Source: Colwellia sp. (GTDB lineage Bacteria; Pseudomonadota; Gammaproteobacteria; Enterobacterales; Alteromonadaceae). From it: a stretch of DNA of 64,000 nucleotides. This document shows, piece by piece, positions 1 through 64,000 of the stretch. The notes under the pieces are model-generated. The model worked only from the letters and a program-made list of their open reading frames with translations, ran no database searches and was not told where the DNA came from. Position numbers and translations under genes: made by a program. The DNA is taken from NCBI GenBank assembly GCA_013215465.1, contig JABSOW010000018.1, forward strand, positions 6,174 to 70,173, written 5' to 3'. How positions within the stretch are numbered: the stretch's first letter is position 1; each line of letters begins with the position of its first letter.

Positions 1-156
1 ATACAATAGTTGATGGTAAACAATCAGTATTGAAATCAATAATTAAATAGCTAAGGGTTATTTATTATAAAATCGCTAGGGAGAAAGATTAATCTAGCTT
101 TTTCACTCGATAATGGTAATCTTGTTAGCAGATAATTTATCAACAAAAAAATCGAA

Positions 157-1392
157 ATGAAAAATACTTATATAGCCAGACAAGCTATTTTTAATGAAAA
201 ATCAGAAACCATTGGCTATGAATTATTATTTAGAGATAGCCCTGATAATAAGTTTCCTGATGTTGAGCATGATGTCGCTAGCTCAAAGTTAATTATTCAA
301 AACCATATTCATGGTGACATTCAAAAAATTTGCATGGGAAAATTAGCTTTTATTAATTTTACTGAAAACTGTTTAATTCATAAATTTCCATTAATGTTTG
401 ATAAAGATACTATTGTTATTGAATTGGTAGGACAAGAAAAACCCACTAAAAAATTATTAAAAATAATCAAATTTTATTACGACAAAGGCTATAAAGTAGC
501 CTTGACCGAGTATGATTTAGCACCTCATTGGGATTTGTTATTTCCTTACATTGATATAGTAAAGATTGATATTGAGAAAATAAACACCAAACGTATACCA
601 CCTGCTGTAGCGCGAATGAGACGCTTTAATATTGCTATAGCCGCTGAAAAAGTTGAAACAAAAAATCAAAAACAAACACTTGCAGAAGTTGGATTTAACT
701 ATTTTCAAGGCTATTTTTATCATCAGCCTGAAATAATAAAAGGCCAAGCACTGGCACCAATAAAAGCACAGATGTTACAACTATTAAATGAAACATTTAA
801 TTATCCACTTAATTATGAAACGGTAGCTGAAATAATCAGCCACGATGTAAACTTAACCGTTGGCTTATTAAAGATGGTTAATAATGTAGCAACGGGTGCC
901 ATAGTAGAAATAACCTCATTAAAACAAGCAGCTGCGTATTTAGGTGAAGAAAAGTTAAGACAGTTTGTTTCTATTTTAGCTTTATCTAATCTCACCTCAG
1001 AAACGACAGATGAAGTTTGTAAACAAGCACTTATCACCGGTAAAATGATGTTTGCTTTGAGCGATAAAGGCGACTTCAAATCGGTGAGTGATTTTGCCTT
1101 TATTACCGGGTTACTTAGTGCCATTGAAGTGATGCTTTCAATACCTATGGCTGAAATAGTTAAAACAATGCCATTAGCTCAACCTATTGAAAATGCGTTA
1201 GTTACCCATGATGGCTTACTCGGTCAATTACTTGACCTTACTACTAGTTTTATACTTGGCCACGAAAACTTAAAAACGGATGGCAATTTAAGTGAGAGCT
1301 TACAGCAATATTCCTTAGATAAAAAACAGGTACAAGAAGAATTTTTGAAAGCTAGCGAATGGTGTAAAAGCTTAAATATAGAAAATTTATAA
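157..1392 (+). CDS. EAL-domain plus HDOD-domain c-di-GMP signalling protein
   Basis: 411-aa ORF. The N-terminal half has EAL-family motifs (YELLFR near the N-terminus, QGYFYHQP at the domain end). The C-terminal ~200 aa resembles HDOD modules. Confidence 0.8.
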   Translation: MKNTYIARQAIFNEKSETIGYELLFRDSPDNKFPDVEHDVASSKLIIQNHIHGDIQKICMGKLAFINFTENCLIHKFPLMFDKDTIVIELVGQEKPTKKLLKIIKFYYDKGYKVALTEYDLAPHWDLLFPYIDIVKIDIEKINTKRIPPAVARMRRFNIAIAAEKVETKNQKQTLAEVGFNYFQGYFYHQPEIIKGQALAPIKAQMLQLLNETFNYPLNYETVAEIISHDVNLTVGLLKMVNNVATGAIVEITSLKQAAAYLGEEKLRQFVSILALSNLTSETTDEVCKQALITGKMMFALSDKGDFKSVSDFAFITGLLSAIEVMLSIPMAEIVKTMPLAQPIENALVTHDGLLGQLLDLTTSFILGHENLKTDGNLSESLQQYSLDKKQVQEEFLKASEWCKSLNIENL

Positions 1393-1592
1393 ATAGCATT
1401 AAAGCAAGGTTGATTATTTGATACCCTTATTCAATAGACAAAGAATACAAATCACTAAATGATTAAATAAACATTATTCTGAGTCAATTTCCTCTTCGTG
1501 TAGCGTGACACTAAAAAATAAGCCATCAATAAACTTGATATTTGACCTAGCCGTACCTACCTCATAATAAAGTCAAACAAGTAAAATACATT

Positions 1593-2414
1593 ATGTTGTC
1601 ATATCTGTTACCCGTATTGATCGGCGTTTTAATTATTGGTTATTCTGTCGGTAAGCCGTATTGGCGAGAGTATCAACGAGATAAAATAAGAAATCAGCCT
1701 TTTAAAAAACCATGGCGAAAAATTATCCAGCAAAGAATGCCTTACTTTAGAAAAATGCCGGCAGAATTGCAGTTACAGCTTAAAAAAAATATCCAGGTGT
1801 TCTTGGCAGAAAAAAACTTCATTGGCTGTAACGGGGTTAAAATAACGGATGAAATAAAAATCACCATTGCCGCACAAGCCTGCTTATTATTACTTAATCG
1901 CAAAACTGATTTTTACCCTAAATTACATACCATACTTGTTTATCCCCGTGCTTTTATTAAGGAGCAGCAAAGTGTACATACAGATGGTGTACTCCATACT
2001 AAAAAGTTGGCATTAGCGGGTGAATCATGGGGTTTTGGAAAAGTAGTTTTATCTTGGCAAGACACGTTAGATGGTGCGAAAATTCCAGACGATGGCCGTA
2101 ATGTGGTCATTCATGAATTTGCTCATCAATTAGATCAAGAAAATGGTAAAGCGAATGGCGCTCCTATCTTAGATAAAGAGCAAAATTATAAGAGTTGGTC
2201 AGAAGTGTTTTCTGTGCAATTTGAACAACTGAAAAGGCAAGCGCAAGCAGGTAAACCTTCATTGTTTGATTATTATGGCGCAACAGATCCGGCCGAGTTT
2301 TTTGCTGTTGCCAGTGAAGTATTCTTTGAACAAGCCGAACAGTTTCATCATGAATTTCCAAAGCTTTATCGGCAATTAACACACTACTATCAAGTAGATC
2401 CTCTTCATTGGTAA
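1593..2414 (+). CDS. mtfA: MtfA-family (peptidase M90) zinc-dependent peptidase
   Basis: 273 aa with an N-terminal TM helix and an HEFAH zinc motif. The C-terminal block DPAEFFAV..EVFF...FP.LY..L..YY..DP is colinear with E. coli MtfA. Confidence 0.8.
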   Translation: MLSYLLPVLIGVLIIGYSVGKPYWREYQRDKIRNQPFKKPWRKIIQQRMPYFRKMPAELQLQLKKNIQVFLAEKNFIGCNGVKITDEIKITIAAQACLLLLNRKTDFYPKLHTILVYPRAFIKEQQSVHTDGVLHTKKLALAGESWGFGKVVLSWQDTLDGAKIPDDGRNVVIHEFAHQLDQENGKANGAPILDKEQNYKSWSEVFSVQFEQLKRQAQAGKPSLFDYYGATDPAEFFAVASEVFFEQAEQFHHEFPKLYRQLTHYYQVDPLHW

Positions 2415-2436
2415 AATAAGTAATGGTGAATCAAGC

Positions 2437-3261
2437 GTGAAAAAATCTATTTTAATAACAGGTTGCTCTAGTGGTATAGGTTTAGATGCCGCATTAACTT
2501 TATCCACTAGAGGTTACCGCGTTTTTGCAACCGCTCGTAATGAAGCTGATGTAAAATCGCTGCAGAGTAAAGGCTTAAGCGCATACCATCTCGACTTAAC
2601 AAACGCTGACAGTATCCAAAATGCCGTTAGCCTTATTCTTAAAGAAACGGGTGGTACTTTAGATTATTTATTTAATAATGGTGCCTATGGACAGCCAGGC
2701 GCTTTAGAAGATTTACCTACTCAAGCCCTTAAAGTGCAATTTGAAACAAATGTATTTGGTTGGCACGAACTTACCAAACAAATTATTCCTGTTATGCGCA
2801 ACCAAGGGCATGGCCGAATTATTCAATGTAGCTCGGTACTCGGTTTTGTTTCTATGGCTTATCGAGGCGCTTATAATGCTTCAAAATATGCGCTTGAAGG
2901 GTTAACAGACACCTTAAGGTTAGAATTAAAATCAGCAAATATAGCGGTAATATTATTACAGCCTGGTCCTATTAATACCCAGTTTCGAGCGAATGCTTTG
3001 ATCGCTTTTAAAAATAACATTGATGATAAAAATAGTGTTCATAAAGTTCAGTATCAGCAGCAAGTTGCTAGGCTTTCCAGTAAAAAGTCGAATGCAAAAT
3101 TTGCTTTAGAGTCAGCAGATGTAACGAAAGCATTGATTCACGCGTTAGAAAGCAACAGACCAAAAATAAAATACCGAATTACTACGCCAACTAAACTATT
3201 TGCGGTGTTTAAACGTATATTACCAACTCGTTGGTTAGATACTCTTTTATCAAAAGGTTAG
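2437..3261 (+). CDS. Short-chain dehydrogenase/reductase (SDR) family oxidoreductase
   Basis: GTG start. Carries TGCSSGIG (TGxxxGIG cofactor motif), NNGA and the YNASK (YxxxK) catalytic motif. Confidence 0.85.
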   Translation: MKKSILITGCSSGIGLDAALTLSTRGYRVFATARNEADVKSLQSKGLSAYHLDLTNADSIQNAVSLILKETGGTLDYLFNNGAYGQPGALEDLPTQALKVQFETNVFGWHELTKQIIPVMRNQGHGRIIQCSSVLGFVSMAYRGAYNASKYALEGLTDTLRLELKSANIAVILLQPGPINTQFRANALIAFKNNIDDKNSVHKVQYQQQVARLSSKKSNAKFALESADVTKALIHALESNRPKIKYRITTPTKLFAVFKRILPTRWLDTLLSKG

Positions 3262-3343
3262 CAGCATAGCTTCGGCTGATTTGACCCTGCTTAATAAGTA
3301 TTAGACAGGGCTAACTAAATTATCGGTTTTTTATTGAGAGCTC

Positions 3344-3592
3344 TTATCGATAAAATGCTTCAACAGTGCCTTTTATCGTCATCAAAAGCGGTTGTCCGCG
3401 ACGGTCTAGTGCTTTTTTAGACGGAACTTTTACCCAACCTTCACTGATGCAATATTCCTCAACATCGGATCGCTCTTTGCCGTTAAGCATAATACCAATA
3501 TCGTGCTCAAAAACTTCTGCTACATGATGTGGGCTACGGGAGTTACCCGAAAGGCGATCTGGTAAAGCGGGTAGCGATTTAGTGTCGTTCAT
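3344..3592 (-). CDS. Small conserved protein, DUF3297-like
   Basis: 82 aa. The pattern PDRLS..SRSPHH...NGKER.DVEEYC.SEGWV matches my recollection of DUF3297. Not verified by search. Confidence 0.5.
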   Translation of the reverse strand: MNDTKSLPALPDRLSGNSRSPHHVAEVFEHDIGIMLNGKERSDVEEYCISEGWVKVPSKKALDRRGQPLLMTIKGTVEAFYR

Positions 3593-3898
3593 GTTTATGA
3601 TCTGTAATAAATAGAAAGTGCGCTATTGTAGGCAATATAGGGCTATCCCTCAAGGGGCGCGGTAATAAATGTGCATCCTTGTGTCAACATAGTAATAAGT
3701 ATCTAGTCATCAATTTACCAACTTTTAAAACGATTGAAGGTGGGTAAATTCTGAGGAAGGCAATTACATACGATTATTAATAACTTTTCCGGTGATTTGT
3801 TATTTAATATATAAAGGAAACAAGTGCATTGTTAGCCGTGTTTTTTGTATAATCAAAGGTATAATCCGTATATTCAATTATTCTGAAAAAATTAAATT

Positions 3899-4261
3899 AT
3901 GAACGATAATAACAGCGCACTTAAAACTTTTTTAGCTGAGGCTAAACCAACCCAAATGTTATGGGCATTACAAGACAAGGTAAGTGAAGATTGGGTGGTT
4001 CTCGATTCTATTGCTTATGAAAACACTGAAGTAATGCCACTTTGGTCAAGTACTGAATTAGCGCAACAACATTGTATTGATGAATGGGCTAATTATACCC
4101 CCTGTGAAATCTCACTATCAGACTGGTTTGAGTTTTGGATTGAAGACTTGAACCAAGATGGCGTTATTGTTGGTGTCAATTGGCAAGATGATGATGAATG
4201 TTTGGAAATGGAGCTTGCTGATTTCACCCAGGCATTAACTACCATTGAGTCATTTAAGTAA
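3899..4261 (+). CDS. Hypothetical acidic protein, DUF2750-like
   Basis: 120-aa ORF with a good start context. The family assignment is from memory only. Its last 50 nt are part of the tandem duplication. Confidence 0.45.
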   Translation: MNDNNSALKTFLAEAKPTQMLWALQDKVSEDWVVLDSIAYENTEVMPLWSSTELAQQHCIDEWANYTPCEISLSDWFEFWIEDLNQDGVIVGVNWQDDDECLEMELADFTQALTTIESFK

Positions 4262-4281
4262 CATCTATCCCGTTATTTTAC

Positions 4282-4315
4282 TGGCAGCCGTTAGTTTGGC
4301 TGTCATTTTGTTTTA
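4282..4315 (+). terminator. Rho-independent terminator after the DUF2750-like gene (duplicated at 4595-4628)
   Basis: The stem TGGCAGCC/GGCTGTCA (one G.U pair) is followed by TTTTGTTTT. Confidence 0.6.
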
Positions 4316-4428
4316 TATCCACTTTCCCATGTGCAGTTAGTGCAGGGCGGTTAGCCCCAACCACTCGTCAGTTTTTCACTTGTTCATACCAATCATCATA
4401 TGCTGTAGATCTAAATCACCACATATAA

Positions 4429-4491
4429 AGTACAGTTGTACTATTTACAAAAAGGCACAGTTGTACTATTCTATAAAAGTACAGTTGCACT
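4429..4491. promoter_or_regulatory. Three operator-like palindromes AGTACA-GT-TGTACT (4429-4442, 4454-4467, 4478-4491)
   Basis: Three 14-bp near-identical inverted repeats spaced 24-25 bp apart, directly upstream of the hydrolase-TetR operon. Likely TetR operators. Confidence 0.5.
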
Positions 4492-4741
4492 ATTTTATAG
4501 AATGGATGATTAATAATGAAATTTAGCTTGCTGATTTCACCCAGGCATTAACTACCATTGAGTCATTTAAGTAACATCTATCCCGTTATTTTACTGGCAG
4601 CCGTTAGTTTGGCTGTCATTTTGTTTTATATCCACTTTCCCATGTGCAGTTAGTGCAGGGCGGTTAGCCCCAACCACTCGTCAGTTTTTCACTTGTTCAT
4701 ACCAATCATCATATGCTGTAGATCTAAATCACCACATATAA

Positions 4742-4804
4742 AGTACAGTTGTACTATTTACAAAAAGGCACAGTTGTACTATTCTATAAAAGTACAGTTG
4801 CACT
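4742..4804. promoter_or_regulatory. Second set of the same three palindromes (4742-4755, 4767-4780, 4791-4804)
   Basis: This is the copy within the second duplication unit, proximal to the real hydrolase start at 4829. Confidence 0.5.
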
Positions 4805-4828
4805 ATTTTATAGAATGGATGATTAATA

Positions 4829-5692
4829 ATGAAATTTAGCTATTTTAATAACGGTAAACAAGGTTTTGGCTTAAAATCAATTGGCCGTGGCTTCACCGGC
4901 GCTATGAGTATACTAGCACCACGATTCAGCGCCTTTTTAGGCAAAAAAATTCTAATGAAACCATATGCAAAACGGCATTATGAGTTTACTTTGATCGCAC
5001 CAGAACAAGAGATAAACCTGCAAACATCAATAGGTATAGCTCACGTTAATCTATTTGGCACTGGCACTAACGTTATTATAGTTAGCCATGGTTGGGGTGA
5101 TTCTAGCCACGCCTTCCAACAGATAATTTTATCATTAACCCAACAAGGTTATAGGGTAGCCGCTATCGATCATATTGGCCATGGGAAATCCTCGGGCACT
5201 AACTCGCATTTACTGAGTTTTGTTGAAACACTAGAAATACTTATTGAGCATTTTAATGAAGAAAAAATTTCGGTTACTGGCATAATTGCCCACTCAATGG
5301 GCGCTATTGCCACGTTAAACTTGCCTTTGTACAGACTTGAAAATAAAAAAATAATTTTGATCTCATCACCGATTAACTTTTTTGAGTTGATGTTTGAGAA
5401 AGTAGAGCAGGTGGGTATTTCCAGAAGATTACTCACTACCGTATTAGCAAGTATCAGTCATAAATATGGTAAAACTTGGCATCAGTTAACTACCGAGAGT
5501 AACCGTGAAAAATTAGCGTTAGATATTACCTTTATTCATGACAGTCAAGACAGATATGCGCCTATTGCCGACCTAATTAGTTTCTTGAAACAGGAAAAAA
5601 CACCCTTAATAACTACTGAAGGGCTTGGTCACAGGAAAATTTTAGGAGATACTAAGGTTATAGATAACATTACACAGGTTTTATCTTTTTGA
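4829..5692 (+). CDS. Alpha/beta-fold hydrolase
   Basis: 287 aa with an HGWGDS oxyanion region, an AHSMGA nucleophile elbow and a C-terminal GLGH. Overlaps the TetR start by 4 nt (ATGA). Confidence 0.8.
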   Translation: MKFSYFNNGKQGFGLKSIGRGFTGAMSILAPRFSAFLGKKILMKPYAKRHYEFTLIAPEQEINLQTSIGIAHVNLFGTGTNVIIVSHGWGDSSHAFQQIILSLTQQGYRVAAIDHIGHGKSSGTNSHLLSFVETLEILIEHFNEEKISVTGIIAHSMGAIATLNLPLYRLENKKIILISSPINFFELMFEKVEQVGISRRLLTTVLASISHKYGKTWHQLTTESNREKLALDITFIHDSQDRYAPIADLISFLKQEKTPLITTEGLGHRKILGDTKVIDNITQVLSF

Positions 5693-6294
5693 TGAACAAA
5701 GGCGAACGCACCAGAACCGAAATACTAAAGCAGAGTATTATATACAGTAGCCAATATGGCCTTGCTGATATTACCATTGGCACAATTTCTAAATTATGTA
5801 AGCTATCAAGAACCGGCGTAATTTCGCACTTTGAAAATAAAGAAGATATGCAAATAGCCATCTTACAATTTGGCGAAGATCTATTTCAACAGCGAGTGAT
5901 AAAGCCTGCCTGGTGCGAAGATCCATTAGAGCACCTAATAACATTATTAGAAAATTGGGCTGACTGGACCACCGATATGTTTAATGAACACCACGTCAGC
6001 TGTCCATTTATAAAAGCGGTAGTAGAGTTTCAAAACCGGCCTGAATCAAAAGTACGTACCTTTACCATTGATCAACAAAACAGGCTGATCAACTATATCT
6101 CCCATAGAGTTGAACGTTGTATCGAAAAAAACAGGTTAAAACCATCGGTTGCCAGTAATGTAATCGCTTATGAGCTATATAGTTTATATTTAGGACACGC
6201 TATTACGCAGCATACCACCGTAATAAAAAGTGCGGATGGAATGTTTAAAAATAGCGTTGCTAGATTATTAAAACAATATCAGCCGGCTCATTAA
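5689..6294 (+). CDS. TetR/AcrR family transcriptional regulator
   Basis: 201 aa with an N-terminal HTH (ITIGTISKLCKLSRTGVISHFENKEDM). Translationally coupled to the hydrolase. Confidence 0.85.
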   Translation: MMNKGERTRTEILKQSIIYSSQYGLADITIGTISKLCKLSRTGVISHFENKEDMQIAILQFGEDLFQQRVIKPAWCEDPLEHLITLLENWADWTTDMFNEHHVSCPFIKAVVEFQNRPESKVRTFTIDQQNRLINYISHRVERCIEKNRLKPSVASNVIAYELYSLYLGHAITQHTTVIKSADGMFKNSVARLLKQYQPAH

Positions 6295-6304
6295 AATCAG
6301 ATAG

Positions 6305-7558
6305 TTAATCAACCTTTCTTCTTTTGCCACTTTCTGCACGTTTTTTGTTCTCACTTTGAACATAAACAGTGTCGGTGGTTGCCATGCTTGCATGACCAAG
6401 ATCTTCTGAAATATCCTTAAGAGGGCGGCCACGTTCAATTTCCATACTTGCACCGGTATGCCTTAACCAATGGGCAGACGCCTCTTTTAATTTCAATGCT
6501 CTATTTTCACCTTCCGATCGGCGCATATTTTCATGGGCTTGATCGAAAACACTTTGCACTAAACGACGTAAATGCCTGGATGTCATACCACCTTGACCGC
6601 GTATTTTTTCAACCAGAATTGAATTTTCATTGCTTGATGGCAAACCTAACAAACCACGAGATTCACGATAACGCTCTAAGAAATGTAAAAAATCAACGGG
6701 CACGGTAATATCACGTATTTTTCGACTTTTACCAAATATTTTAAGCCACCAGTTTTCATCATCGTCTTGCCAAAAGTGTCCCATGGTTGGTGACCAATTA
6801 GGCCGTTCAGATAACTCTGAAATCCTTAAAAAGAGGGTTTTCAATGACGCAATTACGAATAAGTTGCGTTCAAAGATTGGATCTTCATCAGCCATTTCAA
6901 CAGCAGTATCTAAAACATATTGCCATTGGCTAGCGGTTAACCGTTTGATTTCTTTAACTTGTGAGTCAATTATAAAATGTCGGCAATCTTTTTTAGCTAT
7001 TTGTGCAGGGTTACCAATACAAAAATCCTCAGCCATTAAATAGTTATAAAAAACGATAAGTGCGGTAAACATGGATGAAAGTGTTTGTTGTGATGGCCGA
7101 TATTTTTTCTTATCAAGCACATATTGTGATTTTTGACTTTTAGGGGCTTGAATCTTAAATGGGAACCAAAGTTCATTAGCCGCTGAATAACCATTGGTTA
7201 TTTTGAAGCGTTCTTGATTTGACGTGCCAATCCAAGTAACTGGTGGCTGCCAACAAAAGTCAGCATATTCAAGTAAGTCAGATTTACGTAATTGGTCAAT
7301 TGGTATTTTTTTTTCAATAAAGGACCATAATAGAAAACGTTCAACGTCATTTCTAAATCTGTCATAAGTATGGGTAGATTTATTTCTACCTATATAAGTA
7401 AGGAATATTTTTCCCCAGTTAAATTGCTCAAGCCACCAAGGTTCATTTGCGGAAAATATTTTATCTAGCTGAGGATAATCTTCAAGATCGAAATCACATA
7501 AATCAATGTATGGTGGATATAAAGGAACAGGTTTAGATAAGGTCTGAGTTAATGACAT
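6305..7558 (-). CDS. Tyrosine-type site-specific recombinase/integrase
   Basis: 417 aa with C-terminal catalytic boxes HWLRHTGAS and LGHASMATTDTVY. Confidence 0.85.
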   Translation of the reverse strand: MSLTQTLSKPVPLYPPYIDLCDFDLEDYPQLDKIFSANEPWWLEQFNWGKIFLTYIGRNKSTHTYDRFRNDVERFLLWSFIEKKIPIDQLRKSDLLEYADFCWQPPVTWIGTSNQERFKITNGYSAANELWFPFKIQAPKSQKSQYVLDKKKYRPSQQTLSSMFTALIVFYNYLMAEDFCIGNPAQIAKKDCRHFIIDSQVKEIKRLTASQWQYVLDTAVEMADEDPIFERNLFVIASLKTLFLRISELSERPNWSPTMGHFWQDDDENWWLKIFGKSRKIRDITVPVDFLHFLERYRESRGLLGLPSSNENSILVEKIRGQGGMTSRHLRRLVQSVFDQAHENMRRSEGENRALKLKEASAHWLRHTGASMEIERGRPLKDISEDLGHASMATTDTVYVQSENKKRAESGKRRKVD

Positions 7559-7625
7559 TTATTGAATTCCAAAATTTTAATTCTAATGAGGTAAAACGTA
7601 GGTTAAAGGCAGTTTAATACACTAC

Positions 7626-7667
7626 ACCCACTATGTCCAATACTGAAGAGTATCGGACATAGTGGGT
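7626..7667. repeat. 19-bp-arm inverted repeat (hairpin) upstream of the integrase gene
   Basis: ACCCACTATGTCCAATACT-gaag-AGTATCGGACATAGTGGGT, with one mismatch, followed by CTGTTTT on the plus strand. Confidence 0.8.
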
Positions 7668-7989
7668 CTGTTTTAATGTAGGGCGGTTGTCCCTGTCGTT
7701 TGTTAATCCAAGCTTACCACTGGATCGATCCAGTCAACGCTTGCAAACGTCTTCATATATATTTAACGGCCTGCGTTAACGTTTACTATTTTGACTAATA
7801 TTGGTTTACAAATATAACGCTGGACCAAGTTTGGATTAGTGCTCTGTATTTATAGTGATAATCGTAAGTATTTAAAATCGTGCACTACGTGCATAAAATT
7901 TATTTTTGTGTGGCTAACCTAGTTATTTTTCATGTAGCCCAAGTTTTATTCTTCAATTCAACCCCAATTGAATTCGCTTTTTAATCTTT

Positions 7990-8901
7990 CTATGGTGTGG
8001 TTGGTTTGCACACTGAATTTTGATTGCCAAACAAACCAGTTTCACCAAAAGCACTTTTTATAGATTTGGTGTCGACCCATTTTACTGGTACTAAGTATTC
8101 TGCATTGTCATCATCTAACCCTGAAAAAGCTGAATAATGTCCTTCAGTGGTTAATTCATTAAGTGTTTTATTTTCAAATTCACTAAATTGAAAATTCTCA
8201 GCTCTACATATATCTCCAATAATTTCTGCAACTCCAACATAGCCAGTGCCTGGTATGTTGACCCAAACACGATCTCCGACTTCTACCATATTTAAAGTAT
8301 TAGAATACCAACGTCCATGACCAGCACTTATATACCCGTACTTTCTTGCATCAGCCCAATGACGATGTTCTCCATGACCAAAGGAAACATAAAATTCACC
8401 ATTCCAGGGTTCTTTTGCTGACTTTGAAATGACCTTTTCCTGTGTTTCTTCTGGCAGAATCATCCATGCACGACTTAGATATTTTCTTCCTTCATCCTCA
8501 AAAACACTAAAAAACACGGCATTAACAGGAATTTTTGCCTTGTCATTTAAGTAATTAATAATGCGCTCAGAACTAGAATCTAGCTCAGCTGCAACGATAA
8601 CCATTTGATGTGAACCGTCATAATTTACTTCACTAAAAGAAGTACCAAATTTTGATTTAAACGCCCTATCCAAACTTTGTTCGTTTAATGAACGCTTTTG
8701 GCTGTAGTCAAAATATATATCAACCAGTTTACTATCATCGATATCAACCACCCATGATGCATAATCAATTACTTGAGCAACAACTTCACGCGGAGTTTTA
8801 TGTCTTTTAAGCTCAATAATAATGACACTGCCACTAGCATCTATTGCTAATAAATCTATATATTTATCAAATGCTGTTCTTACTTGCTGACCAATGATCA
8901 T
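7990..8901 (-). CDS. PD-(D/E)xK (NucS/DUF91-like) nuclease-domain protein, probably disrupted
   Basis: Has the core IDLLAIDASGSVIIIELKR. The codon just upstream of the ATG (8902-8904) is an in-frame TAG. It is preceded by 37 more in-frame sense codons (GIWKIGSTPKKLSSIVIESENLLEEQIVADISILNAG) that look like the family's N-terminal region. Confidence 0.6.
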   Translation of the reverse strand: MIIGQQVRTAFDKYIDLLAIDASGSVIIIELKRHKTPREVVAQVIDYASWVVDIDDSKLVDIYFDYSQKRSLNEQSLDRAFKSKFGTSFSEVNYDGSHQMVIVAAELDSSSERIINYLNDKAKIPVNAVFFSVFEDEGRKYLSRAWMILPEETQEKVISKSAKEPWNGEFYVSFGHGEHRHWADARKYGYISAGHGRWYSNTLNMVEVGDRVWVNIPGTGYVGVAEIIGDICRAENFQFSEFENKTLNELTTEGHYSAFSGLDDDNAEYLVPVKWVDTKSIKSAFGETGLFGNQNSVCKPTTP

Positions 8902-9048
8902 CTATCCTGCATTGAGGATCGAAATATCTGCAACTATCTGCTCTTCTAATAAATTTTCGCTCTCAATTACTATTGACGATAACTTCTTAGGAGTGCTTCC
9001 AATTTTCCAAATGCCCTATCGAGCAAAGTTTTATAATCATACCTGAAA

Positions 9049-9093
9049 CTGGGGGACGTGAGGTCGCAAGTTCGAATCTTGCTACTCCGACCA
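9049..9093 (+). other. tRNA (or tmRNA) 3'-end-like fragment: T-arm plus acceptor 3' strand plus CCA
   Basis: GCAAG-TTCGAAT-CTTGC is a canonical T-stem/loop, followed by 7 nt, A and CCA. No matching 5' acceptor strand, D-arm or anticodon arm lies upstream, so this is not an intact gene. Confidence 0.45.
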
Positions 9094-9106
9094 TATTAAG
9101 TACAAT

Positions 9107-9157
9107 AAAAAAGCCACTTAGCAATAGTTCAATGAACTGTTCAAGTGGCTTTTTTGT
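9107..9157. terminator. Hairpin terminator between the tRNA-like fragment and tus
   Basis: AAGCCACTT...AAGTGGCTT with an inner AGTTCA/TGAACT stem. Flanked by A-run and T-run, so it can act in both directions. Confidence 0.6.
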
Positions 9158-9196
9158 GTCTTTTTAATGAATACAGCAGTAAACTGAGGAATGTAA

Positions 9197-10144
9197 CTAC
9201 TTCACACCCACTAGCTGTAAAAATTGATCTAACATCTCTTTATTACTTTTAATAAAAGGTTTTTTTTGATCTTTATCGCCGACATTAAAATCGGATAAGG
9301 GTGTAAATTTCGGTACCGCATTGTTTTCTTGCCCCATTAATATAAATGGAATGGTGGCATTATGCTTGTTGCGTTTCTTCTCTCCATCCTTAATTAAATT
9401 AAACTCTATTGTTGGCAGCAATCTAAATTGTTTTAACTTCTGTATTTTCTTATATCGTCCAGAGGTGATCTTGCTAATAGTGATATTTAACCGCGCTTGC
9501 CACTCTGTCGCACTGAACTCTATTGGCGGTACACTTTTCTTTTTTTCTACATAAAGCACCGCATCATCAAGCGAATACATTTGAGGCACCGGCCGACTAA
9601 CCCAATTAAACCAAACGTTGTTAACATGATCGGTTTTTATTTGAATTTTTCGGTAGAGCTGCTCTGTCATAACGCCAGAAAAAGCGCGATGAATAAACTC
9701 ATGACGTTGATGTTTATCTCTGTTGTGACGAATGGTGTTAGCCAAGTCATCTTTTAAGGTATTAATAGACGTTACCAGTGCCAAGACAGTCTCTTTATCT
9801 TCATTGACAATTACAAAACCAGGTAAGCGGTGAACGAACATTGTAGAGCCTGTTAGTGGCGCGTAAAAGTCCTTCCACGCGTTTAACACGCTATGTAATT
9901 CGCTCCAGTGAGTCAATGGCCTCACTGATAAGTGTTTTATGCCTTCAACAATACAGTTCTTTTCTTTCTCTTTAGATATTCGCTCGATGTTATAACCAAC
10001 AAAATAGGGATTTTGCTTACTTATCATGTCTATTAATAGTGTTGTTTGAGCAACAATATCAGGCATTAACTGAGTTACGGTAAGTAGATCTCCTTCGTTA
10101 TCAGGCAGCTGTTTTGTTTTTTCTTTTGTCATTGTCATATTCAC
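9197..10144 (-). CDS. tus: DNA replication terminus site-binding protein Tus
   Basis: 315 aa. Colinear with E. coli Tus (309 aa) at landmark blocks: RLPG(F/V), F(N/G)W, (T/R)EW Q(A/R)(R/K)L, H(N/A)..(I/T)P(F/L)I(L/A)(M/L). Confidence 0.85.
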   Translation of the reverse strand: MNMTMTKEKTKQLPDNEGDLLTVTQLMPDIVAQTTLLIDMISKQNPYFVGYNIERISKEKEKNCIVEGIKHLSVRPLTHWSELHSVLNAWKDFYAPLTGSTMFVHRLPGFVIVNEDKETVLALVTSINTLKDDLANTIRHNRDKHQRHEFIHRAFSGVMTEQLYRKIQIKTDHVNNVWFNWVSRPVPQMYSLDDAVLYVEKKKSVPPIEFSATEWQARLNITISKITSGRYKKIQKLKQFRLLPTIEFNLIKDGEKKRNKHNATIPFILMGQENNAVPKFTPLSDFNVGDKDQKKPFIKSNKEMLDQFLQLVGVK

Positions 10145-10180
10145 TGTATATAATTTGGTATACTGTAATTATATACAGTG
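10142..10180. promoter_or_regulatory. Palindromic element in the tus promoter containing a Ter-like core
   Basis: CACTGTATATAAT-ttggtatactgta-ATTATATACAGTG has perfect 13-bp arms. The central GGTATACTGTAATTATA matches 11 of 15 positions of the E. coli Ter core GTATGTTGTAACTAA. Confidence 0.35.
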
Positions 10181-10285
10181 CACCAAGTAATATACAGTCC
10201 ATTACATCTTTAATGCCCTCTTTACCTGGATAACAATAAAATTATGTTAATAATGCACTTAGCTGACCTGGCAACGTTTTTTTTT

Positions 10286-10451
10286 GTGGTGGAAACAGTA
10301 TCTAGGGAGGTAGACCTACTTTAGGTATTAGACGTCAATTAGCTTGGCCGGTACTGGATCTTGTTTTCATTGCCTGTTTTTTACGGTAACTATCTCCTTG
10401 AATTTGATAAATATCACTGTGATGAACAAGCCTGTCGATAGTGTAGTTGCC
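10286..10451 (-). mobile_element. IS21-family remnant: IstB C-terminal fragment plus putative element end
   Basis: Minus-strand translation of 10335-10451 gives GNYTIDRLVHHSDIYQIQGDSYRKKQA...*. This matches the IstB C-terminal signature (ILDRLLHH......G.SYR.K). There is no N-terminal part. Confidence 0.55.
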
Positions 10452-10456
10452 GCTAA

Positions 10457-10511
10457 TAAAAAAGCCAAAGCAGCTAATAAATTAACTGCTTTGGCTTTGT
10501 GTGTTTTTTTA
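10457..10511. terminator. Bidirectional rho-independent terminator
   Basis: AAAAAAGCCAAAGCAG-13 nt-CTGCTTTGGCTT followed by GTGTGTTTTTTT. Confidence 0.6.
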
Positions 10512-10590
10512 TTTAATAAAGGAGTAAGCAACAATCAAATGAAATCTATTCTCAAGTGTCACCGACCCTTTTGTTTGTTATAAGTAATGT

Positions 10591-10750
10591 TTAAATATAT
10601 GGGTCTTTGCTTAGCAGAATCCCGTGCTTCAGAACCAAGAATACAACAGGATCATTACTATAAAACCGCCCGATAACTGGATCATAGTATCGTGCCTGCA
10701 TATACATTAGTACGCTTTACGATCCACCTATATCACTTGAAACCTTATGA
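10591..10750 (-). pseudogene. RHS/YD-repeat protein core remnant
   Basis: Minus-strand translation gives ...SVLMYMQARYYDPVIGRFYSNDPVVF...*. This contains the hallmark RHS core-end motif (A)RYYDPxxGRFxSxDP. It is bounded by stops, and no repeat body or toxin domain is present. Confidence 0.6.
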
Positions 10751-11025
10751 TTTTATTGGTTTTTTATTTGGATCATTTTATCAAAAAAATTGGCTTTCAC
10801 AAAAGATGAAAGGGGGTCAGGCCATGGCCCTATTAGACGACTACATTGTCTTTTGCACTTACTGTAACTTATCCATTATGCTTTGCCAAAAGTATTCTGC
10901 CGCACCTTCCTGCGTTAATTTTCTACCAAACAGCGTTTAATAGAATCAAAAAATATTCTTTTATCTAATGATCTTAATTCTACTTCAATACTATTTAATT
11001 GAACTATTACCACGACTAATTCCTT

Positions 11026-11985
11026 TTAGTTTTTAATTTCTATTGCGTCCAAAATATCATTCGTAAATAATTTAAAAACAGTAAATGCATCAGTCCATGT
11101 GATCGGTATACGCCCATACACCATTGGAGCAACATACTTGTTAAACCGCTCTTCAAATTGGGGATTTTTTTCAAGTAGCATTAAGCCGTATTTTAATTCT
11201 TTTATCGGATTTTCAACAAATTGAGGATGCTGGGTACCAAACCGTTCAACATCTTCATCTATAACTTGTCGAACAAGAGCTATTACGTCTTTTAAGTTTG
11301 CACTACCTGCGTTTTGAATATAAAAAGTATCATAGATATGCCGGATTAATGCAGGATCTTCACCTCTACTCTGATCTCGGTCAAAGCTTGCAGTCCGCCT
11401 GAGCATTGAAATGATTTTTTCGGCTTGTGTACTCAATATACTGGTGAATTCCATCGCATCAACTTCGGCCTTATTTTTATAAGCGTCGGCAGTTAATGAT
11501 GTTATGGCACGAGTTTCTGTTTCATCGTGAAGTGTTGTCTCAATTAACTCTAATTTAATAAAAGGTCTTAAACATGGGGCTATAGAGTGGGATTGTGGAT
11601 AACGAATATTAATTACTTGATACCTATATTCATCACGCTTAATTGGCTCACCTTCAACAGAGAATATACTGCTTTTTTCAATAGCGTCAACAATTGTCAG
11701 ATAAACTTGTTTTCTTGCTTTTTTGCGAGCACCTCTTGAAGCTAATTTTTCAAAAGCATCTTGAGGGATCAGTTTAATATCAACGTCTTCTGACATTCGA
11801 TGTGTTTTGATACCGGATTTAGCCAAGGCGGTACCTCCAGAAAACACTATCAGGTGAGTATCAAATGAAAGTTCAGCTAGCAACTTTAATAGTGCGACAA
11901 CGTAATAATCTTTTTCAACAATCGCAGGGTTGCCCATTTCTAAGGCATCAGAAACCTCAATAAAGGTATTTTTATCAACCTGCAT
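11026..11985 (-). CDS. AbiEii/AbiGii-family nucleotidyltransferase toxin (type IV TA)
   Basis: 319 aa with GGTALAK and SEDVDIK nucleotidyltransferase motifs. Overlaps the upstream antitoxin gene by 11 nt. Confidence 0.85.
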   Translation of the reverse strand: MQVDKNTFIEVSDALEMGNPAIVEKDYYVVALLKLLAELSFDTHLIVFSGGTALAKSGIKTHRMSEDVDIKLIPQDAFEKLASRGARKKARKQVYLTIVDAIEKSSIFSVEGEPIKRDEYRYQVINIRYPQSHSIAPCLRPFIKLELIETTLHDETETRAITSLTADAYKNKAEVDAMEFTSILSTQAEKIISMLRRTASFDRDQSRGEDPALIRHIYDTFYIQNAGSANLKDVIALVRQVIDEDVERFGTQHPQFVENPIKELKYGLMLLEKNPQFEERFNKYVAPMVYGRIPITWTDAFTVFKLFTNDILDAIEIKN

Positions 11986-12373
11986 TAATTGCTCGATTGC
12001 TTACGACTATTTTACGCTTAAATCGATTATTAGTGATAATTTGAAATGATGCAGGGATTTGTAAACTATCCCCATCAATACTTCGTTGAGAGAAGTCATC
12101 AAATTTATAATCAATACCTAACTTCTCAATAGCTTCTAAAATCACACCATCAGGACCGCCAGGTGACGAAGGCATAATTTTCCCTGTGATGCTATTTGTT
12201 CTCGCTTTAGTGTAAAGACCATAAGCAATACGAAGTAATAAGCCATTTTTAACAAGTTTTCTTAACTCTCGGCCTACTTGGTCATATCCAGCAATATCAG
12301 TAAAGTCCGCACGAGAAAAAACATATCGCTTTGAACGATTAATTCTTGTTTTTACTTTATTTGCTATAGTCAT
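11975..12373 (-). CDS. AbiEi-family antitoxin/transcriptional regulator
   Basis: I chose the internal ATG at 12373 (MTIANKV...) because an AGGAGA RBS sits 6 nt upstream. The N-terminal wHTH-like region is typical of AbiEi. Confidence 0.75.
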   Translation of the reverse strand: MTIANKVKTRINRSKRYVFSRADFTDIAGYDQVGRELRKLVKNGLLLRIAYGLYTKARTNSITGKIMPSSPGGPDGVILEAIEKLGIDYKFDDFSQRSIDGDSLQIPASFQIITNNRFKRKIVVSNRAINAG

Positions 12374-12403
12374 GACAACTCTCCTATGAAATACACTTTT
12401 AAT

Positions 12404-12471
12404 ATAGCAAATATACGACATTTACACAATGCAAACATACGACACTAATCCAATGCAAAAATACGACATTA
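12404..12471. promoter_or_regulatory. Three phased direct repeats (24-bp period) upstream of abiEi
   Basis: (C)AATGCAAA-N-ATACGACA-YTA, with ATACGACA at 12413, 12437 and 12461. Located 30-100 nt upstream of the antitoxin start. AbiEi proteins are known autorepressors. Confidence 0.45.
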
Positions 12472-12494
12472 AAAATAGGCCTTGTTTTATTAAT

Positions 12495-12866
12495 CTATAT
12501 AAAGCTGAGTGGTGAGAATACTGGCTTTTCAGTAACGCGCAGGGTGACTGTTTTACCAACGAGCGTATAAGGCACTGAATATTCATGGCCTTGATAAGGT
12601 AACAAATAGGTTGAAGGGAATTTTATCTGTTTTTGCATAACAAAAGGCGTGAGGGGTAAATCGGGCAATGGATTAAGTGCGACGTTCTCTTCTGCTACAA
12701 AAAGTTGGTTTCGACTTTCAGGTCTTTTTTGAAAAGGCTGTGCATTAAGTTCTTCAACATGCTGTAAAAGATGGCTATTCACTTCAGACAAGCTAAAGAA
12801 CGTAAAGTTGTTAACTACATCATTGGATATTACAGTAAAGTTAGGCCTCACAGTTATAACGGAGGA
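12495..12866 (-). pseudogene. IS21-family IstA transposase fragment (C-terminal region only)
   Basis: FFSLSEVNSHL...LNAQPF...LNPLP....HEYSVPYTLVGKTVTLRV follows the IstA C-terminal pattern. There is no HTH or catalytic domain, and it is bounded by stops. Confidence 0.7.
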
Positions 12867-13131
12867 TTAACACCGTATGAGTCAGAGAAAAGATACTGGC
12901 TTGAATACAAATCCGTGGCCAGTTTTACTTGATCACTACAGGTATATCAACATGCCCAGGGCCAAACATTTGTCGGAAAATATCGATGGATATACGTTTA
13001 CCTTGTTCATGGTTATTCAACACATAACGCCCAAGTGATTGTTCACAAACGTAATTATGTGCGATTTATCTGTAACTCATGATTATGATTGCGCTTCAAA
13101 TAAATCCATATTTTCATTCATATCACTCTCC

Positions 13132-16100
13132 CTATGCAGCTCTATTCTTCTTAAAATTCTCAGCCTGAGTAAATATTTCTTTATATATTTCATCACGGCT
13201 TACCGGTGGATAGCCAAACTTGGCTAGCAACATAATCAGGTCAACTTTTAACTCAGCCTTAATATCATCTCGCTGGTTCCAATCGGTATACTTGGCTTTG
13301 TCATCAACAACTACTTTTACTGCTTTAGCTAGCTCTAATAGTTTGTCTTCTGGGTATTTAAAATCATATTTAACCGCTAAAGAAAGTAAAATATCATAAA
13401 AGGCTTTTTCTTCTAAGTTGATGCCCATGTCTTCAAACGATCCCATTTCTGTTTTGAGATCTTGGAACATGTTGATGATTTCATCCGAGAAGTCTTCCAA
13501 TACACCACTGACTAATACGTCATCTTCTCTACGTTCGTTATATTTATCGACTAACGATTTGAAACGTTCTGAAAAGTCGATAGCCTTAATTTGATTAACT
13601 TGCTTAAACTCGCCAATTGCCTTAGCTAGCAATTGCTGTAACAGTTTAATCTTAGTATTTGGCAGTTTTATTTTATCAATCTTGGCGATGTAATCATCAT
13701 TGAATATATCAATCTCACCGCCCTCTTCATTGCCAAGCTTAAAGATCTCTTCTACACCATCGCTTTGTAATGCTTCGCTAATCATTGTCCGTACTTTGGC
13801 GTTCATCTGTGCGGTGTCGGGAGCTTCGCCCTTAGTCAGCTTAAAAACGATTGAGCGAATCGCTAAATAAAAGTGGATATGGTTACGTTCATCTTCATTA
13901 ATTTGTTCACTGCCACAGCACACGTCATAAGCCGCTTTTAAACGTTTTACTAAATCCATAAAACGCTTTTGCTGTTTCTCCTTATTTCTAGAGTTCAGGC
14001 TTAATACAAATTCTGCGGCCTGGTTTAAACAGTTTAATTGAGCAACGGCTTGATCAGTAAAGTAAGGAGAGCTATCAAATTGATGGAATAAGCTCGCTAA
14101 TAAATCTAAATGGTTTTTAACCTCAATCACCGAGGCAGTAATATCTTCAAAGTTAGATTCATCCGTTTTTGAATATTGTGCCAGTGCTTTGTTCATCTCA
14201 GACTTAATGCCGATGTAATCAACGACCAGACCTTTATCTTTACCTTCAAACTGACGGTTCACCCGTGAAATAGTTTGGATCAAACTGTGTTTTTGCAGCG
14301 GTTTATCAATATACATGGTATCTAAAAACGGTACATCAAAACCCGTTAACCACATGTCTACTACAATGGCTATTTTGAAATTAGCATTTTGATTTTTAAA
14401 TTGTCTATCTAACTGTTTACGCTCATCTTTGCCACCCAGTAGGTTATATAAGCGCTCTACATCATCTTTGCCACGGGTCATTATCATTTTCACCCGTTGC
14501 GAGGGTGCAGCTATACGCCCTTCACTTATTGCTCTACTGCGTTCCTTGTCTGATAACTTAGCCGCGTTGTCTGTGTCTACAACCTCAAACCATTGTGGAC
14601 GCAGTGTTTCTAGTTCTTGATACAATTGATAGGCAATATTACGCGCACTACATACAAACATTGCCTTGCCAGCAACGGTTGCACCTTCTTCGATACGCTT
14701 TTCATAATGCTCAACAAAGTCTTTAGCAATAACACTAATTCGCTCAGGATCACCTAAGATGGCATTCATATTTGCCGACGATTTTTTACTTTCGTCAATT
14801 TGCAGTTCATTACTGCCAGAGTCAGCACATTCTTTATAATAAGCCTCAATGTCGGCAAGTTTACTATTGTTTAAACATACCTTAGCTGCGCGACCTTCAT
14901 AAACTATTCGTACGGTTATCTCATCTTTCACCGACTCAGTCATGGTATAAGCATCAACCACAGGGCCAAAAACATCTAACGTTGCGTCTATTGGCGTACC
15001 CGTAAAACCAACATAGGTGGCATTAGGTAGTGAGTCGTGTAGGTATTTAGCGAAGCCATAGGTTTTTCTAACACCTGCATTCGGCCCCTTTTCAGTCACC
15101 GTGATTTTTTGGTCTAAATTAACTTGGCTACGGTGCGCCTCATCAGAAATACAAATAACATTACAGCGGTCGGTTAACAGTTCAGTATCTTCAGTAAACT
15201 TATGAATAGTAGTTAAGAACAAACCGCCACTATTACGCCCTTTTAATAGTTCACGCAAATGAGTACGGCTGGTAACTGTTTCAATGCTATTGTCACCAAT
15301 ATAACCTTTGGCATTGCCAAATTGTTGTGACAACTGATCATCTAAATCGGTACGGTCGGTGATCAAGACAATGGTTGGACTTTTAAATGCCACGCTCTTC
15401 ATTAACAAGCGACATAAAAACTGCATGGTAAAACTCTTACCACAACCAGTCGCCCCAAAATAAGTACCCCCCTTACCATCGCCGCCTTCACCATTGGGGT
15501 GTTTTTGGTGCTGTTTAATATTTTCAAATAGCTTTTTAGCAGCGTAATATTGCGGATAACGTGGAACTATTTTTATCTCTTTGTTTCCTGTGTCGGGAAA
15601 AAATATAAAGTGGTGCATCACATCACGCAAACGGGCTTTATCAAACAGCCCTTGCAACATAGTGTGTAGTGAATTAATACCATCTGGCGCAACAAGCTCT
15701 TGACCCGTTACCTTGCCCCATGAATAGAAAAACTGATAAGGGGCAAACAAGTTACCCATTTTATTGTTCACACCATCACTAATGATGCATAAAGTATTAA
15801 AGACAAATAGCTGTGGAATATCACGACGATAACGGATGGTTAGCTGCTCAAAAGCTTCATGGATAGTGGCCTCTTCACGAATAGCACTTTTAAATTCAAA
15901 TACCACCAAGGGCAAACCGTTGATATACAAAATGCCATCGGGAATACGTTTTTCACCACTGCCTTGTGAAGATACGCCCTCTATTTCAAGCTGATTAACC
16001 ATGCGATAGATATTAGTGTCTTGTGCCAATAACTCAGCGCAATCTTCAGCTATAGCTTTAACTGGTGCTACAGTGACATAGGCAGCTGAAACTTCAGCTA

Positions 16101-16551
16101 CTATATCGGCTTGTGCTTGGTCATGAGTATGGTCATGGGTGTGGTCAGAGTTTTCTACAGGCGCTAACGTACGTAAACTCGCTCGAACAGTTGCATCAAC
16201 GTTGTCATAATCAAGCAGTTGAATATACAAATCTTTTTGTGATGCACTACCAGCAGCACTGCCAGACTCTCGCTTTAATAGAAAGCCATCACTAAGCCAC
16301 TTACAAAAGGTTTTATTACTGTCGTACAAGTCACTCGAGGGTAAGTCTGTTAACTGCTTAATAATAGTTTTGATTTCACCGCTCGTAATATTGGCATGCT
16401 GATAGCGTTTCTTTAAAAAAGCACGTAGGTCTTCTTTAATTAATACCTCGGTATTATTACGTTTTAGCTTGGCTCCATTAAGGTGCGGATAACCTTGCTC
16501 GCCTAATAGCTCAATAATCGCTTGTTCTAACTTAGCTTCGTTAAATTTCAT
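13132..16551 (-). CDS. hsdR: Type I restriction enzyme R subunit
   Basis: 1139 aa with a PD-(D/E)xK region (VVFEFK), helicase motif I (GATGCGKSF), a DEAH box (SDEAHRSQ) and a long helical C-terminal domain. Confidence 0.95.
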   Translation of the reverse strand: MKFNEAKLEQAIIELLGEQGYPHLNGAKLKRNNTEVLIKEDLRAFLKKRYQHANITSGEIKTIIKQLTDLPSSDLYDSNKTFCKWLSDGFLLKRESGSAAGSASQKDLYIQLLDYDNVDATVRASLRTLAPVENSDHTHDHTHDQAQADIVAEVSAAYVTVAPVKAIAEDCAELLAQDTNIYRMVNQLEIEGVSSQGSGEKRIPDGILYINGLPLVVFEFKSAIREEATIHEAFEQLTIRYRRDIPQLFVFNTLCIISDGVNNKMGNLFAPYQFFYSWGKVTGQELVAPDGINSLHTMLQGLFDKARLRDVMHHFIFFPDTGNKEIKIVPRYPQYYAAKKLFENIKQHQKHPNGEGGDGKGGTYFGATGCGKSFTMQFLCRLLMKSVAFKSPTIVLITDRTDLDDQLSQQFGNAKGYIGDNSIETVTSRTHLRELLKGRNSGGLFLTTIHKFTEDTELLTDRCNVICISDEAHRSQVNLDQKITVTEKGPNAGVRKTYGFAKYLHDSLPNATYVGFTGTPIDATLDVFGPVVDAYTMTESVKDEITVRIVYEGRAAKVCLNNSKLADIEAYYKECADSGSNELQIDESKKSSANMNAILGDPERISVIAKDFVEHYEKRIEEGATVAGKAMFVCSARNIAYQLYQELETLRPQWFEVVDTDNAAKLSDKERSRAISEGRIAAPSQRVKMIMTRGKDDVERLYNLLGGKDERKQLDRQFKNQNANFKIAIVVDMWLTGFDVPFLDTMYIDKPLQKHSLIQTISRVNRQFEGKDKGLVVDYIGIKSEMNKALAQYSKTDESNFEDITASVIEVKNHLDLLASLFHQFDSSPYFTDQAVAQLNCLNQAAEFVLSLNSRNKEKQQKRFMDLVKRLKAAYDVCCGSEQINEDERNHIHFYLAIRSIVFKLTKGEAPDTAQMNAKVRTMISEALQSDGVEEIFKLGNEEGGEIDIFNDDYIAKIDKIKLPNTKIKLLQQLLAKAIGEFKQVNQIKAIDFSERFKSLVDKYNERREDDVLVSGVLEDFSDEIINMFQDLKTEMGSFEDMGINLEEKAFYDILLSLAVKYDFKYPEDKLLELAKAVKVVVDDKAKYTDWNQRDDIKAELKVDLIMLLAKFGYPPVSRDEIYKEIFTQAENFKKNRAA

Positions 16552-16564
16552 TAAACGTCCTTAT

Positions 16565-17264
16565 CTACTTATTTTTATCGGATTGTTGCTCGGTAATCAA
16601 TAAACGCTCACGTTGTAACTCTTGTCGTAATTCGTCTTCACTGGGTAAGTAAGCTAGGTACTTAGAAGCAAACAACTGTTTACCATCAGCAAGCACTGAA
16701 TACTTAGCTACAGCTTCACTTTTTTCACTGCATAAAATCAAACCTATGGTGGGGTTGTCATCTTGCTGCTTCTGCTTTTACGTCTTTACCATCTTGGCTT
16801 GATAATAATCGTTCATAATAAAGCACACCAATTTGACGTTCTAATGCACGGGCTGACCACCCTTGCTCGATAGATTCACTTAAATACCATTGTCTGGCTT
16901 GCTCATTTTCAATACGAATTAAGGTGCGATAATGGGTCCAACTCAATTCGGTACGCACTGCGTTCCGAATTGGAAATTTCATATAAAACAAGCGCATATT
17001 GCGTAAATTACGTTCGTCAAAGCCTTTACCAAATTCGCTAGTTAACGTAGTCGCAAGCGATTTTAATACTTGCTTGCCATAACTGGCACGTTTTTCACCT
17101 TGCTGTTCATCTTCAACAATCAACTGCCCCACTTGCCAATAGGTTTGCACCATAGTGCTGTTAACTGACTGTTGTAACGCGCTACGACTGCGCTGTAATA
17201 AATGCCGTAAGGCCTCTGTTAATGGTTGATGCTTTAACGCAGTCATTTCACTCTCCTGCCACAA
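16565..17264 (-). pseudogene. DUF1016 (YhcG-like PDDEXK nuclease) gene with internal deletion and frameshift
   Basis: The 168-aa ORF (16758-17264) is the DUF1016 N-terminal domain; its likely true start is 17246, after an AGGAGA RBS. A different frame at 16565-16762 encodes DDNPTIGLILCSEKSEAVAKYSV...LPSEDELRQEL*, the family's extreme C-terminus. The nuclease core between them is missing. Confidence 0.7.
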
Positions 17265-17324
17265 TATTTATATAGGTATTTATGCCCATATTACCGGTCG
17301 ACTGATAACGCACTAACAACGGCA

Positions 17325-18743
17325 TCACTTAAAACAATGCTCAAAATGCGTTTTTAACAATTTCATCATATTACGCTTAGCTTTATGGTGTTTGATAAGA
17401 TCACCTATCATTACCGTTACTAATGCTTTATTAGCGCTGTTTACTCTGTTAGATAAATGCAGCAGTAAATCGGTCGCTTCTTGATAGGCAGAATTCTTTT
17501 TGCGCTCAATAATAACCATTATCACGCGATAATAAAGATCAACGGCATCTTGTGGGTGGCTCACTACGATTAAGTCGGCCAAGTTACGTAAGGTGTTTAA
17601 TTCTGCTTTATGTGACAATGCCCATAAACGAGCCTTGTTCAACTCTTGATGATAAAGGTAAAAATCTAACAAGGCATCGGCATTTCTTGTTATACCGCCG
17701 TAGCTATTTTCAGCATAACAATTGGCTAATAGTTGCGCAGCCTTTTCAACAAAATGGCTGTCTATTACCCCGATGGACTGTTGCAAGCTTTCTAATTTTT
17801 TATAATCGTTAAAGCTGGGATTATCATTAAACAGCTGCCAAGCAAGTTGCCATGCTTTGTTATATTCTTTTAACGCGGTGCGTAATATCACTTCATATTG
17901 TTGGCAGCTCTTTTTTTCATGAGCGATTGTTGCTTGCTGATAGGCTTTTTTTAACCAACGTTCGGCATTGAGCTGATCGTTATTATTGATACTATGTTGG
18001 CTTATTTTTATAAAATCATCGGCTGTAATGGCGGTTACTTCCATTAAACGGCTCTTTTCTCGCCAATCACCCGTGTGTTCTGCTTGCGTTATTAATGGCA
18101 TAATTAAACGCTGTAGCGCCCATTTACCGTTAAAGTCACTTAAATTAACGTCCGATTGAATGCATTGCTTCACTTCGCTGGCACACAAGCTTAAAAAAAC
18201 AGTGTTTACCTCATCACTTAGGGAAAAATCTTCGGGTACCGCAGGAAAAATATCGTACTTGTACGTTTGGTAATGCTCAAATATCCATAGGGCTTTTTCA
18301 TCGTCTGACCACGTTTGCAGATTAAATAACGCGCTTAATCGCTGATTTAACTGCCCTTCAATACCAAAGCGAAAACCACCGGAGTCATCAATTTGCTCTA
18401 GTACTTTATTTAGCCTAACAAGGGCATGTAAAACAAGTTGCCACTGTTTGTCTACTGGCAATTTATCTATAGCAATAAAAATTGCGGCAAACATCTCATC
18501 GCTATGATCAAAATAAGCAGCCACCTTATGCCAATCAAATACCTCTTTAGCGGGTAACGCCTTGGTGATGAGCTGTTTAATGTTGGCAATACTCAAACCA
18601 CTTGTGCCGCTTTGCTCATTGAGCATAACCAACTGCCATTTATCCAATTCATGTGGGGAATCCCCCATATAGTCCATGATGATCGCCGTTAACTGCTCAG
18701 GCGTTTTTTGGGTAAACCAATCTTTTAATGTTTGCTTAGCCAT
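17325..18743 (-). CDS. Hypothetical 472-aa all-helical protein embedded in the Type I R-M operon
   Basis: Its ATG directly abuts the hsdS stop (TAAATG). Predicted helical-repeat character with a C-terminal ...HHKAKRNMMKLLK tail. I recognise no catalytic motif. Confidence 0.6.
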   Translation of the reverse strand: MAKQTLKDWFTQKTPEQLTAIIMDYMGDSPHELDKWQLVMLNEQSGTSGLSIANIKQLITKALPAKEVFDWHKVAAYFDHSDEMFAAIFIAIDKLPVDKQWQLVLHALVRLNKVLEQIDDSGGFRFGIEGQLNQRLSALFNLQTWSDDEKALWIFEHYQTYKYDIFPAVPEDFSLSDEVNTVFLSLCASEVKQCIQSDVNLSDFNGKWALQRLIMPLITQAEHTGDWREKSRLMEVTAITADDFIKISQHSINNNDQLNAERWLKKAYQQATIAHEKKSCQQYEVILRTALKEYNKAWQLAWQLFNDNPSFNDYKKLESLQQSIGVIDSHFVEKAAQLLANCYAENSYGGITRNADALLDFYLYHQELNKARLWALSHKAELNTLRNLADLIVVSHPQDAVDLYYRVIMVIIERKKNSAYQEATDLLLHLSNRVNSANKALVTVMIGDLIKHHKAKRNMMKLLKTHFEHCFK

Positions 18744-20285
18744 TTATCGCTCCATTTCATTAGCGATTAATGGTTTAGTCTTATCGGCAGTGTCGGGGAT
18801 TTTTAGCTCACCTGAGATCAGTTTGGGTAATAGCGTGTCGCGGAGTTTGGTTAATTCAATGTTTTGCTTATTATTGTTGAGGATTTTATTAAATAATGTA
18901 CTTACAATATTGCTAAATTCTATAGTTAACTTAGATCCTGAGAATGGCAAATCTATTGATTTAAACGTATCACGCGTAATTGTATTAAAAACGGAACCAT
19001 GGCCTCGCTTTTGCAAACCAGAGACTTGATACCTTGTTAAAAAATAAATATATTCATCTGATATTTCATGCTTCCCGTTAATCCCATAACAAGATTGATT
19101 CATTGCCATAGGGTTAGCCACAAGCGCACACTTCCCAACGGTTCCTCTAGCACTTATTATTGTTGTTCCTGTGCGCAAAATTTTAGTTGATGATTTATCG
19201 ACACCAAGCTGTGTTACATGCTTGTCAGTATCTATCACAAATACATCACTGTCATTCGGTGCATCTACGACTGAAAACCAAGGAATATCACCATTCCAAT
19301 ATTCTTCAATCGTAGTTTTAGGAGTCCCACCCCCAATTAAAGTGATTAGGGACTCAAACGAAACTTTTTCCCACCCCCTTGGAATCCAGCCTAGTTTCTC
19401 GTTGTGTTCAAATTCACTGGGGAAGTGTTTGTGGATGTTAGCTTGAGGTTGCTCGGCTATTTCTTTAGCTCTTTCTTTAGCTGTTTTTTTAAGTAAAGGC
19501 ACTGGTGAATCAGTGCTTTGTTCGTCCTGCTTTAAGGTCAGGGTTAAGGCTGCTTTCGTCTTATCATGCTCTTTACTTTTTAGGGCAAGCAGACGTAGTT
19601 CCGCTCGTTTCAGCAGAGCTTCTGGAAAGTCGCTAGGGAGATTTTCTAGCTTAAAATCAGCCATAGCCAGCAGGTTATCAAACACAGGATCAAAATCGAC
19701 AAACCAGCTTTTAAACAAGGTCTGTGCCATCTGCTCAAGGGTTTGGTTGGTTTGTTTGTTTAAATTGATTTTGTTTGCAATTGTTGACAAGTGATGTGCG
19801 ATTTCGTTCTCTTTTTCATACCATCTTGGGATTTTAAATGCTTTTAGAACTGGAATCCTTATATTACTTACTGTGGTTCCTGTACCTTCATTCCATGAAA
19901 TTTGATGTTTTACATAGTGAGACTGTAATGCCCAAAAAAGATAGTCGCTACTCACTCCTTTTTTTGGTCTTAGCAGAACTTGTCTTTGCCCGAGGCAACA
20001 TTTAAGCCCTTCAGGAATTATGCAAACTTCCCCCATCGGGGCCTCGCGAGTTATAACAATATCACCAGCCCGTGGAACAGCTCGTTTTATTCGGCTTTCA
20101 TATCCTTCATTATTTGTGAAACTGGGCGATGACAAATTCAAAACCCCATTTCGAATATTCTGATTTCGTAATACAATGACTCCGCTGTCGGTCCACTTGG
20201 GCGTAAAGTGAGGGCAGTCGATAACTAATTCACACATTGACTCTAATGTTTCAGTCTCAAAAGGTAATTCATTCCCCATAACCAA
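18744..20285 (-). CDS. hsdS: Type I restriction-modification S (specificity) subunit
   Basis: 513 aa. Two target-recognition domains are separated by conserved helical spacers (LEQMAQTLFKSWFVDFDPV and LTKLRDTLLPKLISGEL). Overlaps hsdM by 17 nt. Confidence 0.9.
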   Translation of the reverse strand: MVMGNELPFETETLESMCELVIDCPHFTPKWTDSGVIVLRNQNIRNGVLNLSSPSFTNNEGYESRIKRAVPRAGDIVITREAPMGEVCIIPEGLKCCLGQRQVLLRPKKGVSSDYLFWALQSHYVKHQISWNEGTGTTVSNIRIPVLKAFKIPRWYEKENEIAHHLSTIANKINLNKQTNQTLEQMAQTLFKSWFVDFDPVFDNLLAMADFKLENLPSDFPEALLKRAELRLLALKSKEHDKTKAALTLTLKQDEQSTDSPVPLLKKTAKERAKEIAEQPQANIHKHFPSEFEHNEKLGWIPRGWEKVSFESLITLIGGGTPKTTIEEYWNGDIPWFSVVDAPNDSDVFVIDTDKHVTQLGVDKSSTKILRTGTTIISARGTVGKCALVANPMAMNQSCYGINGKHEISDEYIYFLTRYQVSGLQKRGHGSVFNTITRDTFKSIDLPFSGSKLTIEFSNIVSTLFNKILNNNKQNIELTKLRDTLLPKLISGELKIPDTADKTKPLIANEMER

Positions 20286-21924
20286 GCGCCTCCAAGTTTT
20301 TACGGATCGCTTTATCTAGGTCTTTCGCTTGATTCAGTTGGCTATACAGGGTTTTGCTGAGTTCGCTCATCTTGGTTTCAAAGGGAATACCATCGTCTTC
20401 TATTTCTGCTACACCAACATAACGGCCAGGGGTTAAGACATAATCGTTGGCTTTCATATCCGCAAGAGAAGCTGATTTACAGTAACCGGCAATATCTTGG
20501 TACTTAGATTCTGAATCAAGTTCAGAATGACTAGAAAGTTCTTCACCGCGCCAGACATGATAGGTTTCAGTTATTTTTGAGATATCATCATTGGTTAATT
20601 CTTTTAAGGTACGGCTAACCATAGAGCCCATTTCACGGGCATCAATAAATAAGGTTTCACCTTGGCGATCACGGCGTTTTAACAAGCCTTTTTCATCATT
20701 ACCTTTTTTGTCTTTACTGATAAACCATAAACACACAGGAATTTGGGTGGTGTAAAACAGTTGTCCCGGCAGAGCTATCATGCAATCGACTAAATCGTTT
20801 TCGATGATTTTCTGGCGAATATCTCCTTCACCACTGGTATTAGATGACATTGAACCATTGGCTAAGACAAAACCTGCGGTGCCATGCTCACTGAGTTTTG
20901 AGATCATGTGCATGATCCACGCATAGTTGGCATTACCCGTTGGCGGTGTTGGATAACCCGCCCAACGTGCATCGTCAACTAATTCGTTATCCGCGCGCCA
21001 CTGCTTTTGGTTAAACGGTGGGTTTGCCATGATGTAATCGGCTTTTAAATCTGGGTGTTGGTCTTTAAAGAAACTGTCCCCGGCGACGTCACCTAAATTA
21101 GCCGAGATACCGCGTACCGCAAGGTTCATCTTGGCCAGTTTATAAGTAGTGGTGGTGTACTCTTGACCATAAATAGAAATGTTCTTTTGATTACCGTTAT
21201 GGCTATTAATAAATTTAAGCGATTGCACAAACATACCACCCGAGCCACAACAGGGATCGTAAATTTTGCCCGAAAAGGGTTCTATCATATCGGCTATCAG
21301 GGTAACGATAGATTTTGGCGTATAGAACTCGCCACCGCCTTTACCCTCTGAGGCTGCAAATTTACCAAGGAAATATTCGTAAACTCGGCCGACAATATCT
21401 TCTTCGCTTTTATCACATTCGTTAGCGATAGTTTCAATGTTGTTGATGGTGTCGATTAACGCTGAAAGCTTGCTGCTGTCTAAGCCTAAACGTGAGAAGT
21501 AGTTATCTGGCAGTGCACCTGCTAACGCTTTGTTATTCTTTTCAACTGAATGCAAAGCAGAGTCAATTTTAACGGCAATATCATCTTGCTTGGCGTTAAT
21601 TTGAATAAATGTCCAACGTGACTCTTCGGGCAGATAGAAGACATTTTCCATGGTGTAGAAATCCACCATATCAACATATTCATTGCCATATTCGGCAACA
21701 ATGGCGTTTTTACGTACTTCAAACTTGTCACTGATGAATTTTAAGAAAATTAAACTTAAGACAATATGTTTGTATTCAGCTGACTCAACACTGCCACGTA
21801 GTTTGTTAGCTGCATCCCAAAGGGCTTCTTCAAAACCGACTTCTTTGGTTTTACTTTTTGTTGCTTTTTTAGCTGGTACTTTTTTAACGGTAGGGCTTTT
21901 AGCTTTTGTAGTTTCTGTTGTCAT
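20269..21924 (-). CDS. hsdM: Type I restriction-modification M subunit (N6-adenine methyltransferase)
   Basis: 551 aa with an HsdM_N region (IVLSLIFLKFISDKF), an AdoMet motif (DPCCGSGGMF) and the catalytic NPPF. Confidence 0.95.
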   Translation of the reverse strand: MTTETTKAKSPTVKKVPAKKATKSKTKEVGFEEALWDAANKLRGSVESAEYKHIVLSLIFLKFISDKFEVRKNAIVAEYGNEYVDMVDFYTMENVFYLPEESRWTFIQINAKQDDIAVKIDSALHSVEKNNKALAGALPDNYFSRLGLDSSKLSALIDTINNIETIANECDKSEEDIVGRVYEYFLGKFAASEGKGGGEFYTPKSIVTLIADMIEPFSGKIYDPCCGSGGMFVQSLKFINSHNGNQKNISIYGQEYTTTTYKLAKMNLAVRGISANLGDVAGDSFFKDQHPDLKADYIMANPPFNQKQWRADNELVDDARWAGYPTPPTGNANYAWIMHMISKLSEHGTAGFVLANGSMSSNTSGEGDIRQKIIENDLVDCMIALPGQLFYTTQIPVCLWFISKDKKGNDEKGLLKRRDRQGETLFIDAREMGSMVSRTLKELTNDDISKITETYHVWRGEELSSHSELDSESKYQDIAGYCKSASLADMKANDYVLTPGRYVGVAEIEDDGIPFETKMSELSKTLYSQLNQAKDLDKAIRKNLEALGYGE

Positions 21925-21929
21925 GTTCT

Positions 21930-22370
21930 TTAATTCCTAATGTACGCAGAGATAATTGGCGTACATACTGAGGTAATAACGGGCATAATAATTGCGATAA
22001 CTATTGCAGCTATGGCTATCCATAATGTTGTATTGGCTGTTTTGTTTGACTTTTTTGCTTGTTCAACTGATTGATAAGACAAGTAACTAAAATAAGTATT
22101 GGTATTGAGCTGCCATTTAAAAAATTGATTATCTAAATTTTGTTCATCTACCCTGGTACAAGTTATTAAACTTCCCTTCCCGTTAGGCTCTAAACAGATA
22201 ATTCTCATGATTTCTGCAATGTTGTGACGACCAATACCCTTTAGCTCTTTGCTATTGGTTGCGGACTGCACGCTAAATGGTTCATCAAGCTTATTTTGTT
22301 CAAGAATATACTCTGTTACTCGCAAAACATCGGGATTTGTTTTATTTACTTTAGGTATGACTTTAGACAT
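21930..22370 (-). CDS. Hypothetical small tail-anchored membrane protein
   Basis: 146 aa: a soluble N-terminal ~110 aa plus one C-terminal TM helix (LWIAIAAIVIAIIMPVI). Overlaps the WYL gene by 8 nt and ends 5 nt before hsdM. Confidence 0.6.
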   Translation of the reverse strand: MSKVIPKVNKTNPDVLRVTEYILEQNKLDEPFSVQSATNSKELKGIGRHNIAEIMRIICLEPNGKGSLITCTRVDEQNLDNQFFKWQLNTNTYFSYLSYQSVEQAKKSNKTANTTLWIAIAAIVIAIIMPVITSVCTPIISAYIRN

Positions 22371-23244
22371 GACCTTCCTTATATCCTGGCGCTATTGCCA
22401 AATTCTCGGCTCCGTAAAGTGTTTGTCTGTTTCTTAAGTACAACTGATATTCGCCGCCTGTAAGTGAGGCTGCTTCGGTACAATCGACATTCCAGCGTCT
22501 TAACAGATACCCTGCCATTGCAGCCCTAACATTTAACTCAAGAATGCCATGCTCCATACCAAAATCTAATTCAATCGCTGTTGGATGTTTAACGTTGTTT
22601 GGGTGCGGTACTATTTGCAGTGGCATCATGCGAGTCCATTGATGGTCTTCCAGTTTATCTTCATGGGGTTCGCTATTCTGTTGCTTAATTGTAACCTTGG
22701 AGATACGTGTAAGCACAAAATCCCTAAAAGACTGTGACTTTCTATCAAAAGCACGTACATGCCAGCGCAGGCCATTATCTACAATAGAATGTGGCACCAA
22801 TTCTCTAGCGCCTGAGCCACTTGAAAGCGATGTATAGATGATACTCACGGCTTTTTGGTTAATGATGGCTTGTGAAAGCTTTGCCACTATAAAAATATCG
22901 GGAATATTCAGCTGGCTTGGTGACTCAATTGGAAACTGAACATCATTAATTGCGTCATAACCATCGCTAATATTGTTAGCTAATTTGATTAAAGTCTTGC
23001 GTGGGTCATGGGTAAACAGCGGTTTGAATGATGACTTAATTAAGTACTTTTTATTAACATTGTCATAATTCATGTTGTCTGGAACGTGCTCTTTATAGAG
23101 CGCGATGTCACGTGACGCCGCGGCTAAGCCGAGCTCAAAACGACAGACTATTTCGTAACGCGTTACAGTTCCTGTAAATAACAGCTTAAAATCAATATAA
23201 GCAAGGCGTTGTTTTTGTGAGTAATTTAAGTCTTCAACATTCAT
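22363..23244 (-). CDS. BrxR/CapW-like wHTH-WYL transcriptional regulator
   Basis: 293 aa. The N-terminus SQKQRLAYIDFKLLFTGTVTRYEIVCRFELGLAAASRDIALYKE and the WYL core ELVPHSIVDNGLRWHVRAFDRKSQSFRDFVLTRI match the BrxR/CapW architecture. Confidence 0.8.
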   Translation of the reverse strand: MNVEDLNYSQKQRLAYIDFKLLFTGTVTRYEIVCRFELGLAAASRDIALYKEHVPDNMNYDNVNKKYLIKSSFKPLFTHDPRKTLIKLANNISDGYDAINDVQFPIESPSQLNIPDIFIVAKLSQAIINQKAVSIIYTSLSSGSGARELVPHSIVDNGLRWHVRAFDRKSQSFRDFVLTRISKVTIKQQNSEPHEDKLEDHQWTRMMPLQIVPHPNNVKHPTAIELDFGMEHGILELNVRAAMAGYLLRRWNVDCTEAASLTGGEYQLYLRNRQTLYGAENLAIAPGYKEGHV

Positions 23245-23450
23245 TGTTATTATTAAAGTGCTAAAATGTACATTCAGTATGTATCATTTTGATAAGCACC
23301 TCAATTCCTTTTATTATTATCTTAATTAAACCACACTGTCACTGGTTTTGTCCTTGATATACATCAAAAAAATTATGTATGTAGGAAAATTATTTTAATA
23401 TTTCTCTTAAGTACAGGTTTTGTAAACTAATTTAGTTTAATTATTATTAA

Positions 23451-23972
23451 TTAAGACAAATGTAACTTAAACACATCAAGGATTAATTGTTTAAGGTTAG
23501 TATTTAACTCGATAGCACTATCACTAAGACGATGACCATCATTTACTAGGGTTAACGTTGTTCTATGCTCATCTGCAAATTTAACACTGTTTTGATAAGG
23601 TACTACATCATCATGCCAGCCATGTATTATACGAACACTCTTACATGTGGTGGTCGGCTCAGATTCATCATAACCTTCGAGATAGAACGCTGGGGCTAAT
23701 AGCATTAATCCTGAAATTTTAACTTGCTTAGAAGCTAAAGTCGAAACATAACCACCCATGCTTGAACCCACTAATATCATTTCGCCTGATAATTTACCCA
23801 AATAACTTATCAGGTGATCAGCTCGACAATCTGGCGACTCAATGTCCCGATAATCAAGAGAATGAATTTCACAGTCACATACGGACTTGGCATATTCTGC
23901 CATAGCTTTTATTTTACTGCCCCAAGGGCCACTTTCTTTACCGTGGCTAAATATAATGTGCTTTTCTGACAT
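23451..23972 (-). CDS. Small alpha/beta hydrolase (YqiA-like esterase)
   Basis: 173 aa with a GSSMGG nucleophile elbow, HGWHDDVVP and DGHRL. Confidence 0.7.
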   Translation of the reverse strand: MSEKHIIFSHGKESGPWGSKIKAMAEYAKSVCDCEIHSLDYRDIESPDCRADHLISYLGKLSGEMILVGSSMGGYVSTLASKQVKISGLMLLAPAFYLEGYDESEPTTTCKSVRIIHGWHDDVVPYQNSVKFADEHRTTLTLVNDGHRLSDSAIELNTNLKQLILDVFKLHLS

Positions 23973-23997
23973 GAAAAATCCTTTTTAGTGATAGTAC

Positions 23998-24258
23998 CTA
24001 GATATTTTTATCTTTAAACTTTTGGTTATGATATTCAATATAATTTTTAAAATTTTCAATTTGATCTCTAGCGAATACTTTTGTATTTATATTTTTATTA
24101 ACATTTAAAGAGAAACGAGTATTTCTTTCGATAAAGGTAATCAAGTGGTTATCGAACAGTTTATCTACATGAGCGCATAGCAATAGAACATTTGAGCCAA
24201 TTGGCTGTCAATCATGTATTCGAAAAGTCCCTGGTGATGCATCTACCAAGGTATTTAT
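23998..24258 (-). pseudogene. HNH (HNH_2-type) endonuclease remnant
   Basis: In-frame reading gives ...RIHD*QPIGSNVLLLCAHVDKLFDNHLITF.... This is the AHI.P...NG.LL....H.LFD..I.F pattern, interrupted by TGA at 24208-24210 and lacking an N-terminus. Confidence 0.5.
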
Positions 24259-24269
24259 CTAGCTGAGCA

Positions 24270-24845
24270 TCAAGCTCTATGATAACTGATACTTAAAACT
24301 TCATAGGCTTTGCGGATTTCGATAAAGTCTTCTGCGCAGCCACCTTTATCAGGATGACTAATAGCAATTTTCTTCTGGTAAGCCTGACGGATATCAAACC
24401 AATCTACATCTTGATCTAGACCTAAGGTAGTCAGAGCACCATTGACCTTATCTACAGCACGATATCTTTGCCAAAAACTGGAAAAGAGTGTCTCAATGTC
24501 TTCAATAGTGATGCTATTCAAATTAGACCAGTCCAAATAATAGTGGGCCAGATCAGTATCGCGCGTAGCCAGAGCACTTTTACCTTCTGCGCGATTAGGA
24601 ACCATGCAGATCTCTAATGGAAAAATTGTTAGTAAAAATCCATCGGTTTGAATATCTCGTTGAATTTGATAAAGTGCATTCATCACAAAAAAATTCTTTT
24701 GGAAAATGACTATTTGAAGATCTACATCTCTTCCAATAAGCAAAATAAAGTCCTGCTCACAAAGATTCACTAAATCAATCAGCGAGCATGAACTGTTCTG
24801 CTCTCTTAAATATTCCAGTATTGGAATAATCAAAGGATTGGTCAT
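24270..24845 (-). CDS. DnaJ-related (C-terminal J-domain) protein
   Basis: 191 aa. The C-terminus DIRQAYQKKIAISHPDKGG..EDFIEIRKAYEVL is a J-domain with an HPD motif. Confidence 0.75.
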   Translation of the reverse strand: MTNPLIIPILEYLREQNSSCSLIDLVNLCEQDFILLIGRDVDLQIVIFQKNFFVMNALYQIQRDIQTDGFLLTIFPLEICMVPNRAEGKSALATRDTDLAHYYLDWSNLNSITIEDIETLFSSFWQRYRAVDKVNGALTTLGLDQDVDWFDIRQAYQKKIAISHPDKGGCAEDFIEIRKAYEVLSISYHRA

Positions 24846-24959
24846 TACGGTTTCCTTTCAATTTACTGCTGAGACAATGCTTCATTTTGTGCCTGTTGCT
24901 AATTTACAGGTTTAATCACATGATTAATAGAGTATTAAAATGGACGTTGTTTAATGCGC

Positions 24960-25646
24960 TTACATAATCAATTCTGCTTCACCTATGGCTTGATAGCTAT
25001 TCGGTTTATCAATTCTTTGCGCGATTAAAGGTTGCGGTATATGTGGAGATAATAAAGGGAAAAACTGCCGGGTGTCTGTTATATCTGTGGATAACCAGCT
25101 ATTAACTAAACCTGTCTCTTGAGGTAAAATTAACGGCATAGCTTTTGAGTGAATGTGTTGTAATTTTGGGTGCGGCGGTAGCGTAATGACTGAACACGAG
25201 AGTTTATGTTCACCTGTTTTACTGTGAACCCATTCGCGGCATAGACCACCAAGTAGTAAACCTCCATTTTGTGCAGTCATGTCATAATAATGAATGGGCT
25301 TTTTGTTGACGAACTCGGTTTCTCCAAACCCTTTCACAGCAATAATACAGCGTGACTGACGATACGCCTGATATCCTGCGCTACCTTGGCTATCTAACTT
25401 GTCAAAACGGGTATTGAAAGATGTGTACTTTGAGGGTTTAAAACCATTGTCTGTTTCTGCGAGTAATAACCACCATTGGGCATTTTCTACTTGCCGAATT
25501 TCGCCGACGTTTCTGACAATAGAAATGGTATCTGCTGCTTTAACAAAGCGTGTATCTATTGGTCTATCAATCACTTTGTTAATTTGTAAACTGGTGTATA
25601 GCTTTCTTACACCTTTATCAAATGTCGCATTAAATCTACCGCACAT
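24960..25646 (-). CDS. yedK: SOS-response-associated peptidase (SRAP, abasic-site processing protein)
   Basis: 228 aa starting with MCGRF, the catalytic Cys2 signature. Confidence 0.9.
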   Translation of the reverse strand: MCGRFNATFDKGVRKLYTSLQINKVIDRPIDTRFVKAADTISIVRNVGEIRQVENAQWWLLLAETDNGFKPSKYTSFNTRFDKLDSQGSAGYQAYRQSRCIIAVKGFGETEFVNKKPIHYYDMTAQNGGLLLGGLCREWVHSKTGEHKLSCSVITLPPHPKLQHIHSKAMPLILPQETGLVNSWLSTDITDTRQFFPLLSPHIPQPLIAQRIDKPNSYQAIGEAELIM

Positions 25647-25838
25647 GACTTGCCTTCTCTGTTACTAACATTGTATTTTGGGTATATCTCGCCATTGACT
25701 CGTCTATTGGGGACTTAAAAATTCTAATAAATGGGTACACAATAAGGGCTTTTTGTTAGATGCCAACCACTTCTGTTATTTTTAACTTGTAGAGTACCCA
25801 TTTACGCAATTCCTGTTTAGTTCTTATCCATAATGGCA

Positions 25839-26405
25839 TTAAAACCGTGAATCATTTTCACAAGGAATACCGTCATTATCACCATCCATTTTTGTATTCG
25901 GACAATGTTGAATGAAGTACTCTGCTTCTGCGCGAGATGTCATTTGACTGCAATGCTGTCTACCGTCACACGAAAATTGTGAACTGGTATTAGAAAAAGC
26001 GCTTTCTAATAAGGAGTTACTTGGTATTGAAATGTTTGGTGTCTGCTGTGCTGGCGTATTTGACGGCGCTAATCCTAATCGTTGATATCCAAAAGCACCA
26101 ATACCTATTACCACAAGTTTTATGACAAGTTTACTTTTAGGCGCTGAAGTGTTTTTGTGTACACGAGGCCTATGCCTTTGTACGACCTTGCTAGCAACAC
26201 CTTCAATGCGACAATTAACGGCTCTGGATTTACCATTGGCTTGTTTTTCTACTTCAAAATAGATGAAATCACCTACCTTGGGCTTTCTACTCATGGCTTT
26301 TAAGGCAGATATATGAATAAAGGTATCTTGATTAAGCTCACTTGATTGAATGAAGCCAAATCCTTTATCATCTTTCCAGCTTTTTAATTGTCCTTTGTGC
26401 ATCAC
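25839..26405 (-). CDS. Cold-shock-domain protein with TM segment and C-terminal Excalibur calcium-binding domain
   Basis: N-terminal KGQLKSWKDDKGFGFIQ (CSD), a central hydrophobic segment LVIKLVVIGIGAFGY, and C-terminal C..M.SRAEAEYF...C....DGDNDGIPCE (Excalibur). Confidence 0.75.
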   Translation of the reverse strand: MMHKGQLKSWKDDKGFGFIQSSELNQDTFIHISALKAMSRKPKVGDFIYFEVEKQANGKSRAVNCRIEGVASKVVQRHRPRVHKNTSAPKSKLVIKLVVIGIGAFGYQRLGLAPSNTPAQQTPNISIPSNSLLESAFSNTSSQFSCDGRQHCSQMTSRAEAEYFIQHCPNTKMDGDNDGIPCENDSRF

Positions 26406-26663
26406 GGTTCCATTGCAGATGTCATTTCAAGTATATACTTGTATAGTAATCTAATATCTCATAATAACAGTTGCTTAGGTAGCATTAGTTCATGAACATT
26501 TGTTTCAAAAGCCGTTCGACCATCAGCAAAAGCTACTATGTCTTAGTGTGATTATTAGGTAGCCATTATCATTTAAAAGTAAACTAATTAAGCAAGAACC
26601 TAAACTAGCTTTAACGGTGATATTACTTACCGGACAAAGTCTCTCAAGCGCACACCTTGGTAT

Positions 26664-27152
26664 TTGAAAATTGCAGGTAAGTTCTTTACCAAAACAAAGC
26701 ACCGCCAGATTTTTCTTTTTTCTGTATTAATTTTCTTTATAGGCTCACCGATTACACTTGGCTTCCTTCTAGCAATAATACCATTGTGGGCTTGGGCGTT
26801 ACTTGTATGTGGTTACTACATTTCATTTAGACCTGCATGGAACATCATGCATTTATCAATAAACAAATTAACTTTGTTAGAACACATTTTTCAGCCGGTT
26901 GGTGCCGTATGCATTTCAAAAGTGATTAATGTGAACAACAAAGATGAATATTTAAATATTGATAGAGAAATTCTGTCAGTCATTGTTGATGGGACCTGTC
27001 CTGTTTGCCGTAATCAATACAATTTAAAAAACTCAGTTCAACTTGAACACCACTCGTTATTCAATAGACGTATCATAGGTAAATGTTTAAACAACCCGAG
27101 AGAACATCAATTTACTTTTGATAAGGACTTGATGCAAGGTTACAAAATTTAG
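26664..27152 (+). CDS. Hypothetical membrane protein with CxxC motif
   Basis: 162 aa with a TTG start, two N-terminal TM helices, then CPVCRNQ. I recognise no family. Confidence 0.4.
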   Translation: MKIAGKFFTKTKHRQIFLFSVLIFFIGSPITLGFLLAIIPLWAWALLVCGYYISFRPAWNIMHLSINKLTLLEHIFQPVGAVCISKVINVNNKDEYLNIDREILSVIVDGTCPVCRNQYNLKNSVQLEHHSLFNRRIIGKCLNNPREHQFTFDKDLMQGYKI

Positions 27153-27743
27153 TTAAATTATTTTCTATTTTTAACCTTACTCATAGTTCGGTTAGGAATA
27201 TCCTGATTTTAGCCAAGAATCAATGCTCTACTCTACGTTATCTATGAATTTCATAGGGTTAAAACCACTTTGTCGATACAATATCTACTATATATTTAGG
27301 AAAACAAGAGTTATAGTAGCTTTTCTTTAGATAGTAAATTAACCCTCAGCCATTTATAACAAAACTCTATGAATAATAACGCTCTCCACTTAGATCTGAA
27401 CAAAGTTCGTCAACATAAAAGAGATATTTTTAATAAAATTCAAAGTAATGAATAGACTAAAAATTATATTCTAACCCTTGATGAGAATACTGCTGATTCA
27501 AATATAAATAAAGCAATTAAAGATGCCAAACTTTGGTGTAAAACAGAGTTTGAAAACCACCGGTAGTGATACTGAGAAGTATGGGCTGATGTTCATGGGG
27601 TATTCTCCAAGCTAAGATGAGGCGACATGCCTCAAAACTTAATGTAGGAAAAAGTGAAGGTGTTATAGGAATAAACTGTGCTTGCCAAGGGCACCATTAC
27701 CGCGGAGCGGTTTAGTTCTATCTATCAGCAGTAGCCATTAACA

Positions 27744-28421
27744 TTAACTTGGTGGGTCAATATTATTGGCAATACTGTTGTTTAGGCGAAACCAGCCCGC
27801 AATGGAGTATCGATCTTGCCTAGCGGGTAATACTTCATGAGGAAATTCTTCACTTAAAAATACCACTATAGTGCCAAGGTTAGGTGTTACGGTAATTCTA
27901 CGGTGATCAACAACGGAAGACGCTGCCGTTTTTTCATCATAAATTACTAACTCGCCACCATCGCCCGCAGACCAATGTTGATTAAGATATACCACAATAG
28001 ATAGCACGCGGTTACCCTCACCTTTAAAAGCGTCTTTGTGCTTTTTATAAAAGTCACCTTTTGCGTAATGAGAAAAATGACTTTCAAAAGAGAATAAACC
28101 AAGAAACAAGCGTCTATTTAAATAAGCTTGTAGTGACTCTGACCATTTTATCCAAGAACAACCCGCTTCGCTGTTACTGGTTATCCAGCTAATTTCGTCT
28201 GTGCGAACAAAATCGTTAATAATATGATCTTTGGCTCGCCCTATACCTGCACGTTTAAAATTTTCGTCTGGCAGTTCGATAATATGTTGTAATAACAAAC
28301 GGGTTAAATTTTCGGGCAAAGCGTTAGGGCGAATACTATAACCTTTTTCAACAATGTCATTGGATATTGATTCAAAGAGTGATTTATCACCGCCAGAATA
28401 AGTCGTTTGAGCTAGGCTCAA
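27744..28421 (-). CDS. 2OG-Fe(II) oxygenase (prolyl 4-hydroxylase-like)
   Basis: 225 aa with a TTG start. Carries H-x-D (KHKDAF), GGELVIY and a distal His (PHEVLP). Confidence 0.75.
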   Translation of the reverse strand: MSLAQTTYSGGDKSLFESISNDIVEKGYSIRPNALPENLTRLLLQHIIELPDENFKRAGIGRAKDHIINDFVRTDEISWITSNSEAGCSWIKWSESLQAYLNRRLFLGLFSFESHFSHYAKGDFYKKHKDAFKGEGNRVLSIVVYLNQHWSAGDGGELVIYDEKTAASSVVDHRRITVTPNLGTIVVFLSEEFPHEVLPARQDRYSIAGWFRLNNSIANNIDPPS

Positions 28422-28676
28422 CTACATCCTGTCTTAGAAGGTAAAACTAACATTTAATTGATAATCTAATAAAGTGAAATATACGCCATATTAGCACTTT
28501 GCATGTATTTAACGGTAAAAATAAATTAAAGTGACTTTTAACATTATTTATACCCATAAAACTGATCAGAGAACTTTATGATCAGATATCGATAAAATAT
28601 TTTGCATCGATAATTGATGAATTCAATTTCGCACCTGAAAAAGTCTAGATGATTTAGCTCTGTAAAATTAGTTAAC

Positions 28677-30332
28677 CTAAATAAAAATTGCACAATTATT
28701 TTTGCCGTTTTGTTTTACCTTGTATAAAGCTTTATCGGCTTTTATAATAAGTTGTTTGATGGTATCGCCATGGTCAGGATAGATAGCAATACCAATGCTA
28801 CAACTGATATTAACTTGCATATCTAAACCTAAACTTGTCTGCTGTATTTGTTTTATCACTGCTTTGCTCACTTTATGTAAAGCAGACTCATCATAAATAT
28901 CTGGCATTAAAACAACAAACTCATCACCTCCTATTCTCGCAACAATATCAGAATGCCGAATACTGTTCTGAATTGCTTTTGCAACATGTTGCAAGACCCT
29001 ATCGCCAACTTGATGACCATAATTGTCGTTGACCTGTTTAAATTCATCTATATCGATAAACAGCAAACTAAATTTTTCATGCTTTAATTTCGATTGCTGA
29101 AGGAGGCTTTCAGATATTTGTTCAAATGCTCTACGAGTAGCAACTTGGGTTAGCTCATCATGCTCAGCAATGTATCTTAGTTCTTGCTGTAATTGGGTTT
29201 GCCGAGTTACTTCCAGTTGCAACAATTTGGAGCGGTGATGTAACAGATATGAAAATAAAACCCCCTCTATTATTAATCCTATGCCCGATGCGTAAAACTG
29301 GTATTCTTGATATGGCAGTAGTCCATATAGCCCGGCAATAGTCAGACCCATCCCAAAAATATAAATTAGATAAGCAACAATAAAAATTCTAACCAAAGGA
29401 TGATTTTTCAATATCATTTTTCTGGCAACAATAATCATAACAACAAAAGAAAATAGAAATGATATAGGCACTAGCTTCATTCCTACGCCTATACCCAATA
29501 TAAAGGCAATGCTTAAATTTAGTAGGCAAACAATGACTACCGTAGTTAATAAATTATTTGCTGCAAAAGAATGCTTCTTAACTTCCAACGTATACTTAGT
29601 ATAAAAAACTAGAAATGCAGGAACCATTATTGCGGTAAGGTTAAGCCAATTAAGCCAATGGCGATGGCTTTCACTGAATTGAAAGAACAAACCATATAAA
29701 TAAGCTAAACCAATGGCACCATTTAACAGGTATAAAAAATAAAACAAAAACACCTTAGATTTACCATAAATATAAAGGGCTAAGTTATAAAACGCTAGAG
29801 TTAATAAAACAGCGATGATAGATACGGCAAGCACATTGTGTGTGGCTAATTGTTTTGCTATAGCATTTGTCCTGTGCAAAGAAAACTTATATATTTGAGA
29901 ATAAATGGAATGGTTACGTAGATAAAAAACCCTGGATTGATTACCTTCCAGTTCGATGGTGTGCAGCCATATATTAGCAATAAAGTTTTTATTATTACTA
30001 ACTGAATGCGTATTGAAGTTTGCTATGGATATTGTTAAGTCTCTAGAATCGTATAAGGTAGCTTGTTCACTTAAATAAGCAAAGTGATTGAATAGCGTTA
30101 AGCTTTGTTTTTTATCTGTATTATTAGTGGTCGTGATTTTAAGCCACACAATTGGTTCACTAATACCCAAATTAAAAGTATGGTTAACCGATGTAAATAC
30201 AGCCTGAATTGGTTGTTGTTTAGATTCTAGTTTTCCCTGATAGTACTCTATCGTCAACGTATTCTCTATTGGCTTAGCCCAGCCTACATTGATTATAGTG
30301 ACAAAAAGAATGAGTAGTAAAGATCGGTACAT
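28677..30332 (-). CDS. 7TMR-DISM sensor diguanylate cyclase (GGDEF)
   Basis: 551 aa: signal peptide, periplasmic beta-rich domain, about 7 TM helices, a coiled linker and a GGDEF domain (RIGGDEFVVL). Confidence 0.85.
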   Translation of the reverse strand: MYRSLLLILFVTIINVGWAKPIENTLTIEYYQGKLESKQQPIQAVFTSVNHTFNLGISEPIVWLKITTTNNTDKKQSLTLFNHFAYLSEQATLYDSRDLTISIANFNTHSVSNNKNFIANIWLHTIELEGNQSRVFYLRNHSIYSQIYKFSLHRTNAIAKQLATHNVLAVSIIAVLLTLAFYNLALYIYGKSKVFLFYFLYLLNGAIGLAYLYGLFFQFSESHRHWLNWLNLTAIMVPAFLVFYTKYTLEVKKHSFAANNLLTTVVIVCLLNLSIAFILGIGVGMKLVPISFLFSFVVMIIVARKMILKNHPLVRIFIVAYLIYIFGMGLTIAGLYGLLPYQEYQFYASGIGLIIEGVLFSYLLHHRSKLLQLEVTRQTQLQQELRYIAEHDELTQVATRRAFEQISESLLQQSKLKHEKFSLLFIDIDEFKQVNDNYGHQVGDRVLQHVAKAIQNSIRHSDIVARIGGDEFVVLMPDIYDESALHKVSKAVIKQIQQTSLGLDMQVNISCSIGIAIYPDHGDTIKQLIIKADKALYKVKQNGKNNCAIFI

Positions 30333-30384
30333 AATAATAGCTTAAAATTTTGTTATCGTTAGTGAAACAAGCGCTAACGGCAGT

Positions 30385-31014
30385 TTAGCGATTAAGTGTA
30401 GTGTCAAAATTGGTTAGTTTGGTAACGCCACCGGCAACCATGCTATCAATATGAATGTCGCCAATCCTAACTCTTACCAGTCTTAATGTAGCAAAGCCCA
30501 CTGCCGCCGTCATTTTTCTTATCTGACGATTTTTTCCTTCACAGAGCGTAATAGAAATCCAGTTAGTAGGCCCATGTTTAGCATCGCGGATTTTACGGCC
30601 ACGAGTGGGAAGTTTAGGTTCACAGTCTAGCTTAATCGCTTTGCAAGGCTGAGTTAGATAAGGGGTGCCATTAATAGCAATCTCAACACCATTTTGTAGC
30701 AATGAAATTGCGGTCGCAGTAATTACGCCGTCTACTTGCACGTAATACTCTTTTTCTATGTCTTTGCTTCTGACTTTGTAGCTAATCATACCATCGGTCG
30801 TGAGTAACAATAAGCCTTCGGAGTCGTGATCTAATCGCCCAATCGCCATGGTTTTATCGGGGAAGTTAAATAGTTCGCCTAGTAAATGTTTCTTCTTCCG
30901 TTTTTCAGGTAAAAACTGACTTAAAAAACCATATGGCTTAAATATCTTGAAGTGTTGGTGAGTCTGCCTTGGCTCAGCGAGTTCTGGTAAATAGGTTTGG
31001 TTAGTCGTTGGCAT
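30385..31014 (-). CDS. Pseudouridine synthase, RsuA/RluE family (no S4 domain)
   Basis: 209 aa with the catalytic motif GRLDHDSEGLLLLTTDG and C-terminal GKNRQIRKM. Confidence 0.85.
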   Translation of the reverse strand: MPTTNQTYLPELAEPRQTHQHFKIFKPYGFLSQFLPEKRKKKHLLGELFNFPDKTMAIGRLDHDSEGLLLLTTDGMISYKVRSKDIEKEYYVQVDGVITATAISLLQNGVEIAINGTPYLTQPCKAIKLDCEPKLPTRGRKIRDAKHGPTNWISITLCEGKNRQIRKMTAAVGFATLRLVRVRIGDIHIDSMVAGGVTKLTNFDTTLNR

Positions 31015-31060
31015 TAAACATGGCCTTAATTGTAGGATCTCAGAGCTAGCGCATTAAAGA

Positions 31061-31094
31061 AACAGGCAGTAACAATATATTGTTACTGCCTGTT
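31061..31094. terminator. Perfect palindromic terminator hairpin downstream of the purine permease gene
   Basis: AACAGGCAGTAACAATA-TATTGTTACTGCCTGTT, flanked by A/T runs. Confidence 0.7.
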
Positions 31095-31135
31095 TTGTTA
31101 ATCAAAAATATTAACGTCGATCATTCTTTATGAAG

Positions 31136-32428
31136 TTAACCAACAAAAGCAATTTTAGCAATAAACAGTGCGGTTAAAATCCAGACACTGGTAGTGATTT
31201 CATGGGCTTTCCCGCAGGTTGCTTTAGTAATGGTATAAGTAATAAAAGCAAGTGTAATACCATGGGCAATTGAAAAAGTTAATGGGGTAAATAATAAAAT
31301 AACCGTAACAGGTGCCGCTTCGGTGATATCATCCCAATCGACTTCTTTTAAGTTGTATAACATTAATATGGCAACGTAAAATATAGCGCCCGCTGTTGCA
31401 TAAACAGGGATCATTCCCGCTAGTGGCGCAAAAAATATACTGAGTAGAAATAAGCTACCAACAGTAACAGCCGTTAAGCCTGTTCGGCCACCAGCGGCAA
31501 CACCAGCAGCACTTTCTATATAACTTGTCGTGGTTGATGTTCCCAATGCCGCCCCCGAAAGCGTAGCAATACTGTCGCTTGATAATGCTTTGCCTAAGCG
31601 CTCTATCCGTCCATTGCTGTCAGTTAACCCTGCACGTTGAGTTACGGCAATTAAGGTGCCTGAGGTATCAAATAAATCAACAAATAAGAAGGCGAAAATA
31701 ACACTTAACATACCTATATCAAAGGCAGCACTAAGGTCCATTTGCATAAAGGTCGGTGCGATTGATGGTGGTTGTGCCATTATACCTGCGTATTCCACAT
31801 CACCTAATAGCCAGCCGATTATGGTCATTATTAAAATACTAACCATTACTGCGCCTGGAATTTTACGCGCTGTTAATGCAGCAATAATGAAAAAACCGAT
31901 AATACTCATTAATGGCACAAATTCAGTAATGTCACCTAGGGTAACAAAGGTCGCTGGGTGAGCGACGATAATACCCGAATTTTTTAAAGCAATCATCGCT
32001 AAAAAAGCGCCAATACCAGTGGCAATACCTAGTTTTAAAGTATGCGGGATGGCATTAATAATCCACTCTCTTACTTTAAAGAGACTAAGCAATAAAAATA
32101 TTATACCGGATAGAAACACCGCGCCTAAAGCTGCTTGCCAAGTGTGCCCCATACCAAGTACTACGCCATAGGTGAAAAAGGCGTTTAATCCCATCCCAGG
32201 TGCTAGCGCAATAGGGTAATTTGCAACAAAGCCCATAATATAGCAACCAATTGCCGCAGCTAAACAGGTAGCAACAAAAACGGCACCTTGATCCATACCT
32301 GCATCTGCTAATATGGTCGGGTTTACAAAAATAATGTAAGCCATGGTTAAAAATGTTGTTAACCCCGCCATTATTTCTGTTTTTACATTAGTATTGTGCT
32401 CAGCTAATTTAAATATTTTTTCTAACAT
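31136..32428 (-). CDS. NCS2/AzgA-family purine (adenine/guanine/hypoxanthine) permease
   Basis: 430 aa. The N-terminus LEKIFKLAEHNTNVKTEIMAGLTTFLTMAYIIFVNP is nearly colinear with E. coli AdeP/GhxP-type permeases. Confidence 0.85.
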   Translation of the reverse strand: MLEKIFKLAEHNTNVKTEIMAGLTTFLTMAYIIFVNPTILADAGMDQGAVFVATCLAAAIGCYIMGFVANYPIALAPGMGLNAFFTYGVVLGMGHTWQAALGAVFLSGIIFLLLSLFKVREWIINAIPHTLKLGIATGIGAFLAMIALKNSGIIVAHPATFVTLGDITEFVPLMSIIGFFIIAALTARKIPGAVMVSILIMTIIGWLLGDVEYAGIMAQPPSIAPTFMQMDLSAAFDIGMLSVIFAFLFVDLFDTSGTLIAVTQRAGLTDSNGRIERLGKALSSDSIATLSGAALGTSTTTSYIESAAGVAAGGRTGLTAVTVGSLFLLSIFFAPLAGMIPVYATAGAIFYVAILMLYNLKEVDWDDITEAAPVTVILLFTPLTFSIAHGITLAFITYTITKATCGKAHEITTSVWILTALFIAKIAFVG

Positions 32429-32533
32429 TCATAACCTTTTTTGACATTGAAATATTTAGGCGAGGATTTTAAGCTATTTATGCGATCAAATCATAAAGAA
32501 ATTGAACTATTATAAAAACTAGTTATCATGCCC

Positions 32534-32586
32534 CCTAAAATTACGATCCTAAAATTACGATCCTAAAATTACCATTCTAAAACTTA
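32534..32586. repeat. 14-bp tandem repeat CCTAAAATTACGAT, about 3.7 copies
   Basis: Copies start at 32534, 32548 and 32562 (the third has one substitution), plus a partial fourth. The array ends 10 nt before the tsx-like start codon. Confidence 0.85.
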
Positions 32587-32596
32587 AGAGAGTTAT

Positions 32597-33289
32597 ATGT
32601 TCAAACCTTTACTTATCACAATATTATGTCTATCAAGCATAACCGCACAAGCCAAAACAGTTTGGTCTGATTTTAGCCTGACTTATCTTAATGGCAGTAA
32701 CTATGAAGTAGGTGATAAAGATCGTGAAGTCGTTACTTTTGAATATGTTAGCGGCACTACTTGGGGCGACACCTTTATGTTTTTTGATCGCCTTGAGTCA
32801 TCTAACGGTGATGTTGAAACTTATGGTGAGTTTAGCCCTCGTTTCAAAATCAAAGACTTTGCTGATAGCGTCATTAAAAGTGTTTACTTTGCTCCATCAG
32901 TAGAGCTTGGACCAGAAACAAACTATTTAGTGGGCGTTGGGCTAGATTTAGATATCAGCTATTTTGATTACTTTCAGCTGAATACTTATTTCCGTAATAA
33001 TGGTGATGGCGACAATAGTGAACAATTAACACTCGTTTGGGGGCTTCCTATTGGTTCATTATACTACGATGGTTTTATGGACTACGCGACAGGTGTTGAT
33101 AATACAGTGTTTGGTGATACCGAAGCTCAAATGAACTTCACGTCACAATTAAAATATAACTTAGCTTCACTACTTGATCTAGATACTAAGCTTTTTGTTG
33201 GTATTGAATACGCATACTGGAATAACAAATTTGGTATTAAAAATGTTGATGAAAGAAATATTAATTTACTAGTGAAATACCACTTCTAA
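32597..33289 (+). CDS. Tsx/OmpK-family outer-membrane nucleoside channel
   Basis: 230 aa with a signal peptide (...AQA/KT). Has W.DFSL.YLNG..Y and WGD.FMFFDR...YGEFSPRF, and ends with an aromatic residue, as beta-barrels typically do. Confidence 0.7.
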   Translation: MFKPLLITILCLSSITAQAKTVWSDFSLTYLNGSNYEVGDKDREVVTFEYVSGTTWGDTFMFFDRLESSNGDVETYGEFSPRFKIKDFADSVIKSVYFAPSVELGPETNYLVGVGLDLDISYFDYFQLNTYFRNNGDGDNSEQLTLVWGLPIGSLYYDGFMDYATGVDNTVFGDTEAQMNFTSQLKYNLASLLDLDTKLFVGIEYAYWNNKFGIKNVDERNINLLVKYHF

Positions 33290-33335
33290 GATAATATTCA
33301 CTCTATAACTTAAATCTTTTTGACAGGAAATTATT

Positions 33336-33965
33336 ATGACAGTACATGAAATTAACCACCCATTAGTGCAACACAAACTAGGGCTTATGCGCGCCAACGG
33401 CATCAGCACTAAGAGCTTTCGCGAGTTATGCAGCGAAATTGGCTCTTTGTTAACTTATGAAGCCACCAAAAACTTACCAACAGAAAAAATAACGATTGAA
33501 GGCTGGCAAGGGACTGATATTGAAATAGATCATATCAAAGGAAAAAAGATGACTATTGTGCCTATTTTGCGCGCAGGACTAGGCATGTTGGATGGCGTAG
33601 TATCTTTGATCCCAAGTGCTAAAATTAGTGTTGTCGGCTTGTACCGTGATGAAGAAACTTTAGAAGCGGTTCCCTATTTCGATAAAGTTGTTAGTGATAT
33701 AGATCAGCGCACGGCGTTAATTGTTGATCCTATGCTAGCGACAGGCGGCACTTTAATTGCCACTATTGATTTATTAAAATCAAAAGGCTGTAAGCATATT
33801 TTAGGTTTGTTCTTAGTTGCCTCCCCTGAGGGCATCGAAAAACTTAAAGAAGCGCATGATGATGTTGATATCTATGTTGCTTCTGTTGATGAAAAACTAA
33901 ATGAGCAAGGCTATATTATTCCAGGGTTAGGTGATGCCGGCGATAAAATCTTTGGAACTAAGTAA
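33336..33965 (+). CDS. upp: Uracil phosphoribosyltransferase
   Basis: 209 aa. [12 protein letters not shown]...[17 protein letters not shown] is colinear with E. coli Upp, with the PRPP motif DPMLATGGT. Confidence 0.95.
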
Positions 33966-35183
33966 ATGAGTCAGATTAAAAATTCACTATTAGGCGCACA
34001 AATGTTGTTTGTGGCTTTTGGCGCATTAGTATTAGTGCCTATTTTAACTGGACTTGATCCTAATGTAGCATTGTTTACTGCGGGTATCGGTACCTTGATT
34101 TTTCAATTGGTAACTAAACGACAAGTACCAATATTTTTAGCTTCTTCATTTGCTTTCATTGCGCCCATTAGTTATGGCGTGGCAACTTGGGGTATAGCTT
34201 CAACAATGTCAGGCTTGGTTGCCGCGGGCTTGTTTTACATGTTATTAAGTTTCATTATTGCTTGGCGCGGTGACGGAGTAGTTCATAAATTATTACCTCC
34301 TGTTGTGGTTGCTCCGGTGATCATGGTTATCGGCTTAAATTTGGCACCAGTTGGTGTCAATATGGCATTAGGTAAAACCGGTGATGGCGCAATACAGCTT
34401 ATTGATGCGGATATAGCACTGCTTATCTCAATGCTCACCTTAGCCACCACAGTTGCGGTTTCACTGCTGGCTAAGGGTCTATTGAAATTAATTCCTATTT
34501 TATGCGGGCTTATTGTTGGTTATATACTGTCTTTAAGCTTTGGCATAGTTGATTTTTCAACCGTAGCTCAAAGCCCTTGGTTTGCAATTCCAAACTTTGT
34601 TTTTCCTGAGTTTCACTGGCAAGCGATATTATTTATTTTACCCATAGCCATTGCGCCTGCGGTTGAGCATATTGGTGATATTACCGCTATTTCTAATATT
34701 ACGGGCAAAGATTTTTTAAAAAACCCAGGATTAAAGAAAACCTTATTAGGTGATGGCTTAGCGACGTCTGCTGCAGCAATGTTAGGTGGTCCACCTAATA
34801 CTACCTACTCAGAAGTAACAGGTGCGGTAGCATTAACTAAATCATTCAACCCTGTCATTATGACATGGGCAGCTGTTTTTGCTATTTTATTGGCATTTTT
34901 GGGAAAAACAGGGGCGGTATTATCTACAATCCCTGTACCTGTAATGGGCGGCATAATGGTATTGTTATTTGGTACAATCGCCGTTGTTGGTTTGAAAACG
35001 TTAATAACTGCACAGGTTGATTTAGGTAAAACTAAAAATATGGCCATTGTTGCAGTGGTATTGGTGTTTGGTTTAGGTGGTATGCAGTTTGACTTAGGTA
35101 GCTTCCAACTAGAAGGTATCGCACTCGCTGCAATCTCAGCGATTTTGCTTAACTTATTACTGCCAGAAGAAAAAGAGCAGTAA
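33966..35183 (+). CDS. uraA: Uracil permease (NCS2 family)
   Basis: 405 aa and polytopic. Starts 1 nt after the upp stop, the classical upp-uraA operon arrangement. Confidence 0.9.
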   Translation: MSQIKNSLLGAQMLFVAFGALVLVPILTGLDPNVALFTAGIGTLIFQLVTKRQVPIFLASSFAFIAPISYGVATWGIASTMSGLVAAGLFYMLLSFIIAWRGDGVVHKLLPPVVVAPVIMVIGLNLAPVGVNMALGKTGDGAIQLIDADIALLISMLTLATTVAVSLLAKGLLKLIPILCGLIVGYILSLSFGIVDFSTVAQSPWFAIPNFVFPEFHWQAILFILPIAIAPAVEHIGDITAISNITGKDFLKNPGLKKTLLGDGLATSAAAMLGGPPNTTYSEVTGAVALTKSFNPVIMTWAAVFAILLAFLGKTGAVLSTIPVPVMGGIMVLLFGTIAVVGLKTLITAQVDLGKTKNMAIVAVVLVFGLGGMQFDLGSFQLEGIALAAISAILLNLLLPEEKEQ

Positions 35184-35197
35184 GGATAAAACTTAAA

Positions 35198-35367
35198 CAG
35201 CCAGTATTATAGTGCTAAAAATCATTAGACTTTATACGTAGAGAAAATGGCCAAATACAAGGCATTTATTTTAATAACTAGTTGTTCTAATTATTAAATA
35301 AATAACGCAGTAGTTGGTTATTTTAACAAGTAAAAATGATCACATAGTTAGTGGGATTGGTATTACT
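35198..35367 (+). mobile_element. MITE-like element, copy 1 (IS630/Tc1-mariner-type ends)
   Basis: 35231-35367 is more than 90 percent identical by eye to 56497-56632. It ends in GATTGGTATTA, as the IS630-like remnant at 53035-53045 does. It sits between the uraA stop and the terminator at 35382. Confidence 0.55.
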
Positions 35368-35381
35368 ACAGCGTAATCGAT

Positions 35382-35418
35382 AAAGAGCAGTAACAATAAA
35401 TGTTACTGCTCTTTTTTT
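35382..35418 (+). terminator. Rho-independent terminator
   Basis: AAAGAGCAGTAACA-ataaa-TGTTACTGCTCTTT followed by TTTT. Confidence 0.75.
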
Positions 35419-35530
35419 ACACTGTCTTGTGGGCACTTAAGTGGTTTGAATAAAGTCCACATTGGCTTAACTAAGGTACTCAGTAAAGAACGAGCAGCAG
35501 TTTAAATGCATTTCGGAAAATATTATGTTA

Positions 35531-35863
35531 CTAGCCGCAACACTTTTTATATTTTTTGCCACTACCACATGAACAAGGATCATTACGGTTCGGCGTTTTT
35601 TCGAACGTTGTAGTGGTTGGCTTGTTTAGTATGGTAGTAAGTTCATTGATATTTTCATCGATGTCGCTGTCAACGGTGATATTGGCAAATAGTCCATTAT
35701 CAGCAACTAAGGTCTCTACTTCTCGTTTTTTTTCATCACTGGTAACCACCAGAGTTAATGGGCTTTTTTCTGTGCCAAGCTTAACAATACGCTTAGTATT
35801 ATAACCTGTTTTTACATGATTTTCTCTGGTGTGGATACGCCCTTTGTAATACAGGTCGTGCAT
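35531..35863 (-). CDS. SEC-C metal-binding motif protein
   Basis: 110 aa with the C-terminal SEC-C zinc motif CSCGSGKKYKKCCG. Confidence 0.75.
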   Translation of the reverse strand: MHDLYYKGRIHTRENHVKTGYNTKRIVKLGTEKSPLTLVVTSDEKKREVETLVADNGLFANITVDSDIDENINELTTILNKPTTTTFEKTPNRNDPCSCGSGKKYKKCCG

Positions 35864-36189
35864 AATGAACTCCGCTAATTAAATACTTGGTTTAAGCGCG
35901 GCAGTATAACGTAAAACATAAAATAGTCGACTGTTGAATTAAGAAAGCTGAATTCTACTAGCCTTATAGTGAAAGGCTGCTCAAAGTAACGTTTTTGTTA
36001 AGGGCTGTTTTTTCTCCAGTGACGATGTCAGCATAACTCAAACCTAGCTAATGCCTAACGTTAGGATTATATAACTTACGGGTAATTACCTTTAAATGTG
36101 TTATTTAAATGATGATGTTTATAAGTAAATTATTTACAATCATTATCAATTGCAAGTTGGTTTTTAAAGCTATTCTAAAGGTAGAAAAA

Positions 36190-37179
36190 ATGGAAGTTAA
36201 AAATGTAGTGTTAAGCTCTTTGCTAGTATTATTTAGTTACATGGCTGTGGCAAAAGATTCAATATTTGATGAAAATGCAATGCTTGCTTGTGTTGCGGAG
36301 TTAAGTCGTCACGCTGCAGATGATGTTGCTATTGGCGATATTAAAAAACAATGTCATGAAAAAATCAAATCACCACTAACTAAACGCATGATACTAGAAC
36401 AAAGTGCATCGTCGAACCCTTTTGCAATATTGCCACATAAACCTAATTATATACTGCCATTTACCTATTTTGAGGCTAACGAAACCCCTTATGAGAATGT
36501 TCTACAAGGGTATGATTTAGATAATTTGGAGATTAAGTTTCAAGTCTCATTGAAATACATTATCACTGAAAATCTTTTCGTTGAAAATCTCGACCTAGAA
36601 GCCGCTTTTACCACAACTAGCTGGTGGCAAGCATATAACTCAGACCTATCAGCAGTCTTTAGAGAAACAAATTATGAACCTGAACTGATTTTATCTTACC
36701 AGGTACCTTGGTCATTATTTGGTATGACTATTGATTACACTACTTTGTCATTTAATCATCAATCTAACGGCCAAGCAGGCACATTGTCTAAAAGTTGGAA
36801 CCGCATTATTGCTGCCTTTACTGTTGTTGATGACAACCTAATTTGGAATCTCAGAGCTTGGTATAGAATACCTGAAGAAGCTAAGTCTTCCGCGACTGAT
36901 ACTGCTGGAGATGATAACCCTAATATAGAAAATTATATGGGTTACGGTGAATTAGGTTTGCTATGGAAGGTAAACGACAACCATAATATTGACTTTATGC
37001 TTCGTAATAACCTAAAAAGTGATAATAAAGGCGCGGTGAAAATAGGTTGGTCTTTTCCATTATCTACGCACTTACGAGGTTATGTAGAATATTTTAATGG
37101 TTATGGCGAAAGTCTCATTTATTATAATGAACAAACATCTCGTGTGGGCATTGGCGTTAAGCTTACCGACTGGCTCTAG
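36190..37179 (+). CDS. pldA: Outer-membrane phospholipase A
   Basis: Has the active-site HQSNG and the conserved YEPELILSY. I chose the internal start MEVKN (36190), which gives a signal peptide; the longest ORF begins at 36109. Confidence 0.85.
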   Translation: MEVKNVVLSSLLVLFSYMAVAKDSIFDENAMLACVAELSRHAADDVAIGDIKKQCHEKIKSPLTKRMILEQSASSNPFAILPHKPNYILPFTYFEANETPYENVLQGYDLDNLEIKFQVSLKYIITENLFVENLDLEAAFTTTSWWQAYNSDLSAVFRETNYEPELILSYQVPWSLFGMTIDYTTLSFNHQSNGQAGTLSKSWNRIIAAFTVVDDNLIWNLRAWYRIPEEAKSSATDTAGDDNPNIENYMGYGELGLLWKVNDNHNIDFMLRNNLKSDNKGAVKIGWSFPLSTHLRGYVEYFNGYGESLIYYNEQTSRVGIGVKLTDWL

Positions 37180-37284
37180 CTCTGTTTGAAATGGCATAGT
37201 TAATTTGGCCACCTAATTAGAGATGTTATCATGCAACTCATAACAACTTAGGTGATACAAATGGTAAAGAAGATGAAAATTAAG

Positions 37285-37320
37285 ACAGATATCAATCTAC
37301 TATTATTGATATCTGTTTAA
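37285..37320. terminator. Bidirectional terminator between pldA and the M48 protease gene
   Basis: ACAGATATCAAT-8 nt-ATTGATATCTGT with flanking A/T runs. Confidence 0.6.
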
Positions 37321-37348
37321 ATTGCCAAATTGATTCAGTTTGTTATTG

Positions 37349-38812
37349 CTACTGGACTATTTTTATCCAATCTCCTGCAGTAGGCTCACCTCTGGGATAT
37401 AAGCCATTAATTAGTCTGAGTTGCTGAGCAGCATAAGAGCCAATTTTCATATGCTTGGCCAGCTCATCAATGCGTGTTCTATCATTGGCTTTAACGTAGT
37501 GAAGTGTTTTCGATTTTTTTCGCTTAGACTGAGTTCTTTCAGGTCTGAAACTACGAATGCTTTTTAAAAAAAGCTGGTCATAATCAATATTTTCTTGCGC
37601 GTTAAGTACACTTGCATCCAGTAAATAAACTCTACTTCCCTGATATAAAACGGCAACTCGGCGTTGATAATTTCCTTGTTCATCATTGATGATACCGGTA
37701 TGACCAACCAAACCATATTGTGAAAAACTTTCTGAGCGTTGCAATATTTTAACATTCATCGCTTTACGAAGAAAATCACCTGGTGCTATGCCTTTAACAT
37801 TACGACTAACCATTAACTTAATCTCCGCAGACTTATCATCTGGCTGACTCACAATAGCTTGGCGAGTTTTATTTACTGTCCATTGAGCAGGAAATAAAAT
37901 GGAAAATCCAAGTTTTTTATGAATATAACGCCACTTCTCTACTGGCTTAGACTTTGGCATGGCATCATAGTTTATACCATACACTAAACCATCAATATGC
38001 TGTCGATAGGCTTCTCTGTTGGCTGAATCATCGATATTACTAGGGAACTCTCCAGCTTTAGCGATAATTTCATTTAGACGAATGTCATTGCGTGGGTGTG
38101 AAGCAAAAAGACCATGATAAGATTTCGTTTTTTTTCCTTCATTTTTCGCACGATATCGGGAAAATTTTTCCTGATCTTTCAATATTCCTATCGTTTCCAC
38201 CATCGCATGAGGATCATAACCACTATTAAACAGATATTCCGCGCCAAACCCGTCAGCTTCTAATTCCATTTCACGCCCATATCCTTTAACTGCTGCCGTA
38301 CTCATTAAATTGGTCACATCACCTAACACCATGCTGCCTGTAGTAAAAATCGACACTATAGATAAGGTACTAGCACCTTTTTTTGCGGTATCTTGGCGAA
38401 CTACATGCCTAGCGGTTACATGAGCAATTTCATGGGCCAATACTGCAGCAAGTTGAGCTTCAGAGTCTAGAAATGCAAGTAAGCCTCTATTGATGTAAAT
38501 ATAGCCACCAGGTAAAGCAAAAGCATTGATATTTGGGGAATCAATAATAGTGAAATGATATTTAATTTCAGGCCTATCACTATTTTTTACAATTTTTTGC
38601 CCTATGCTATCAATGTATGCGGTTAATTTATCATCTTGATAAATTGGCATAGATTTAAGAATTTTTTCATGGAGTTCTTTGCCCATATTAATTTCAGCAC
38701 TTTCAGACATCAATACTAAGTCAGGTGTACCTGTTGCAGGGTTTATTGCACATGATGGTAGCAATGTGATTACGCTGATGAATAAAGCAATCAACAAGAT
38801 TTCTCTTTTCAT
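37349..38812 (-). CDS. M48-family metalloprotease lipoprotein with C-terminal LysM-like domain
   Basis: 487 aa with a lipobox (LLPSC) and an HEIAHV zinc motif. The C-terminal ~45 aa (YVKANDRTRIDELAKHMKI...INGL) is LysM-like. Confidence 0.85.
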   Translation of the reverse strand: MKREILLIALFISVITLLPSCAINPATGTPDLVLMSESAEINMGKELHEKILKSMPIYQDDKLTAYIDSIGQKIVKNSDRPEIKYHFTIIDSPNINAFALPGGYIYINRGLLAFLDSEAQLAAVLAHEIAHVTARHVVRQDTAKKGASTLSIVSIFTTGSMVLGDVTNLMSTAAVKGYGREMELEADGFGAEYLFNSGYDPHAMVETIGILKDQEKFSRYRAKNEGKKTKSYHGLFASHPRNDIRLNEIIAKAGEFPSNIDDSANREAYRQHIDGLVYGINYDAMPKSKPVEKWRYIHKKLGFSILFPAQWTVNKTRQAIVSQPDDKSAEIKLMVSRNVKGIAPGDFLRKAMNVKILQRSESFSQYGLVGHTGIINDEQGNYQRRVAVLYQGSRVYLLDASVLNAQENIDYDQLFLKSIRSFRPERTQSKRKKSKTLHYVKANDRTRIDELAKHMKIGSYAAQQLRLINGLYPRGEPTAGDWIKIVQ

Positions 38813-38873
38813 CTTTTACTCCTCTTTGTATATCAAAAATTCATTTATTGGTTCATACCAAACAAAATAATTA

Positions 38874-39539
38874 TTAATCTGTTTGAAAAAAGCTTTTTAA
38901 CTGATTTCCCATGGCTTTACAGGCATCAGCCTGAACTGGTGCGATGATAGGAATTGGCACCACAATAGCGGGCATATAAGAAGTGCCTTCGGCAACACTG
39001 CTTATTTTGCCAACAAACGTTCTAGTGCGATAATCCCAAATTGATGCTTCGTATTCAGCATTATCATCCCAAGTACCAAAGCCAAAACAGGCAACTCCTG
39101 CGGGTGAAATACCACAACTAATACTGCCACTACCACGAGTTTTTTCCGTATTACCGTCCACCCATACAATATAATGAACATCATAATCGTCGATAATTTC
39201 TGAAACTTTATCGTAAGAAAATAACCTGTGTAGGCCTTTAATATGTGTCGGCGCTGTTCTTGCCTCAAACCATGGATACAAACGGTCAACAAAATCATTT
39301 TCTGGAATTACGTTTATGCCATTTTCTCCTTGGCCAAGCACACTGCCGATACAAGAAATTAATTCTGGTTCAGTCTCATAGTCGCTACCACTTCGCCGAC
39401 CAATAACAACTATCGAATCTTTTGCATTCAATGTGCTAGCTTGATGTTTTACTTCATCAACGATTACAGTGGTACAGCCAGAGATAAGCCACACATACAG
39501 TAAGAAATAAATAAGTTGAGTTGTTTGTTTGAAGTTCAT
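38874..39539 (-). CDS. Hypothetical lipoprotein (last gene of the 12-gene operon)
   Basis: 221 aa with a lipobox LISGC. Starts 11 nt downstream of the preceding gene. Confidence 0.6.
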   Translation of the reverse strand: MNFKQTTQLIYFLLYVWLISGCTTVIVDEVKHQASTLNAKDSIVVIGRRSGSDYETEPELISCIGSVLGQGENGINVIPENDFVDRLYPWFEARTAPTHIKGLHRLFSYDKVSEIIDDYDVHYIVWVDGNTEKTRGSGSISCGISPAGVACFGFGTWDDNAEYEASIWDYRTRTFVGKISSVAEGTSYMPAIVVPIPIIAPVQADACKAMGNQLKSFFQTD

Positions 39540-39550
39540 AAAATTAACTC

Positions 39551-40315
39551 CTATAAATAGCCAAAGTTCAATGAATTATTTGCCAATTGCACAGTAATTA
39601 ATTCCGTTTGAGACTTGTTCTTTTTATAATGTTTTCTTATCTGTGAAATACTATGTTTTTGTTTTAGCCAATTGTTAATCTCAGGTATATGTATGAATCT
39701 CAACGATAGAGCTGCACCTATATCGCGCAAGGCGATAATCATGGCTTCATTAAGCGCTCTCTTTTGAGATTTAAAAAATGCGGTTGGTGTTTTGCCATAT
39801 GCAGTTTGAATCCAATCAGCAATCAACTGCCCCTGATCATCGTAGACTTTCATATTGTATTTGATCCAAACCTCAAACATATTAATGTTAGTTTCATCTG
39901 GAACGTTGTACTGAAATTCTTCCACTTTAGGCTTGAAAAAAAGATCTATGCTAGTGTCCGTTGCCACACTAGGTACGTCAGCAGAAATATTAGTCGCGAG
40001 CTTTTCATTCTTAGTAACAACAACACTTTTAAACATTGCGCTAAGCACGGTATTAAATAATTTTACCTGTGACTTTCCTATACCTATGTCCCACTCATTA
40101 CGTTCTTCATTTTTTTCAATATATCGATAAGAGCGAAATTGCTCTTCATATATGATCCCCACATTCAAAGGTATTATATTAATAACGGGCGTAGGAAAGT
40201 TGCCTTCTACTTCTAAAGTACTTTTACAACTCATTAAACTAAGCAGCAAACTAAGTACTAAACCGAACATCCCTAATCTAGTAACCATAATGAAAATTTT
40301 ATTCAAATAAATCAT
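39551..40315 (-). CDS. Hypothetical lipoprotein
   Basis: 254 aa with a lipobox SLMSC. I recognise no domain. Confidence 0.6.
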   Translation of the reverse strand: MIYLNKIFIMVTRLGMFGLVLSLLLSLMSCKSTLEVEGNFPTPVINIIPLNVGIIYEEQFRSYRYIEKNEERNEWDIGIGKSQVKLFNTVLSAMFKSVVVTKNEKLATNISADVPSVATDTSIDLFFKPKVEEFQYNVPDETNINMFEVWIKYNMKVYDDQGQLIADWIQTAYGKTPTAFFKSQKRALNEAMIIALRDIGAALSLRFIHIPEINNWLKQKHSISQIRKHYKKNKSQTELITVQLANNSLNFGYL

Positions 40316-40336
40316 TGGCGACCTCCGCCTTATTCG

Positions 40337-41344
40337 TTAATTTTGGGGTTGATAATGGTTAAGCCCAACAAAAGTGCCACCATTACGGAAAGTAAGTTCT
40401 CTCATCAATGTTGCAAAGCGAATGCCTGTTCTTTGCAAATTCTTTGGTCGAATAAATTGCACAGGAAAGCCCACCGCATGAATACGTACCAAGCGCTGAT
40501 CATGTTCATTTACCTTATTAATTCTTTCAATGGTCGAGAGTACATTGCTTATTGAGCTTCCGGAAAATTCATCTCCCATCACATAAATACTAATTTTTTT
40601 ATCTTGTGAAAAAAAGGTTCGAATAGCTTTTTGAATTCCCTCGACCGGACTACTATTACTAAACGGATTCCAAGTTCTAAGCCTTTTTATAATGGCATCT
40701 CGTCTTGCTTTAGTATCAGGTATCCACTGTCGACGGTAGTTAGTAAACATGTAATTTCCCATATCATTCATCACCTGAATGCCTTTAACTTTAGGGTAAA
40801 TATTTAATGTTGCGACTATTTCTTCTAACATCCTGTCCCAGCCGTAATTAAACATGCTGCCAGAAGTATCAATAATAAAAATTAAGTATTCACTATCAAC
40901 GGGAATTCCGCCAATAAAGTCATTTTTACTGGTATAATTCTCTCCCAATAAACGTTCCATTTCTACGGTAAGCTCTTGTAATGCAATGGCTAATTTACCT
41001 TTTTCTTTGTGGCTAAAAGAAGCCGCTTTTGACATTTGTGCATATTGTGCTTGTATCGTTGCCAAACGCGTTCTTAGAATAGCTACCCGCTTCTTTTCAT
41101 GATCTATTTGTTCATGTTTTGCCGTTAAATCTCTGTTAAAAATAATAGACTCACCTCGAACCTCAAATAAGGTTTGTTGTAAATTTTTTATTTGACCATC
41201 AAGGTTTTGGGTCGATTCTTCTAACACTATCGGCCCGACAGTTTTTGTGATCATTAACAGTAAAATAATCGCACCAAAGCCACAGCAAATAACATCTAAA
41301 AATGCGATGGAAAATTCGTCTGTTCCTCTCTTATTCCTTTTCAT
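40337..41344 (-). CDS. MotB-like single-TM protein with coiled coil and VWA domain (paralog 2)
   Basis: I chose the internal start MKRNKRG (41344; AGGGGA RBS; 8 nt after the upstream stop). Has a TM helix FSIAFLDVICCGFGAIILLLMI with an embedded Asp, ~110 aa of heptad-rich sequence, and a VWA domain with DTSGSM. Confidence 0.7.
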   Translation of the reverse strand: MKRNKRGTDEFSIAFLDVICCGFGAIILLLMITKTVGPIVLEESTQNLDGQIKNLQQTLFEVRGESIIFNRDLTAKHEQIDHEKKRVAILRTRLATIQAQYAQMSKAASFSHKEKGKLAIALQELTVEMERLLGENYTSKNDFIGGIPVDSEYLIFIIDTSGSMFNYGWDRMLEEIVATLNIYPKVKGIQVMNDMGNYMFTNYRRQWIPDTKARRDAIIKRLRTWNPFSNSSPVEGIQKAIRTFFSQDKKISIYVMGDEFSGSSISNVLSTIERINKVNEHDQRLVRIHAVGFPVQFIRPKNLQRTGIRFATLMRELTFRNGGTFVGLNHYQPQN

Positions 41345-41352
41345 TAAATCCC

Positions 41353-42429
41353 CTATGGCCAATCTTTTGATGGGCTCATAAAAGAACCTGCGGTCAATTG
41401 AGCCAATTTCCAAAATAATGAAGCGGCCATAGGATCTCCTTCCATTGGCCATAGTAAAATATTTACTGGGATACCTTGTGGCAAAGCGTCTATTGCTAAG
41501 GCAAATAATTTCTCTCTTTCAACGCCACTGATAATATGGTTATTGCTCGGTGTTATACCTTGGGTTGGCAGCCCATCTGTTATTAAGATAATATTATCTG
41601 GCAGGGGATCTAAGAAATGAATGCTTAGAAAAGCACGCTCTAAACTGGTACCGCCATGAGGTATAATTTCATGTAAATTTTTAATGCTATCGTTTAGTTG
41701 CTGTTGATTATCAACCGACAGCCATTTAATCACAGCGCCTTGTTTGGCTGCTTTGACTTCAGTATTGAAGACAAACAATTGAAATTGACTATTTAAGGAA
41801 AACTTGGCAATTAACCACTCTACCGTTTTGATAGCTCGTTGCCACTTTTTCGACTGTTTTCTTAGCTGTTCGGTCATGTTTCTACGGCGAATAATATTAA
41901 CAATGCGGCTATCGAGCATACTGGCAGAGCCATCAAGTAATATCAAAGTACGGCTACCACCAAGCCTTAGCCCAGTTAAATATTGACGGTCTCCCTGCCC
42001 AGCAAACCTTCGGGCATTATTACCTTTAGCCTGCTCGTCTGCCAATTTTTTCCTTTCAAGCATTAAGGTTTTCAGCTGTTCTTCCATTTTTACAATTTGC
42101 TGATCGTCACTTTCCTCCGATAATTTTGTTACTTTATTATCAATAGCGTCGATTTCATCATTTATTCGTCGCGCCAAACCGCTACTTTCAACTAACTCTT
42201 GGTCGAGTAAAGACAGGGTGTTTTTAATTTTTACTAAGTGTTTTTCGCCGATAATTATTTCTTCATTTAATAAATTAACTTCCGCCTTTAAGTCCAAGTT
42301 TTGCTCTTCAACTTGACTATTCATATCGTGTTTGATAATTAAAAACACTAAAATAACGGCACCAAAACCGCAGGACATTATGTCTAGAAATGAAAGGCTA
42401 AAAGTCGAGAACTTTCTTTTATTGGTCAT
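41353..42429 (-). CDS. MotB-like single-TM protein with coiled coil and VWA domain (paralog 1)
   Basis: 358 aa. TM helix FSLSFLDIMSCGFGAVILVFLII (compare MotB YADFMTAMMAFF), a coiled coil, and a VWA domain with complete MIDAS residues (DGSASM, GGTS, ITDG). Confidence 0.75.
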   Translation of the reverse strand: MTNKRKFSTFSLSFLDIMSCGFGAVILVFLIIKHDMNSQVEEQNLDLKAEVNLLNEEIIIGEKHLVKIKNTLSLLDQELVESSGLARRINDEIDAIDNKVTKLSEESDDQQIVKMEEQLKTLMLERKKLADEQAKGNNARRFAGQGDRQYLTGLRLGGSRTLILLDGSASMLDSRIVNIIRRRNMTEQLRKQSKKWQRAIKTVEWLIAKFSLNSQFQLFVFNTEVKAAKQGAVIKWLSVDNQQQLNDSIKNLHEIIPHGGTSLERAFLSIHFLDPLPDNIILITDGLPTQGITPSNNHIISGVEREKLFALAIDALPQGIPVNILLWPMEGDPMAASLFWKLAQLTAGSFMSPSKDWP

Positions 42430-42434
42430 ATTAA

Positions 42435-43784
42435 TTACATTTCCTCTTCAACTTTGATGAGCACAAAACATGCCTTATTTTTACCGTCAGTTTGCTTGAT
42501 GGTTATTTGATCACCTTGTAAAACAATTTGACCGTCAATTGCCGGTTGATCATTTAAAAATACCTTTTGTGTATTTAAATGTGCATCAGTTAAGTGTGCA
42601 TTGGTTAGGTTTAATTGCCATTTAGCTGCGTTAGGCGCTAACACTATGGATGCAGACTGAGCCACTAGCGGTGCAATTCTTCCTTTTTGCAAACATGACA
42701 AAGACAATGAATGATCGTTAAGGGGGAAAGCTCTACCGTCTAAGAGGATGTGTGATATCTCATATTTATTTGCTAACGAATTGTTTATTGACTGTTTAGC
42801 GGCTTCAGGCTGAGTTTTAGTTTCTTTAACTAACGGTAAACGGGTAACTAAAAATACGCCATTATCATTAGAAAAATTAGCCATATTGGCTGTCACAAGG
42901 GAGTATATACAAGCATCATTTAATAAATGTACCGTGTCGCTAGCAAATAAGTTAGGACATAAATTCGCAAAGCGTGAAGTGATAAATAGTGGAATGTTTT
43001 TATCACTGCGCTTGCTACAGCTTGCGAGTAATTCAGTGAAAAATTCTTCTATTTGCTGATTAATGTCTTTTTGAGCAACATTAATGCTTTTACCATCAAT
43101 GATAAGCTCGAAGTAGTTTTGAGAGTTTTTAATTAATTTCGATAATTGATTATATAACTGCTGCTCGGTTACCGCGCTATAAAATGCATCTAAACGATGT
43201 TCTTTAATTAATTGATGATTCAACCATTGGGCAAGTTGTTCATATAAATCATAAAATCCTTTGTGGGTAAATTGGTCCATATTACCGAGTGAAACATCAT
43301 GGTTAACTAATAATTCAGTTAAACTGCTATGATGCAAACTTATATCTAAAATAGCATATCTTCCAACATTATAACGATGTTCAAATCGTACTAGCGTCTT
43401 ATTTACCAGGCCTAAGACATTAAGATGACAACTTTGTGCAATACCTAATAATAATGACAATTGCTCTTGATTATAGGAACTTGGCACCACAAATATGACA
43501 TCTGAGCAATGATCCACATGACTAACCAAATTTTGTAATTGCATATAAGCTAAATCGGCAAAATTATTAATATAGTTATTATCACAATGTACTTCTTCAT
43601 AGCTTAAACGTTGCCAATAATGACAAAAACTGGCTTGGGGTGAAATACGGGCTTGTAACCAAGCTTCTTCACCAAAAACGACACTATCTTTGGTTATTTG
43701 CGCAAATCCTAGTTCACTATAATGTGAATGTTTTTGCCTTACGGTCAATTGATAATCATTAAGCTCAATGATGGTTAACGGCAT
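42435..43784 (-). CDS. Degenerate Hsp70/actin-fold-like cytoplasmic protein
   Basis: 449 aa with no signal peptide. DVIFVVPSSYNQEQLSLLLGIAQSCHLNVLGLVNKTL resembles the Hsp70 block VITVPAYFND.QR.AT.DAG.IAGL.V.RIINEPTAA. AILDISLHHSSLTEL resembles the phosphate-2 region, but the DxG motifs are absent. The C-terminal ~70 aa may form a beta-sandwich (weakly FHA-like). Confidence 0.5.
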   Translation of the reverse strand: MPLTIIELNDYQLTVRQKHSHYSELGFAQITKDSVVFGEEAWLQARISPQASFCHYWQRLSYEEVHCDNNYINNFADLAYMQLQNLVSHVDHCSDVIFVVPSSYNQEQLSLLLGIAQSCHLNVLGLVNKTLVRFEHRYNVGRYAILDISLHHSSLTELLVNHDVSLGNMDQFTHKGFYDLYEQLAQWLNHQLIKEHRLDAFYSAVTEQQLYNQLSKLIKNSQNYFELIIDGKSINVAQKDINQQIEEFFTELLASCSKRSDKNIPLFITSRFANLCPNLFASDTVHLLNDACIYSLVTANMANFSNDNGVFLVTRLPLVKETKTQPEAAKQSINNSLANKYEISHILLDGRAFPLNDHSLSLSCLQKGRIAPLVAQSASIVLAPNAAKWQLNLTNAHLTDAHLNTQKVFLNDQPAIDGQIVLQGDQITIKQTDGKNKACFVLIKVEEEM

Positions 43785-44596
43785 TAGTCGGCTCCATCAG
43801 TATCTGTTTTTAAATGATTTAATAAATTGGAATCACAATACTCTTGAGTATTTTGTACTAACCTTTCTTGCATTAATTGCAATTGGTGAGTGAAAAACAT
43901 AATAAAAATACTAATAACAAGTGCAATAAAAGTTGAATTAAAGGCAACACCTAAACTATTTGTCACGCCAATGATATTCCCTTCTACCGCTTGATGAGCT
44001 TGGCCTAATGCTTCTCCAATACCACGTACGGTACCAATAAAACCTATTGAAGGAATTGCCCACGAAATATAGCGAATCATAGCCAACTCACTATCAAGTC
44101 TATCGGCTTCCGAGTCACAAATATCTTTAATAGCTGTGGCTACGGCGGCGACACTAGCAGTCGCAGAAAAACGTTGTAAAGCAATCAGTAAGGTTCTTGG
44201 CGCTAACATTTGCTGCTGCTCTACAGAAAGCTTTTGTAACGGTCTACACAAATTTCGAGCATCTTTTGGTAATATGCTCGCCCCTTCTTGTATGTTTAAC
44301 ATGCTATGTGCAAGCATGTTTTTTTCTTGCACCGATAACCTTGCCTTGTATCCCATGATCATTAATACCCAAAACATTAAAATGAAACAGGTTTCTTGCT
44401 CATAATCTTTCAATACCACATAAATAGATCTTTTATTTGTTACGGTACTGCCAGCAATGAACTGAGCTTGTTGTTGCTTAATAATTGCGTCAGCTTCTGG
44501 ACGGATCATGGTAACGTATGTGGCATGCACTAAAATAATTGCGACAAGAAGAGCCATTAGCTGATAAACAAATTCGGTTCCGGTGGTTCGTTTCAT
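43784..44596 (-). CDS. MotA/TolQ/ExbB-family proton-channel protein
   Basis: 270 aa. TM1 is near the N-terminus, and a C-terminal TM pair (ISWAIPSIGFIGTVRGIGEALG and LGVAFNSTFIALVISIFIMFF) is typical of the family. Its stop overlaps the next start (TAATG). Confidence 0.8.
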   Translation of the reverse strand: MKRTTGTEFVYQLMALLVAIILVHATYVTMIRPEADAIIKQQQAQFIAGSTVTNKRSIYVVLKDYEQETCFILMFWVLMIMGYKARLSVQEKNMLAHSMLNIQEGASILPKDARNLCRPLQKLSVEQQQMLAPRTLLIALQRFSATASVAAVATAIKDICDSEADRLDSELAMIRYISWAIPSIGFIGTVRGIGEALGQAHQAVEGNIIGVTNSLGVAFNSTFIALVISIFIMFFTHQLQLMQERLVQNTQEYCDSNLLNHLKTDTDGAD

Positions 44597-44615
44597 AGTA
44601 CTTTCCTAATATAAA

Positions 44616-44954
44616 TTAAATATCAACGGGGAAGGAAACAGCCAAATCTTCAGAAATAGCTTCGGTTGGAATAAATCGGTCATCGTTATTTTTTTTATTC
44701 GGGGGAACTGTTTCTTTTTTAGTAACTTGTTCCTCTGCTAAGTTGACCTTAGCTGGCAGGATGGCTTGTCTTGGGGCAGTTTTTTGCGCTTTAGTAATCA
44801 TCTGTACAGCCTGTAGGTGATTAAGAGTGATGAGCTGCCAAGCGTTGTTACTATCAGTTTTATCTGTTATTAGGTTATTTTTACCGACAACAAGAAATGA
44901 TGTCGTAATAGCCAATAAAGTAATCAAGGCGGTGTTAAAATAAATTATTTTCAT
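44616..44954 (-). CDS. Small signal-anchored or secreted hypothetical protein
   Basis: 112 aa with an N-terminal hydrophobic segment. Lies inside the operon, 19 nt upstream of the MotA-like gene. Confidence 0.55.
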   Translation of the reverse strand: MKIIYFNTALITLLAITTSFLVVGKNNLITDKTDSNNAWQLITLNHLQAVQMITKAQKTAPRQAILPAKVNLAEEQVTKKETVPPNKKNNDDRFIPTEAISEDLAVSFPVDI

Positions 44955-44987
44955 ACATAGTCCTTAAAGATATTTCTTAAATAAGAC

Positions 44988-47096
44988 TTATTGAGCATAT
45001 CTCGCTATTCTAAACCCTAGATCATTACGTTTGTCATTCCCATAATCACGAAAAGATAAGCGTAATTGAGTTCGACTGCCATAAGCCCAACTAGCCCCGC
45101 GAATAACATGATAATCACCCGTTATCGGGCCCATGGGATCTTTTTCAGCCGCTAGTGATAATCCGGTTTTTATTTGATAAAAATCATGTATCCATTCAGC
45201 CGCATTACCGGATAAATCAAAAATCCCTTTTTTATTGGTTGAAAAGGAGGCTACTGGAGCTGTGGTAATAAAGCTATCATTGTAGGTAGCTTGGATATAA
45301 CCTAATATTGGTGCACCCGCGATATCCGCAATATTTCCAGCATTTTTTTTCGGCGGTAAATTTTTTCCCCACGAATATTTAAGCATCTTCCCATCAGAAT
45401 AACGGGCAATCCATGCCCATTCAGCTTCAGTTGGCAACCGGTAACCATTAGCTTGTTCATTGAAATGGGTGACTTTATCATCGACTATTTGATAGACCTT
45501 AGTTAATTTTTCTTGCTCCGATAACCAATTACAATACTGCGCGGCTTGTAGCCAAGTCATTTTGACTGCTGGTTGTGCTAAACCATTTAAGCTATTGCCC
45601 TTAACATGCCCCGAAGAATGATCTTTGTGAAACTGGCGAAATTCTTTATTGGTGACTTCAGTAAATCCCAAATAGAAAGCCTTACTTAGGTGTATTGTTC
45701 TTTTGACTTCATTGGCACGTCGCCCTTGTTCTCTGCGTGATGCTCCCATAATAAAGGTATCATCGGGTTTAAATAATTTGAGTTTACTACCGGTAGCAGA
45801 AACAATTATTTCTTTGATATTTTCCCATTTAGCTTGTTCTATAGTTTTCAATTGCACTGAAAAAACTTGTTCCATAGAGCTATTTGGTAAAATATTACTC
45901 TGGTAACTTGCATAGCCTTCTTTTTCAATTCTTATTTTTTGTTGTTTAACCGCTATTGTTACACTTTTATTAGCACGTCCCATCAGCCTGTCACCTATAT
46001 ACAACAATGCATCCTCAGGAGAAACATTAAATTTAATGACGCCAACATCCAGCTGTAAAGTGAAGTTTTTTGCAACCTTTGCCCCAGATGGCACCAACAA
46101 GTCGACCGATTGCGACTGGTAGCCATCTTTAAATAATAATAAAGCTTGTTTTATATTAGGTTTTACCTCCGCAGTTATTGGTGTTACCCCCAAATATTGC
46201 TCACCGTAAGTAACACTTATACCCGCAGGCACAGAGGAAATAGAAAGTTTGCCCATTAATTTAAAAAGCTTGGCGAGTGCTAAGCTATGATCTGCACCTG
46301 CGACAACGCTAAGCTCCCTTTCTGTTTGCTGATAACCTGTTTTCTTAAAAAGAAAATTTTGTTCACCTTGTAATATGTCTACATATAAAGGTGTGCTACC
46401 TAAAAGCTTGTCATTATGGTATACCTGAGCGCCTATAGGCTCGGAATTTATACTTACTTTGCCCCAGGCAGGGAGCAAATTAATCGTTAAATTTTGAGTT
46501 TTTTCCATACCACCGATGACAAGATCATTGTGATAAGTAAAATATTTTTCTGATAGTACTGATATCTGGTGCTGACCTGCAGCAAGGTTTTTTATGATAT
46601 TATCTTGCAGTTGTACCGGCTGGTTATCAAGTAAAACCTCAACATCAATATCAGGTTGAATAGCCAACTTTAAATGTCCGGGCAATTTTTTAAAATCAAA
46701 ATTAAGGTGTTGATTCTGTTCTTCCGCCACGATGAATTTTTCATCCAAGGGGTGATATCCCACGGCGTGAGACTTAAACTGGTATTCTCCAGATAACATT
46801 AATAAATGATCGGACATTTTGAAATAAAGCCCCCCTGTTATTATCATTTCATGACTTGTGGGCTCAGTAGTAATAACGACCGATTTAGCACTAACCAAAT
46901 ACCATAAAATCACCACAGCACTGAATAATAAGGTAGCCAATAGATAGAAAACTGGCTGACGTCTTTTCACCACCTTTATTACTTTCCCTGTTGATGGGGA
47001 AAATGCAGCTGCTACTATGGTATTACTGTCTGCATGAATACTTTCTGTAGCAGTAGCTCCATCCGTTTCAACTTTATCATTAAGTAATTTATTCAT
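44988..47096 (-). CDS. Membrane-anchored PEGA-repeat protein with C-terminal FGE-sulfatase (SUMF1-like) domain
   Basis: 702 aa: one TM helix (VFYLLATLLFSAVVILWYLV), at least 5 PEGA-like modules, then FGE-fold motifs (GYRLPTEAEWAWIAR, NAAEW, RGASW, LGFRIAR). Confidence 0.85.
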   Translation of the reverse strand: MNKLLNDKVETDGATATESIHADSNTIVAAAFSPSTGKVIKVVKRRQPVFYLLATLLFSAVVILWYLVSAKSVVITTEPTSHEMIITGGLYFKMSDHLLMLSGEYQFKSHAVGYHPLDEKFIVAEEQNQHLNFDFKKLPGHLKLAIQPDIDVEVLLDNQPVQLQDNIIKNLAAGQHQISVLSEKYFTYHNDLVIGGMEKTQNLTINLLPAWGKVSINSEPIGAQVYHNDKLLGSTPLYVDILQGEQNFLFKKTGYQQTERELSVVAGADHSLALAKLFKLMGKLSISSVPAGISVTYGEQYLGVTPITAEVKPNIKQALLLFKDGYQSQSVDLLVPSGAKVAKNFTLQLDVGVIKFNVSPEDALLYIGDRLMGRANKSVTIAVKQQKIRIEKEGYASYQSNILPNSSMEQVFSVQLKTIEQAKWENIKEIIVSATGSKLKLFKPDDTFIMGASRREQGRRANEVKRTIHLSKAFYLGFTEVTNKEFRQFHKDHSSGHVKGNSLNGLAQPAVKMTWLQAAQYCNWLSEQEKLTKVYQIVDDKVTHFNEQANGYRLPTEAEWAWIARYSDGKMLKYSWGKNLPPKKNAGNIADIAGAPILGYIQATYNDSFITTAPVASFSTNKKGIFDLSGNAAEWIHDFYQIKTGLSLAAEKDPMGPITGDYHVIRGASWAYGSRTQLRLSFRDYGNDKRNDLGFRIARYAQ

Positions 47097-48616
47097 CCGT
47101 TAGTCACTTTTTCATTACATAAAATAATTATTTTTTTTAGCTGATTTGCTGGCATTAAGGTAAAGTCTTGCCTTACATCTCTAAATCCGTTTCTAGAACC
47201 GACTAAAGTATAATCACCAGGCCTTAGTGAAATGCTTTTCGACAAAAAACTACCCAACTCACCGACTCTATGTAAGGTAATACGTGTTTGGTTGTCAGAT
47301 TCAATTCGAAGGGAGACCGGGGTGTTCATTTGTAATAACACCTGCTCAACATTATGTATTTGCTGAGCTAACTTAACACCGGGCTGTTTAATTTGCTGAG
47401 CCTGTTGTTGCGTTAACATGGCTTGTTGGTAAACATTTTTATTCGCTAATCTTTGTGGTTTATTAATAATATAAAGTATTTTTTTCTCGAGATTTTCTCT
47501 CGCCAAAGTACGAATTCCTCCTAACCTGGCATGCATTAATGAGCCGTCTAACGTTAACGCAGCTTGGTAACTACCCTTAGCTAATAACCAATCTTCACTA
47601 CGCTCAAAATCTTGTGCTTTTTTGATGTGATCCGCTATATAAAATTGGGTTCTTTTATTTTGAGTCTGTTCAATTGCATCTTTAGCATCCGCTTTATTAG
47701 GATTAATTTTATCTGCCAAGGTAAAATTCTTTATTGCTGATTTAAATTGCTGAATTTGCAAATGTCTATAACCCGCCGACATGGCTGTGGAATAATCCCT
47801 TGTCATAATAGCTTGATTTACAATCAATAACTGTTCATTTACCCTAGGTTCGTGATTATCTAATGCGTAAGCTTGAGTAAACTTTTCTTTGGCTTTTATC
47901 AATAAAAGCTCATCCATTAACACCTCACCCGCTTTTACTAGTAATAAGACTTGGTCTAGGACAATGGCGCGATCAAATGCACTGGTCGCCATTTCATTAT
48001 TTTCACTAATGTATAATGCTACTTGTAATTTTTCTTTGGCTTTTTGGGCATTATTTGCCGCTAAGGCTTGTATTCCTTGCTCAAGATAATCACTAAAGAC
48101 ACTGTCAGCCTGAGCACTAATATCATTTAATTGCTGCAATGCTCGATTATAAGTAGTAATGGCCTGATCAAATTTTTGAGTTCGATAGAACAAATCACCC
48201 GATTCGGCAGTTTTTATTGCTTGAGCAAATTCATCTGCGTTCCACAGTTCTACATGTTTATCTTCCAGCACTTGCTGCTGTTGTAAAAGTGTTGATAAGA
48301 CTTCTTGTGCCGCTCGCCGATATTTAGTTAATTGCACTTCATGCCAAGGAGACTCATCAATCACTTTTAACGGCTCCTTAGCTAAAATAACACTAGCTTC
48401 GTTAACAACACCGGCCTTATCTACTGACTGAGGTAACCAGAAAATAACAAAATATAAAGTTGCACAAAGGGCGATTAATAAAAGCACGATAAAAACATTA
48501 CCCGAAAACCAATGAAAAATTGCTTTTTGGGGTAAGAATGACTTATCTTCAAAGTTAAATGAAATCGACTCTGATTTTACTGATTCACTTTTATCATTAT
48601 CTTGCTTCATTAACAT
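47093..48616 (-). CDS. Membrane-anchored TPR-repeat protein with C-terminal PEGA-like module
   Basis: 507 aa: a TM helix (VFIVLLLIALCATLYFVIFW), TPR-like helical repeats, and a C-terminal LRPGDYTLVGSRNGFRD. Overlaps the next gene by 4 nt (ATGA). Confidence 0.7.
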   Translation of the reverse strand: MLMKQDNDKSESVKSESISFNFEDKSFLPQKAIFHWFSGNVFIVLLLIALCATLYFVIFWLPQSVDKAGVVNEASVILAKEPLKVIDESPWHEVQLTKYRRAAQEVLSTLLQQQQVLEDKHVELWNADEFAQAIKTAESGDLFYRTQKFDQAITTYNRALQQLNDISAQADSVFSDYLEQGIQALAANNAQKAKEKLQVALYISENNEMATSAFDRAIVLDQVLLLVKAGEVLMDELLLIKAKEKFTQAYALDNHEPRVNEQLLIVNQAIMTRDYSTAMSAGYRHLQIQQFKSAIKNFTLADKINPNKADAKDAIEQTQNKRTQFYIADHIKKAQDFERSEDWLLAKGSYQAALTLDGSLMHARLGGIRTLARENLEKKILYIINKPQRLANKNVYQQAMLTQQQAQQIKQPGVKLAQQIHNVEQVLLQMNTPVSLRIESDNQTRITLHRVGELGSFLSKSISLRPGDYTLVGSRNGFRDVRQDFTLMPANQLKKIIILCNEKVTNG

Positions 48617-48711
48617 CTCCGCTTTAAAAGAGTTCTGTGCAACTGTTCATTACTAAAAGCTTTAACATCCCTAGTCAATTTATAGACTATATATGGGTAT
48701 AAACCATAGAT

Positions 48712-49917
48712 TTAATGACTTTCATTCAAGGTTACACCTTGATTTATCTTATAAATGTTTTGTAATATCTCACGCCACTGTTGATACTGATTGTCAACGG
48801 TACCAGAGAGTGTGACGGTTCGATCTTCAAGTTCAACCACGTTATTTTCAATGCTAGCTTCTAATGAATCACCTAACTCTTGTAATACTTCGATATGTAT
48901 TTGTGATTCAGCATCACGTTCATAGCCATCTTTTAATATATAGGCACCCGCTGTAACGCCAACAATACCTGCGGCTCTTACCGAGCCACTGCCATTTCCA
49001 GCCCCTATTATTCCGGCAATAATAGCGACGGCACCGAATATTTTTTGATTCATTGCTTTACTCTCCATTGTTCGCATTGCAAGCACTTCACCATAACTTT
49101 CACGGCGCCATTGTAAGTATGGTGGCTCCATTTGTTTGGCATATCTGCTGTAATATTCTTGCAAAGTATCAACAAATAGATAATCACGCTCTCGAACCTG
49201 CCGGATTCGGGCCATCATAGGATCACCTTCAGCGGGCAAACGATTAATAGAATAAATGCCCGAATTATCTGTTGTCAGGTGCTCCAAAAACATTTGCGGC
49301 GCAAATGATTGAGCAAATTTTAATTCAGCAACCTGGCGGATTTTTATTAACTCGTTAGCAGATAATTTTTTTCTATAGACATTTAAATCATTAGCAATTA
49401 GGTTATACATATTTTGAAATGGTTCTTTACTCACTTTAAGCTTTTTATCATATGAATACCGGCTAGCTTTTTGATCATATTGTTTGGAAAACCAAATTTT
49501 ACCAAGAGAATCAATAGCTTCTATATTTATGCTCAAAACTTCACCATCAGACTTTACAATATTCCCCTTAATCAAGACATCAACAGAATCATGTTTTCTC
49601 GGCACTACTCGTACCGCTCCCCAGGCAGCACTATTTTGCAAAGACTCCATTAATAAATGAGGAAAATAGTTGGCTTCCGCTATTCTAATTTCGGGAAAGA
49701 CTATTTCATCTTCATCGAGTTCATCTAATCTTTCCAGTCCAGGCTGAAATATTCTAATACCAACGTCTAATAATTCAGATTCGGGGATATCGTCCAATTC
49801 ATGCGTGACAGGCACAACTTTTGTGGTCTTTATATCGACGGAGCTACATGCAGTCATTGTCATAGAAATTACTGTCATCAGTAGCACCAATAAATAAAAT
49901 TTGAATTTCTTCATCAT
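48712..49917 (-). CDS. Hypothetical lipoprotein with C-terminal glycine-zipper segment
   Basis: 401 aa with a lipobox MTACS and the Gly-rich hydrophobic stretch AIIAGIIGAGNGSGSVRAAGIVGVTAGAYIL. Confidence 0.65.
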   Translation of the reverse strand: MMKKFKFYLLVLLMTVISMTMTACSSVDIKTTKVVPVTHELDDIPESELLDVGIRIFQPGLERLDELDEDEIVFPEIRIAEANYFPHLLMESLQNSAAWGAVRVVPRKHDSVDVLIKGNIVKSDGEVLSINIEAIDSLGKIWFSKQYDQKASRYSYDKKLKVSKEPFQNMYNLIANDLNVYRKKLSANELIKIRQVAELKFAQSFAPQMFLEHLTTDNSGIYSINRLPAEGDPMMARIRQVRERDYLFVDTLQEYYSRYAKQMEPPYLQWRRESYGEVLAMRTMESKAMNQKIFGAVAIIAGIIGAGNGSGSVRAAGIVGVTAGAYILKDGYERDAESQIHIEVLQELGDSLEASIENNVVELEDRTVTLSGTVDNQYQQWREILQNIYKINQGVTLNESH

Positions 49918-49938
49918 TGATTTTTACCTTATCTGTAT

Positions 49939-50997
49939 TTAATTATTGGCTTTCTTATATTTACGGTACTCTTGCCATAACTTTTCACGTAACACAGGAT
50001 CTGCTTCATTAAGCGCAGCTTCTCTTATTTGCCGAGCAACAACATCGTCATCATTACCGCTGGAAATATCTGCAGGAGGAGCATAAACCGTTTGTTTATG
50101 CTTAAAATCACCGTCTTTATCATTGGATGATACTGTCGGCATATTTCCTACACCTGAACTTGATGAATTTCCAGGCTTGTTACTTGCTTGCTGATTAGAG
50201 CTTTCCGCCTCGCCATTGAGTACATCATCATATAGGGTGCCGACATCAGCAACTTCAACCTCTTGCTCACTACCTTCTTCATTTCCTCTATTTTGTATAT
50301 ATTCGCGCTCCGTTAAAATCATGCCATCATAATCACCCATGGACCGGTCTAGTTGTTCATCCAACTCTCCCACCCGTTCAGAACGGGTCAGAGCGACCTC
50401 TGCTTGTGATTGACCAGAAGTAGTACTGCCTGCTGATGAATCTGCACTTTGAGATGAATCATTAGCTGAACTATTATTTTGAGTATTTTGCGCTGATTTT
50501 TCACTTTGCTCAGCTTGAGCACTGGATGCACTATTTTCTTCTTCTGAAAAATCTATTTCATCACTAGGGTTGGTTGAGCTTTCGCCACTGATACTTTCTA
50601 AATTTTCATGTTTTTCATCACCATCACCACCATTTTGTTGATTTTTGGCCTCCGTGTACTGCTCTTCTCCTTCTCTCCCCTCTCCTTGTTGGTTTGATGG
50701 CAGACTGCTCCCCTTATCACTTGATTTACTTGTAGACTGTTGACTTGAAGATTGTCGGTTTTTGGCGGTTTTTCCTGATGTTGATGATGCTTTTGACCTA
50801 TCTTTTCGGGCTGATTGACTAGCACTACTTGGTTGAGAACGACTAGAAGAACTGCTAGCGGTACTTGCGCTCGCAGGTTTTGAACTTTTAGCCGCCGGAG
50901 GCTGTTGAGGTGGTTGCGGACTTTGCTGAGTTGTTTTACAACCAACTACACATATTGCTAACGCCGTAATCATCACTAAGATATATTTTGTATTCAT
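49939..50997 (-). CDS. Low-complexity Ser/Gln/Glu-rich lipoprotein
   Basis: I chose the start MNTKYIL (50997). Has a lipobox VVGCK, about 250 aa of S/Q/E/N-rich disordered sequence, and a short conserved-looking helical C-terminus. Confidence 0.65.
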   Translation of the reverse strand: MNTKYILVMITALAICVVGCKTTQQSPQPPQQPPAAKSSKPASASTASSSSSRSQPSSASQSARKDRSKASSTSGKTAKNRQSSSQQSTSKSSDKGSSLPSNQQGEGREGEEQYTEAKNQQNGGDGDEKHENLESISGESSTNPSDEIDFSEEENSASSAQAEQSEKSAQNTQNNSSANDSSQSADSSAGSTTSGQSQAEVALTRSERVGELDEQLDRSMGDYDGMILTEREYIQNRGNEEGSEQEVEVADVGTLYDDVLNGEAESSNQQASNKPGNSSSSGVGNMPTVSSNDKDGDFKHKQTVYAPPADISSGNDDDVVARQIREAALNEADPVLREKLWQEYRKYKKANN

Positions 50998-51021
50998 AAT
51001 TCCCCCCAAATGGCTTTTTAT

Positions 51022-52308
51022 TTATGGAAAAACATGGAGCTGAAATTGAGCGGTAAACATCAGACTGCCATCGGCAATGCGCGGTCTGAACCTAGCTGAT
51101 CGTAAAGATTTTAAAACTTTTGAACGCATTCCCATATTATTTTTTGGATAAGAACTTACTATTTTAAGATTTTGTACTTTGCCATAACGGGTAATGTCCA
51201 TAGATGCATGTACATATTTCACATCTTCTAAGTTACTATCATTTGGTAAGTTAGTAGTAGAATTATTATAGATATTTGGAAGATCGGGTAATACCACAGG
51301 AACATTAAATAACTCATTAAATTTATTGTTATTTTCATTATGCGTATTAGCATATGCATACGCTTGTTTATAATGACTGCTGGCTAGCTGCCTTTTACCG
51401 TACATTAAATACCAGTCAGCTAATTTAAGCATTGCCTTAGAAACATGCATATGATCTATCGGCTGTTGCTCGTTATGTACAGCTAACTCCCGTTGAATAA
51501 GCTCTACCCCAGTAGAAAAACTTTTACGTTTCATAAAACTTATTTTTCTACCAGATATACTATGCTCTTTGGCATAGCTGCCGTCTGAATTAATAGTGAC
51601 CGATTCAGCTAAAATGGTAGTTGCAACAAGGTAATTTGCCAATATCAAGCCATTTAAAGCAGGAATAACTCGAATATCAGTTTCACTGTAAGTATTACTC
51701 ATAAGTTCCAAAGCATTCTGGTAAGACCCATAAGCATTAATTAAGTCTCTTAACGGTGCAGCTGATAGCTGAACTGAATAGGACTTCAAATACCAATGCG
51801 CCTTTTCCATCTGAATTTCGAGCATCTTAATATTATCAGCAGCAAAATTTTTACTGTATAACCAACTCAAATGTGAATATCTTTTGTCCACCTTTGGCCA
51901 TTGTTTTTTTTCTTTCAAACTGGTGATTAGTTTTCGAATAATGGGAATTTGTGTCGTTGAGTACAAACCGTCATTAATACGATTTAAATGTGCTGAGCGC
52001 TTAAGAAATTTGATCGCTTCGTCATGTCGACCGTATTCTTGATAGATGCTGCCGAGATTCATTAATTCTTGTGTTAATCGGCTACCATAGGCGCCATCTT
52101 GACTTTCGATTTCTTCAATAGCAACTTGATATTTCTCGACAAAGTTAGCTAGTGTCTGGTCGTCAAATTTAGCAGATTTACTTGCTGAAGAGTTAGCAGT
52201 CGATAAAGATGTTGTTACCTTAGTTACCGCTACAGAAGTAAACGAAAAGCTATATTTAGTTACTAAAATTAATAAGGTAAATAATAAAACTTTTAAAAAT
52301 AATCTCAT
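51022..52308 (-). CDS. Secreted TPR-like protein with TonB_C-like C-terminal domain (first gene of operon)
   Basis: 428 aa with a signal peptide and TPR-like repeats (NLGSIYQEYGRHDEAIKFLKRS). The C-terminal ~80 aa (GKVQNLKIVSSYP...LKSLRSARFRPRIADG) resembles the TonB C-terminal fold. Confidence 0.6.
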   Translation of the reverse strand: MRLFLKVLLFTLLILVTKYSFSFTSVAVTKVTTSLSTANSSASKSAKFDDQTLANFVEKYQVAIEEIESQDGAYGSRLTQELMNLGSIYQEYGRHDEAIKFLKRSAHLNRINDGLYSTTQIPIIRKLITSLKEKKQWPKVDKRYSHLSWLYSKNFAADNIKMLEIQMEKAHWYLKSYSVQLSAAPLRDLINAYGSYQNALELMSNTYSETDIRVIPALNGLILANYLVATTILAESVTINSDGSYAKEHSISGRKISFMKRKSFSTGVELIQRELAVHNEQQPIDHMHVSKAMLKLADWYLMYGKRQLASSHYKQAYAYANTHNENNNKFNELFNVPVVLPDLPNIYNNSTTNLPNDSNLEDVKYVHASMDITRYGKVQNLKIVSSYPKNNMGMRSKVLKSLRSARFRPRIADGSLMFTAQFQLHVFP

Positions 52309-52636
52309 AATTTATCCTCAGAAATATTCTAAACCACAGCAATTGATCTTCCATATCAGAAGAAAAACCGCATCGTAATTGTAAGACTATTATTTCCTTG
52401 GAGAATACTTGTTCAAAAATTTTTATTATTTGGGTGACTAATATAGAACAAATTTATTACTTAACAATAACTGTATAAATTTCACTATGTTCGTACGTAA
52501 ATCGGTCACTCGGTGATTTAAAGTATAGATGCGATTAAATTGATGTAAAGGATTCAATGTTAAAAATTGGCGGTGTTGTAGTTTAGTATGAGTAAAAGAA
52601 GGCTCTTTTGTCTGTGTTTAATCTGAGTGTTTTTGT

Positions 52637-53045
52637 TATACCAATGCCGAAAATTATGTGAACTTTTTTGTCCCTTTCCGTTACAATACCCTCCTAAATA
52701 TAATTATATAAAGCTCCTATAGTGAAAGAAAATCACCGCCCCCTATACAAACAACGCCAGATTAAAAGAGCGCTATAAAGTCATTGTAAAATTCTTTGAA
52801 TTAGATTCACGAGTTAAAACAGCGAAAAAATTATTAACAATGTTAGCCTGATTAAATTACCTCCCTACTCGCCAAAATGAATTAGCTAATCAAGCATTCA
52901 ATGGCTACGAAGACATAGTTCAGCAAGTAAGTGATGCATGGAATATCTTTGGGAAGATATCACGAGAGTGAAATCAATATGCACCAGAAGTTGGGCTAAG
53001 TTCACATGATCACCAATTTAATGTGATTGGTATTATCTTCCATAA
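52637..53045 (+). mobile_element. IS630-family deletion derivative (non-autonomous remnant)
   Basis: The ends TATACCAATG... and ...GATTGGTATTA form imperfect inverted repeats, with ATGTGAAC/GTTCACAT subterminal. Internal frames carry transposase C-terminal relics (LIKLPPYSPK, FNGYEDIVQQVSDAWN, ...RSWA) broken by stops. Confidence 0.5.
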
Positions 53046-53077
53046 ATCTAAACTAACTCAAATAATTTTCAATGTAG

Positions 53078-53470
53078 TCAGTACGAAAGTTCCAGTGTCA
53101 ACCAATCATATGCTCGTTGCCAACCCATCTCATAACCAGAAAATGATTTTAAATTCAAGCTATCGTTAGAACGCCTGTCTTTAATATCTTGACTGGATTG
53201 TGTGCCGTCAGGAGAATAATTAACTGAAGCTATCGCTTTCATGGATTCAATTGAACCCATGATTAGCTTTGCTTCTAAAGTATAAGAATACGTATTAACT
53301 TTATTAACCAAAACACCAAAATCCCCATTAAATATAGTGCATAAGAAATCATCATGCTCTTCAACCATTTCTATCGTCACTACGATATTATTATCAATTA
53401 TTACTTCAGCAATATTATCAGTAAGTATATTGATATTACAAAAGCTCAATCGGTATTTTTTTATAGTCAT
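53078..53470 (-). CDS. Hypothetical protein
   Basis: 130-aa ORF. I recognise no motif. Confidence 0.45.
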   Translation of the reverse strand: MTIKKYRLSFCNINILTDNIAEVIIDNNIVVTIEMVEEHDDFLCTIFNGDFGVLVNKVNTYSYTLEAKLIMGSIESMKAIASVNYSPDGTQSSQDIKDRRSNDSLNLKSFSGYEMGWQRAYDWLTLELSY

Positions 53471-53693
53471 TTTAACCTTACCTTTACGGGTCTATTGTTA
53501 TAACAATCAAATACTAAGGATACTACTATTACCTGTATGGTAGCTATAATCAATACAAAACGTATTGAAATAAACCGCTCCATTGCCATAAGTTAACATG
53601 GCAACTGCTTACATTAGCGCTATAATCAATTAACGGAGAGACAATCAGCATAGGTTGTACCATTTACTTTATCGTTAGATACAAACTTATTAA

Positions 53694-54047
53694 TTGATTG
53701 TTAAATCAGGAAAAAAGTGCGGTTGTATTTGCCCTAGTTGCAATATCTCTCTTATGGCAAGGAAGGGGGATATCAATGAATGGCACTTTACTCATGACAG
53801 TCAATTTATAGAAAAAGATCAAGAATTAAGTTGTGATTTTTCCTGGGCTGTTACCGTAAAAATGATGATTAAACAAATACTCCTTGAAGGCTCTATCTTA
53901 GCATTACCTGAGTATTTCATTGATTTTCAAGGGGTTGGCTACCAGCAAAACAAAAGAAAAATCAAAGTGACGGAACACTCAACTATTCACTATAGTAAGC
54001 CAGAAGAACCAAGTAATATTAGTAATTGTTTAACGCTAAGTACATGA
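53694..54047 (+). CDS. Hypothetical zinc-ribbon protein, possibly a truncated CoiA-like fragment
   Basis: 117 aa with a TTG start. CGCICPSCN...G.INEWHFTH resembles the N-terminal part of CoiA-like proteins, which are much longer. Confidence 0.35.
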   Translation: MIVKSGKKCGCICPSCNISLMARKGDINEWHFTHDSQFIEKDQELSCDFSWAVTVKMMIKQILLEGSILALPEYFIDFQGVGYQQNKRKIKVTEHSTIHYSKPEEPSNISNCLTLST

Positions 54048-54090
54048 AATTAGTTTTTGTCCGACTAACCTAACTTCATGTACTTTATTA

Positions 54091-55503
54091 TTAGTTATTA
54101 GTTATTTTCTTGCCGTTCATACGTGTTTTAGCATTAGCAGCCATATATGAAAATACCGCATAAGTTGCCACATTCTGACGTAGTTTTTCTGGGTCTATTT
54201 TGTCAAGTGTATCATCAGCGGTGTGGTGGTAATCAAAATAATCAGTACCATCTTGTGCTAACTCAAATGCTGGGATGTTAAATGGACGAAATGGAATTAA
54301 GTCTGGCCCACCACGCGCTTCATTTCTACCAACATATTCTACATTCAATGATTGCATCATTGCGGCAATATCTCGTGCCACGGGTAATGCACTTGCGTGA
54401 ACATTTGACTCAAACCCCCAAATTTTGTCAGCGCCAAAGTCTGATTCTGCTGCTGCAACAATATTAGACAGGCTATTTTTATGCTTTTTCACATAAGCTT
54501 TTGCGCCCCATAAACCAAACTCTTCTGCGGCAAAAAGCACTACGCGAATACTGCGTTTAGGCGTATTTTTCGCTGCTAACTTTGCTGCAGCCATTGTAAT
54601 AGCAACACCCGCGCCGTTATCTAATGCACCTGTGCCTAAATCCCATGAGTCTAAATGTCCAGCAATAAGTACATATTCTTCTGGAAATTCACTGCCGGTA
54701 AACTCACCTATTACATTATATGAAGTGCCCTCACCCATTGATTTTGCTTGCACATTAATATTAATAGTAACCGGCTCGCCAAGCGCAAGCAGACGATGAA
54801 GTTGATCAGCATCGGCATTTGAAATAGCTGATGAGACTATTTTGGTCACTCCTTCTTTATAACTGCTGCCCCCTGTATGAGCAAAGCGGTGATGTGCGGT
54901 ACTCACAGAGCGCATTACATAACCTACCGCACCTTTTTGTGCGGCTACCACTGCGCCACGCCTACGAGCTTGTACTGCTGGCCCGTAACCATTACCATCG
55001 CGATCCCGATTCATGCGGTAATTGATGAAGACAATTTTCCCGTTTGCTGCGTCTATTGGTGCATTTTCTAATTCAGCTAATGTTTCAAATTCAATAACTT
55101 GTGCTTGTATACCTGCTTTTGGCGTACTGATGCTATTACCGAATGCCGTTATATGTAATTTTTGCGGCGCAGGGCTAATAACCGCTGCTGACTCAGAGTA
55201 GCGTATCCACCTAGGGAATGTTGCCGGCTCGGTCCATACTTTATCAAAACCTAAGGCGTTAAGCTTTTTTACCGCCCAGGCTACACCTGCTTTATCTCCA
55301 GGGGTTCCTGGCATTCTTGGGCCAACTTCTGTGGTTAGCGATTCAACCAAATTCCACGCTAAGTCACTTTTTAGCGCTTGTTGTTTTAGTTGTTCAACTT
55401 GGTTAAGCTGCTCTGTAGAGAAGTTGTCAGATTTTGCTTCTGCTCTAGCGAAGCTCAAACTAAGTGCCGCCACCAGCAACACTGATATAAATTGATTTTT
55501 CAT
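54091..55503 (-). CDS. M28-family aminopeptidase with PA domain
   Basis: 470 aa with a signal peptide and metal ligand blocks GHLDSWDLGTGALDNGAG and AAEEFGLWG. Confidence 0.85.
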   Translation of the reverse strand: MKNQFISVLLVAALSLSFARAEAKSDNFSTEQLNQVEQLKQQALKSDLAWNLVESLTTEVGPRMPGTPGDKAGVAWAVKKLNALGFDKVWTEPATFPRWIRYSESAAVISPAPQKLHITAFGNSISTPKAGIQAQVIEFETLAELENAPIDAANGKIVFINYRMNRDRDGNGYGPAVQARRRGAVVAAQKGAVGYVMRSVSTAHHRFAHTGGSSYKEGVTKIVSSAISNADADQLHRLLALGEPVTININVQAKSMGEGTSYNVIGEFTGSEFPEEYVLIAGHLDSWDLGTGALDNGAGVAITMAAAKLAAKNTPKRSIRVVLFAAEEFGLWGAKAYVKKHKNSLSNIVAAAESDFGADKIWGFESNVHASALPVARDIAAMMQSLNVEYVGRNEARGGPDLIPFRPFNIPAFELAQDGTDYFDYHHTADDTLDKIDPEKLRQNVATYAVFSYMAANAKTRMNGKKITNN

Positions 55504-56018
55504 AAAGTACCTTTACTAAATAAATACGTTGTTAATATTATTTTCTAGAATTAACGACTGATATCACCATAATTGAAGGTATGGTAATAGAAGTTATTGT
55601 AACGTGAATAATATGCAGTAAATAGCTTAAAGAGGATGTTAAGGCAGGATTATTCCAAGGAATATAGTAAGTAAAACGCAAAGAAACCTATACAATACAA
55701 CTATCAATAAAAGTTACTTACAACCCTTTAAAGGGTGATTAACTACTAAAACCATTGTTTCAGCAGTATTGCCTTTACTTAAACTTAGTTGCCTAAACGG
55801 TTATATTATGGTAACTCGTAACCTAGCAATTTAGCGCTAGCGCATAGCTGTCAGTACCTGTACCGATATCTAATGCAGTTTCAGCTCATTTAAAGTCAAT
55901 TATTTTAATCCATGAGTTATGCACATTTTCAAGTGTAATAAATTGACATTGAGAGAACAAAAGTGCTCAATCAGTTTGGTTTATCCCCCTTCACAAAGAA
56001 GGGGTTGAGGAAGTTACA

Positions 56019-56378
56019 TTAATGAGAATGACCGTGGCCATTATTAAATGAACGATCATTTCTGACGTCTTTGATTTTTCCTTTTTTGCTTATGTTGAAA
56101 TAGAATGTTTCTTTGGTTGTGGTATTTAATGCTTTTACTATGTAATTGGCATCACCCTTTTCAATTATTTTAAATTGTTCTTTAGTCACATCACCCCATG
56201 ACTTATCAATTTTCCCTACTGACATGCCATGATCTTTGAAAGAGAGCATTTTGGCTGAGGTTTGCGCTATCGTTATCACTTTTTCAGTAGTTACTTTGCC
56301 ATGTCCATCAACATGAGCAAAGACAGATGCTGAAATAGCTAGAGTCGAAATTAGGACTATTTTCTTTAACATATTCAT
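56019..56378 (-). CDS. Periplasmic His-rich small protein (putative metal-binding)
   Basis: 119 aa with a signal peptide. The mature N-terminus is HVDGHGK and the C-terminus is NNGHGHSH. Confidence 0.65.
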   Translation of the reverse strand: MNMLKKIVLISTLAISASVFAHVDGHGKVTTEKVITIAQTSAKMLSFKDHGMSVGKIDKSWGDVTKEQFKIIEKGDANYIVKALNTTTKETFYFNISKKGKIKDVRNDRSFNNGHGHSH

Positions 56379-56465
56379 ATTTTTACCTTACTTTTAATTG
56401 AGTGTTTAATTAATAGCTTTATCCTGAATCTTATTTGCTACTCAATTGGACGTTTAATTGAGAGT

Positions 56466-56632
56466 TATACCAGTTTCATTAATTAGGTCATCTATTTTAT
56501 ACGTAGGAAAAACGGCCAAATACAAGGCATTTATTTTAATAACTAGTTGTTCTAATTATTGAATAAATAACGAAGTAGTTGGTGGTTTTAACAAGTAGAA
56601 ATGATCACATACTTAGTGAGATTGGTATTACT
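56466..56632 (+). mobile_element. MITE-like element, copy 2
   Basis: The left end TATACCAGTTTCATTAA matches the reverse complement of the right end, AATACCAATCTCACTAA, at 13 of 17 positions. The body is near-identical to copy 1. Confidence 0.55.
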
Positions 56633-57155
56633 TAAGACCTTCAATGGCATATTCACCATTAAAGATAAGGTGAACCTGAATGTCGCTAGCCGATTTATTT
56701 TTCCAATACCAACCATGTGAGCCTTCAAATGGTGCAGTGAAACTGCCTTTCATTTCGTTAATAGTAGCAATGGCATAAGACTCAAAATATCCCGTAGTAT
56801 CACCCTTTGGCTCACCATGTAAATCAACATAAAGTTCACCACTTTTGGTCGTCCATTCATATGCCGCTTTACTATACTTTTTCATGGCTAGTTTATATTC
56901 AATGCCCTTACCGGCTGGTATGGTTAAAGTCACCGAATCCTGCTGTTCTTGTTTTACTACCAAGGTGACTACTGGCTTGGCTTCTGCATTAAATACTGTC
57001 AGCCCAAGCCTTTCACCAACCCCTGTGGGGTCAATGTTATATTCTGCGGGTAAAATAAATAGCACTAGCACAACAATAGCTACCGCCAGCGACATTACCG
57101 TCGCTTTCAGTAGCGAGCGACTCTTTTGATTTAATTTCATAAATAGTGTTCTCAT
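56628..57155 (-). CDS. Hypothetical membrane-anchored periplasmic protein
   Basis: 175 aa with one N-terminal TM helix and a beta-rich C-terminal domain. Lies just downstream of hupE-like. Confidence 0.6.
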   Translation of the reverse strand: MRTLFMKLNQKSRSLLKATVMSLAVAIVVLVLFILPAEYNIDPTGVGERLGLTVFNAEAKPVVTLVVKQEQQDSVTLTIPAGKGIEYKLAMKKYSKAAYEWTTKSGELYVDLHGEPKGDTTGYFESYAIATINEMKGSFTAPFEGSHGWYWKNKSASDIQVHLIFNGEYAIEGLK

Positions 57156-57180
57156 AAAAATTAGTTAACCTTAATTCAGT

Positions 57181-57879
57181 TTAGTAAATAAAGTAGCCCG
57201 TGAGTTGCATGCCAACAAGCATAAAACCTGCGCTCATTAAGGCGATATTGGTGGTTTTGGCGAATTTATTGAAACTTGAAAATTGACGCCAATAGTTAAT
57301 CGCTAGCAATATAAACATCAAAGCAAGAAACTGTCCTAGCTCGACTCCAATATTAAAAGCGAATAAGTTAGTCGCCAACCCTTGTGCTGGTAGCTCAAAC
57401 TCCTGTATTTTGGTGGCCAAGCCAAAGCCGTGAAATAAACCAAAAATAAACACCGCTTTTTTAGGGTTAGGTTGTTTACCAAAAAAATTCTTGAAACCAC
57501 CGAGATTATCAAAGCCTTTATAGATAACAGACAGACCGATAATGGCGTCAATTAAATAGGCATTTACTTGAATATTGGCAAGTACACCTGTCATCAGTGT
57601 TAAACTATGACCAATAGTAAACATGCTGACATAAAGCAACACCTCCCTACTTCGATGTAAAAAGAACAAAACACCCACCAAAAAAAGCAAGTGATCATAA
57701 CCGGTAACCATATGTTTTGCGCCAATATACATAAAGGGTACAATTTGAATACCGGTATTATTTTGCAAAAAATTGCGTGTACTATCATCCACCCCATGGG
57801 CGAAAGCTTCTACAGAAACCATCGCGCAGAGGATAAGCAGAGGGTACAACAAAGAAGCTAGTCTACACTTTGCTAACAT
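57181..57879 (-). CDS. HupE/UreJ-family metal (Ni/Co) transport-associated membrane protein
   Basis: I chose the start MLAKC (57879), 4 nt after the czcA stop. A signal peptide ends at ...AFAHG. Carries the GYDHLLFLVGVLFFL signature and multiple TM helices. Confidence 0.8.
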   Translation of the reverse strand: MLAKCRLASLLYPLLILCAMVSVEAFAHGVDDSTRNFLQNNTGIQIVPFMYIGAKHMVTGYDHLLFLVGVLFFLHRSREVLLYVSMFTIGHSLTLMTGVLANIQVNAYLIDAIIGLSVIYKGFDNLGGFKNFFGKQPNPKKAVFIFGLFHGFGLATKIQEFELPAQGLATNLFAFNIGVELGQFLALMFILLAINYWRQFSSFNKFAKTTNIALMSAGFMLVGMQLTGYFIY

Positions 57880-57883
57880 TAAC

Positions 57884-60800
57884 TTACCCTTTAGATTCAA
57901 TTGAATAACTGCCAATTTCTTCTGAACTTTTGCTATCTCTTGCATGTAGCAAGCGATATAACGCAGGCAGAACAAATAGCGTTAAAATGGTTGAGGAAAT
58001 AACCCCTCCGATGACAACAGTTGCTAAAGGCCTTTGAACTTCAGAGCCTATACCTGTATTTAACGCCATAGGAATAAAACCAAGTGAAGCCACTAACGCT
58101 GTGGTAAGTACAGGTCGTAATCGTGTTAATGCGCCTTTTATAATTGCTTCTTCCAAGCCTAGCTTTTCTTTAATGAGTTCTCGAATAAAAGAAACCATTA
58201 CCAAGCCGTTTAAAATAGCAATACCCGACAGCGCGATAAATCCTACTGCTGCTGAGATTGAAAATGGAATGTCTCTGAGTATTAGGGCAAATATGCCGCC
58301 AGTTAATGCCAGTGGCACACCCGTAAAGATAATCATTGAATCTTTGAATGAGCCTAAGGCGAGTAACAACAAGCCAATAATTAATACTAAGGTTACTGGT
58401 ACAACAACACTCAGTCGCTGGGTAGCAGATTGTAACTTTTGGTAAGTACCGCCATATTCAACCCAGTATCCCGATGGTATATCAACATCGGCATTGATTG
58501 CTTTTTTGATATCAGCAACAAAGCTACCTAAATCACGACCACGAACGTTTGCAGTGACAACAACACGACGTTTGCCATTTTCTCGATTAACCTGATTAGC
58601 GCTATTAACCATTTCTATCGATGCTAGTTCTTGTAAAGGAACATACCCTCCACTTGGTAAAGTAATTGGCAGTTGACCATAGTTATCAACGTTATTGCGC
58701 TGTATTTCTGGCAAGCGAACTATGATGTCGAAGCGTTTATCTCCTTGATAAAACTTGCCAACCGTTTGTCCTCCTATAGCAACTGAAACTTGCTGCTGTA
58801 AATCAGCTTTAGTAATGGAATATAGCGCTAGCTTTTCATCTTTTGGCACAAAAGTAAGGATAGGAAGACCTTTTGTTTGTTCAACTTGAATATCTCTAAT
58901 ACCTTTTACACCTTCAATTGCGGCTTCTATTGATAAACCTAAACTAGCAAGCGTTTCAAAATCATCACCAAACACTTTTACTGCTAGTTCAGAGCGCACT
59001 CCCGCAAGTAATTCATTAAATCGCATTTGAATAGGTTGTAAAAATTCATAACGGTTGCCGGGGATTTTTGTGACAATATCCTCAAGTTCTTTGATAAATT
59101 GATCTTTAGACTTATTGGGATCAGGCCATTGCGAACGAGGTTTAAGCATAATAAAATTATCAGCAACACTTGGTGGCATGGGATCGGTTGCTACATCTGG
59201 AGTGCCTATTTTGGCAAAAACTAATTCTACTTCAGGCATTTCTTTAATTTTTGCTTCCAAAATCTTTTGCATTTCTACCGCTTGAGAAAGCGATGTACCT
59301 GGTATTCTAAGAGCGTGCATAGCAATATCACCTTCATCTAGGTTAGGTACAAATTCACTGCCTAGTTTAGTTGCCATAACGCCAGCGAGCACCACAAGAG
59401 AAAATGCTGACACAACGACTAACCAACGCGCTTTAAGCACAAAAGATAAGACTGGCTTATACAAAAATACACTTGCCTTCATAATAAGGTTTTCTTTCTC
59501 TATAACGGGTCCTTTAAACATTAACGCAATGGCTGCAGGGACAAATGTTATTGATAAAAGCATTGAACTCACTAAGGCGATAACCACTGTGATAGCCATT
59601 GGGTGGAACATTTTTCCTTCAACACCAGTCAGAGCAAAGATGGGCAAATAAACAACGGTAATGATAAAGACACCAAATAGGGCTGGACGAATAACCTCAC
59701 GCGTAGCATCGAAGACTAACGCTAACCTTTCTTTTACGGGTAGTACTTTGCCATTAGACGCCTGACTTAGCCTACGCATGCAGTTTTCCACGATGATAAT
59801 TGCGCCATCAACCAGTAAACCAAAATCAAGCGCCCCTAAGCTCATCAAGTTGGCACTTGTTTTTGTTTGTACCATACCTGTTACTGTTATTAGCATGGCG
59901 AATGGGATCACCGCAGCAGTAAGAAGCGCAGCCCTGAAGTTACCCAATAAAAGAAATAAGATCACGATGACTAAAATAGCGCCTTCAATCAAATTTGTCT
60001 TTACGGTAGCTAATGTTTTATTCACTAACTTGGTGCGATCATATACCGCATTAGCAATTACGCCAGCGGGTAAATTCTCATTAATTTCGGTTAGTTTTTC
60101 ACCGACAGCCTTAGCTACTTTTTGGCTATTCTCGCCTATCAACATAAAGACAGTGCTAAGCACTATTTCATGCCCATCTTGCGTTGCCGCCCCGGTACGT
60201 AACTCTTTACCTTCTTTAACCTCGGCTACATCTTTAATTTTTAAGAATTGTCCTGCTTTAGTTGCTATGGGGATATTTCTTAAACCGTTAATATCTTCAA
60301 CTTGACCTGGTATACGTACTAGCCATTGAGCGCCATTTTTTTCGATAAACCCAGCACCGCGATTTTGATTATGTGTGCCAATAGCCCTAATCACATCTTG
60401 TTGGCTTAAGCCGTGTGCTAATAGCTTTTGTGGCTCAAGTGCAATAAGGATTTCTCTTTTGTAACCGCCAATGGGATTAACTTCTACAACACCTTCAACC
60501 TGTATTAATTGTGGTCTTATTATCCAATCATGAATGGTTCGTAAGTCGGTCGAGGTTATTTCGCTGCCATCTTCATTTGTTGCTCCTGGTTCAGCGTCAA
60601 CGGTGAACATAAATATTTCACCCAGCCCTGTTGCAATAGGTCCCAGTATTGGTGACAAACCCGGTGGTAATTCTGCAAGCGCAGCATTGAGTTTTTCACC
60701 AATAAGTTGTCTGGCAAAATAAATATCAGTATCATCGTTGAAAATAGCCACGACTTGCGACAATCCATATCGAGAGACAGAACGCGTACTGACCAAACCA

Positions 60801-61030
60801 GGCACACCCGCTAATGCAGTTTCAAGTGGATAGGTAACTCTCTGCTCTACCTCTAATGGTGTATAACCAGCGGCTTCGGTATTGATTATTACCTGAACAT
60901 TAGTGATATCAGGTACTGCATCTATGGGTAACTTAGTAAAGTTCCACAGACCGAGCGTGGCAATTGCCAAGACAAAAACGAGTATCAGTTTACTGCGCTC
61001 AATAGAAAATTTTAAAATTGATTCCAACAT
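57884..61030 (-). CDS. czcA: Heavy-metal efflux RND transporter, CzcA/CusA family
   Basis: 1048 aa with a 12-TM RND architecture and the characteristic N-terminus (LILVFVLAIATLGLWNF..LPIDAVPDITNVQV). Confidence 0.9.
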   Translation of the reverse strand: MLESILKFSIERSKLILVFVLAIATLGLWNFTKLPIDAVPDITNVQVIINTEAAGYTPLEVEQRVTYPLETALAGVPGLVSTRSVSRYGLSQVVAIFNDDTDIYFARQLIGEKLNAALAELPPGLSPILGPIATGLGEIFMFTVDAEPGATNEDGSEITSTDLRTIHDWIIRPQLIQVEGVVEVNPIGGYKREILIALEPQKLLAHGLSQQDVIRAIGTHNQNRGAGFIEKNGAQWLVRIPGQVEDINGLRNIPIATKAGQFLKIKDVAEVKEGKELRTGAATQDGHEIVLSTVFMLIGENSQKVAKAVGEKLTEINENLPAGVIANAVYDRTKLVNKTLATVKTNLIEGAILVIVILFLLLGNFRAALLTAAVIPFAMLITVTGMVQTKTSANLMSLGALDFGLLVDGAIIIVENCMRRLSQASNGKVLPVKERLALVFDATREVIRPALFGVFIITVVYLPIFALTGVEGKMFHPMAITVVIALVSSMLLSITFVPAAIALMFKGPVIEKENLIMKASVFLYKPVLSFVLKARWLVVVSAFSLVVLAGVMATKLGSEFVPNLDEGDIAMHALRIPGTSLSQAVEMQKILEAKIKEMPEVELVFAKIGTPDVATDPMPPSVADNFIMLKPRSQWPDPNKSKDQFIKELEDIVTKIPGNRYEFLQPIQMRFNELLAGVRSELAVKVFGDDFETLASLGLSIEAAIEGVKGIRDIQVEQTKGLPILTFVPKDEKLALYSITKADLQQQVSVAIGGQTVGKFYQGDKRFDIIVRLPEIQRNNVDNYGQLPITLPSGGYVPLQELASIEMVNSANQVNRENGKRRVVVTANVRGRDLGSFVADIKKAINADVDIPSGYWVEYGGTYQKLQSATQRLSVVVPVTLVLIIGLLLLALGSFKDSMIIFTGVPLALTGGIFALILRDIPFSISAAVGFIALSGIAILNGLVMVSFIRELIKEKLGLEEAIIKGALTRLRPVLTTALVASLGFIPMALNTGIGSEVQRPLATVVIGGVISSTILTLFVLPALYRLLHARDSKSSEEIGSYSIESKG

Positions 61031-61039
61031 ACTACTTCC

Positions 61040-62278
61040 TTAGTGATCGTGAGATGCACCAGATTTTTCGATATCTGCTTTGATGATGTAACTATTCTTC
61101 GCTACGTACTCAACGCCAGCAGAGATACCAGCCAGAACTTCGACCCAAGCACCCACTTTCCGGCCTAAATCCAACATTCTGACCTCATAATCCTCATCAA
61201 CTTTGGCGTATACCACAGTAAAGTCTCGAAAAGATTGTAAGGCTTCAGCTTTTACCGCCAAAGACACTTTATAGGTACTAAGGAGTATTTCAGCAGAGAC
61301 AAATTGACCTACTCTAAGGGAGTCATCTGCGTTATCAATTTCAGCACGATATAACTTTGCCTGCTCACGGTTCACCTCGAACAGCGTATCGAATAATTGT
61401 GTTTTAATGATTTTTTCACTACCGGGTATATAAATATTGACCATGGCCCCTAATTTTACTCTTGCTTGATCCATTGGAAATATTGCCAACTCAGCAATTA
61501 GCTTACTGGTATCCGTTATGGTCAACAGCCTGCTATCGCCAGTTTGCTCCCCTGCGCCAGTATTTTGATTAGTAATTGAACCGCTCATTGGCGCGTACAC
61601 TTTATATGTTTGCAGGCTTTCGTTACTTTCAATGGTCAGCAAAAGCTGCCCTTTTTTTACTCGTTGACCAAGCACTGCATGAAGCGTCTTAATTTCTCCT
61701 GGGAATCTGGCACTGACATGGCGAACTGCGTTAGGTGCCGTGGTCAGTTTTCCGAAAACTTTTAAGGTTTCGTTAAAAACCTGACTAGCAACTGATTCAG
61801 TTTTTATTTCCATTGCTTTAGCAATGTCATCTTTGATAGCAGTACGGCCTTCAAAATTGTCATATGTCCATTGATGGCTGTTATTGCCATATTTAGCCGT
61901 TAACGTGACTTGAAAAGAATGAGGCTCATAAATCTCCATATCACCCCGTAGATAGTTATTTTCAACAAAGAAGTTAATATTATCCACAACATCGCCAAGA
62001 CGGGTAAGTTGCACCTTTACTTCAAGATCTTCTGCGGCCAGTTTTGTCGTTCCTTGCGTGGCAAAGATTCTAAATTCAGGTTTTACCCCATCTTCAAAAA
62101 TAACAAGCTCGATAGCAAAACCTTCATCTCGCAACATCCGGCCATTATTGATACCTTTTTCAACTTCCTCTTTTACTGATTCAACGGTAGATTGAGCATG
62201 TACAAATGGGCTATATGAGACACTCACTAGCGATATCTGCCCCAAAATAATGGCAGCAACTATTGGATTAAGTTTCAT
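61040..62278 (-). CDS. czcB: Efflux RND periplasmic adaptor (CzcB-like)
   Basis: 412 aa with a signal peptide and lipoyl/beta-barrel adaptor motifs (VKKGQLLLTIES...VYAPMSGSI). Located directly upstream of czcA. Confidence 0.8.
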   Translation of the reverse strand: MKLNPIVAAIILGQISLVSVSYSPFVHAQSTVESVKEEVEKGINNGRMLRDEGFAIELVIFEDGVKPEFRIFATQGTTKLAAEDLEVKVQLTRLGDVVDNINFFVENNYLRGDMEIYEPHSFQVTLTAKYGNNSHQWTYDNFEGRTAIKDDIAKAMEIKTESVASQVFNETLKVFGKLTTAPNAVRHVSARFPGEIKTLHAVLGQRVKKGQLLLTIESNESLQTYKVYAPMSGSITNQNTGAGEQTGDSRLLTITDTSKLIAELAIFPMDQARVKLGAMVNIYIPGSEKIIKTQLFDTLFEVNREQAKLYRAEIDNADDSLRVGQFVSAEILLSTYKVSLAVKAEALQSFRDFTVVYAKVDEDYEVRMLDLGRKVGAWVEVLAGISAGVEYVAKNSYIIKADIEKSGASHDH

Positions 62279-62289
62279 GATTTTCTCTC

Positions 62290-63579
62290 TTACATAGAAA
62301 TTGATGAGCCGGTTAGGCGCTCTAGTTCAATATTAAATAACTGGATATTGGTATAGGCTTGAATAAGCTCTATTTGCGTAGCAACTAACTCTTGCTGAAC
62401 CGCATATAAGTCGGTATATCGGTAATTGCCAAGACTATAGGCTTCAGCAGCCTTAACACTCGCTTGTTCTAATAAGGGTATGGTCTCACTAGAAAGGCCT
62501 GCTATTACATGAAGGTTATGCTGGAGTTTATGAGTGAGTAATAACAGTTGAATGGAAATACGTTTAAACCAAGCGTCTGACTCGGCAATGCTTTGATTTT
62601 TTTTCGCTTGCCAGGCTGTTATTCGTCCACGATTACTATTTTCACCACCAAAAGGGATTGATATGCCGGCAATAAATGAAAAATCATCCACGGCCTCGTT
62701 TCGTTTAATGCCAGTATTTATCGACCAAGCAGGATTCTGATTGGCTTTAGCCAGCTCAATTTCAGATTCAGCAATACGCTGCTGGGAGGCAAAAATTTTT
62801 AACCTTGGGTTAGATTTTAGTTTTTCGACTGCTGCTTCTACTTGAGCAATACTTGGAATACCGATTAAAGTGCCATTAATGGTAAAATCAGTATCACCTT
62901 GCCACTGCGCCGCTAATTGCGCTTTACTCGCACCAATTTCATGGTGAAAATCTTCCACTGTCAGCTCTTTTTTAGAAAGATCTGCTTTCGCCCTTAGCTC
63001 ATCAATGATATTTACTTTACCCACGGCAACACGGCTTTCTATCTCGCGAAGTAGTCTTTTTGCGTGATTTCTAGCAAGTTTTGCCAGTACTAATTGTTCT
63101 TGTTGCGATAAAAGCGTAATAAATATTTTTGCCGTTTGTGCAGCAACATCTAATGCTTTAACTTCCTTTTCAAACATTGATACGGTTGCTTTTTGATTGG
63201 CTGCATTTACCCTAGACTCGATAATATCTCCTTCTAATAACCATGAAATGCTCAACGTGGTTTGCATACCTGCCACACCCGAATAGCTTCCTGTTCCTAA
63301 AACATCTTCAACGCCCGCATTTATAATTATTGGGCTAGCAATAGCTGCTTGCTCTATTAACCCCATAGCAGCGTCTTGCATGTGACTAAAAGACTTCAAC
63401 TCTGGATGTTGTTGTAATGTATAACTAATGGCACTATATAGCGTTATACTTTGTTGAGTAAAGGGTTGTTGTGCCAACGTTGTCAATGAAACTGCGGATA
63501 GTGTTGCAATAATAAGTTTTTTTATTATCAGAAACCTATCGGTAATCGGTTTTGTGTTTATGATTTTTCGAGTCGGCAT
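62290..63579 (-). CDS. czcC: TolC-family outer-membrane efflux protein (CzcC-like)
   Basis: 429 aa with two OEP-type helical repeats. First gene of the three-gene efflux unit. Confidence 0.8.
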   Translation of the reverse strand: MPTRKIINTKPITDRFLIIKKLIIATLSAVSLTTLAQQPFTQQSITLYSAISYTLQQHPELKSFSHMQDAAMGLIEQAAIASPIIINAGVEDVLGTGSYSGVAGMQTTLSISWLLEGDIIESRVNAANQKATVSMFEKEVKALDVAAQTAKIFITLLSQQEQLVLAKLARNHAKRLLREIESRVAVGKVNIIDELRAKADLSKKELTVEDFHHEIGASKAQLAAQWQGDTDFTINGTLIGIPSIAQVEAAVEKLKSNPRLKIFASQQRIAESEIELAKANQNPAWSINTGIKRNEAVDDFSFIAGISIPFGGENSNRGRITAWQAKKNQSIAESDAWFKRISIQLLLLTHKLQHNLHVIAGLSSETIPLLEQASVKAAEAYSLGNYRYTDLYAVQQELVATQIELIQAYTNIQLFNIELERLTGSSISM

Positions 63580-63645
63580 TGTACCTCCTCCTTTTATGTA
63601 AAAATAGAATTTAAAAATAGAGTTAAAAAGTAAATGTAACTGTAT

Positions 63646-63669
63646 AAAACCGACTTTAGGTCGGTTTTA
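63646..63669. terminator. Bidirectional terminator hairpin
   Basis: AAAACCGAC-tttag-GTCGGTTTT. Confidence 0.65.
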
Positions 63670-63713
63670 TAGTTAAAAAACTTATCTCTAAATAACTATA
63701 GAAACGGCTATTA

Positions 63714-63989
63714 TCAATGATTTAGTACGGTTTCTATTAAGTGATGCACGCCATCAATAGAAGACAAACACACGGCTAGAATGAAAGTGACCAAAATCGC
63801 GGTAAGCATTTTATTGACGGGTTTTAAATTTAATTGCCCTAATAAAAAATAAACACGTTGCTCTAATACATCAGCGCCGAAATTAGCGACTAGCTCATTA
63901 TTCTTTACTGGTGAATACAACGCATTTAAGCGAGCCGCCTTCACCAGTGTACTTGCAACAAATGTCGGCGCTATATCACTATTTACCAC
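63714..63989 (-). CDS. Hypothetical protein, possibly 5'-truncated by the window edge
   Basis: The ORF reaches within 11 nt of the window end and has a C-terminal TM segment. No motif recognised. Confidence 0.3.
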   Translation of the reverse strand: MVNSDIAPTFVASTLVKAARLNALYSPVKNNELVANFGADVLEQRVYFLLGQLNLKPVNKMLTAILVTFILAVCLSSIDGVHHLIETVLNH

Positions 63990-64000
63990 AGCATTATCGG

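Follow-up and report, generated by a model that had tools for sequence, protein, structure and literature searches.

A conserved 12–13-gene operon of marine Gammaproteobacteria may encode an ion-powered envelope machine with paired VWA subunits

A paper of June 2025 (Mol Biol Evol, PMC12204202) described TolQ-like genes in tight linkage with two heterologous vWA proteins, both tethered by a TM, and predicted that the pair is the dimeric partner of a TolQ-like pentamer. Each vWA partner carries a TolR/ExbD-like, Asp-bearing transpore helix. The paper distinguishes a first vWA family, which is TolA/TonB-like and accompanied by tolQ plus two tolR genes, from a second family that has no tolR/exbD nearby and is found in Proteobacteria and Verrucomicrobia. 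It includes an AF3 5:2 model with two Asp residues within a Thr ring, and a seed from Idiomarina loihiensis. Compared by descriptors, the Colwellia locus studied here fits every testable descriptor of the published vWA-pair family, whereas the remaining ten genes of the operon go unmentioned in the text of that paper. An earlier note on this DNA had presented the whole machine as a candidate undescribed one; this no longer holds for the motor core, which the paper predicts, and still holds for the other ten genes. The published description of the system is a bioinformatic one. As the note had also found, the operon fits none of the layouts of Bat, TonB2/Ttp, Agl-Glt and Zorya.

The window analysed is a stretch of 64,000 nt. 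On its minus strand, 12 ORFs, all co-directional, run from 52308 to 38874, where the earlier note had placed them. These ORFs (g1–g12), the gene that follows them (g13) and two putative regulatory sites are as follows.

52522 to 52549, minus strand: promoter-like site TTTACA-16-TATACT, a consensus match only, in the 769-nt non-coding region upstream of g1
51022 to 52308, minus strand: g1, secreted TPR protein with a TonB_C-like C-terminal domain, 428 aa (TPR_12, 2.7e-10)
49939 to 50997, minus strand: g2, disordered S/Q/E-rich lipoprotein (lipobox VVGC)
48712 to 49917, minus strand: g3, lipoprotein with a glycine-zipper segment, 401 aa (lipobox MTAC)
47093 to 48616, minus strand: g4, bitopic inner-membrane protein, TM, TPR and PEGA-like C-terminus (TPR_11/TPR_2, 1e-5)
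44988 to 47096, minus strand: g5, bitopic inner-membrane protein, TM, five PEGA and a non-catalytic FGE-sulfatase-like domain (FGE-sulfatase, 1.9e-36)
44616 to 44954, minus strand: g6, small secreted or anchored protein (ORF between g5 and g7 in 72/84 loci)
43784 to 44596, minus strand: g7, MotA/TolQ/ExbB-family channel, proposed pentameric A subunit (PF01618, 3.1e-13)
42435 to 43784, minus strand: g8, cytoplasmic Hsp70-NBD-like protein with a divergent, putatively FHA-like C-terminal beta domain (AF2 pLDDT 88.1)
41353 to 42429, minus strand: g9, B-like subunit 1, VWA with complete MIDAS (VWA_2, 2.9e-5)
40337 to 41344, minus strand: g10, B-like subunit 2, g9 paralog (VWA, 0.0058; BLASTP against g9, 4e-10)
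39551 to 40315, minus strand: g11, lipoprotein of an unannotated family (lipobox LMSC)
38874 to 39539, minus strand: g12, lipoprotein of an unannotated family (lipobox ISGC)
37349 to 38812, minus strand: g13, M48 lipoprotein protease, facultative 13th gene (Peptidase_M48, 5.1e-35; lipobox LPSC)
37285 to 37316, minus strand: terminator-like hairpin with a 12-bp stem, 33 nt downstream of g13

In transcription order, the intergenic distances from g1 to g12 are 12, 21, 95, -4, 33, 19, -1, 5, 8, 21 and 11 nt, and both the ATGA overlap of g4 and g5 (47093–47096) and the TAATG overlap at 43784 are present, in agreement with the spacing first reported. The g2 start is most likely the ATG at 50997, which is preceded by GGAGGA, and not the TTG at 51009; with this correction the g1–g2 gap is 24 rather than 12 nt. 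A further 61 nt separate g12 from g13, and this gap contains no terminator-like hairpin, which is consistent with co-transcription of g13. Promoter-like sites in the 769-nt region are no more numerous than in shuffled sequence, and no Rfam family matched anywhere in the window. A defence island lies elsewhere in the window, at ~8–23 kb; it comprises AbiEii, PDC-S11, a WYL protein and a type I R-M system that has PDC-S62/PDC-S02 as inserts.

The gene neighbourhood is strongly conserved. A close relative of g7 occurs in at least 589 species genomes, and g1–g5 and g7–g12 were each found in 45 to 51 of the 51 full-context loci: g5, g9 and g10 in all 51, g2, g3 and g4 in 50 each, g11 and g12 in 49 each, and g1 in 45. 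As g6 is too short for this co-occurrence search, it was scored by position in 84 loci. The M48 gene g13 is present in 30 of the 51 loci (~60%). Nearly all loci keep the genes collinear, with unrelated genes on the flanks. Finding the same genes in the same order across dozens of species, with differing flanks, goes far beyond chance. This is a strongly conserved 12–13-gene operon of marine Gammaproteobacteria, in which g1–g12 behave as one conserved module and probably as the single operon that had been proposed. A few loci depart from this layout. Two Woeseiaceae loci encode a Gly-zipper + OmpA-family protein in place of g11 and g12, a replacement that is new here; in one locus (L064) a short M48 gene lies directly 3' of g10; and at least one (L079) is without g8, so g8 is not essential to the core.

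The earlier note had listed phage defence as conceivable, and a Zorya-type system, with a MotAB-like sensor of envelope perturbation, would explain a weak match of g7 to PADLOC ZorA (only 4.5e-4) and the presence of the defence island in the same window. However, the island stops ~14 kb from the operon, g7 is the only operon protein with a PADLOC match, and no nuclease, helicase or other effector domain was found with Pfam or NCBIfam. In Microbulbifer and Porticoccus the flanks are metabolic genes. Sequence identity is lower between more distant taxa, the pattern that vertical inheritance would leave, and searches of plasmid and viral sequences returned no copies of the operon. A defence role is therefore left unsupported by the PADLOC, plasmid and viral searches, and we regard it as extremely unlikely. 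Since GC content also equals that of the flanks, the operon is most likely a housekeeping rather than a mobile one.

The PF01618 match bears out the claim of a MotA/ExbB-type channel. NCBIfam TolQ matched g7 far under its equivalog cut-off (1.3e-7), and no PDB chain was matched by sequence with the g7 profile, which makes g7 a very divergent family member. Orthologs from different orders share 56–82% identity, and WAIPSIGFIGTVRGIG (with T189), AFNSTF (with T222) and His24 in TM1 are invariant; the pore-helix motifs and the two Thr do not vary among 23 diverse orthologs. The other two core proteins are, as proposed, paralogs with a TM Asp, a helical stalk and a VWA fold. In g9, a short basic N-tail is followed by a TM helix with invariant Asp16, a helical stalk of ~120 residues and a VWA domain with MIDAS residues D166, S168, S170, T261 and D285. 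Its AF2 model contains a helix at 14–141 and the VWA at 160–358, with low confidence for the stalk in the monomer (pLDDT ~50–60), and Foldseek matched the VWA to ITIH1, 4fx5 and TEM8 at ~1e-6. The g10 protein has Asp17 in its TM helix, a stalk, and a VWA with MIDAS residues D159, S161, S163, S229/S231 and D258; its start is the internal ATG at 41344 rather than 41452, as judged from an AGGGGA Shine-Dalgarno sequence and the match to ortholog N-termini. Across 79 g9 and 75 g10 sequences, the one N-terminal TM helix carries an invariant FLD motif, and the MIDAS is complete. The spacing from the TM Asp to the MIDAS Asp changes by no more than a few residues; it is conserved at 146–156 residues in g9 and spans 139–144 residues in g10. 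Between the two genes lie 8 nt in the window, and in other loci, such as that of Microbulbifer, they share a 4-nt overlap, which is consistent with 1:1 production.

These position-specific features are the basis on which we propose a B-subunit role for g9 and g10. Pfam and NCBIfam profile searches found no ExbD, TolR or MotB among the 13 operon proteins, and a profile of the g9/g10 N-terminal region retrieved no ExbD, TolR or MotB chain from the PDB. Without detectable homology of this helix to ExbD/TolR, g9 and g10 might instead bind to the exterior of the g7 pentamer as TolA/TonB-like force transducers, and a different locus would then supply a TolR/ExbD-type dimer; the first published vWA family works in this way, with tolQ plus two tolR (PMC12204202). 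This is improbable, as the g9 and g10 helices have the invariant Asp and lack an SHLS/His motif, tolR/exbD is missing from all conserved clusters, and the heterologous pair directly follows the channel gene, like the second published family. It is quite probable that g7, g9 and g10 together form a motor, and the independently published AF3 model, which has the same architecture, speaks for this. Bat (aerotolerance) loci of Bacteroides and Leptospira encode TM-anchored VWA and TPR proteins, and the same pairing in our operon could mean a static envelope scaffold of the Bat type, with the MotA-like protein as a passive channel or sensor. The MoxR AAA+ and DUF58 proteins were not found with Pfam or NCBIfam, however, and the pore motifs of g7 and the TM Asp of the two VWA proteins are conserved to an extreme degree, pointing to an ion-coupled function; a static scaffold is very unlikely.

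The cytoplasmic member, g8, has the degenerate Hsp70/actin-like character that was suspected. Foldseek aligned its model with the NBDs of DnaK, BiP and Hsp70 (E 2e-16, probability 1.0, 10–14% identity); at the phosphate-loop positions it has IELND and DIxLH and lacks Gly-rich loops. It evolves fast (22–34% identity), and neither a signal peptide nor a TM was found. The FHA-like nature of its C-terminus, newly proposed here, is suggested by Pfam FHA matches in 2 of 61 orthologs (best 3.1e-8), one YscD-cpl match and one ortholog labelled 'FHA domain-containing' in UniRef.

Nearly all domains assigned in the earlier note were recovered across the operon, and the LysM end of g13 alone failed. In g1, which has an N-terminal hydrophobic signal, TonB_C is weak in the window protein (0.0074) and matches 29 of 39 orthologs (best 4e-9). 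In g4, hydropathy places the TM at ~residues 41–59, and residues 425–507 align with the g5 PEGA repeats (hhalign probability 55–95%, up to 94.6%). The five PEGA repeats of g5 are seen by hhalign (probability 97–99%; Pfam PEGA 2.8e-29), and its FGE domain matches GldK/PorK best in NCBIfam, far under the cut-off (6.8e-27), and in the PDB 2y3c (1.3e-14), PorK (~6e-14) and FGEs (~5e-13). The catalytic Cys pair is missing and the C-terminal active-site stretch is without Cys; this apparently PorK/GldK-like, Cys-less domain is new. So is g6, a putative small secreted protein in which a variable linker leads to an invariant acidic C-terminal 17-mer, FIPTEAISEDLAVSFPVDI-COOH. Of 84 loci, 68 contain the motif, each exactly one copy, and the window likewise has a single copy; g6 has no match in Pfam, NCBIfam or PADLOC.

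Lipoboxes in g2, g3, g11, g12 and g13 agree with the lipoprotein assignments. Localisation predictions give four bitopic inner-membrane proteins, one cytoplasmic protein and five lipoproteins, which all lack Asp at +2. Conservation of g2, which has no Pfam or NCBIfam match, is limited to the C-terminal helix motif DDD.VARQ.REAA..E.DP.LREKLW.EYRKYK. The G-rich zipper of g3 is kept across the ortholog alignment; its end is weakly BON-like (0.0042, under the Pfam cut-off), and no PDB sequence matched. No match was found for g11 in Pfam, NCBIfam or PADLOC, nor for g12 in these or the PDB; besides the lipid Cys, g12 has invariant C63, C142, C151 and C207. For g13, the M48 domain and the 61-nt distance stand (NCBIfam BepA 4.4e-43 over residues 10–259, under the equivalog cut-off), and the LysM end does not, having no Pfam match at E<=0.1 and no PDB sequence match.

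The gene content also resembles surface-motility and protein-export machinery. With Agl-Glt the operon shares a TolQ-like motor, two different B subunits, FHA, TPR, TonB_C, VWA and outer-membrane lipoproteins, and with T9SS PorKLMN a 5:2 motor, a long periplasmic B dimer and the FGE-like PorK/GldK domain, so that it might form the core of such an apparatus rather than serve envelope maintenance. Yet Pfam and NCBIfam revealed no outer-membrane barrel, translocon, export-signal adhesin, secretin or ATPase, the VWA is joined to an inner-membrane subunit and not surface-exposed, and g5 is anchored in the inner membrane instead of being an outer-membrane lipoprotein. We consider a motility or export role unlikely.

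On balance we lean towards the view that the operon specifies a machine that spans the cell envelope and draws its power from an ion motor of the 5:2 type, most likely driven by protons. In the stoichiometry and partner contacts that we infer, five g7 copies would surround one g9/g10 heterodimer, whose N-terminal helices would each put the invariant Asp into the pore, so that the pair would fill the role of the TolR/ExbD/MotB subunit that the operon lacks. Instead of a domain that binds peptidoglycan, g9 and g10 would each bear a helical stalk of fixed length (~110–120 residues, ~16 nm if helical throughout) with a MIDAS-intact VWA at its tip. Proton flow would rotate the pentamer relative to the dimer, and the stalk would pass movement or tension to an outer-membrane-proximal platform of lipoproteins g2, g3, g11 and g12, joined in ~60% of loci by the BepA-like g13. 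Bitopic g4 and g5 and soluble TPR/TonB_C g1 may form the periplasmic scaffold. A candidate ligand for the MIDAS sites or the TPR clamps is the invariant acidic peptide at the C-terminus of g6. Most likely, g8 would dock beneath the pentamer as a regulator or clutch. This would parallel Agl-Glt, in which the GltG FHA domain is predicted to bind the AglR pentamer on its cytoplasmic side (PMC11761067).

A link to the outer membrane and peptidoglycan is indicated by BepA-like g13, the Woeseiaceae OmpA, the g1 TonB_C and the PorK/GldK-like g5 FGE. These clues are weak and associative: no more than 30 of the 51 loci have M48, and OmpA was seen in a single family. The operon encodes no outer-membrane beta-barrel and no substrate. 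We tentatively suggest, as a possibility, a housekeeping role in energised tethering, remodelling or quality control of the outer membrane. Our best reading is a device that would carry energy to the outer membrane; although the operon belongs to neither family, its working mode may be likened to that of Tol-Pal or of the PorLM-PorKN core of type 9 secretion.

The minus-strand operon is real and unusually well conserved. Its twelve co-directional ORFs (g1 to g12 in transcription order) run from 52308 to 38874 by the ORF calls of the window, separated by 12, 21, 95, -4, 33, 19, -1, 5, 8, 21 and 11 nt, with an ATGA overlap at 47093-47096 and a TAATG overlap at 43784. This confirms, on the minus strand, the operon with the gaps and overlaps that the earlier note had described. 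The gene of an M48 peptidase (g13) lies 61 nt past g12, and a terminator-like hairpin with a 12-bp stem is found 33 nt beyond g13. The start of g10 was corrected to ATG 41344, based on an AGGGGA Shine-Dalgarno sequence and agreement with ortholog N-termini, and g2 probably starts at ATG 50997, behind GGAGGA. The GC content of the operon (0.34-0.39) is the same as that of the remainder of the window, and g7 is 100% identical to a protein of a Colwellia sp. MAG.

In a pattern scan of one genome per GTDB species, at least 589 species were found to encode a close relative of g7, the MotA/TolQ/ExbB-family channel. The best 80 of these at least 589 species are all Gammaproteobacteria, and include Thalassomonas, Pseudoalteromonas denitrificans, Bowmanella, Microbulbifer, Exilibacterium, Halioxenophilus, Porticoccus, Halieaceae, Woeseiaceae and Arenicella. 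All window proteins were then compared by tblastn with 84 related loci, and presence was counted in the 51 loci with full flanks. The PEGA/FGE protein g5, the channel g7 and the two B-like VWA proteins g9 and g10 were present in all 51, g2, g3, g4 and g8 in 50, g11 and g12 in 49, g1 in 45 and g13 in 30. Gene order was identical in nearly all compared loci. The neighbourhood conservation that the earlier note had named as a check thus holds for g1-g5 and g7-g12, each found in 45-51 of 51 loci with the order kept. The genes that flank the operon in the window, for an M28 peptidase and a phospholipase A1, never co-occur with it in the compared loci, and in Microbulbifer and Porticoccus it is bordered by metabolic genes unrelated to these. 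As the flanks are not shared, the module is bounded by g1 and g12, with g13 as a facultative member. A g9 profile (HMMER), searched against 1.84 billion proteins, matched 465 representative clusters at E<=1e-30; the taxon label obtained for distant g9 clusters was 'MAG Gammaproteobacteria'.

The non-coding leader upstream of g1 (window 52309-53077) is unusually long, at 769 nt. An Rfam scan of the whole window gave no match, which indicates that the leader holds no known riboswitch or sRNA. The leader is preceded by a 130-aa ORF (window 53078-53470, minus strand) that has no Pfam or NCBIfam match and was found by tblastn in 0/84 related loci. Two ordinary neighbours in the window, whose adjacency to the operon is not conserved in other genomes, are the following:
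57884-63579, minus strand: RND efflux pump (AcrB-like protein, membrane-fusion protein and outer-membrane factor)
28677-30332, minus strand: 7TMR-DISM GGDEF diguanylate cyclase

The core of the operon consists of g7, g9 and g10. The 270-aa g7 protein (window 43784-44596, minus strand) matches Pfam MotA_ExbB (PF01618) at 3.1e-13, and its nearest NCBIfam model is TolQ, at 31.6 bits against a cut-off of 221 bits. T189 and T222 are invariant within TolQ-type pore motifs. His24, in the first TM helix, is also invariant, and a second N-terminal hydrophobic segment (residues ~66-84) lies behind an invariant (K/R)D(Y/F)EQE(A/T)C motif. The sequence suggests a MotA-like topology of four helices, not the three of TolQ and ExbB, and possibly a site at which the TM helices of g4 and g5 dock. 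PDB sequence searches with the g7 profile or the single g7 sequence returned nothing usable.

The g9 and g10 proteins are paralogs (21% identity, E 4e-10), each with a basic N-tail, a single TM helix, a long helix and then a VWA domain. FLD(I/V)xxCGFGA is invariant in the TM helix of both, with the Asp at position 16 (g9) or 17 (g10). The VWA domains gave weak Pfam VWA-family matches, and the AF2 model of g9 matched VWA structures in Foldseek at ~1e-6. Their MIDAS sites are complete and invariant (D166/S168/S170/T261/D285 in g9 and D159/S161/S163/S229-S231/D258 in g10), which bears out the two Asp-TM/VWA paralogs of the earlier note. The TM Asp is separated from the MIDAS Asp by an almost constant distance, with a mode of 154 residues in g9 and 142 in g10, as expected for a stalk that serves as a ruler. 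A PDB sequence search with the transpore-helix profile of g9/g10 returned nothing usable in favour of homology to ExbD/TolR. A rival reading takes g9 and g10 as peripheral, TolA-like transducers; the Asp of their helix, the absence of the SHLS motif and the lack of a tolR gene argue against it.

Pairs of transpore-helix vWA proteins have been predicted to form motors with TolQ-like proteins ('Origin and Evolution of Bacterial Periplasmic Force Transducers', Mol Biol Evol 2025;42:msaf138, PMC12204202, Fig. 4c-d). According to this study, the vWA proteins are 'predominantly found in heterologous pairs', the family ranges over Proteobacteria and Verrucomicrobia, the two Asp residues lie inside the pentamer's Thr ring in AF3, and the function is unknown, with no phenotypes reported (PMC12204202). 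Our locus, likewise from Proteobacteria, resembles this family in the tight linkage of its TolQ-family gene to the genes of two TM-tethered vWA proteins that form a heterologous pair. The order g7-g8-g9-g10 occurs in 50-51 of 51 loci, with one gene (g8) between the channel and the vWA genes. No ExbD, MotB or OmpA match was found in the 13 proteins and the three nearest flanking genes, and the Pfam tables of the Microbulbifer and Porticoccus loci likewise contain no tolR, exbD or motB homolog. In g9 and g10 alike, the N-terminal transpore helix carries the conserved Asp, lacks SHLS and His, and is combined with a C-terminal vWA fold; this heterologous pair is complete in 51/51 loci. Thus, g7, g9 and g10 fit every descriptor tested here of the published family, which has its seed in Idiomarina loihiensis, and nothing in the locus contradicts these descriptors. 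The text of PMC12204202 makes no mention of Hsp70, FGE/sulfatase, PEGA or lipoproteins; our locus goes beyond it by ten further genes (Hsp70/FHA-like, PEGA/FGE, TPR/TonB_C, g6, lipoproteins and M48). A literature search on combinations of motor and domains and on RefSeq product names found this paper and the Agl-Glt papers alone relevant. As the core idea had already appeared in print in 2025, in the form of a computational prediction, the operon belongs to a recently recognised, experimentally untouched kind, and is not the undescribed machine of the earlier note; that description still fits the other ten genes. New here are the full list of conserved parts, an FHA-like end on g8, a PorK-like domain that lacks Cys, the peptide of g6, the constant length of the stalk and lineage-specific swaps.

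Among these further genes, g8 encodes a protein whose window sequence has no Pfam match. Its AF2 model (61 sequences, pLDDT 88) matched the nucleotide-binding domains of Hsp70, DnaK and BiP in Foldseek (E 2e-16, identity 10-14%). The phosphate-loop positions read IELND and DIxLH and lack the glycine-rich loops, so that 'degenerate' is a fair label for this Hsp70-like protein. Residues ~345-449 form an all-beta, FHA-like domain, as Pfam FHA matched 2/61 orthologs (best 3.1e-8), YscD-cpl matched one ortholog, and the UniRef label of one ortholog is 'FHA domain-containing'.

The periplasmic proteins combine TPR, PEGA and FGE domains. The g1 protein has a signal peptide and TPRs (TPR_12, 2.7e-10), and neither a TM anchor nor a Pro-rich linker; its TonB_C-like end is marginal in the window protein (0.0074) and is matched in 29/39 orthologs (best 4e-9). 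Against the AgmX/PglI tail domain, g1 gave no more than a 0.007 match. In g4, a TM helix and TPRs are followed by a PEGA-like C-terminus (hhalign probability up to 94.6%), and in g5 a TM helix precedes five PEGA repeats (97-99% by hhalign, with the Pfam-validated repeat as reference) and an FGE-sulfatase domain (1.9e-36). The latter matches PorK/GldK about as well as true FGEs; against GldK, g5 reaches 94.8 bits where the cut-off is 350 bits, and it is anchored by a TM helix and has no lipobox. In g5 there is no cysteine in the stretch that holds the catalytic Cys pair of FGEs, which makes this a non-catalytic scaffold domain.

The small protein g6 (window 44616-44954, minus strand) is too short for tblastn and was located by position; an ORF lies between g5 and g7 in 72/84 loci. 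A variable linker leads to an invariant C-terminal peptide, F.P(S/T)EEISEDLSVSFPVDI-COOH; in the window, the protein ends in the invariant acidic 17-mer FIPTEAISEDLAVSFPVDI-COOH. The motif occurs as one copy per locus in 68/84 loci, always directly upstream of g7, and is a candidate ligand for the VWA MIDAS sites or the TPR domains.

The remaining genes encode the lipoproteins and the peptidase. In the disordered, S/Q/E-rich lipoprotein g2, conservation is limited to a C-terminal helix motif. The lipoprotein g3 has a conserved glycine-zipper stretch and a sub-threshold BON match; PDB sequence searches with the g3 and g12 profiles returned nothing usable. Lipoboxes are present in g11, g12 and g13. 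In g12 (window 38874-39539, minus strand), four cysteines (C63, C142, C151 and C207) are invariant and a block GSISC..GPGG.GCFGF.TWD is conserved; it has no relative in Pfam, NCBIfam or PDB, and looks like an unannotated, disulfide-stabilised fold. Neither g2, g3, g6 and g8 nor g11 and g12 gave a significant family match in Pfam or the other libraries each was run against. The catalytic domain of g13 is BepA-like (4.4e-43). Nearly all domain calls of the earlier note survived testing with Pfam, NCBIfam, hhalign, AF2/Foldseek and orthologs; the exception is the LysM at the C-terminus of g13, which Pfam and PDB sequence searches did not support.

Lineage-specific variants of the module were found. 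In a MAG locus (L079, 10795-10844), g8 is absent and g9 begins 49 nt after g7, meaning that at least one lineage either can do without the cytoplasmic partner or encodes it at another site. In two Woeseiaceae loci, in which neither g1 nor g13 was detected, g11 and g12 are replaced:
L072, 11481-12248, plus strand: OmpA-family protein, 255 aa
L073, 14505-15272, plus strand: OmpA-family protein, 255 aa
Besides its signal peptide, this protein combines a glycine zipper and a coiled coil with an OmpA-family peptidoglycan-binding domain (PF00691, 1.6e-14). In one locus, a short M48 peptidase gene lies directly behind g10. Through these OmpA-family and M48 swaps, the distal end of the system is tied to the biology of peptidoglycan and the outer membrane.

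A Zorya-like defence system, and thus the phage defence that the earlier note found conceivable, could be suspected from the defence island at 8-23 kb of the same window (7990-23244, minus strand):
7990-8901, minus strand: PDC-S11 candidate
11026-11985, minus strand: AbiEii
13132-16551, minus strand: hsdR of a type I R-M system
16758-17264, minus strand: PDC-S02, candidate defence gene inserted between hsdR and hsdS
17325-18743, minus strand: PDC-S62, candidate defence gene (1.4e-161, no Pfam match), between hsdR and hsdS
18744-20285, minus strand: hsdS
20269-21924, minus strand: hsdM
22363-23244, minus strand: WYL-domain protein
However, the island ends ~14 kb from the operon, which encodes no effector. 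PADLOC yielded only a marginal ZorA match among the 13 operon proteins, and we therefore reject the defence reading. A tblastn search of g9 against 72,556 plasmids and a viral-contig scan found no match.

In the best-supported reading, the core would be a 5:2 motor, g7(5):g9(1):g10(1). The analysis shows the gene content, the folds, the invariant residues and the co-conservation, and from these we infer the stoichiometry, the rotation, the contacts and the role. The g9/g10 heterodimer would itself be the periplasm-spanning transducer, with a coiled-coil stalk that holds out a pair of MIDAS heads to a lipoprotein platform close to the outer membrane (g2, g3, g11 and g12, with or without g13). 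Periplasmic scaffolding would come from g1, g4 and g5, and the acidic C-terminal peptide of g6 may be the MIDAS or TPR ligand. The position of g8 may be beneath the pentamer, by analogy with the FHA domain of GltG, for which binding to the AglR pentamer on its cytoplasmic side has been predicted (PMC11761067). The clues available (a BepA-like protease, the swap to OmpA, and the TonB_C and PorK-like domains, along with vertical inheritance, metabolic flanks and the lack of plasmid, viral and PADLOC matches) point to a housekeeping role at the envelope. It is possible, although as a whole rather doubtful, that the operon stands for a functional class of its own among 5:2-motor machines, next to flagellar stators, Ton, Tol, Agl-Glt, T9SS and Zorya. 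Here, the B dimer of the stator would itself span the periplasm as the transducer, the MIDAS heads would cyclically engage a dedicated lipoprotein platform at the outer membrane, possibly via the g6 peptide, and the Hsp70-like/FHA-like protein would gate the motor from the cytoplasm, all for a not-yet-recognised housekeeping envelope task in hundreds of marine Gammaproteobacteria.

Ion-driven 5:2 motors are the general means by which diderm bacteria supply the periplasm and outer membrane with energy from the inner membrane, and Ton, Tol, GldLM and Zorya each opened a field once understood. Among the carriers of the operon are marine polymer degraders of ecological importance (such as Microbulbifer, Porticoccus, Halieaceae, Colwellia and Woeseiaceae). 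The parts list turns a two-gene prediction into a testable model with residues to mutate and named partners (cytoplasmic partner, periplasmic scaffold, candidate ligand peptide, outer-membrane lipoproteins and BepA-like protease), and also indicates cultivable hosts.

The operon fits none of the Bat, TonB2/Ttp, Agl-Glt and Zorya layouts, as the earlier note had held. A static, Bat-like scaffold is a rival to the motor, but the MoxR and DUF58 proteins of the Bat/aerotolerance system are absent (no AAA+/MoxR or DUF58 match in the cluster). ExbBD-TonB and TonB2-Ttp were rejected as ExbD is absent and the sole TonB_C domain is on g1, not on a TM-anchored, Pro-rich TonB. A MotAB/PomAB stator was rejected as g9 and g10 end in VWA and not in an OmpA-like peptidoglycan-binding domain; the window genes that were scanned include none for a flagellum. 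Like Zorya, the operon has a MotA-like and B-like pair unlinked to flagella, but it lacks the long ZorA tail, the ZorB peptidoglycan-binding domain and the ZorC/D/E effectors, and PADLOC gave a partial ZorA match on g7 (4.5e-4) and nothing for the other operon proteins.

The Agl-Glt/Nfs machinery of Myxococcus combines a TolQ-like pentamer with two different B subunits, AglQ and AglS, and a gammaproteobacterial Agl-Glt 'core complex' of unknown function occurs in marine Gammaproteobacteria (PMC3169522, PMC11761067). Shared with Agl-Glt are TPR proteins, TonB_C, outer-membrane lipoproteins and, in the architecture proposed here, a pentamer with two different B subunits, an FHA domain under the motor and VWA as the distal effector (CglB in Agl-Glt). 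In Agl-Glt, however, AglQ/S are short and TolR-type, the VWA is on an outer-membrane lipoprotein, FHA and TonB_C are on the TM protein GltG, and there are beta-barrels (GltA/B). Our operon shows none of these arrangements and has no TolR-type genes, and the core complex (aglR, aglQ, aglS, gltD/E/G/C; PMC3169522) was rejected. More generally, a motility or secretion core would be a rival reading of such a motor, but no barrel, translocon or ATPase is encoded.

The proposed 5:2 motor has likenesses to the T9SS and Tol-Pal. With PorKLMN/GldKLMN it would share the 5:2 motor and a B-type dimer whose long periplasmic rod points toward an outer-membrane-proximal assembly, and it has a non-catalytic FGE-sulfatase-like domain, PorK/GldK being the best NCBIfam match of g5. 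Unlike PorK/GldK, which is an outer-membrane lipoprotein, g5 is held in the inner membrane by a TM helix and PEGA stalk, and PorN, the Sov translocon and the Bacteroidota context are absent. Membership was rejected, with no GldL, GldM or GldN match, g7 in the MotA/ExbB family and g5 below the GldK cut-off. Orthologs of TolR, TolA, TolB, Pal and CpoB are also absent, and g7 is far under the TolQ cut-off, so that Tol-Pal itself was rejected. As in Tol-Pal, there is a TolQ-family channel, an envelope-spanning logic and outer-membrane lipoproteins, together with an OmpA-family (Pal-like) protein in the Woeseiaceae variant and a TonB_C/TolA-CTD-like fold in g1; unlike in Tol-Pal, the distal head is carried by the B-like subunit itself. 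By analogy, the best-supported reading is that the machine would act like Tol-Pal and the PorLM-PorKN core of the T9SS, as a member of neither.

Follow-up and report, generated by a model that had tools for sequence, protein, structure and literature searches.

Tandem VWA-domain proteins with an invariant membrane aspartate, encoded with a MotA/ExbB-family protein in a Colwellia envelope operon: candidate B-type motor subunits

Background

Experimentally characterised MotA/ExbB-type 5:2 motors are of five kinds: flagellar stators, Ton, Tol, gliding/T9SS and Zorya. The output of each is set by the cargo of its B subunit. Two neighbouring genes in a Colwellia sp. genome (GCA_013215465.1) raise the question of whether a VWA domain can be such a cargo. 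They lie in a window of 64,000 nucleotides (JABSOW010000018.1:6174-70173); "the window" means this whole stretch, and all positions are counted from its first letter. An earlier note on this DNA had read the genes as tandem paralogs in which a MotB/ExbD-style membrane helix is fused to a coiled coil and a VWA domain.

The gene pair

VWA1 (paralog 1) is encoded at 41353..42429 on the minus strand. It is 358 aa long and is defined by its ORF, orthologue alignments, an AF2 model, Foldseek matches to VWA structures and the NCBI protein NQY88716.1. VWA2 (paralog 2) lies at 40337..41344, also on the minus strand, and has a VWA1-like architecture. Its longest ORF starts at 41452, which gives a 100-nt overlap with VWA1. 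The conserved start, on which orthologues and the NCBI model NQY88715.1 (335 aa) agree, is the ATG at 41344, 8 nt past the VWA1 stop; the protein is then 335 aa long. The tandem paralogs described earlier at 40337-42429 are real. Both ORFs are present there on the minus strand, and the two proteins match each other by BLASTP with E=4e-10 (21% identity over the N-terminal 173 aa).

The two proteins have a common plan: a basic N-terminal tail, an Asp-bearing TM helix, a helical stretch of about 105 residues with heptad patterning, and a VWA domain whose MIDAS is complete. Orthologues were collected from 80 related genomes or loci, with 81 VWA1 and 79 VWA2 sequences entering the residue counts. 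Across the 80 loci VWA2 is the more conserved protein (50-81% identity, against 49-72% for VWA1).

Transmembrane helix and topology

The TM helix covers approximately residues 9-32 in VWA1 (42334..42405, minus strand) and residues 10-33 in VWA2 (41246..41317, minus strand). Asp16 of VWA1 is encoded at 42382-42384 and is followed by the C-G-F-G-A motif; Asp17 of VWA2 is encoded at 41294-41296. Both helices carry [LI]-[SA]-F-L-D-[IV]-x-x-C-G-F-G. The motif quoted in the earlier note is exact, reading F-S-L-S-F-L-D-I-M-S-C-G-F-G-A-V-I-L in VWA1 and F-S-I-A-F-L-D-V-I-C-C-G-F-G-A-I-I-L in VWA2. The aspartate is invariant, being kept in 81/81 VWA1 and 79/79 VWA2 orthologues. The helix is also the best-conserved part of each protein, with a mean pairwise identity of 0.88 (VWA1) and 0.83 (VWA2) versus 0.43-0.70 in the coiled coil and VWA domain. 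Among 117 full-length family representatives at 30-50% identity, 94 have the full motif; most of the rest are gene calls truncated at the N-terminus or variants which retain F-L-D. The aspartate is still present in representatives at 30% identity.

The tails before the helix are basic, as had been claimed: in about 80 orthologues of each protein K+R averages 3.7-3.9 ahead of the helix and falls to 1.2-1.3 over the 15 residues that follow it. This positive-inside charge distribution indicates an N-in/C-out topology for both proteins, and not the cytoplasmic VWA domain which the earlier note had named as evidence against its own reading. On inspection neither helix contains a His. The SHLS-type motif of TolA and TonB, a His-containing motif described in PMC12204202, is absent.

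The relationship of this helix to known B subunits was examined by profile alignment. Of the comparison sequences (ExbD, TolR, TolQ, MotB and PomB), database matches confirmed those of ExbD and TolR (99% identity or family level). The ExbD/TolR profile was self-built from 114 sequences of low diversity (Neff 2.2). Against it, the family TM segment gives hhalign P=0.028 (probability 1.8%, 6 columns), and control TM helices give P values of 0.037-0.74. E. coli MotB and Vibrio PomB do no better against the same profile (P=0.046 and 0.033). When the TM segments of ExbD, TolR, MotB and PomB are aligned with the family profile, each places its essential Asp on Asp16, weakly (P 0.003-0.06); the equivalent residues are D25 in ExbD and D23 in TolR. 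Searches of wider collections were negative. Pfam ExbD (PF02472) and MotB_plug have no match at E<=10 in the N-terminal segments of the pair or in 40 family members. Searches with the N-terminal segment, as a single sequence or as a profile, find no B subunit in Pfam or among PDB sequences, and the sole match is a chance C-G-F-G in NDUFB4. When TolR, ExbD and PomB are ranked by HMMER with 3,280 background ORFs, they take ranks 111-380, which is not significant. The proposed likeness to MotB, TolR and ExbD therefore holds for the register of the aspartate but not for statistical significance, though genuine MotB and PomB score alike. The proposed MotB-like motif does resemble B subunits locally, but it is closer to ExbD and TolR (P-F-I-D-V-M and P-L-L-D-V-L) than to the MotB segment which had been quoted. 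That segment had been called plug/TM; it is the TM helix and not the plug.

Coiled-coil stalk and VWA heads

The predicted periplasmic stalk of VWA1 covers approximately residues 33-143 (42001..42333, minus strand), as judged from the AF2 helix and the heptad score. AF2 gives one long helix at residues 21-143, broken at 106-108 (21-105 and 109-143); the confidence of this monomer model is low for the TM helix and the stalk. The heptad a/d pattern is above that of shuffled sequences in both proteins (z=4.3 for VWA1 and 5.5 for paralog 2). These values agree with the heptad-rich region of ~90-110 aa noted previously after the helix, here ~105 residues.

The VWA domain covers approximately residues 159-350 in VWA1 (41380..41955, minus strand), with MIDAS residues D166, S168, S170, T261 and D285. 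In VWA2 it covers approximately residues 153-330 (40355..40888, minus strand), with a putative MIDAS made up of D159-x-S161-x-S163, S231/S232 and D258. Pfam scores are below the curated thresholds for both proteins: 25.1 bits for VWA_2 on VWA1 (threshold 27) and 17.3 bits for VWA on VWA2 (threshold 23.8). The AF2 model of VWA1 has block-mean pLDDT values of ~62-94, mostly 77-94, over residues 160-350. Foldseek matches this head to BatB (3ibs), TEM8, CLCA1 and the LapA vWFA domain, with E values of ~2e-7 to 1e-5. Structural evidence for the fold thus comes from the VWA1 model, and VWA2 is assigned from sequence and motif conservation. Despite the sub-threshold Pfam scores, the Rossmann-like fold (VWA1) and the DxSxS...T...D motif place the heads in the VWA superfamily. 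Of the 81 VWA1 orthologues, 80-81 retain each of the MIDAS residues D166/S168/S170/T261/D285, and all 79 VWA2 orthologues have D159/S161/S163/S231/D258. The earlier note had reported a full MIDAS in paralog 1 and DTSGSM in paralog 2; the site is in fact complete and conserved in both. It had also called for structure and coiled-coil predictions, and these give, for VWA1, a long helix followed by a VWA fold.

The MotA-like gene and the operon

The pair is part of a conserved 13-gene envelope operon. This operon includes a gene for a MotA/ExbB/TolQ-family channel subunit (43784..44596, minus strand; 270 aa; Pfam PF01618 at 50 bits against a cut-off of 22.9, E=3e-13). Its invariant segments GFIGTVRGIG and AFNSTFIAL contain T189 and T222, which align with T145 and T178 of TolQ (hhalign E=7.5e-5). 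The protein has four hydrophobic segments, and its profile has no match among PDB sequences at E<=0.1. It is presumed to be a pentameric A subunit. Profile searches of the operon proteins find no ExbD, TolR or MotB gene. Two B subunits beside one A subunit had been proposed; both B-like genes do share an operon with the MotA-like gene, but they do not adjoin it, as a gene for a 449-aa protein intervenes.

This intervening gene (42435..43784, minus strand) lies between the MotA-like gene and VWA1, and its stops and starts overlap or nearly abut those of both neighbours. The product is predicted to be cytoplasmic, with an Hsp70-NBD-like fold and an FHA-like C-terminal domain. Its AF2 model (pLDDT 87) matches the NBDs of DnaK, BiP and Hsp70 by Foldseek at E 2e-16 to 6e-14, and its profile matches the FHA domains of EssC, KIF13B and Ki-67 at E 0.002-0.02. 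In the phosphate-2 loop the protein has L-D-[IL]-x-L-H-Q where Hsp70 has DLGGGT. Homologues are found in the same position at the distant loci L085, L086 and L082. At L086 the FHA-like part is absent and the rest of the module is retained. At the P0424 place a Pfam FHA protein is encoded immediately before the VWA pair.

Upstream of the MotA-like gene are a small secreted or anchored protein of 112 aa (44616..44954, minus strand) and, beyond it, a protein with three PEGA repeats and an FGE-sulfatase domain (44988..47096, minus strand; 702 aa). The small protein matches no family, lacks a TM Asp and is not similar to ExbD (hhalign P=0.17); BLAST finds it in 22/80 loci. The PEGA/FGE-sulfatase protein is anchored in the inner membrane (FGE-sulfatase E=1.9e-36, PEGA E=2.8e-29); its gene is found in 72/80 loci and also at the distant locus L083. 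Four further genes (47093..52308, minus strand) have an order conserved in 62-68 of the 80 loci. Their products are 428, 356, 401 and 507 aa long. The first is a TPR protein that weakly matches TonB_C, the second a lipoprotein of low complexity, the third a lipoprotein that weakly matches BON, and the last combines a TM segment with TPRs. Downstream of the pair are three genes (37349..40315, minus strand) for lipoproteins: two predicted ones of 254 and 221 aa, and an M48 metallopeptidase of 487 aa (Peptidase_M48 E=5e-35). Lipoboxes are visible in these proteins, and the genes are found in 75, 75 and 66 of the 80 loci; profiles of the 254-aa and 221-aa proteins find nothing among PDB sequences. 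A terminator-like hairpin is located at 37316-37285. A promoter scan gives as many matches as are expected by chance.

Conservation and distribution

Of the 80 genomes, which span two orders of Gammaproteobacteria, all retain VWA1 and VWA2 in the conserved order, and 76 also retain the MotA-like gene in it. The tandem heterologous pair is present at all 80 close loci and at the distant loci L081-L086. The order motA - X - vwa1 - vwa2 recurs at 30-32% identity in L083, L085 and L086; at L081 and L082 there is no MotA-family gene within 7-10 kb of the pair. Counting the five distant loci with enough flank, a MotA-family gene is near the pair in 3/5. Linkage between the MotA-like gene and the pair is strong but, because two of these five lack a nearby MotA gene, not obligatory. 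The VWA family comprises 1,304 clusters at 50% identity. It is chromosomal and is conserved in heterotrophs that abound in the sea, among them Colwellia, Pseudoalteromonas, Microbulbifer and Halieaceae. No experimental work on any member was found in the literature.

Relationship to the TPH-vWA family and other systems

The earlier note knew of no VWA domain used as the output module of a stator-type B subunit. That statement is outdated, as the architecture is already described in PMC12204202 (2025). The family described there, TPH-vWA, is a computational prediction (Mol Biol Evol msaf138), and its published seed comes from Idiomarina, an Alteromonadales genus like Colwellia. According to the main text, TPH-vWA proteins and the Colwellia pair have in common an N-terminal trans-pore helix with a conserved Asp, a C-terminal vWA domain and an origin in Proteobacteria. 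In both, the genes form heterologous pairs and are tightly linked to a tolQ-like gene, tolR and exbD being absent. In the AF3 models presented there, the paired Asp residues lie inside the threonine ring of a TolQ-like pentamer. The Colwellia pair most likely belongs to this family, having been matched to the Idiomarina seed by description rather than by sequence. There are differences. Linkage to a tolQ-like gene without tolR, exbD or motB is seen in the Colwellia window and at 76/80 close loci but at only 3/5 distant loci, and L081 and L082, with no adjacent motor gene, depart from the description in the main text. The main text of PMC12204202 is also silent on the Hsp70-NBD/FHA-like gene, the PEGA/FGE-sulfatase protein, the M48 peptidase and the 13-gene operon.

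The ExbB-ExbD and TolQ-TolR systems resemble the Colwellia locus in their Pfam MotA_ExbB A subunit, in both pore threonines and in a B-helix Asp near the cytoplasmic end. ExbD/TolR and the pair share the local motif [SP]-[FL]-[LI]-D-[VI]-[ML], and both lie among operon genes for TPR and TonB_C-like proteins in an envelope-spanning setting. Unlike ExbD and TolR, the pair has no Pfam ExbD domain, carries a coiled coil and a VWA domain in place of a small alpha/beta domain, and consists of two different B chains. The operon also lacks a separate TonB/TolA-type transducer with an SHLS helix, and its A subunit has four hydrophobic segments as in MotA, whereas ExbB and TolQ have three. MotAB and PomAB are similar in that the TM Asp is in register (hhalign P=0.003 for PomB and 0.06 for MotB) and the A subunit probably has four TM segments. 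However, the pair has neither MotB_plug nor an OmpA-like peptidoglycan-binding domain, and there are no flagellar genes nearby.

One A subunit with two different B subunits is also found in AglR-AglQ/AglS of the Myxococcus Agl-Glt machine. That machine includes TPR proteins, TonB_C-like domains, the VWA adhesin CglB and GltG, whose cytoplasmic FHA domain docks on the motor (PMC11761067). Unlike the Colwellia proteins, AglQ and AglS are short and TolR-like, and in Glt a separate outer-membrane lipoprotein bears the VWA domain. The Colwellia locus yielded no Glt homologues. In GldL-GldM and PorL-PorM, as in Colwellia, the B-type subunit is a long periplasm-spanning stalk, and an FGE-sulfatase-fold protein (GldK/PorK) is encoded in the cluster. 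However, GldL is not a Pfam MotA_ExbB protein and GldM has no VWA domain or similar coiled coil. The Colwellia FGE-sulfatase protein is TM-anchored and has PEGA repeats, unlike GldK/PorK. Equivalogs of GldK, GldL, GldM and GldN were not encountered in the operon; through its FGE-sulfatase domain, the PEGA/FGE-sulfatase protein matches GldK in part, scoring 94.8 bits where the cut-off is 350. The BatA and BatB proteins of the Bacteroides aerotolerance operon are likewise paired TM-anchored VWA proteins encoded beside TPR proteins. The Colwellia pair differs from them in its invariant TM Asp, long coiled coil and MotA-family linkage, and in the lack of a MoxR or DUF58 gene.

A motor model and its alternatives

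The VWA1/VWA2 heterodimer is probably the B-type axle of a proton-driven 5:2 motor, together with a MotA/ExbB/TolQ-like pentamer. From the observations above we infer the 5:2 assembly, the heterodimer and its coupling to protons, as well as how long the stalk is, how far it reaches, what it binds and what the motor does for the cell. In favour of this reading are the conservation of the TM helix and its Asp, the N-in/C-out charge signal, the pore threonines of the MotA-like protein, the lack of an ExbD/TolR/MotB-like gene in the operon, the conserved gene order and the published AF3 models. Weighing against it are the non-significant TM similarity to B subunits, the two distant loci with no MotA-family gene nearby and the low AF2 confidence for the TM helix and stalk. 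The pentamer would be formed by the A subunit encoded two genes upstream of the pair. The short basic N-tails would remain in the cytoplasm and both TM helices would enter the pore side by side, where Asp16 and Asp17 could bind and release protons beside the channel threonines T189 and T222. In the periplasm the two chains would form a heterodimeric coiled coil of ~105 residues (~15-16 nm), with one VWA head per chain, each with an intact MIDAS metal site. Near the outer membrane the heads may hold a partner by one of its acidic residues. Candidate partners are the predicted outer-membrane lipoproteins of the operon, the PEGA/FGE-sulfatase protein and the TPR proteins. Ion flow would then be converted into rotation of, or tension on, the gripped partner, and the Hsp70-NBD-like/FHA-like protein may bind the motor from the cytoplasmic side, to regulate it or to serve as its scaffold. 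The spacing between the TM Asp and the MIDAS Asp, compared between VWA1 and VWA2 as a check on a shared coiled coil, varies too little to be telling and does not co-vary, and so lends heterodimerisation no direct support.

An unlikely alternative is that the pair are membrane-anchored periplasmic scaffolds or adhesins similar to BatA and BatB, with helices outside the channel or peripheral to it like those of TolA and TonB. The pair would then belong to the same envelope complex, and the MotA-like protein would use another partner or bind the VWA proteins peripherally. This is consistent with BatB being among the best Foldseek matches of the VWA1 head, with the operon TPR proteins, which bat operons also have, with the lack of significant TM similarity to B subunits, and with the two distant loci which carry the pair without a nearby MotA gene. 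However, the conservation of the TM helix above all other regions is not expected of a passive anchor, which leaves the invariant buried Asp and the C-G-F-G packing motif unexplained as well. Profile searches find no MoxR ATPase or DUF58 gene in the operon, the helix is without the His-containing SHLS-type motif of TolA and TonB, and the operon offers no alternative B subunit.

It is less likely still that the pair and the Hsp70-like/FHA-like protein form a torque-free transmembrane signalling or assembly module, loosely tied to the MotA-like protein. In this reading the VWA domains would act as a sensor in the periplasm, linked to an FHA scaffold that binds phospho-threonine in the cytoplasm. 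The Hsp70-like/FHA-like gene is linked to the pair even where MotA is not nearby (L082 and the P0424 place), and its tight junctions with both neighbouring genes point the same way. Against this, the membrane-buried Asp is again left unexplained, MotA linkage is seen at 76/80 close and 3/5 distant loci, L086 has lost the FHA-like part yet keeps the module, and neither a kinase nor a phosphatase is encoded in the operon.

An anti-phage defence system of the Zorya type, built on the MotA-like channel, is suggested by a PADLOC ZorA match to the MotA-like protein, which is weak (E=4.5e-4, 17 bits) and limited to the shared MotA domain. This reading is very improbable and was rejected, as no other PADLOC match occurs among the ten operon proteins scanned, the ZorA tail, the ZorB peptidoglycan-binding domain and the ZorC and ZorD genes are missing, the G+C content of the operon equals that of its surroundings, the 13-gene order is kept across two gammaproteobacterial orders, unlike mobile defence islands, and 72,556 plasmids contain no match.

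Implications

The axle model can be extended, more doubtfully, to the whole locus. It is conceivable that a conserved core of four genes (for the MotA-like channel, the Hsp70-NBD/FHA-like protein and the two VWA-tipped coiled-coil B subunits) and the surrounding operon encode a trans-envelope machine, so far uncharacterised, in marine Gammaproteobacteria and in other phyla. Its proton-driven rotary motor would push or pull outer-membrane parts by metal-dependent contacts of the VWA domains, with an actin/Hsp70-fold protein in control on the cytoplasmic side. From the operon such a machine would draw the PEGA/FGE-sulfatase protein, the M48 peptidase, five lipoproteins predicted for the outer membrane, and the TPR and TonB_C-like proteins. 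The analysis supplies residues which can be mutated (Asp16, Asp17 and the MIDAS serines). It also adds a previously unremarked cytoplasmic partner, and co-conserved envelope proteins as candidate ligands. If such a machine exists, it would add a new functional class to the 5:2 motors of flagella, Ton, Tol, gliding/T9SS and Zorya. With a VWA domain, a metal-dependent adhesion domain, at the tip of a ~15 nm stalk, a B subunit would deliver proton-motive force to the outer envelope in a different way.

Paired VWA genes

VWA1 and VWA2 are tandem proteins with an Asp-bearing transmembrane (TM) helix, a coiled coil and a VWA domain. Their genes are both present and adjacent at 40337-42429, as the earlier note had read from the sequence; they lie on the minus strand of what is a metagenome-assembled genome of Colwellia sp. 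The VWA1 ORF (358 aa) runs from 42429 to 41353. VWA2 (335 aa) runs from 41344 to 40337, and its ATG at 41344 lies 8 nt past the VWA1 stop. The longest VWA2 ORF opens at 41452, within VWA1; orthologue alignment and the NCBI model NQY88715.1 both give ATG 41344 as the start. The upstream extension into VWA1 (108 nt, 41345-41452, minus strand) is not conserved and is an ORF-calling artefact. By sequence comparison the two proteins are distant paralogs (BLASTP E=4e-10, 21% identity across the first 173 residues).

Each protein has a basic N-terminal tail followed by a single hydrophobic helix, and the TM motif quoted in the earlier note is an exact match in both. Lys and Arg together average 3.7-3.9 ahead of the helix versus 1.2-1.3 over the 15 residues that follow it (about 80 orthologues each), where acidic residues predominate. 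Under the positive-inside rule this bias indicates an N-in/C-out orientation; the part after the helix, including the VWA domain, is thus predicted to be periplasmic and not cytoplasmic.

The AlphaFold2 (AF2) model of VWA1 (92 sequences) contains a helix at residues 21-143 with one break, of low confidence as expected of a monomer, and a compact domain at residues 160-350 (block-mean pLDDT about 62-94). The heptad a/d pattern of the helical regions exceeds shuffled controls (z=4.3 and 5.5 for the two proteins). In Foldseek the compact domain resembles VWA domains of known structure (E 2e-7 to 1e-5), among them BatB, TEM8/ANTXR, CLCA1 and the LapA vWFA domain. Both proteins score below the curated Pfam cut-offs for VWA, so the fold assignment is based on structure comparison and on the metal-binding MIDAS motif. 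In VWA1, MIDAS residues D166, S168, S170 and D285 are present in 81/81 orthologues and T261 in 80/81; in VWA2, D159, S161, S163, S231 and D258 are present in all 79. The coiled coil and MIDAS-bearing VWA domain proposed previously are therefore upheld.

A VWA1 search of 5.8 billion proteins finds more than 6,700 relatives, all named only as "VWA domain-containing protein"; among 50%-identity representatives, searched exhaustively, 1,304 clusters reach E<=1e-3 and 262 reach E<=1e-30. In both proteins conservation is highest in the TM helix (mean pairwise identity 0.88 and 0.83), which the short linker ahead of the VWA domain equals (0.86-0.87). Values for the coiled coil are 0.43-0.51 and for the VWA domain 0.58-0.70. 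The TM Asp (D16 in VWA1, D17 in VWA2) is invariant among orthologues of either protein. At 30-50% identity, the motif [FWL][LIMV]D...CG[FLM]G is matched in 94 of 117 full-length representatives; the remaining sequences are for the most part gene calls with a truncated N-terminus or variants which retain F-L-D. Of the two proteins, VWA2 is consistently the better conserved (e.g. 81% vs 72% identity to Thalassomonas). The spacing between the TM Asp and the MIDAS Asp is nearly fixed at 142 in VWA2 and ranges from 149 to 154 in VWA1.

Operon structure and conservation

The pair lies in a tight 13-gene operon on the minus strand, from 52308 to 37349, with intergenic gaps of -4 to 95 nt. The first gene (51022-52308) encodes a secreted TPR protein of 428 aa; its final ~60 residues resemble TonB_C below threshold (17.2 bits; cut-off 24.6). 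The second (49939-51009) encodes a 356-aa lipoprotein, of which the first ~250 residues are almost all low-complexity S/Q/N/E/G and the C-terminus is a conserved segment of ~60 aa; the listed ORF starts with TTG. Genes three to six encode a 401-aa lipoprotein that matches BON weakly, a 507-aa protein with TM and TPR segments, a 702-aa TM protein carrying three PEGA repeats as well as an FGE-sulfatase domain, and a small protein of 112 aa. The next four encode a 270-aa member of the MotA/ExbB/TolQ family (Pfam E=3e-13, 50 bits), a 449-aa protein without a Pfam match (42435-43784), VWA1 and VWA2. The last three genes encode lipoproteins of 254 aa, 221 aa (38874-39539) and 487 aa, the last being an M48 metallopeptidase. 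None of the five lipoboxes has Asp at +2, and all five lipoproteins are predicted to reside in the outer membrane. The 221-aa lipoprotein has a lipobox Cys (C22) and four invariant cysteines (C63, C142, C151 and C207) which suggest periplasmic disulfides; no relatives were detected among solved structures. Convergent with the operon end is an outer-membrane phospholipase A1 gene (36109-37179, plus strand; Pfam PLA1 E=4e-94), and a terminator-like hairpin with a 12-bp stem lies between them (37285-37316, minus strand).

Gene order is conserved across the loci of 80 Alteromonadales and Cellvibrionales genomes fetched via VWA1. Both VWA genes are present in all 80, the MotA-like gene in 76, the genes for the 254-aa and 221-aa lipoproteins in 75 each, the 449-aa gene in 73 and the PEGA/FGE gene in 72. 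The other named genes are found in 62-68, and the short, divergent 112-aa gene in 22; absences mostly fall at contig ends. No ExbD/TolR/MotB-like gene was found in the operon, and the sole ExbD homologues in the 1.6 Mb of fetched sequence are in three Microbulbifer loci, ~7-9 kb outside it. The G+C content of the operon equals that of its surroundings. A search of 72,556 plasmids found no relative, and the literature yielded no published name for the operon.

The 449-aa protein and distant loci

The 449-aa protein, whose gene separates the motor gene from VWA1, is annotated "hypothetical protein". Its AF2 model (84 sequences, pLDDT 87) has an Hsp70 nucleotide-binding-domain (NBD) fold at residues 1-320 followed by a C-terminal beta-sandwich. 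Foldseek matches it to the NBDs of DnaK, BiP and Hsp70 (E 2e-16 to 6e-14); the family profile matches the FHA domains of EssC, KIF13B and Ki-67 (E 0.002-0.02), and some members are named "FHA domain-containing protein" in UniRef. ATPase activity seems doubtful, since the Hsp70 phosphate-2 loop (DLGGGT) is replaced by L-D-[IL]-x-L-H-Q. The protein has 359 detectable homologues, versus more than 6,700 for VWA1.

In the distant loci L081-L083, L085 and L086, VWA1 is only 30-36% identical. L085 reads MotA, 495 aa, VWA, VWA, with TPR and M48 genes nearby and a separate TonB_C protein also encoded near the motor module; the 495-aa protein is a full-length homologue of the 449-aa protein (hhalign E=1e-19). 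L086 reads MotA, 383 aa, VWA, VWA, with the homology of the 383-aa protein confined to the NBD-like part (E=2e-16). L083 reads lipoprotein, TPR, PEGA/FGE, three further genes, MotA, 499 aa, VWA, VWA; homology of its 499-aa protein to the 449-aa protein is not detectable. In L082 a homologue of the 449-aa protein precedes the VWA pair, and 10 kb on either side contain no MotA-family gene; L081 has only the pair, and no MotA gene lies in the 7.7 kb upstream of it. The pair is therefore strongly, but not always, linked to the motor gene. Homologues of the 449-aa protein hold the same position in L082, L085 and L086, and the protein is part of the core module, which recurs in distant loci. In L082 (12167-21068, minus strand), a gene called as 14,937 aa comes after the pair on the opposite strand; its giant product may be an adhesin.

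Relation to known motor subunits

The 270-aa protein has the invariant segments I-P-S-I-G-F-I-G-T-V-R-G-I-G and G-V-A-F-N-S-T-F-I-A-L. In an hhalign comparison with E. coli TolQ (E=7.5e-5) these pair with G-L-F-G-T-V-W-G-I and A-L-I-A-T-A-I-G-L, placing T189 on TolQ T145 and T222 on T178, the pore-lining threonines. By hydropathy the protein has four hydrophobic segments, so its topology is probably closer to that of MotA than to that of ExbB.

Similarity of the VWA helix to B subunits (the ExbD/TolR/MotB-type partners) does not reach significance, which is the outcome that the earlier note had named as refuting its reading. Neither the N-terminal segments nor any of 40 family members match Pfam ExbD or MotB_plug at E<=10, and the VWA family profile found no B subunit among PDB sequences. 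Against an ExbD/TolR profile built from 114 sequences (the search behind it also confirmed the sequences used for ExbD and TolR of E. coli), hhalign places S-F-L-D-I-M on P-F-I-D-V-M and Asp16 on ExbD Asp25, over 6 columns only (probability 1.8%, P=0.028). Nine control segments, hydrophobic TM or signal stretches of other operon proteins, give P 0.037-0.74. The test lacks power, as the accepted B subunits E. coli MotB and Vibrio PomB reach only P=0.046 and 0.033 against this ExbD/TolR profile. Aligned with the VWA-family helix, the essential Asp falls on Asp16 in ExbD (P=0.01), TolR (0.01), MotB (0.059) and PomB (0.0032); HMMER ranks TolR 111, ExbD 178 and PomB 380 against 3,280 background ORFs. 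These weak scores decide shared ancestry neither way. The likeness is local and to ExbD/TolR; the MotB segment cited in the earlier note is less close.

A TM-tethered vWA family which co-occurs very tightly with tolQ homologues, without tolR/exbD genes, has been described (Mol Biol Evol 2025;42(6):msaf138; PMC12204202). A VWA output module on a B subunit, of which the earlier note knew no case, has thus been described already; a full-text literature search found no second paper describing the architecture. Members occur mostly in heterologous pairs, lack the TolA/TonB SHLS motif and carry a conserved proton-binding Asp in a "trans-pore helix"; AF3 models place the paired Asp inside a threonine ring of the pentamer (PMC12204202). 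The seed is from Idiomarina, the range covers Proteobacteria and Verrucomicrobia, and the family is without known phenotype (PMC12204202). The present locus agrees with the published description point by point. The VWA pairs without a MotA gene in L081 and L082 qualify the extremely tight co-occurrence published (PMC12204202).

Proposed mechanism

A B-type heterodimer within a MotA-like pentamer is the best explanation of the VWA pair, and a moderately probable one. The analysis establishes the domain architecture, the signal for orientation, the invariant Asp and MIDAS residues, the conservation pattern, the operon, the lack of a canonical B gene, the pore threonines and the folds. This stator reading is plausible and independently published; it is also unproven, and it fails the sequence test set for it in the earlier note, which is underpowered. 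A Bat-like membrane-anchored VWA scaffold with its helix outside the pore is the main rival, and an unlikely one. A signalling module without torque is less likely still, and a Zorya-like defence system highly improbable.

As a B-type pair, VWA1 and VWA2 would heterodimerise, join the MotA-like protein in a 5:2 motor and couple to protons. The stalk would measure about 15-16 nm (about 105-110 residues x 0.15 nm); a VWA head would add 4-5 nm, so that the whole could come near the outer membrane. The MIDAS may bind an acidic ligand on a co-encoded envelope protein. The Hsp70-like/FHA-like protein may dock on the motor from the cytoplasm, much as the FHA domain of GltG does on AglR (PMC11761067). 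The genes around the motor module encode five lipoproteins with a predicted outer-membrane location, a pair of TPR proteins, the PEGA/FGE-sulfatase protein and the M48 peptidase.

The locus is a further member of a predicted family and not a new kind. What is added here is the 449-aa protein as a core component, the recurrence of the core in distant loci and the extended conserved module around the motor genes.
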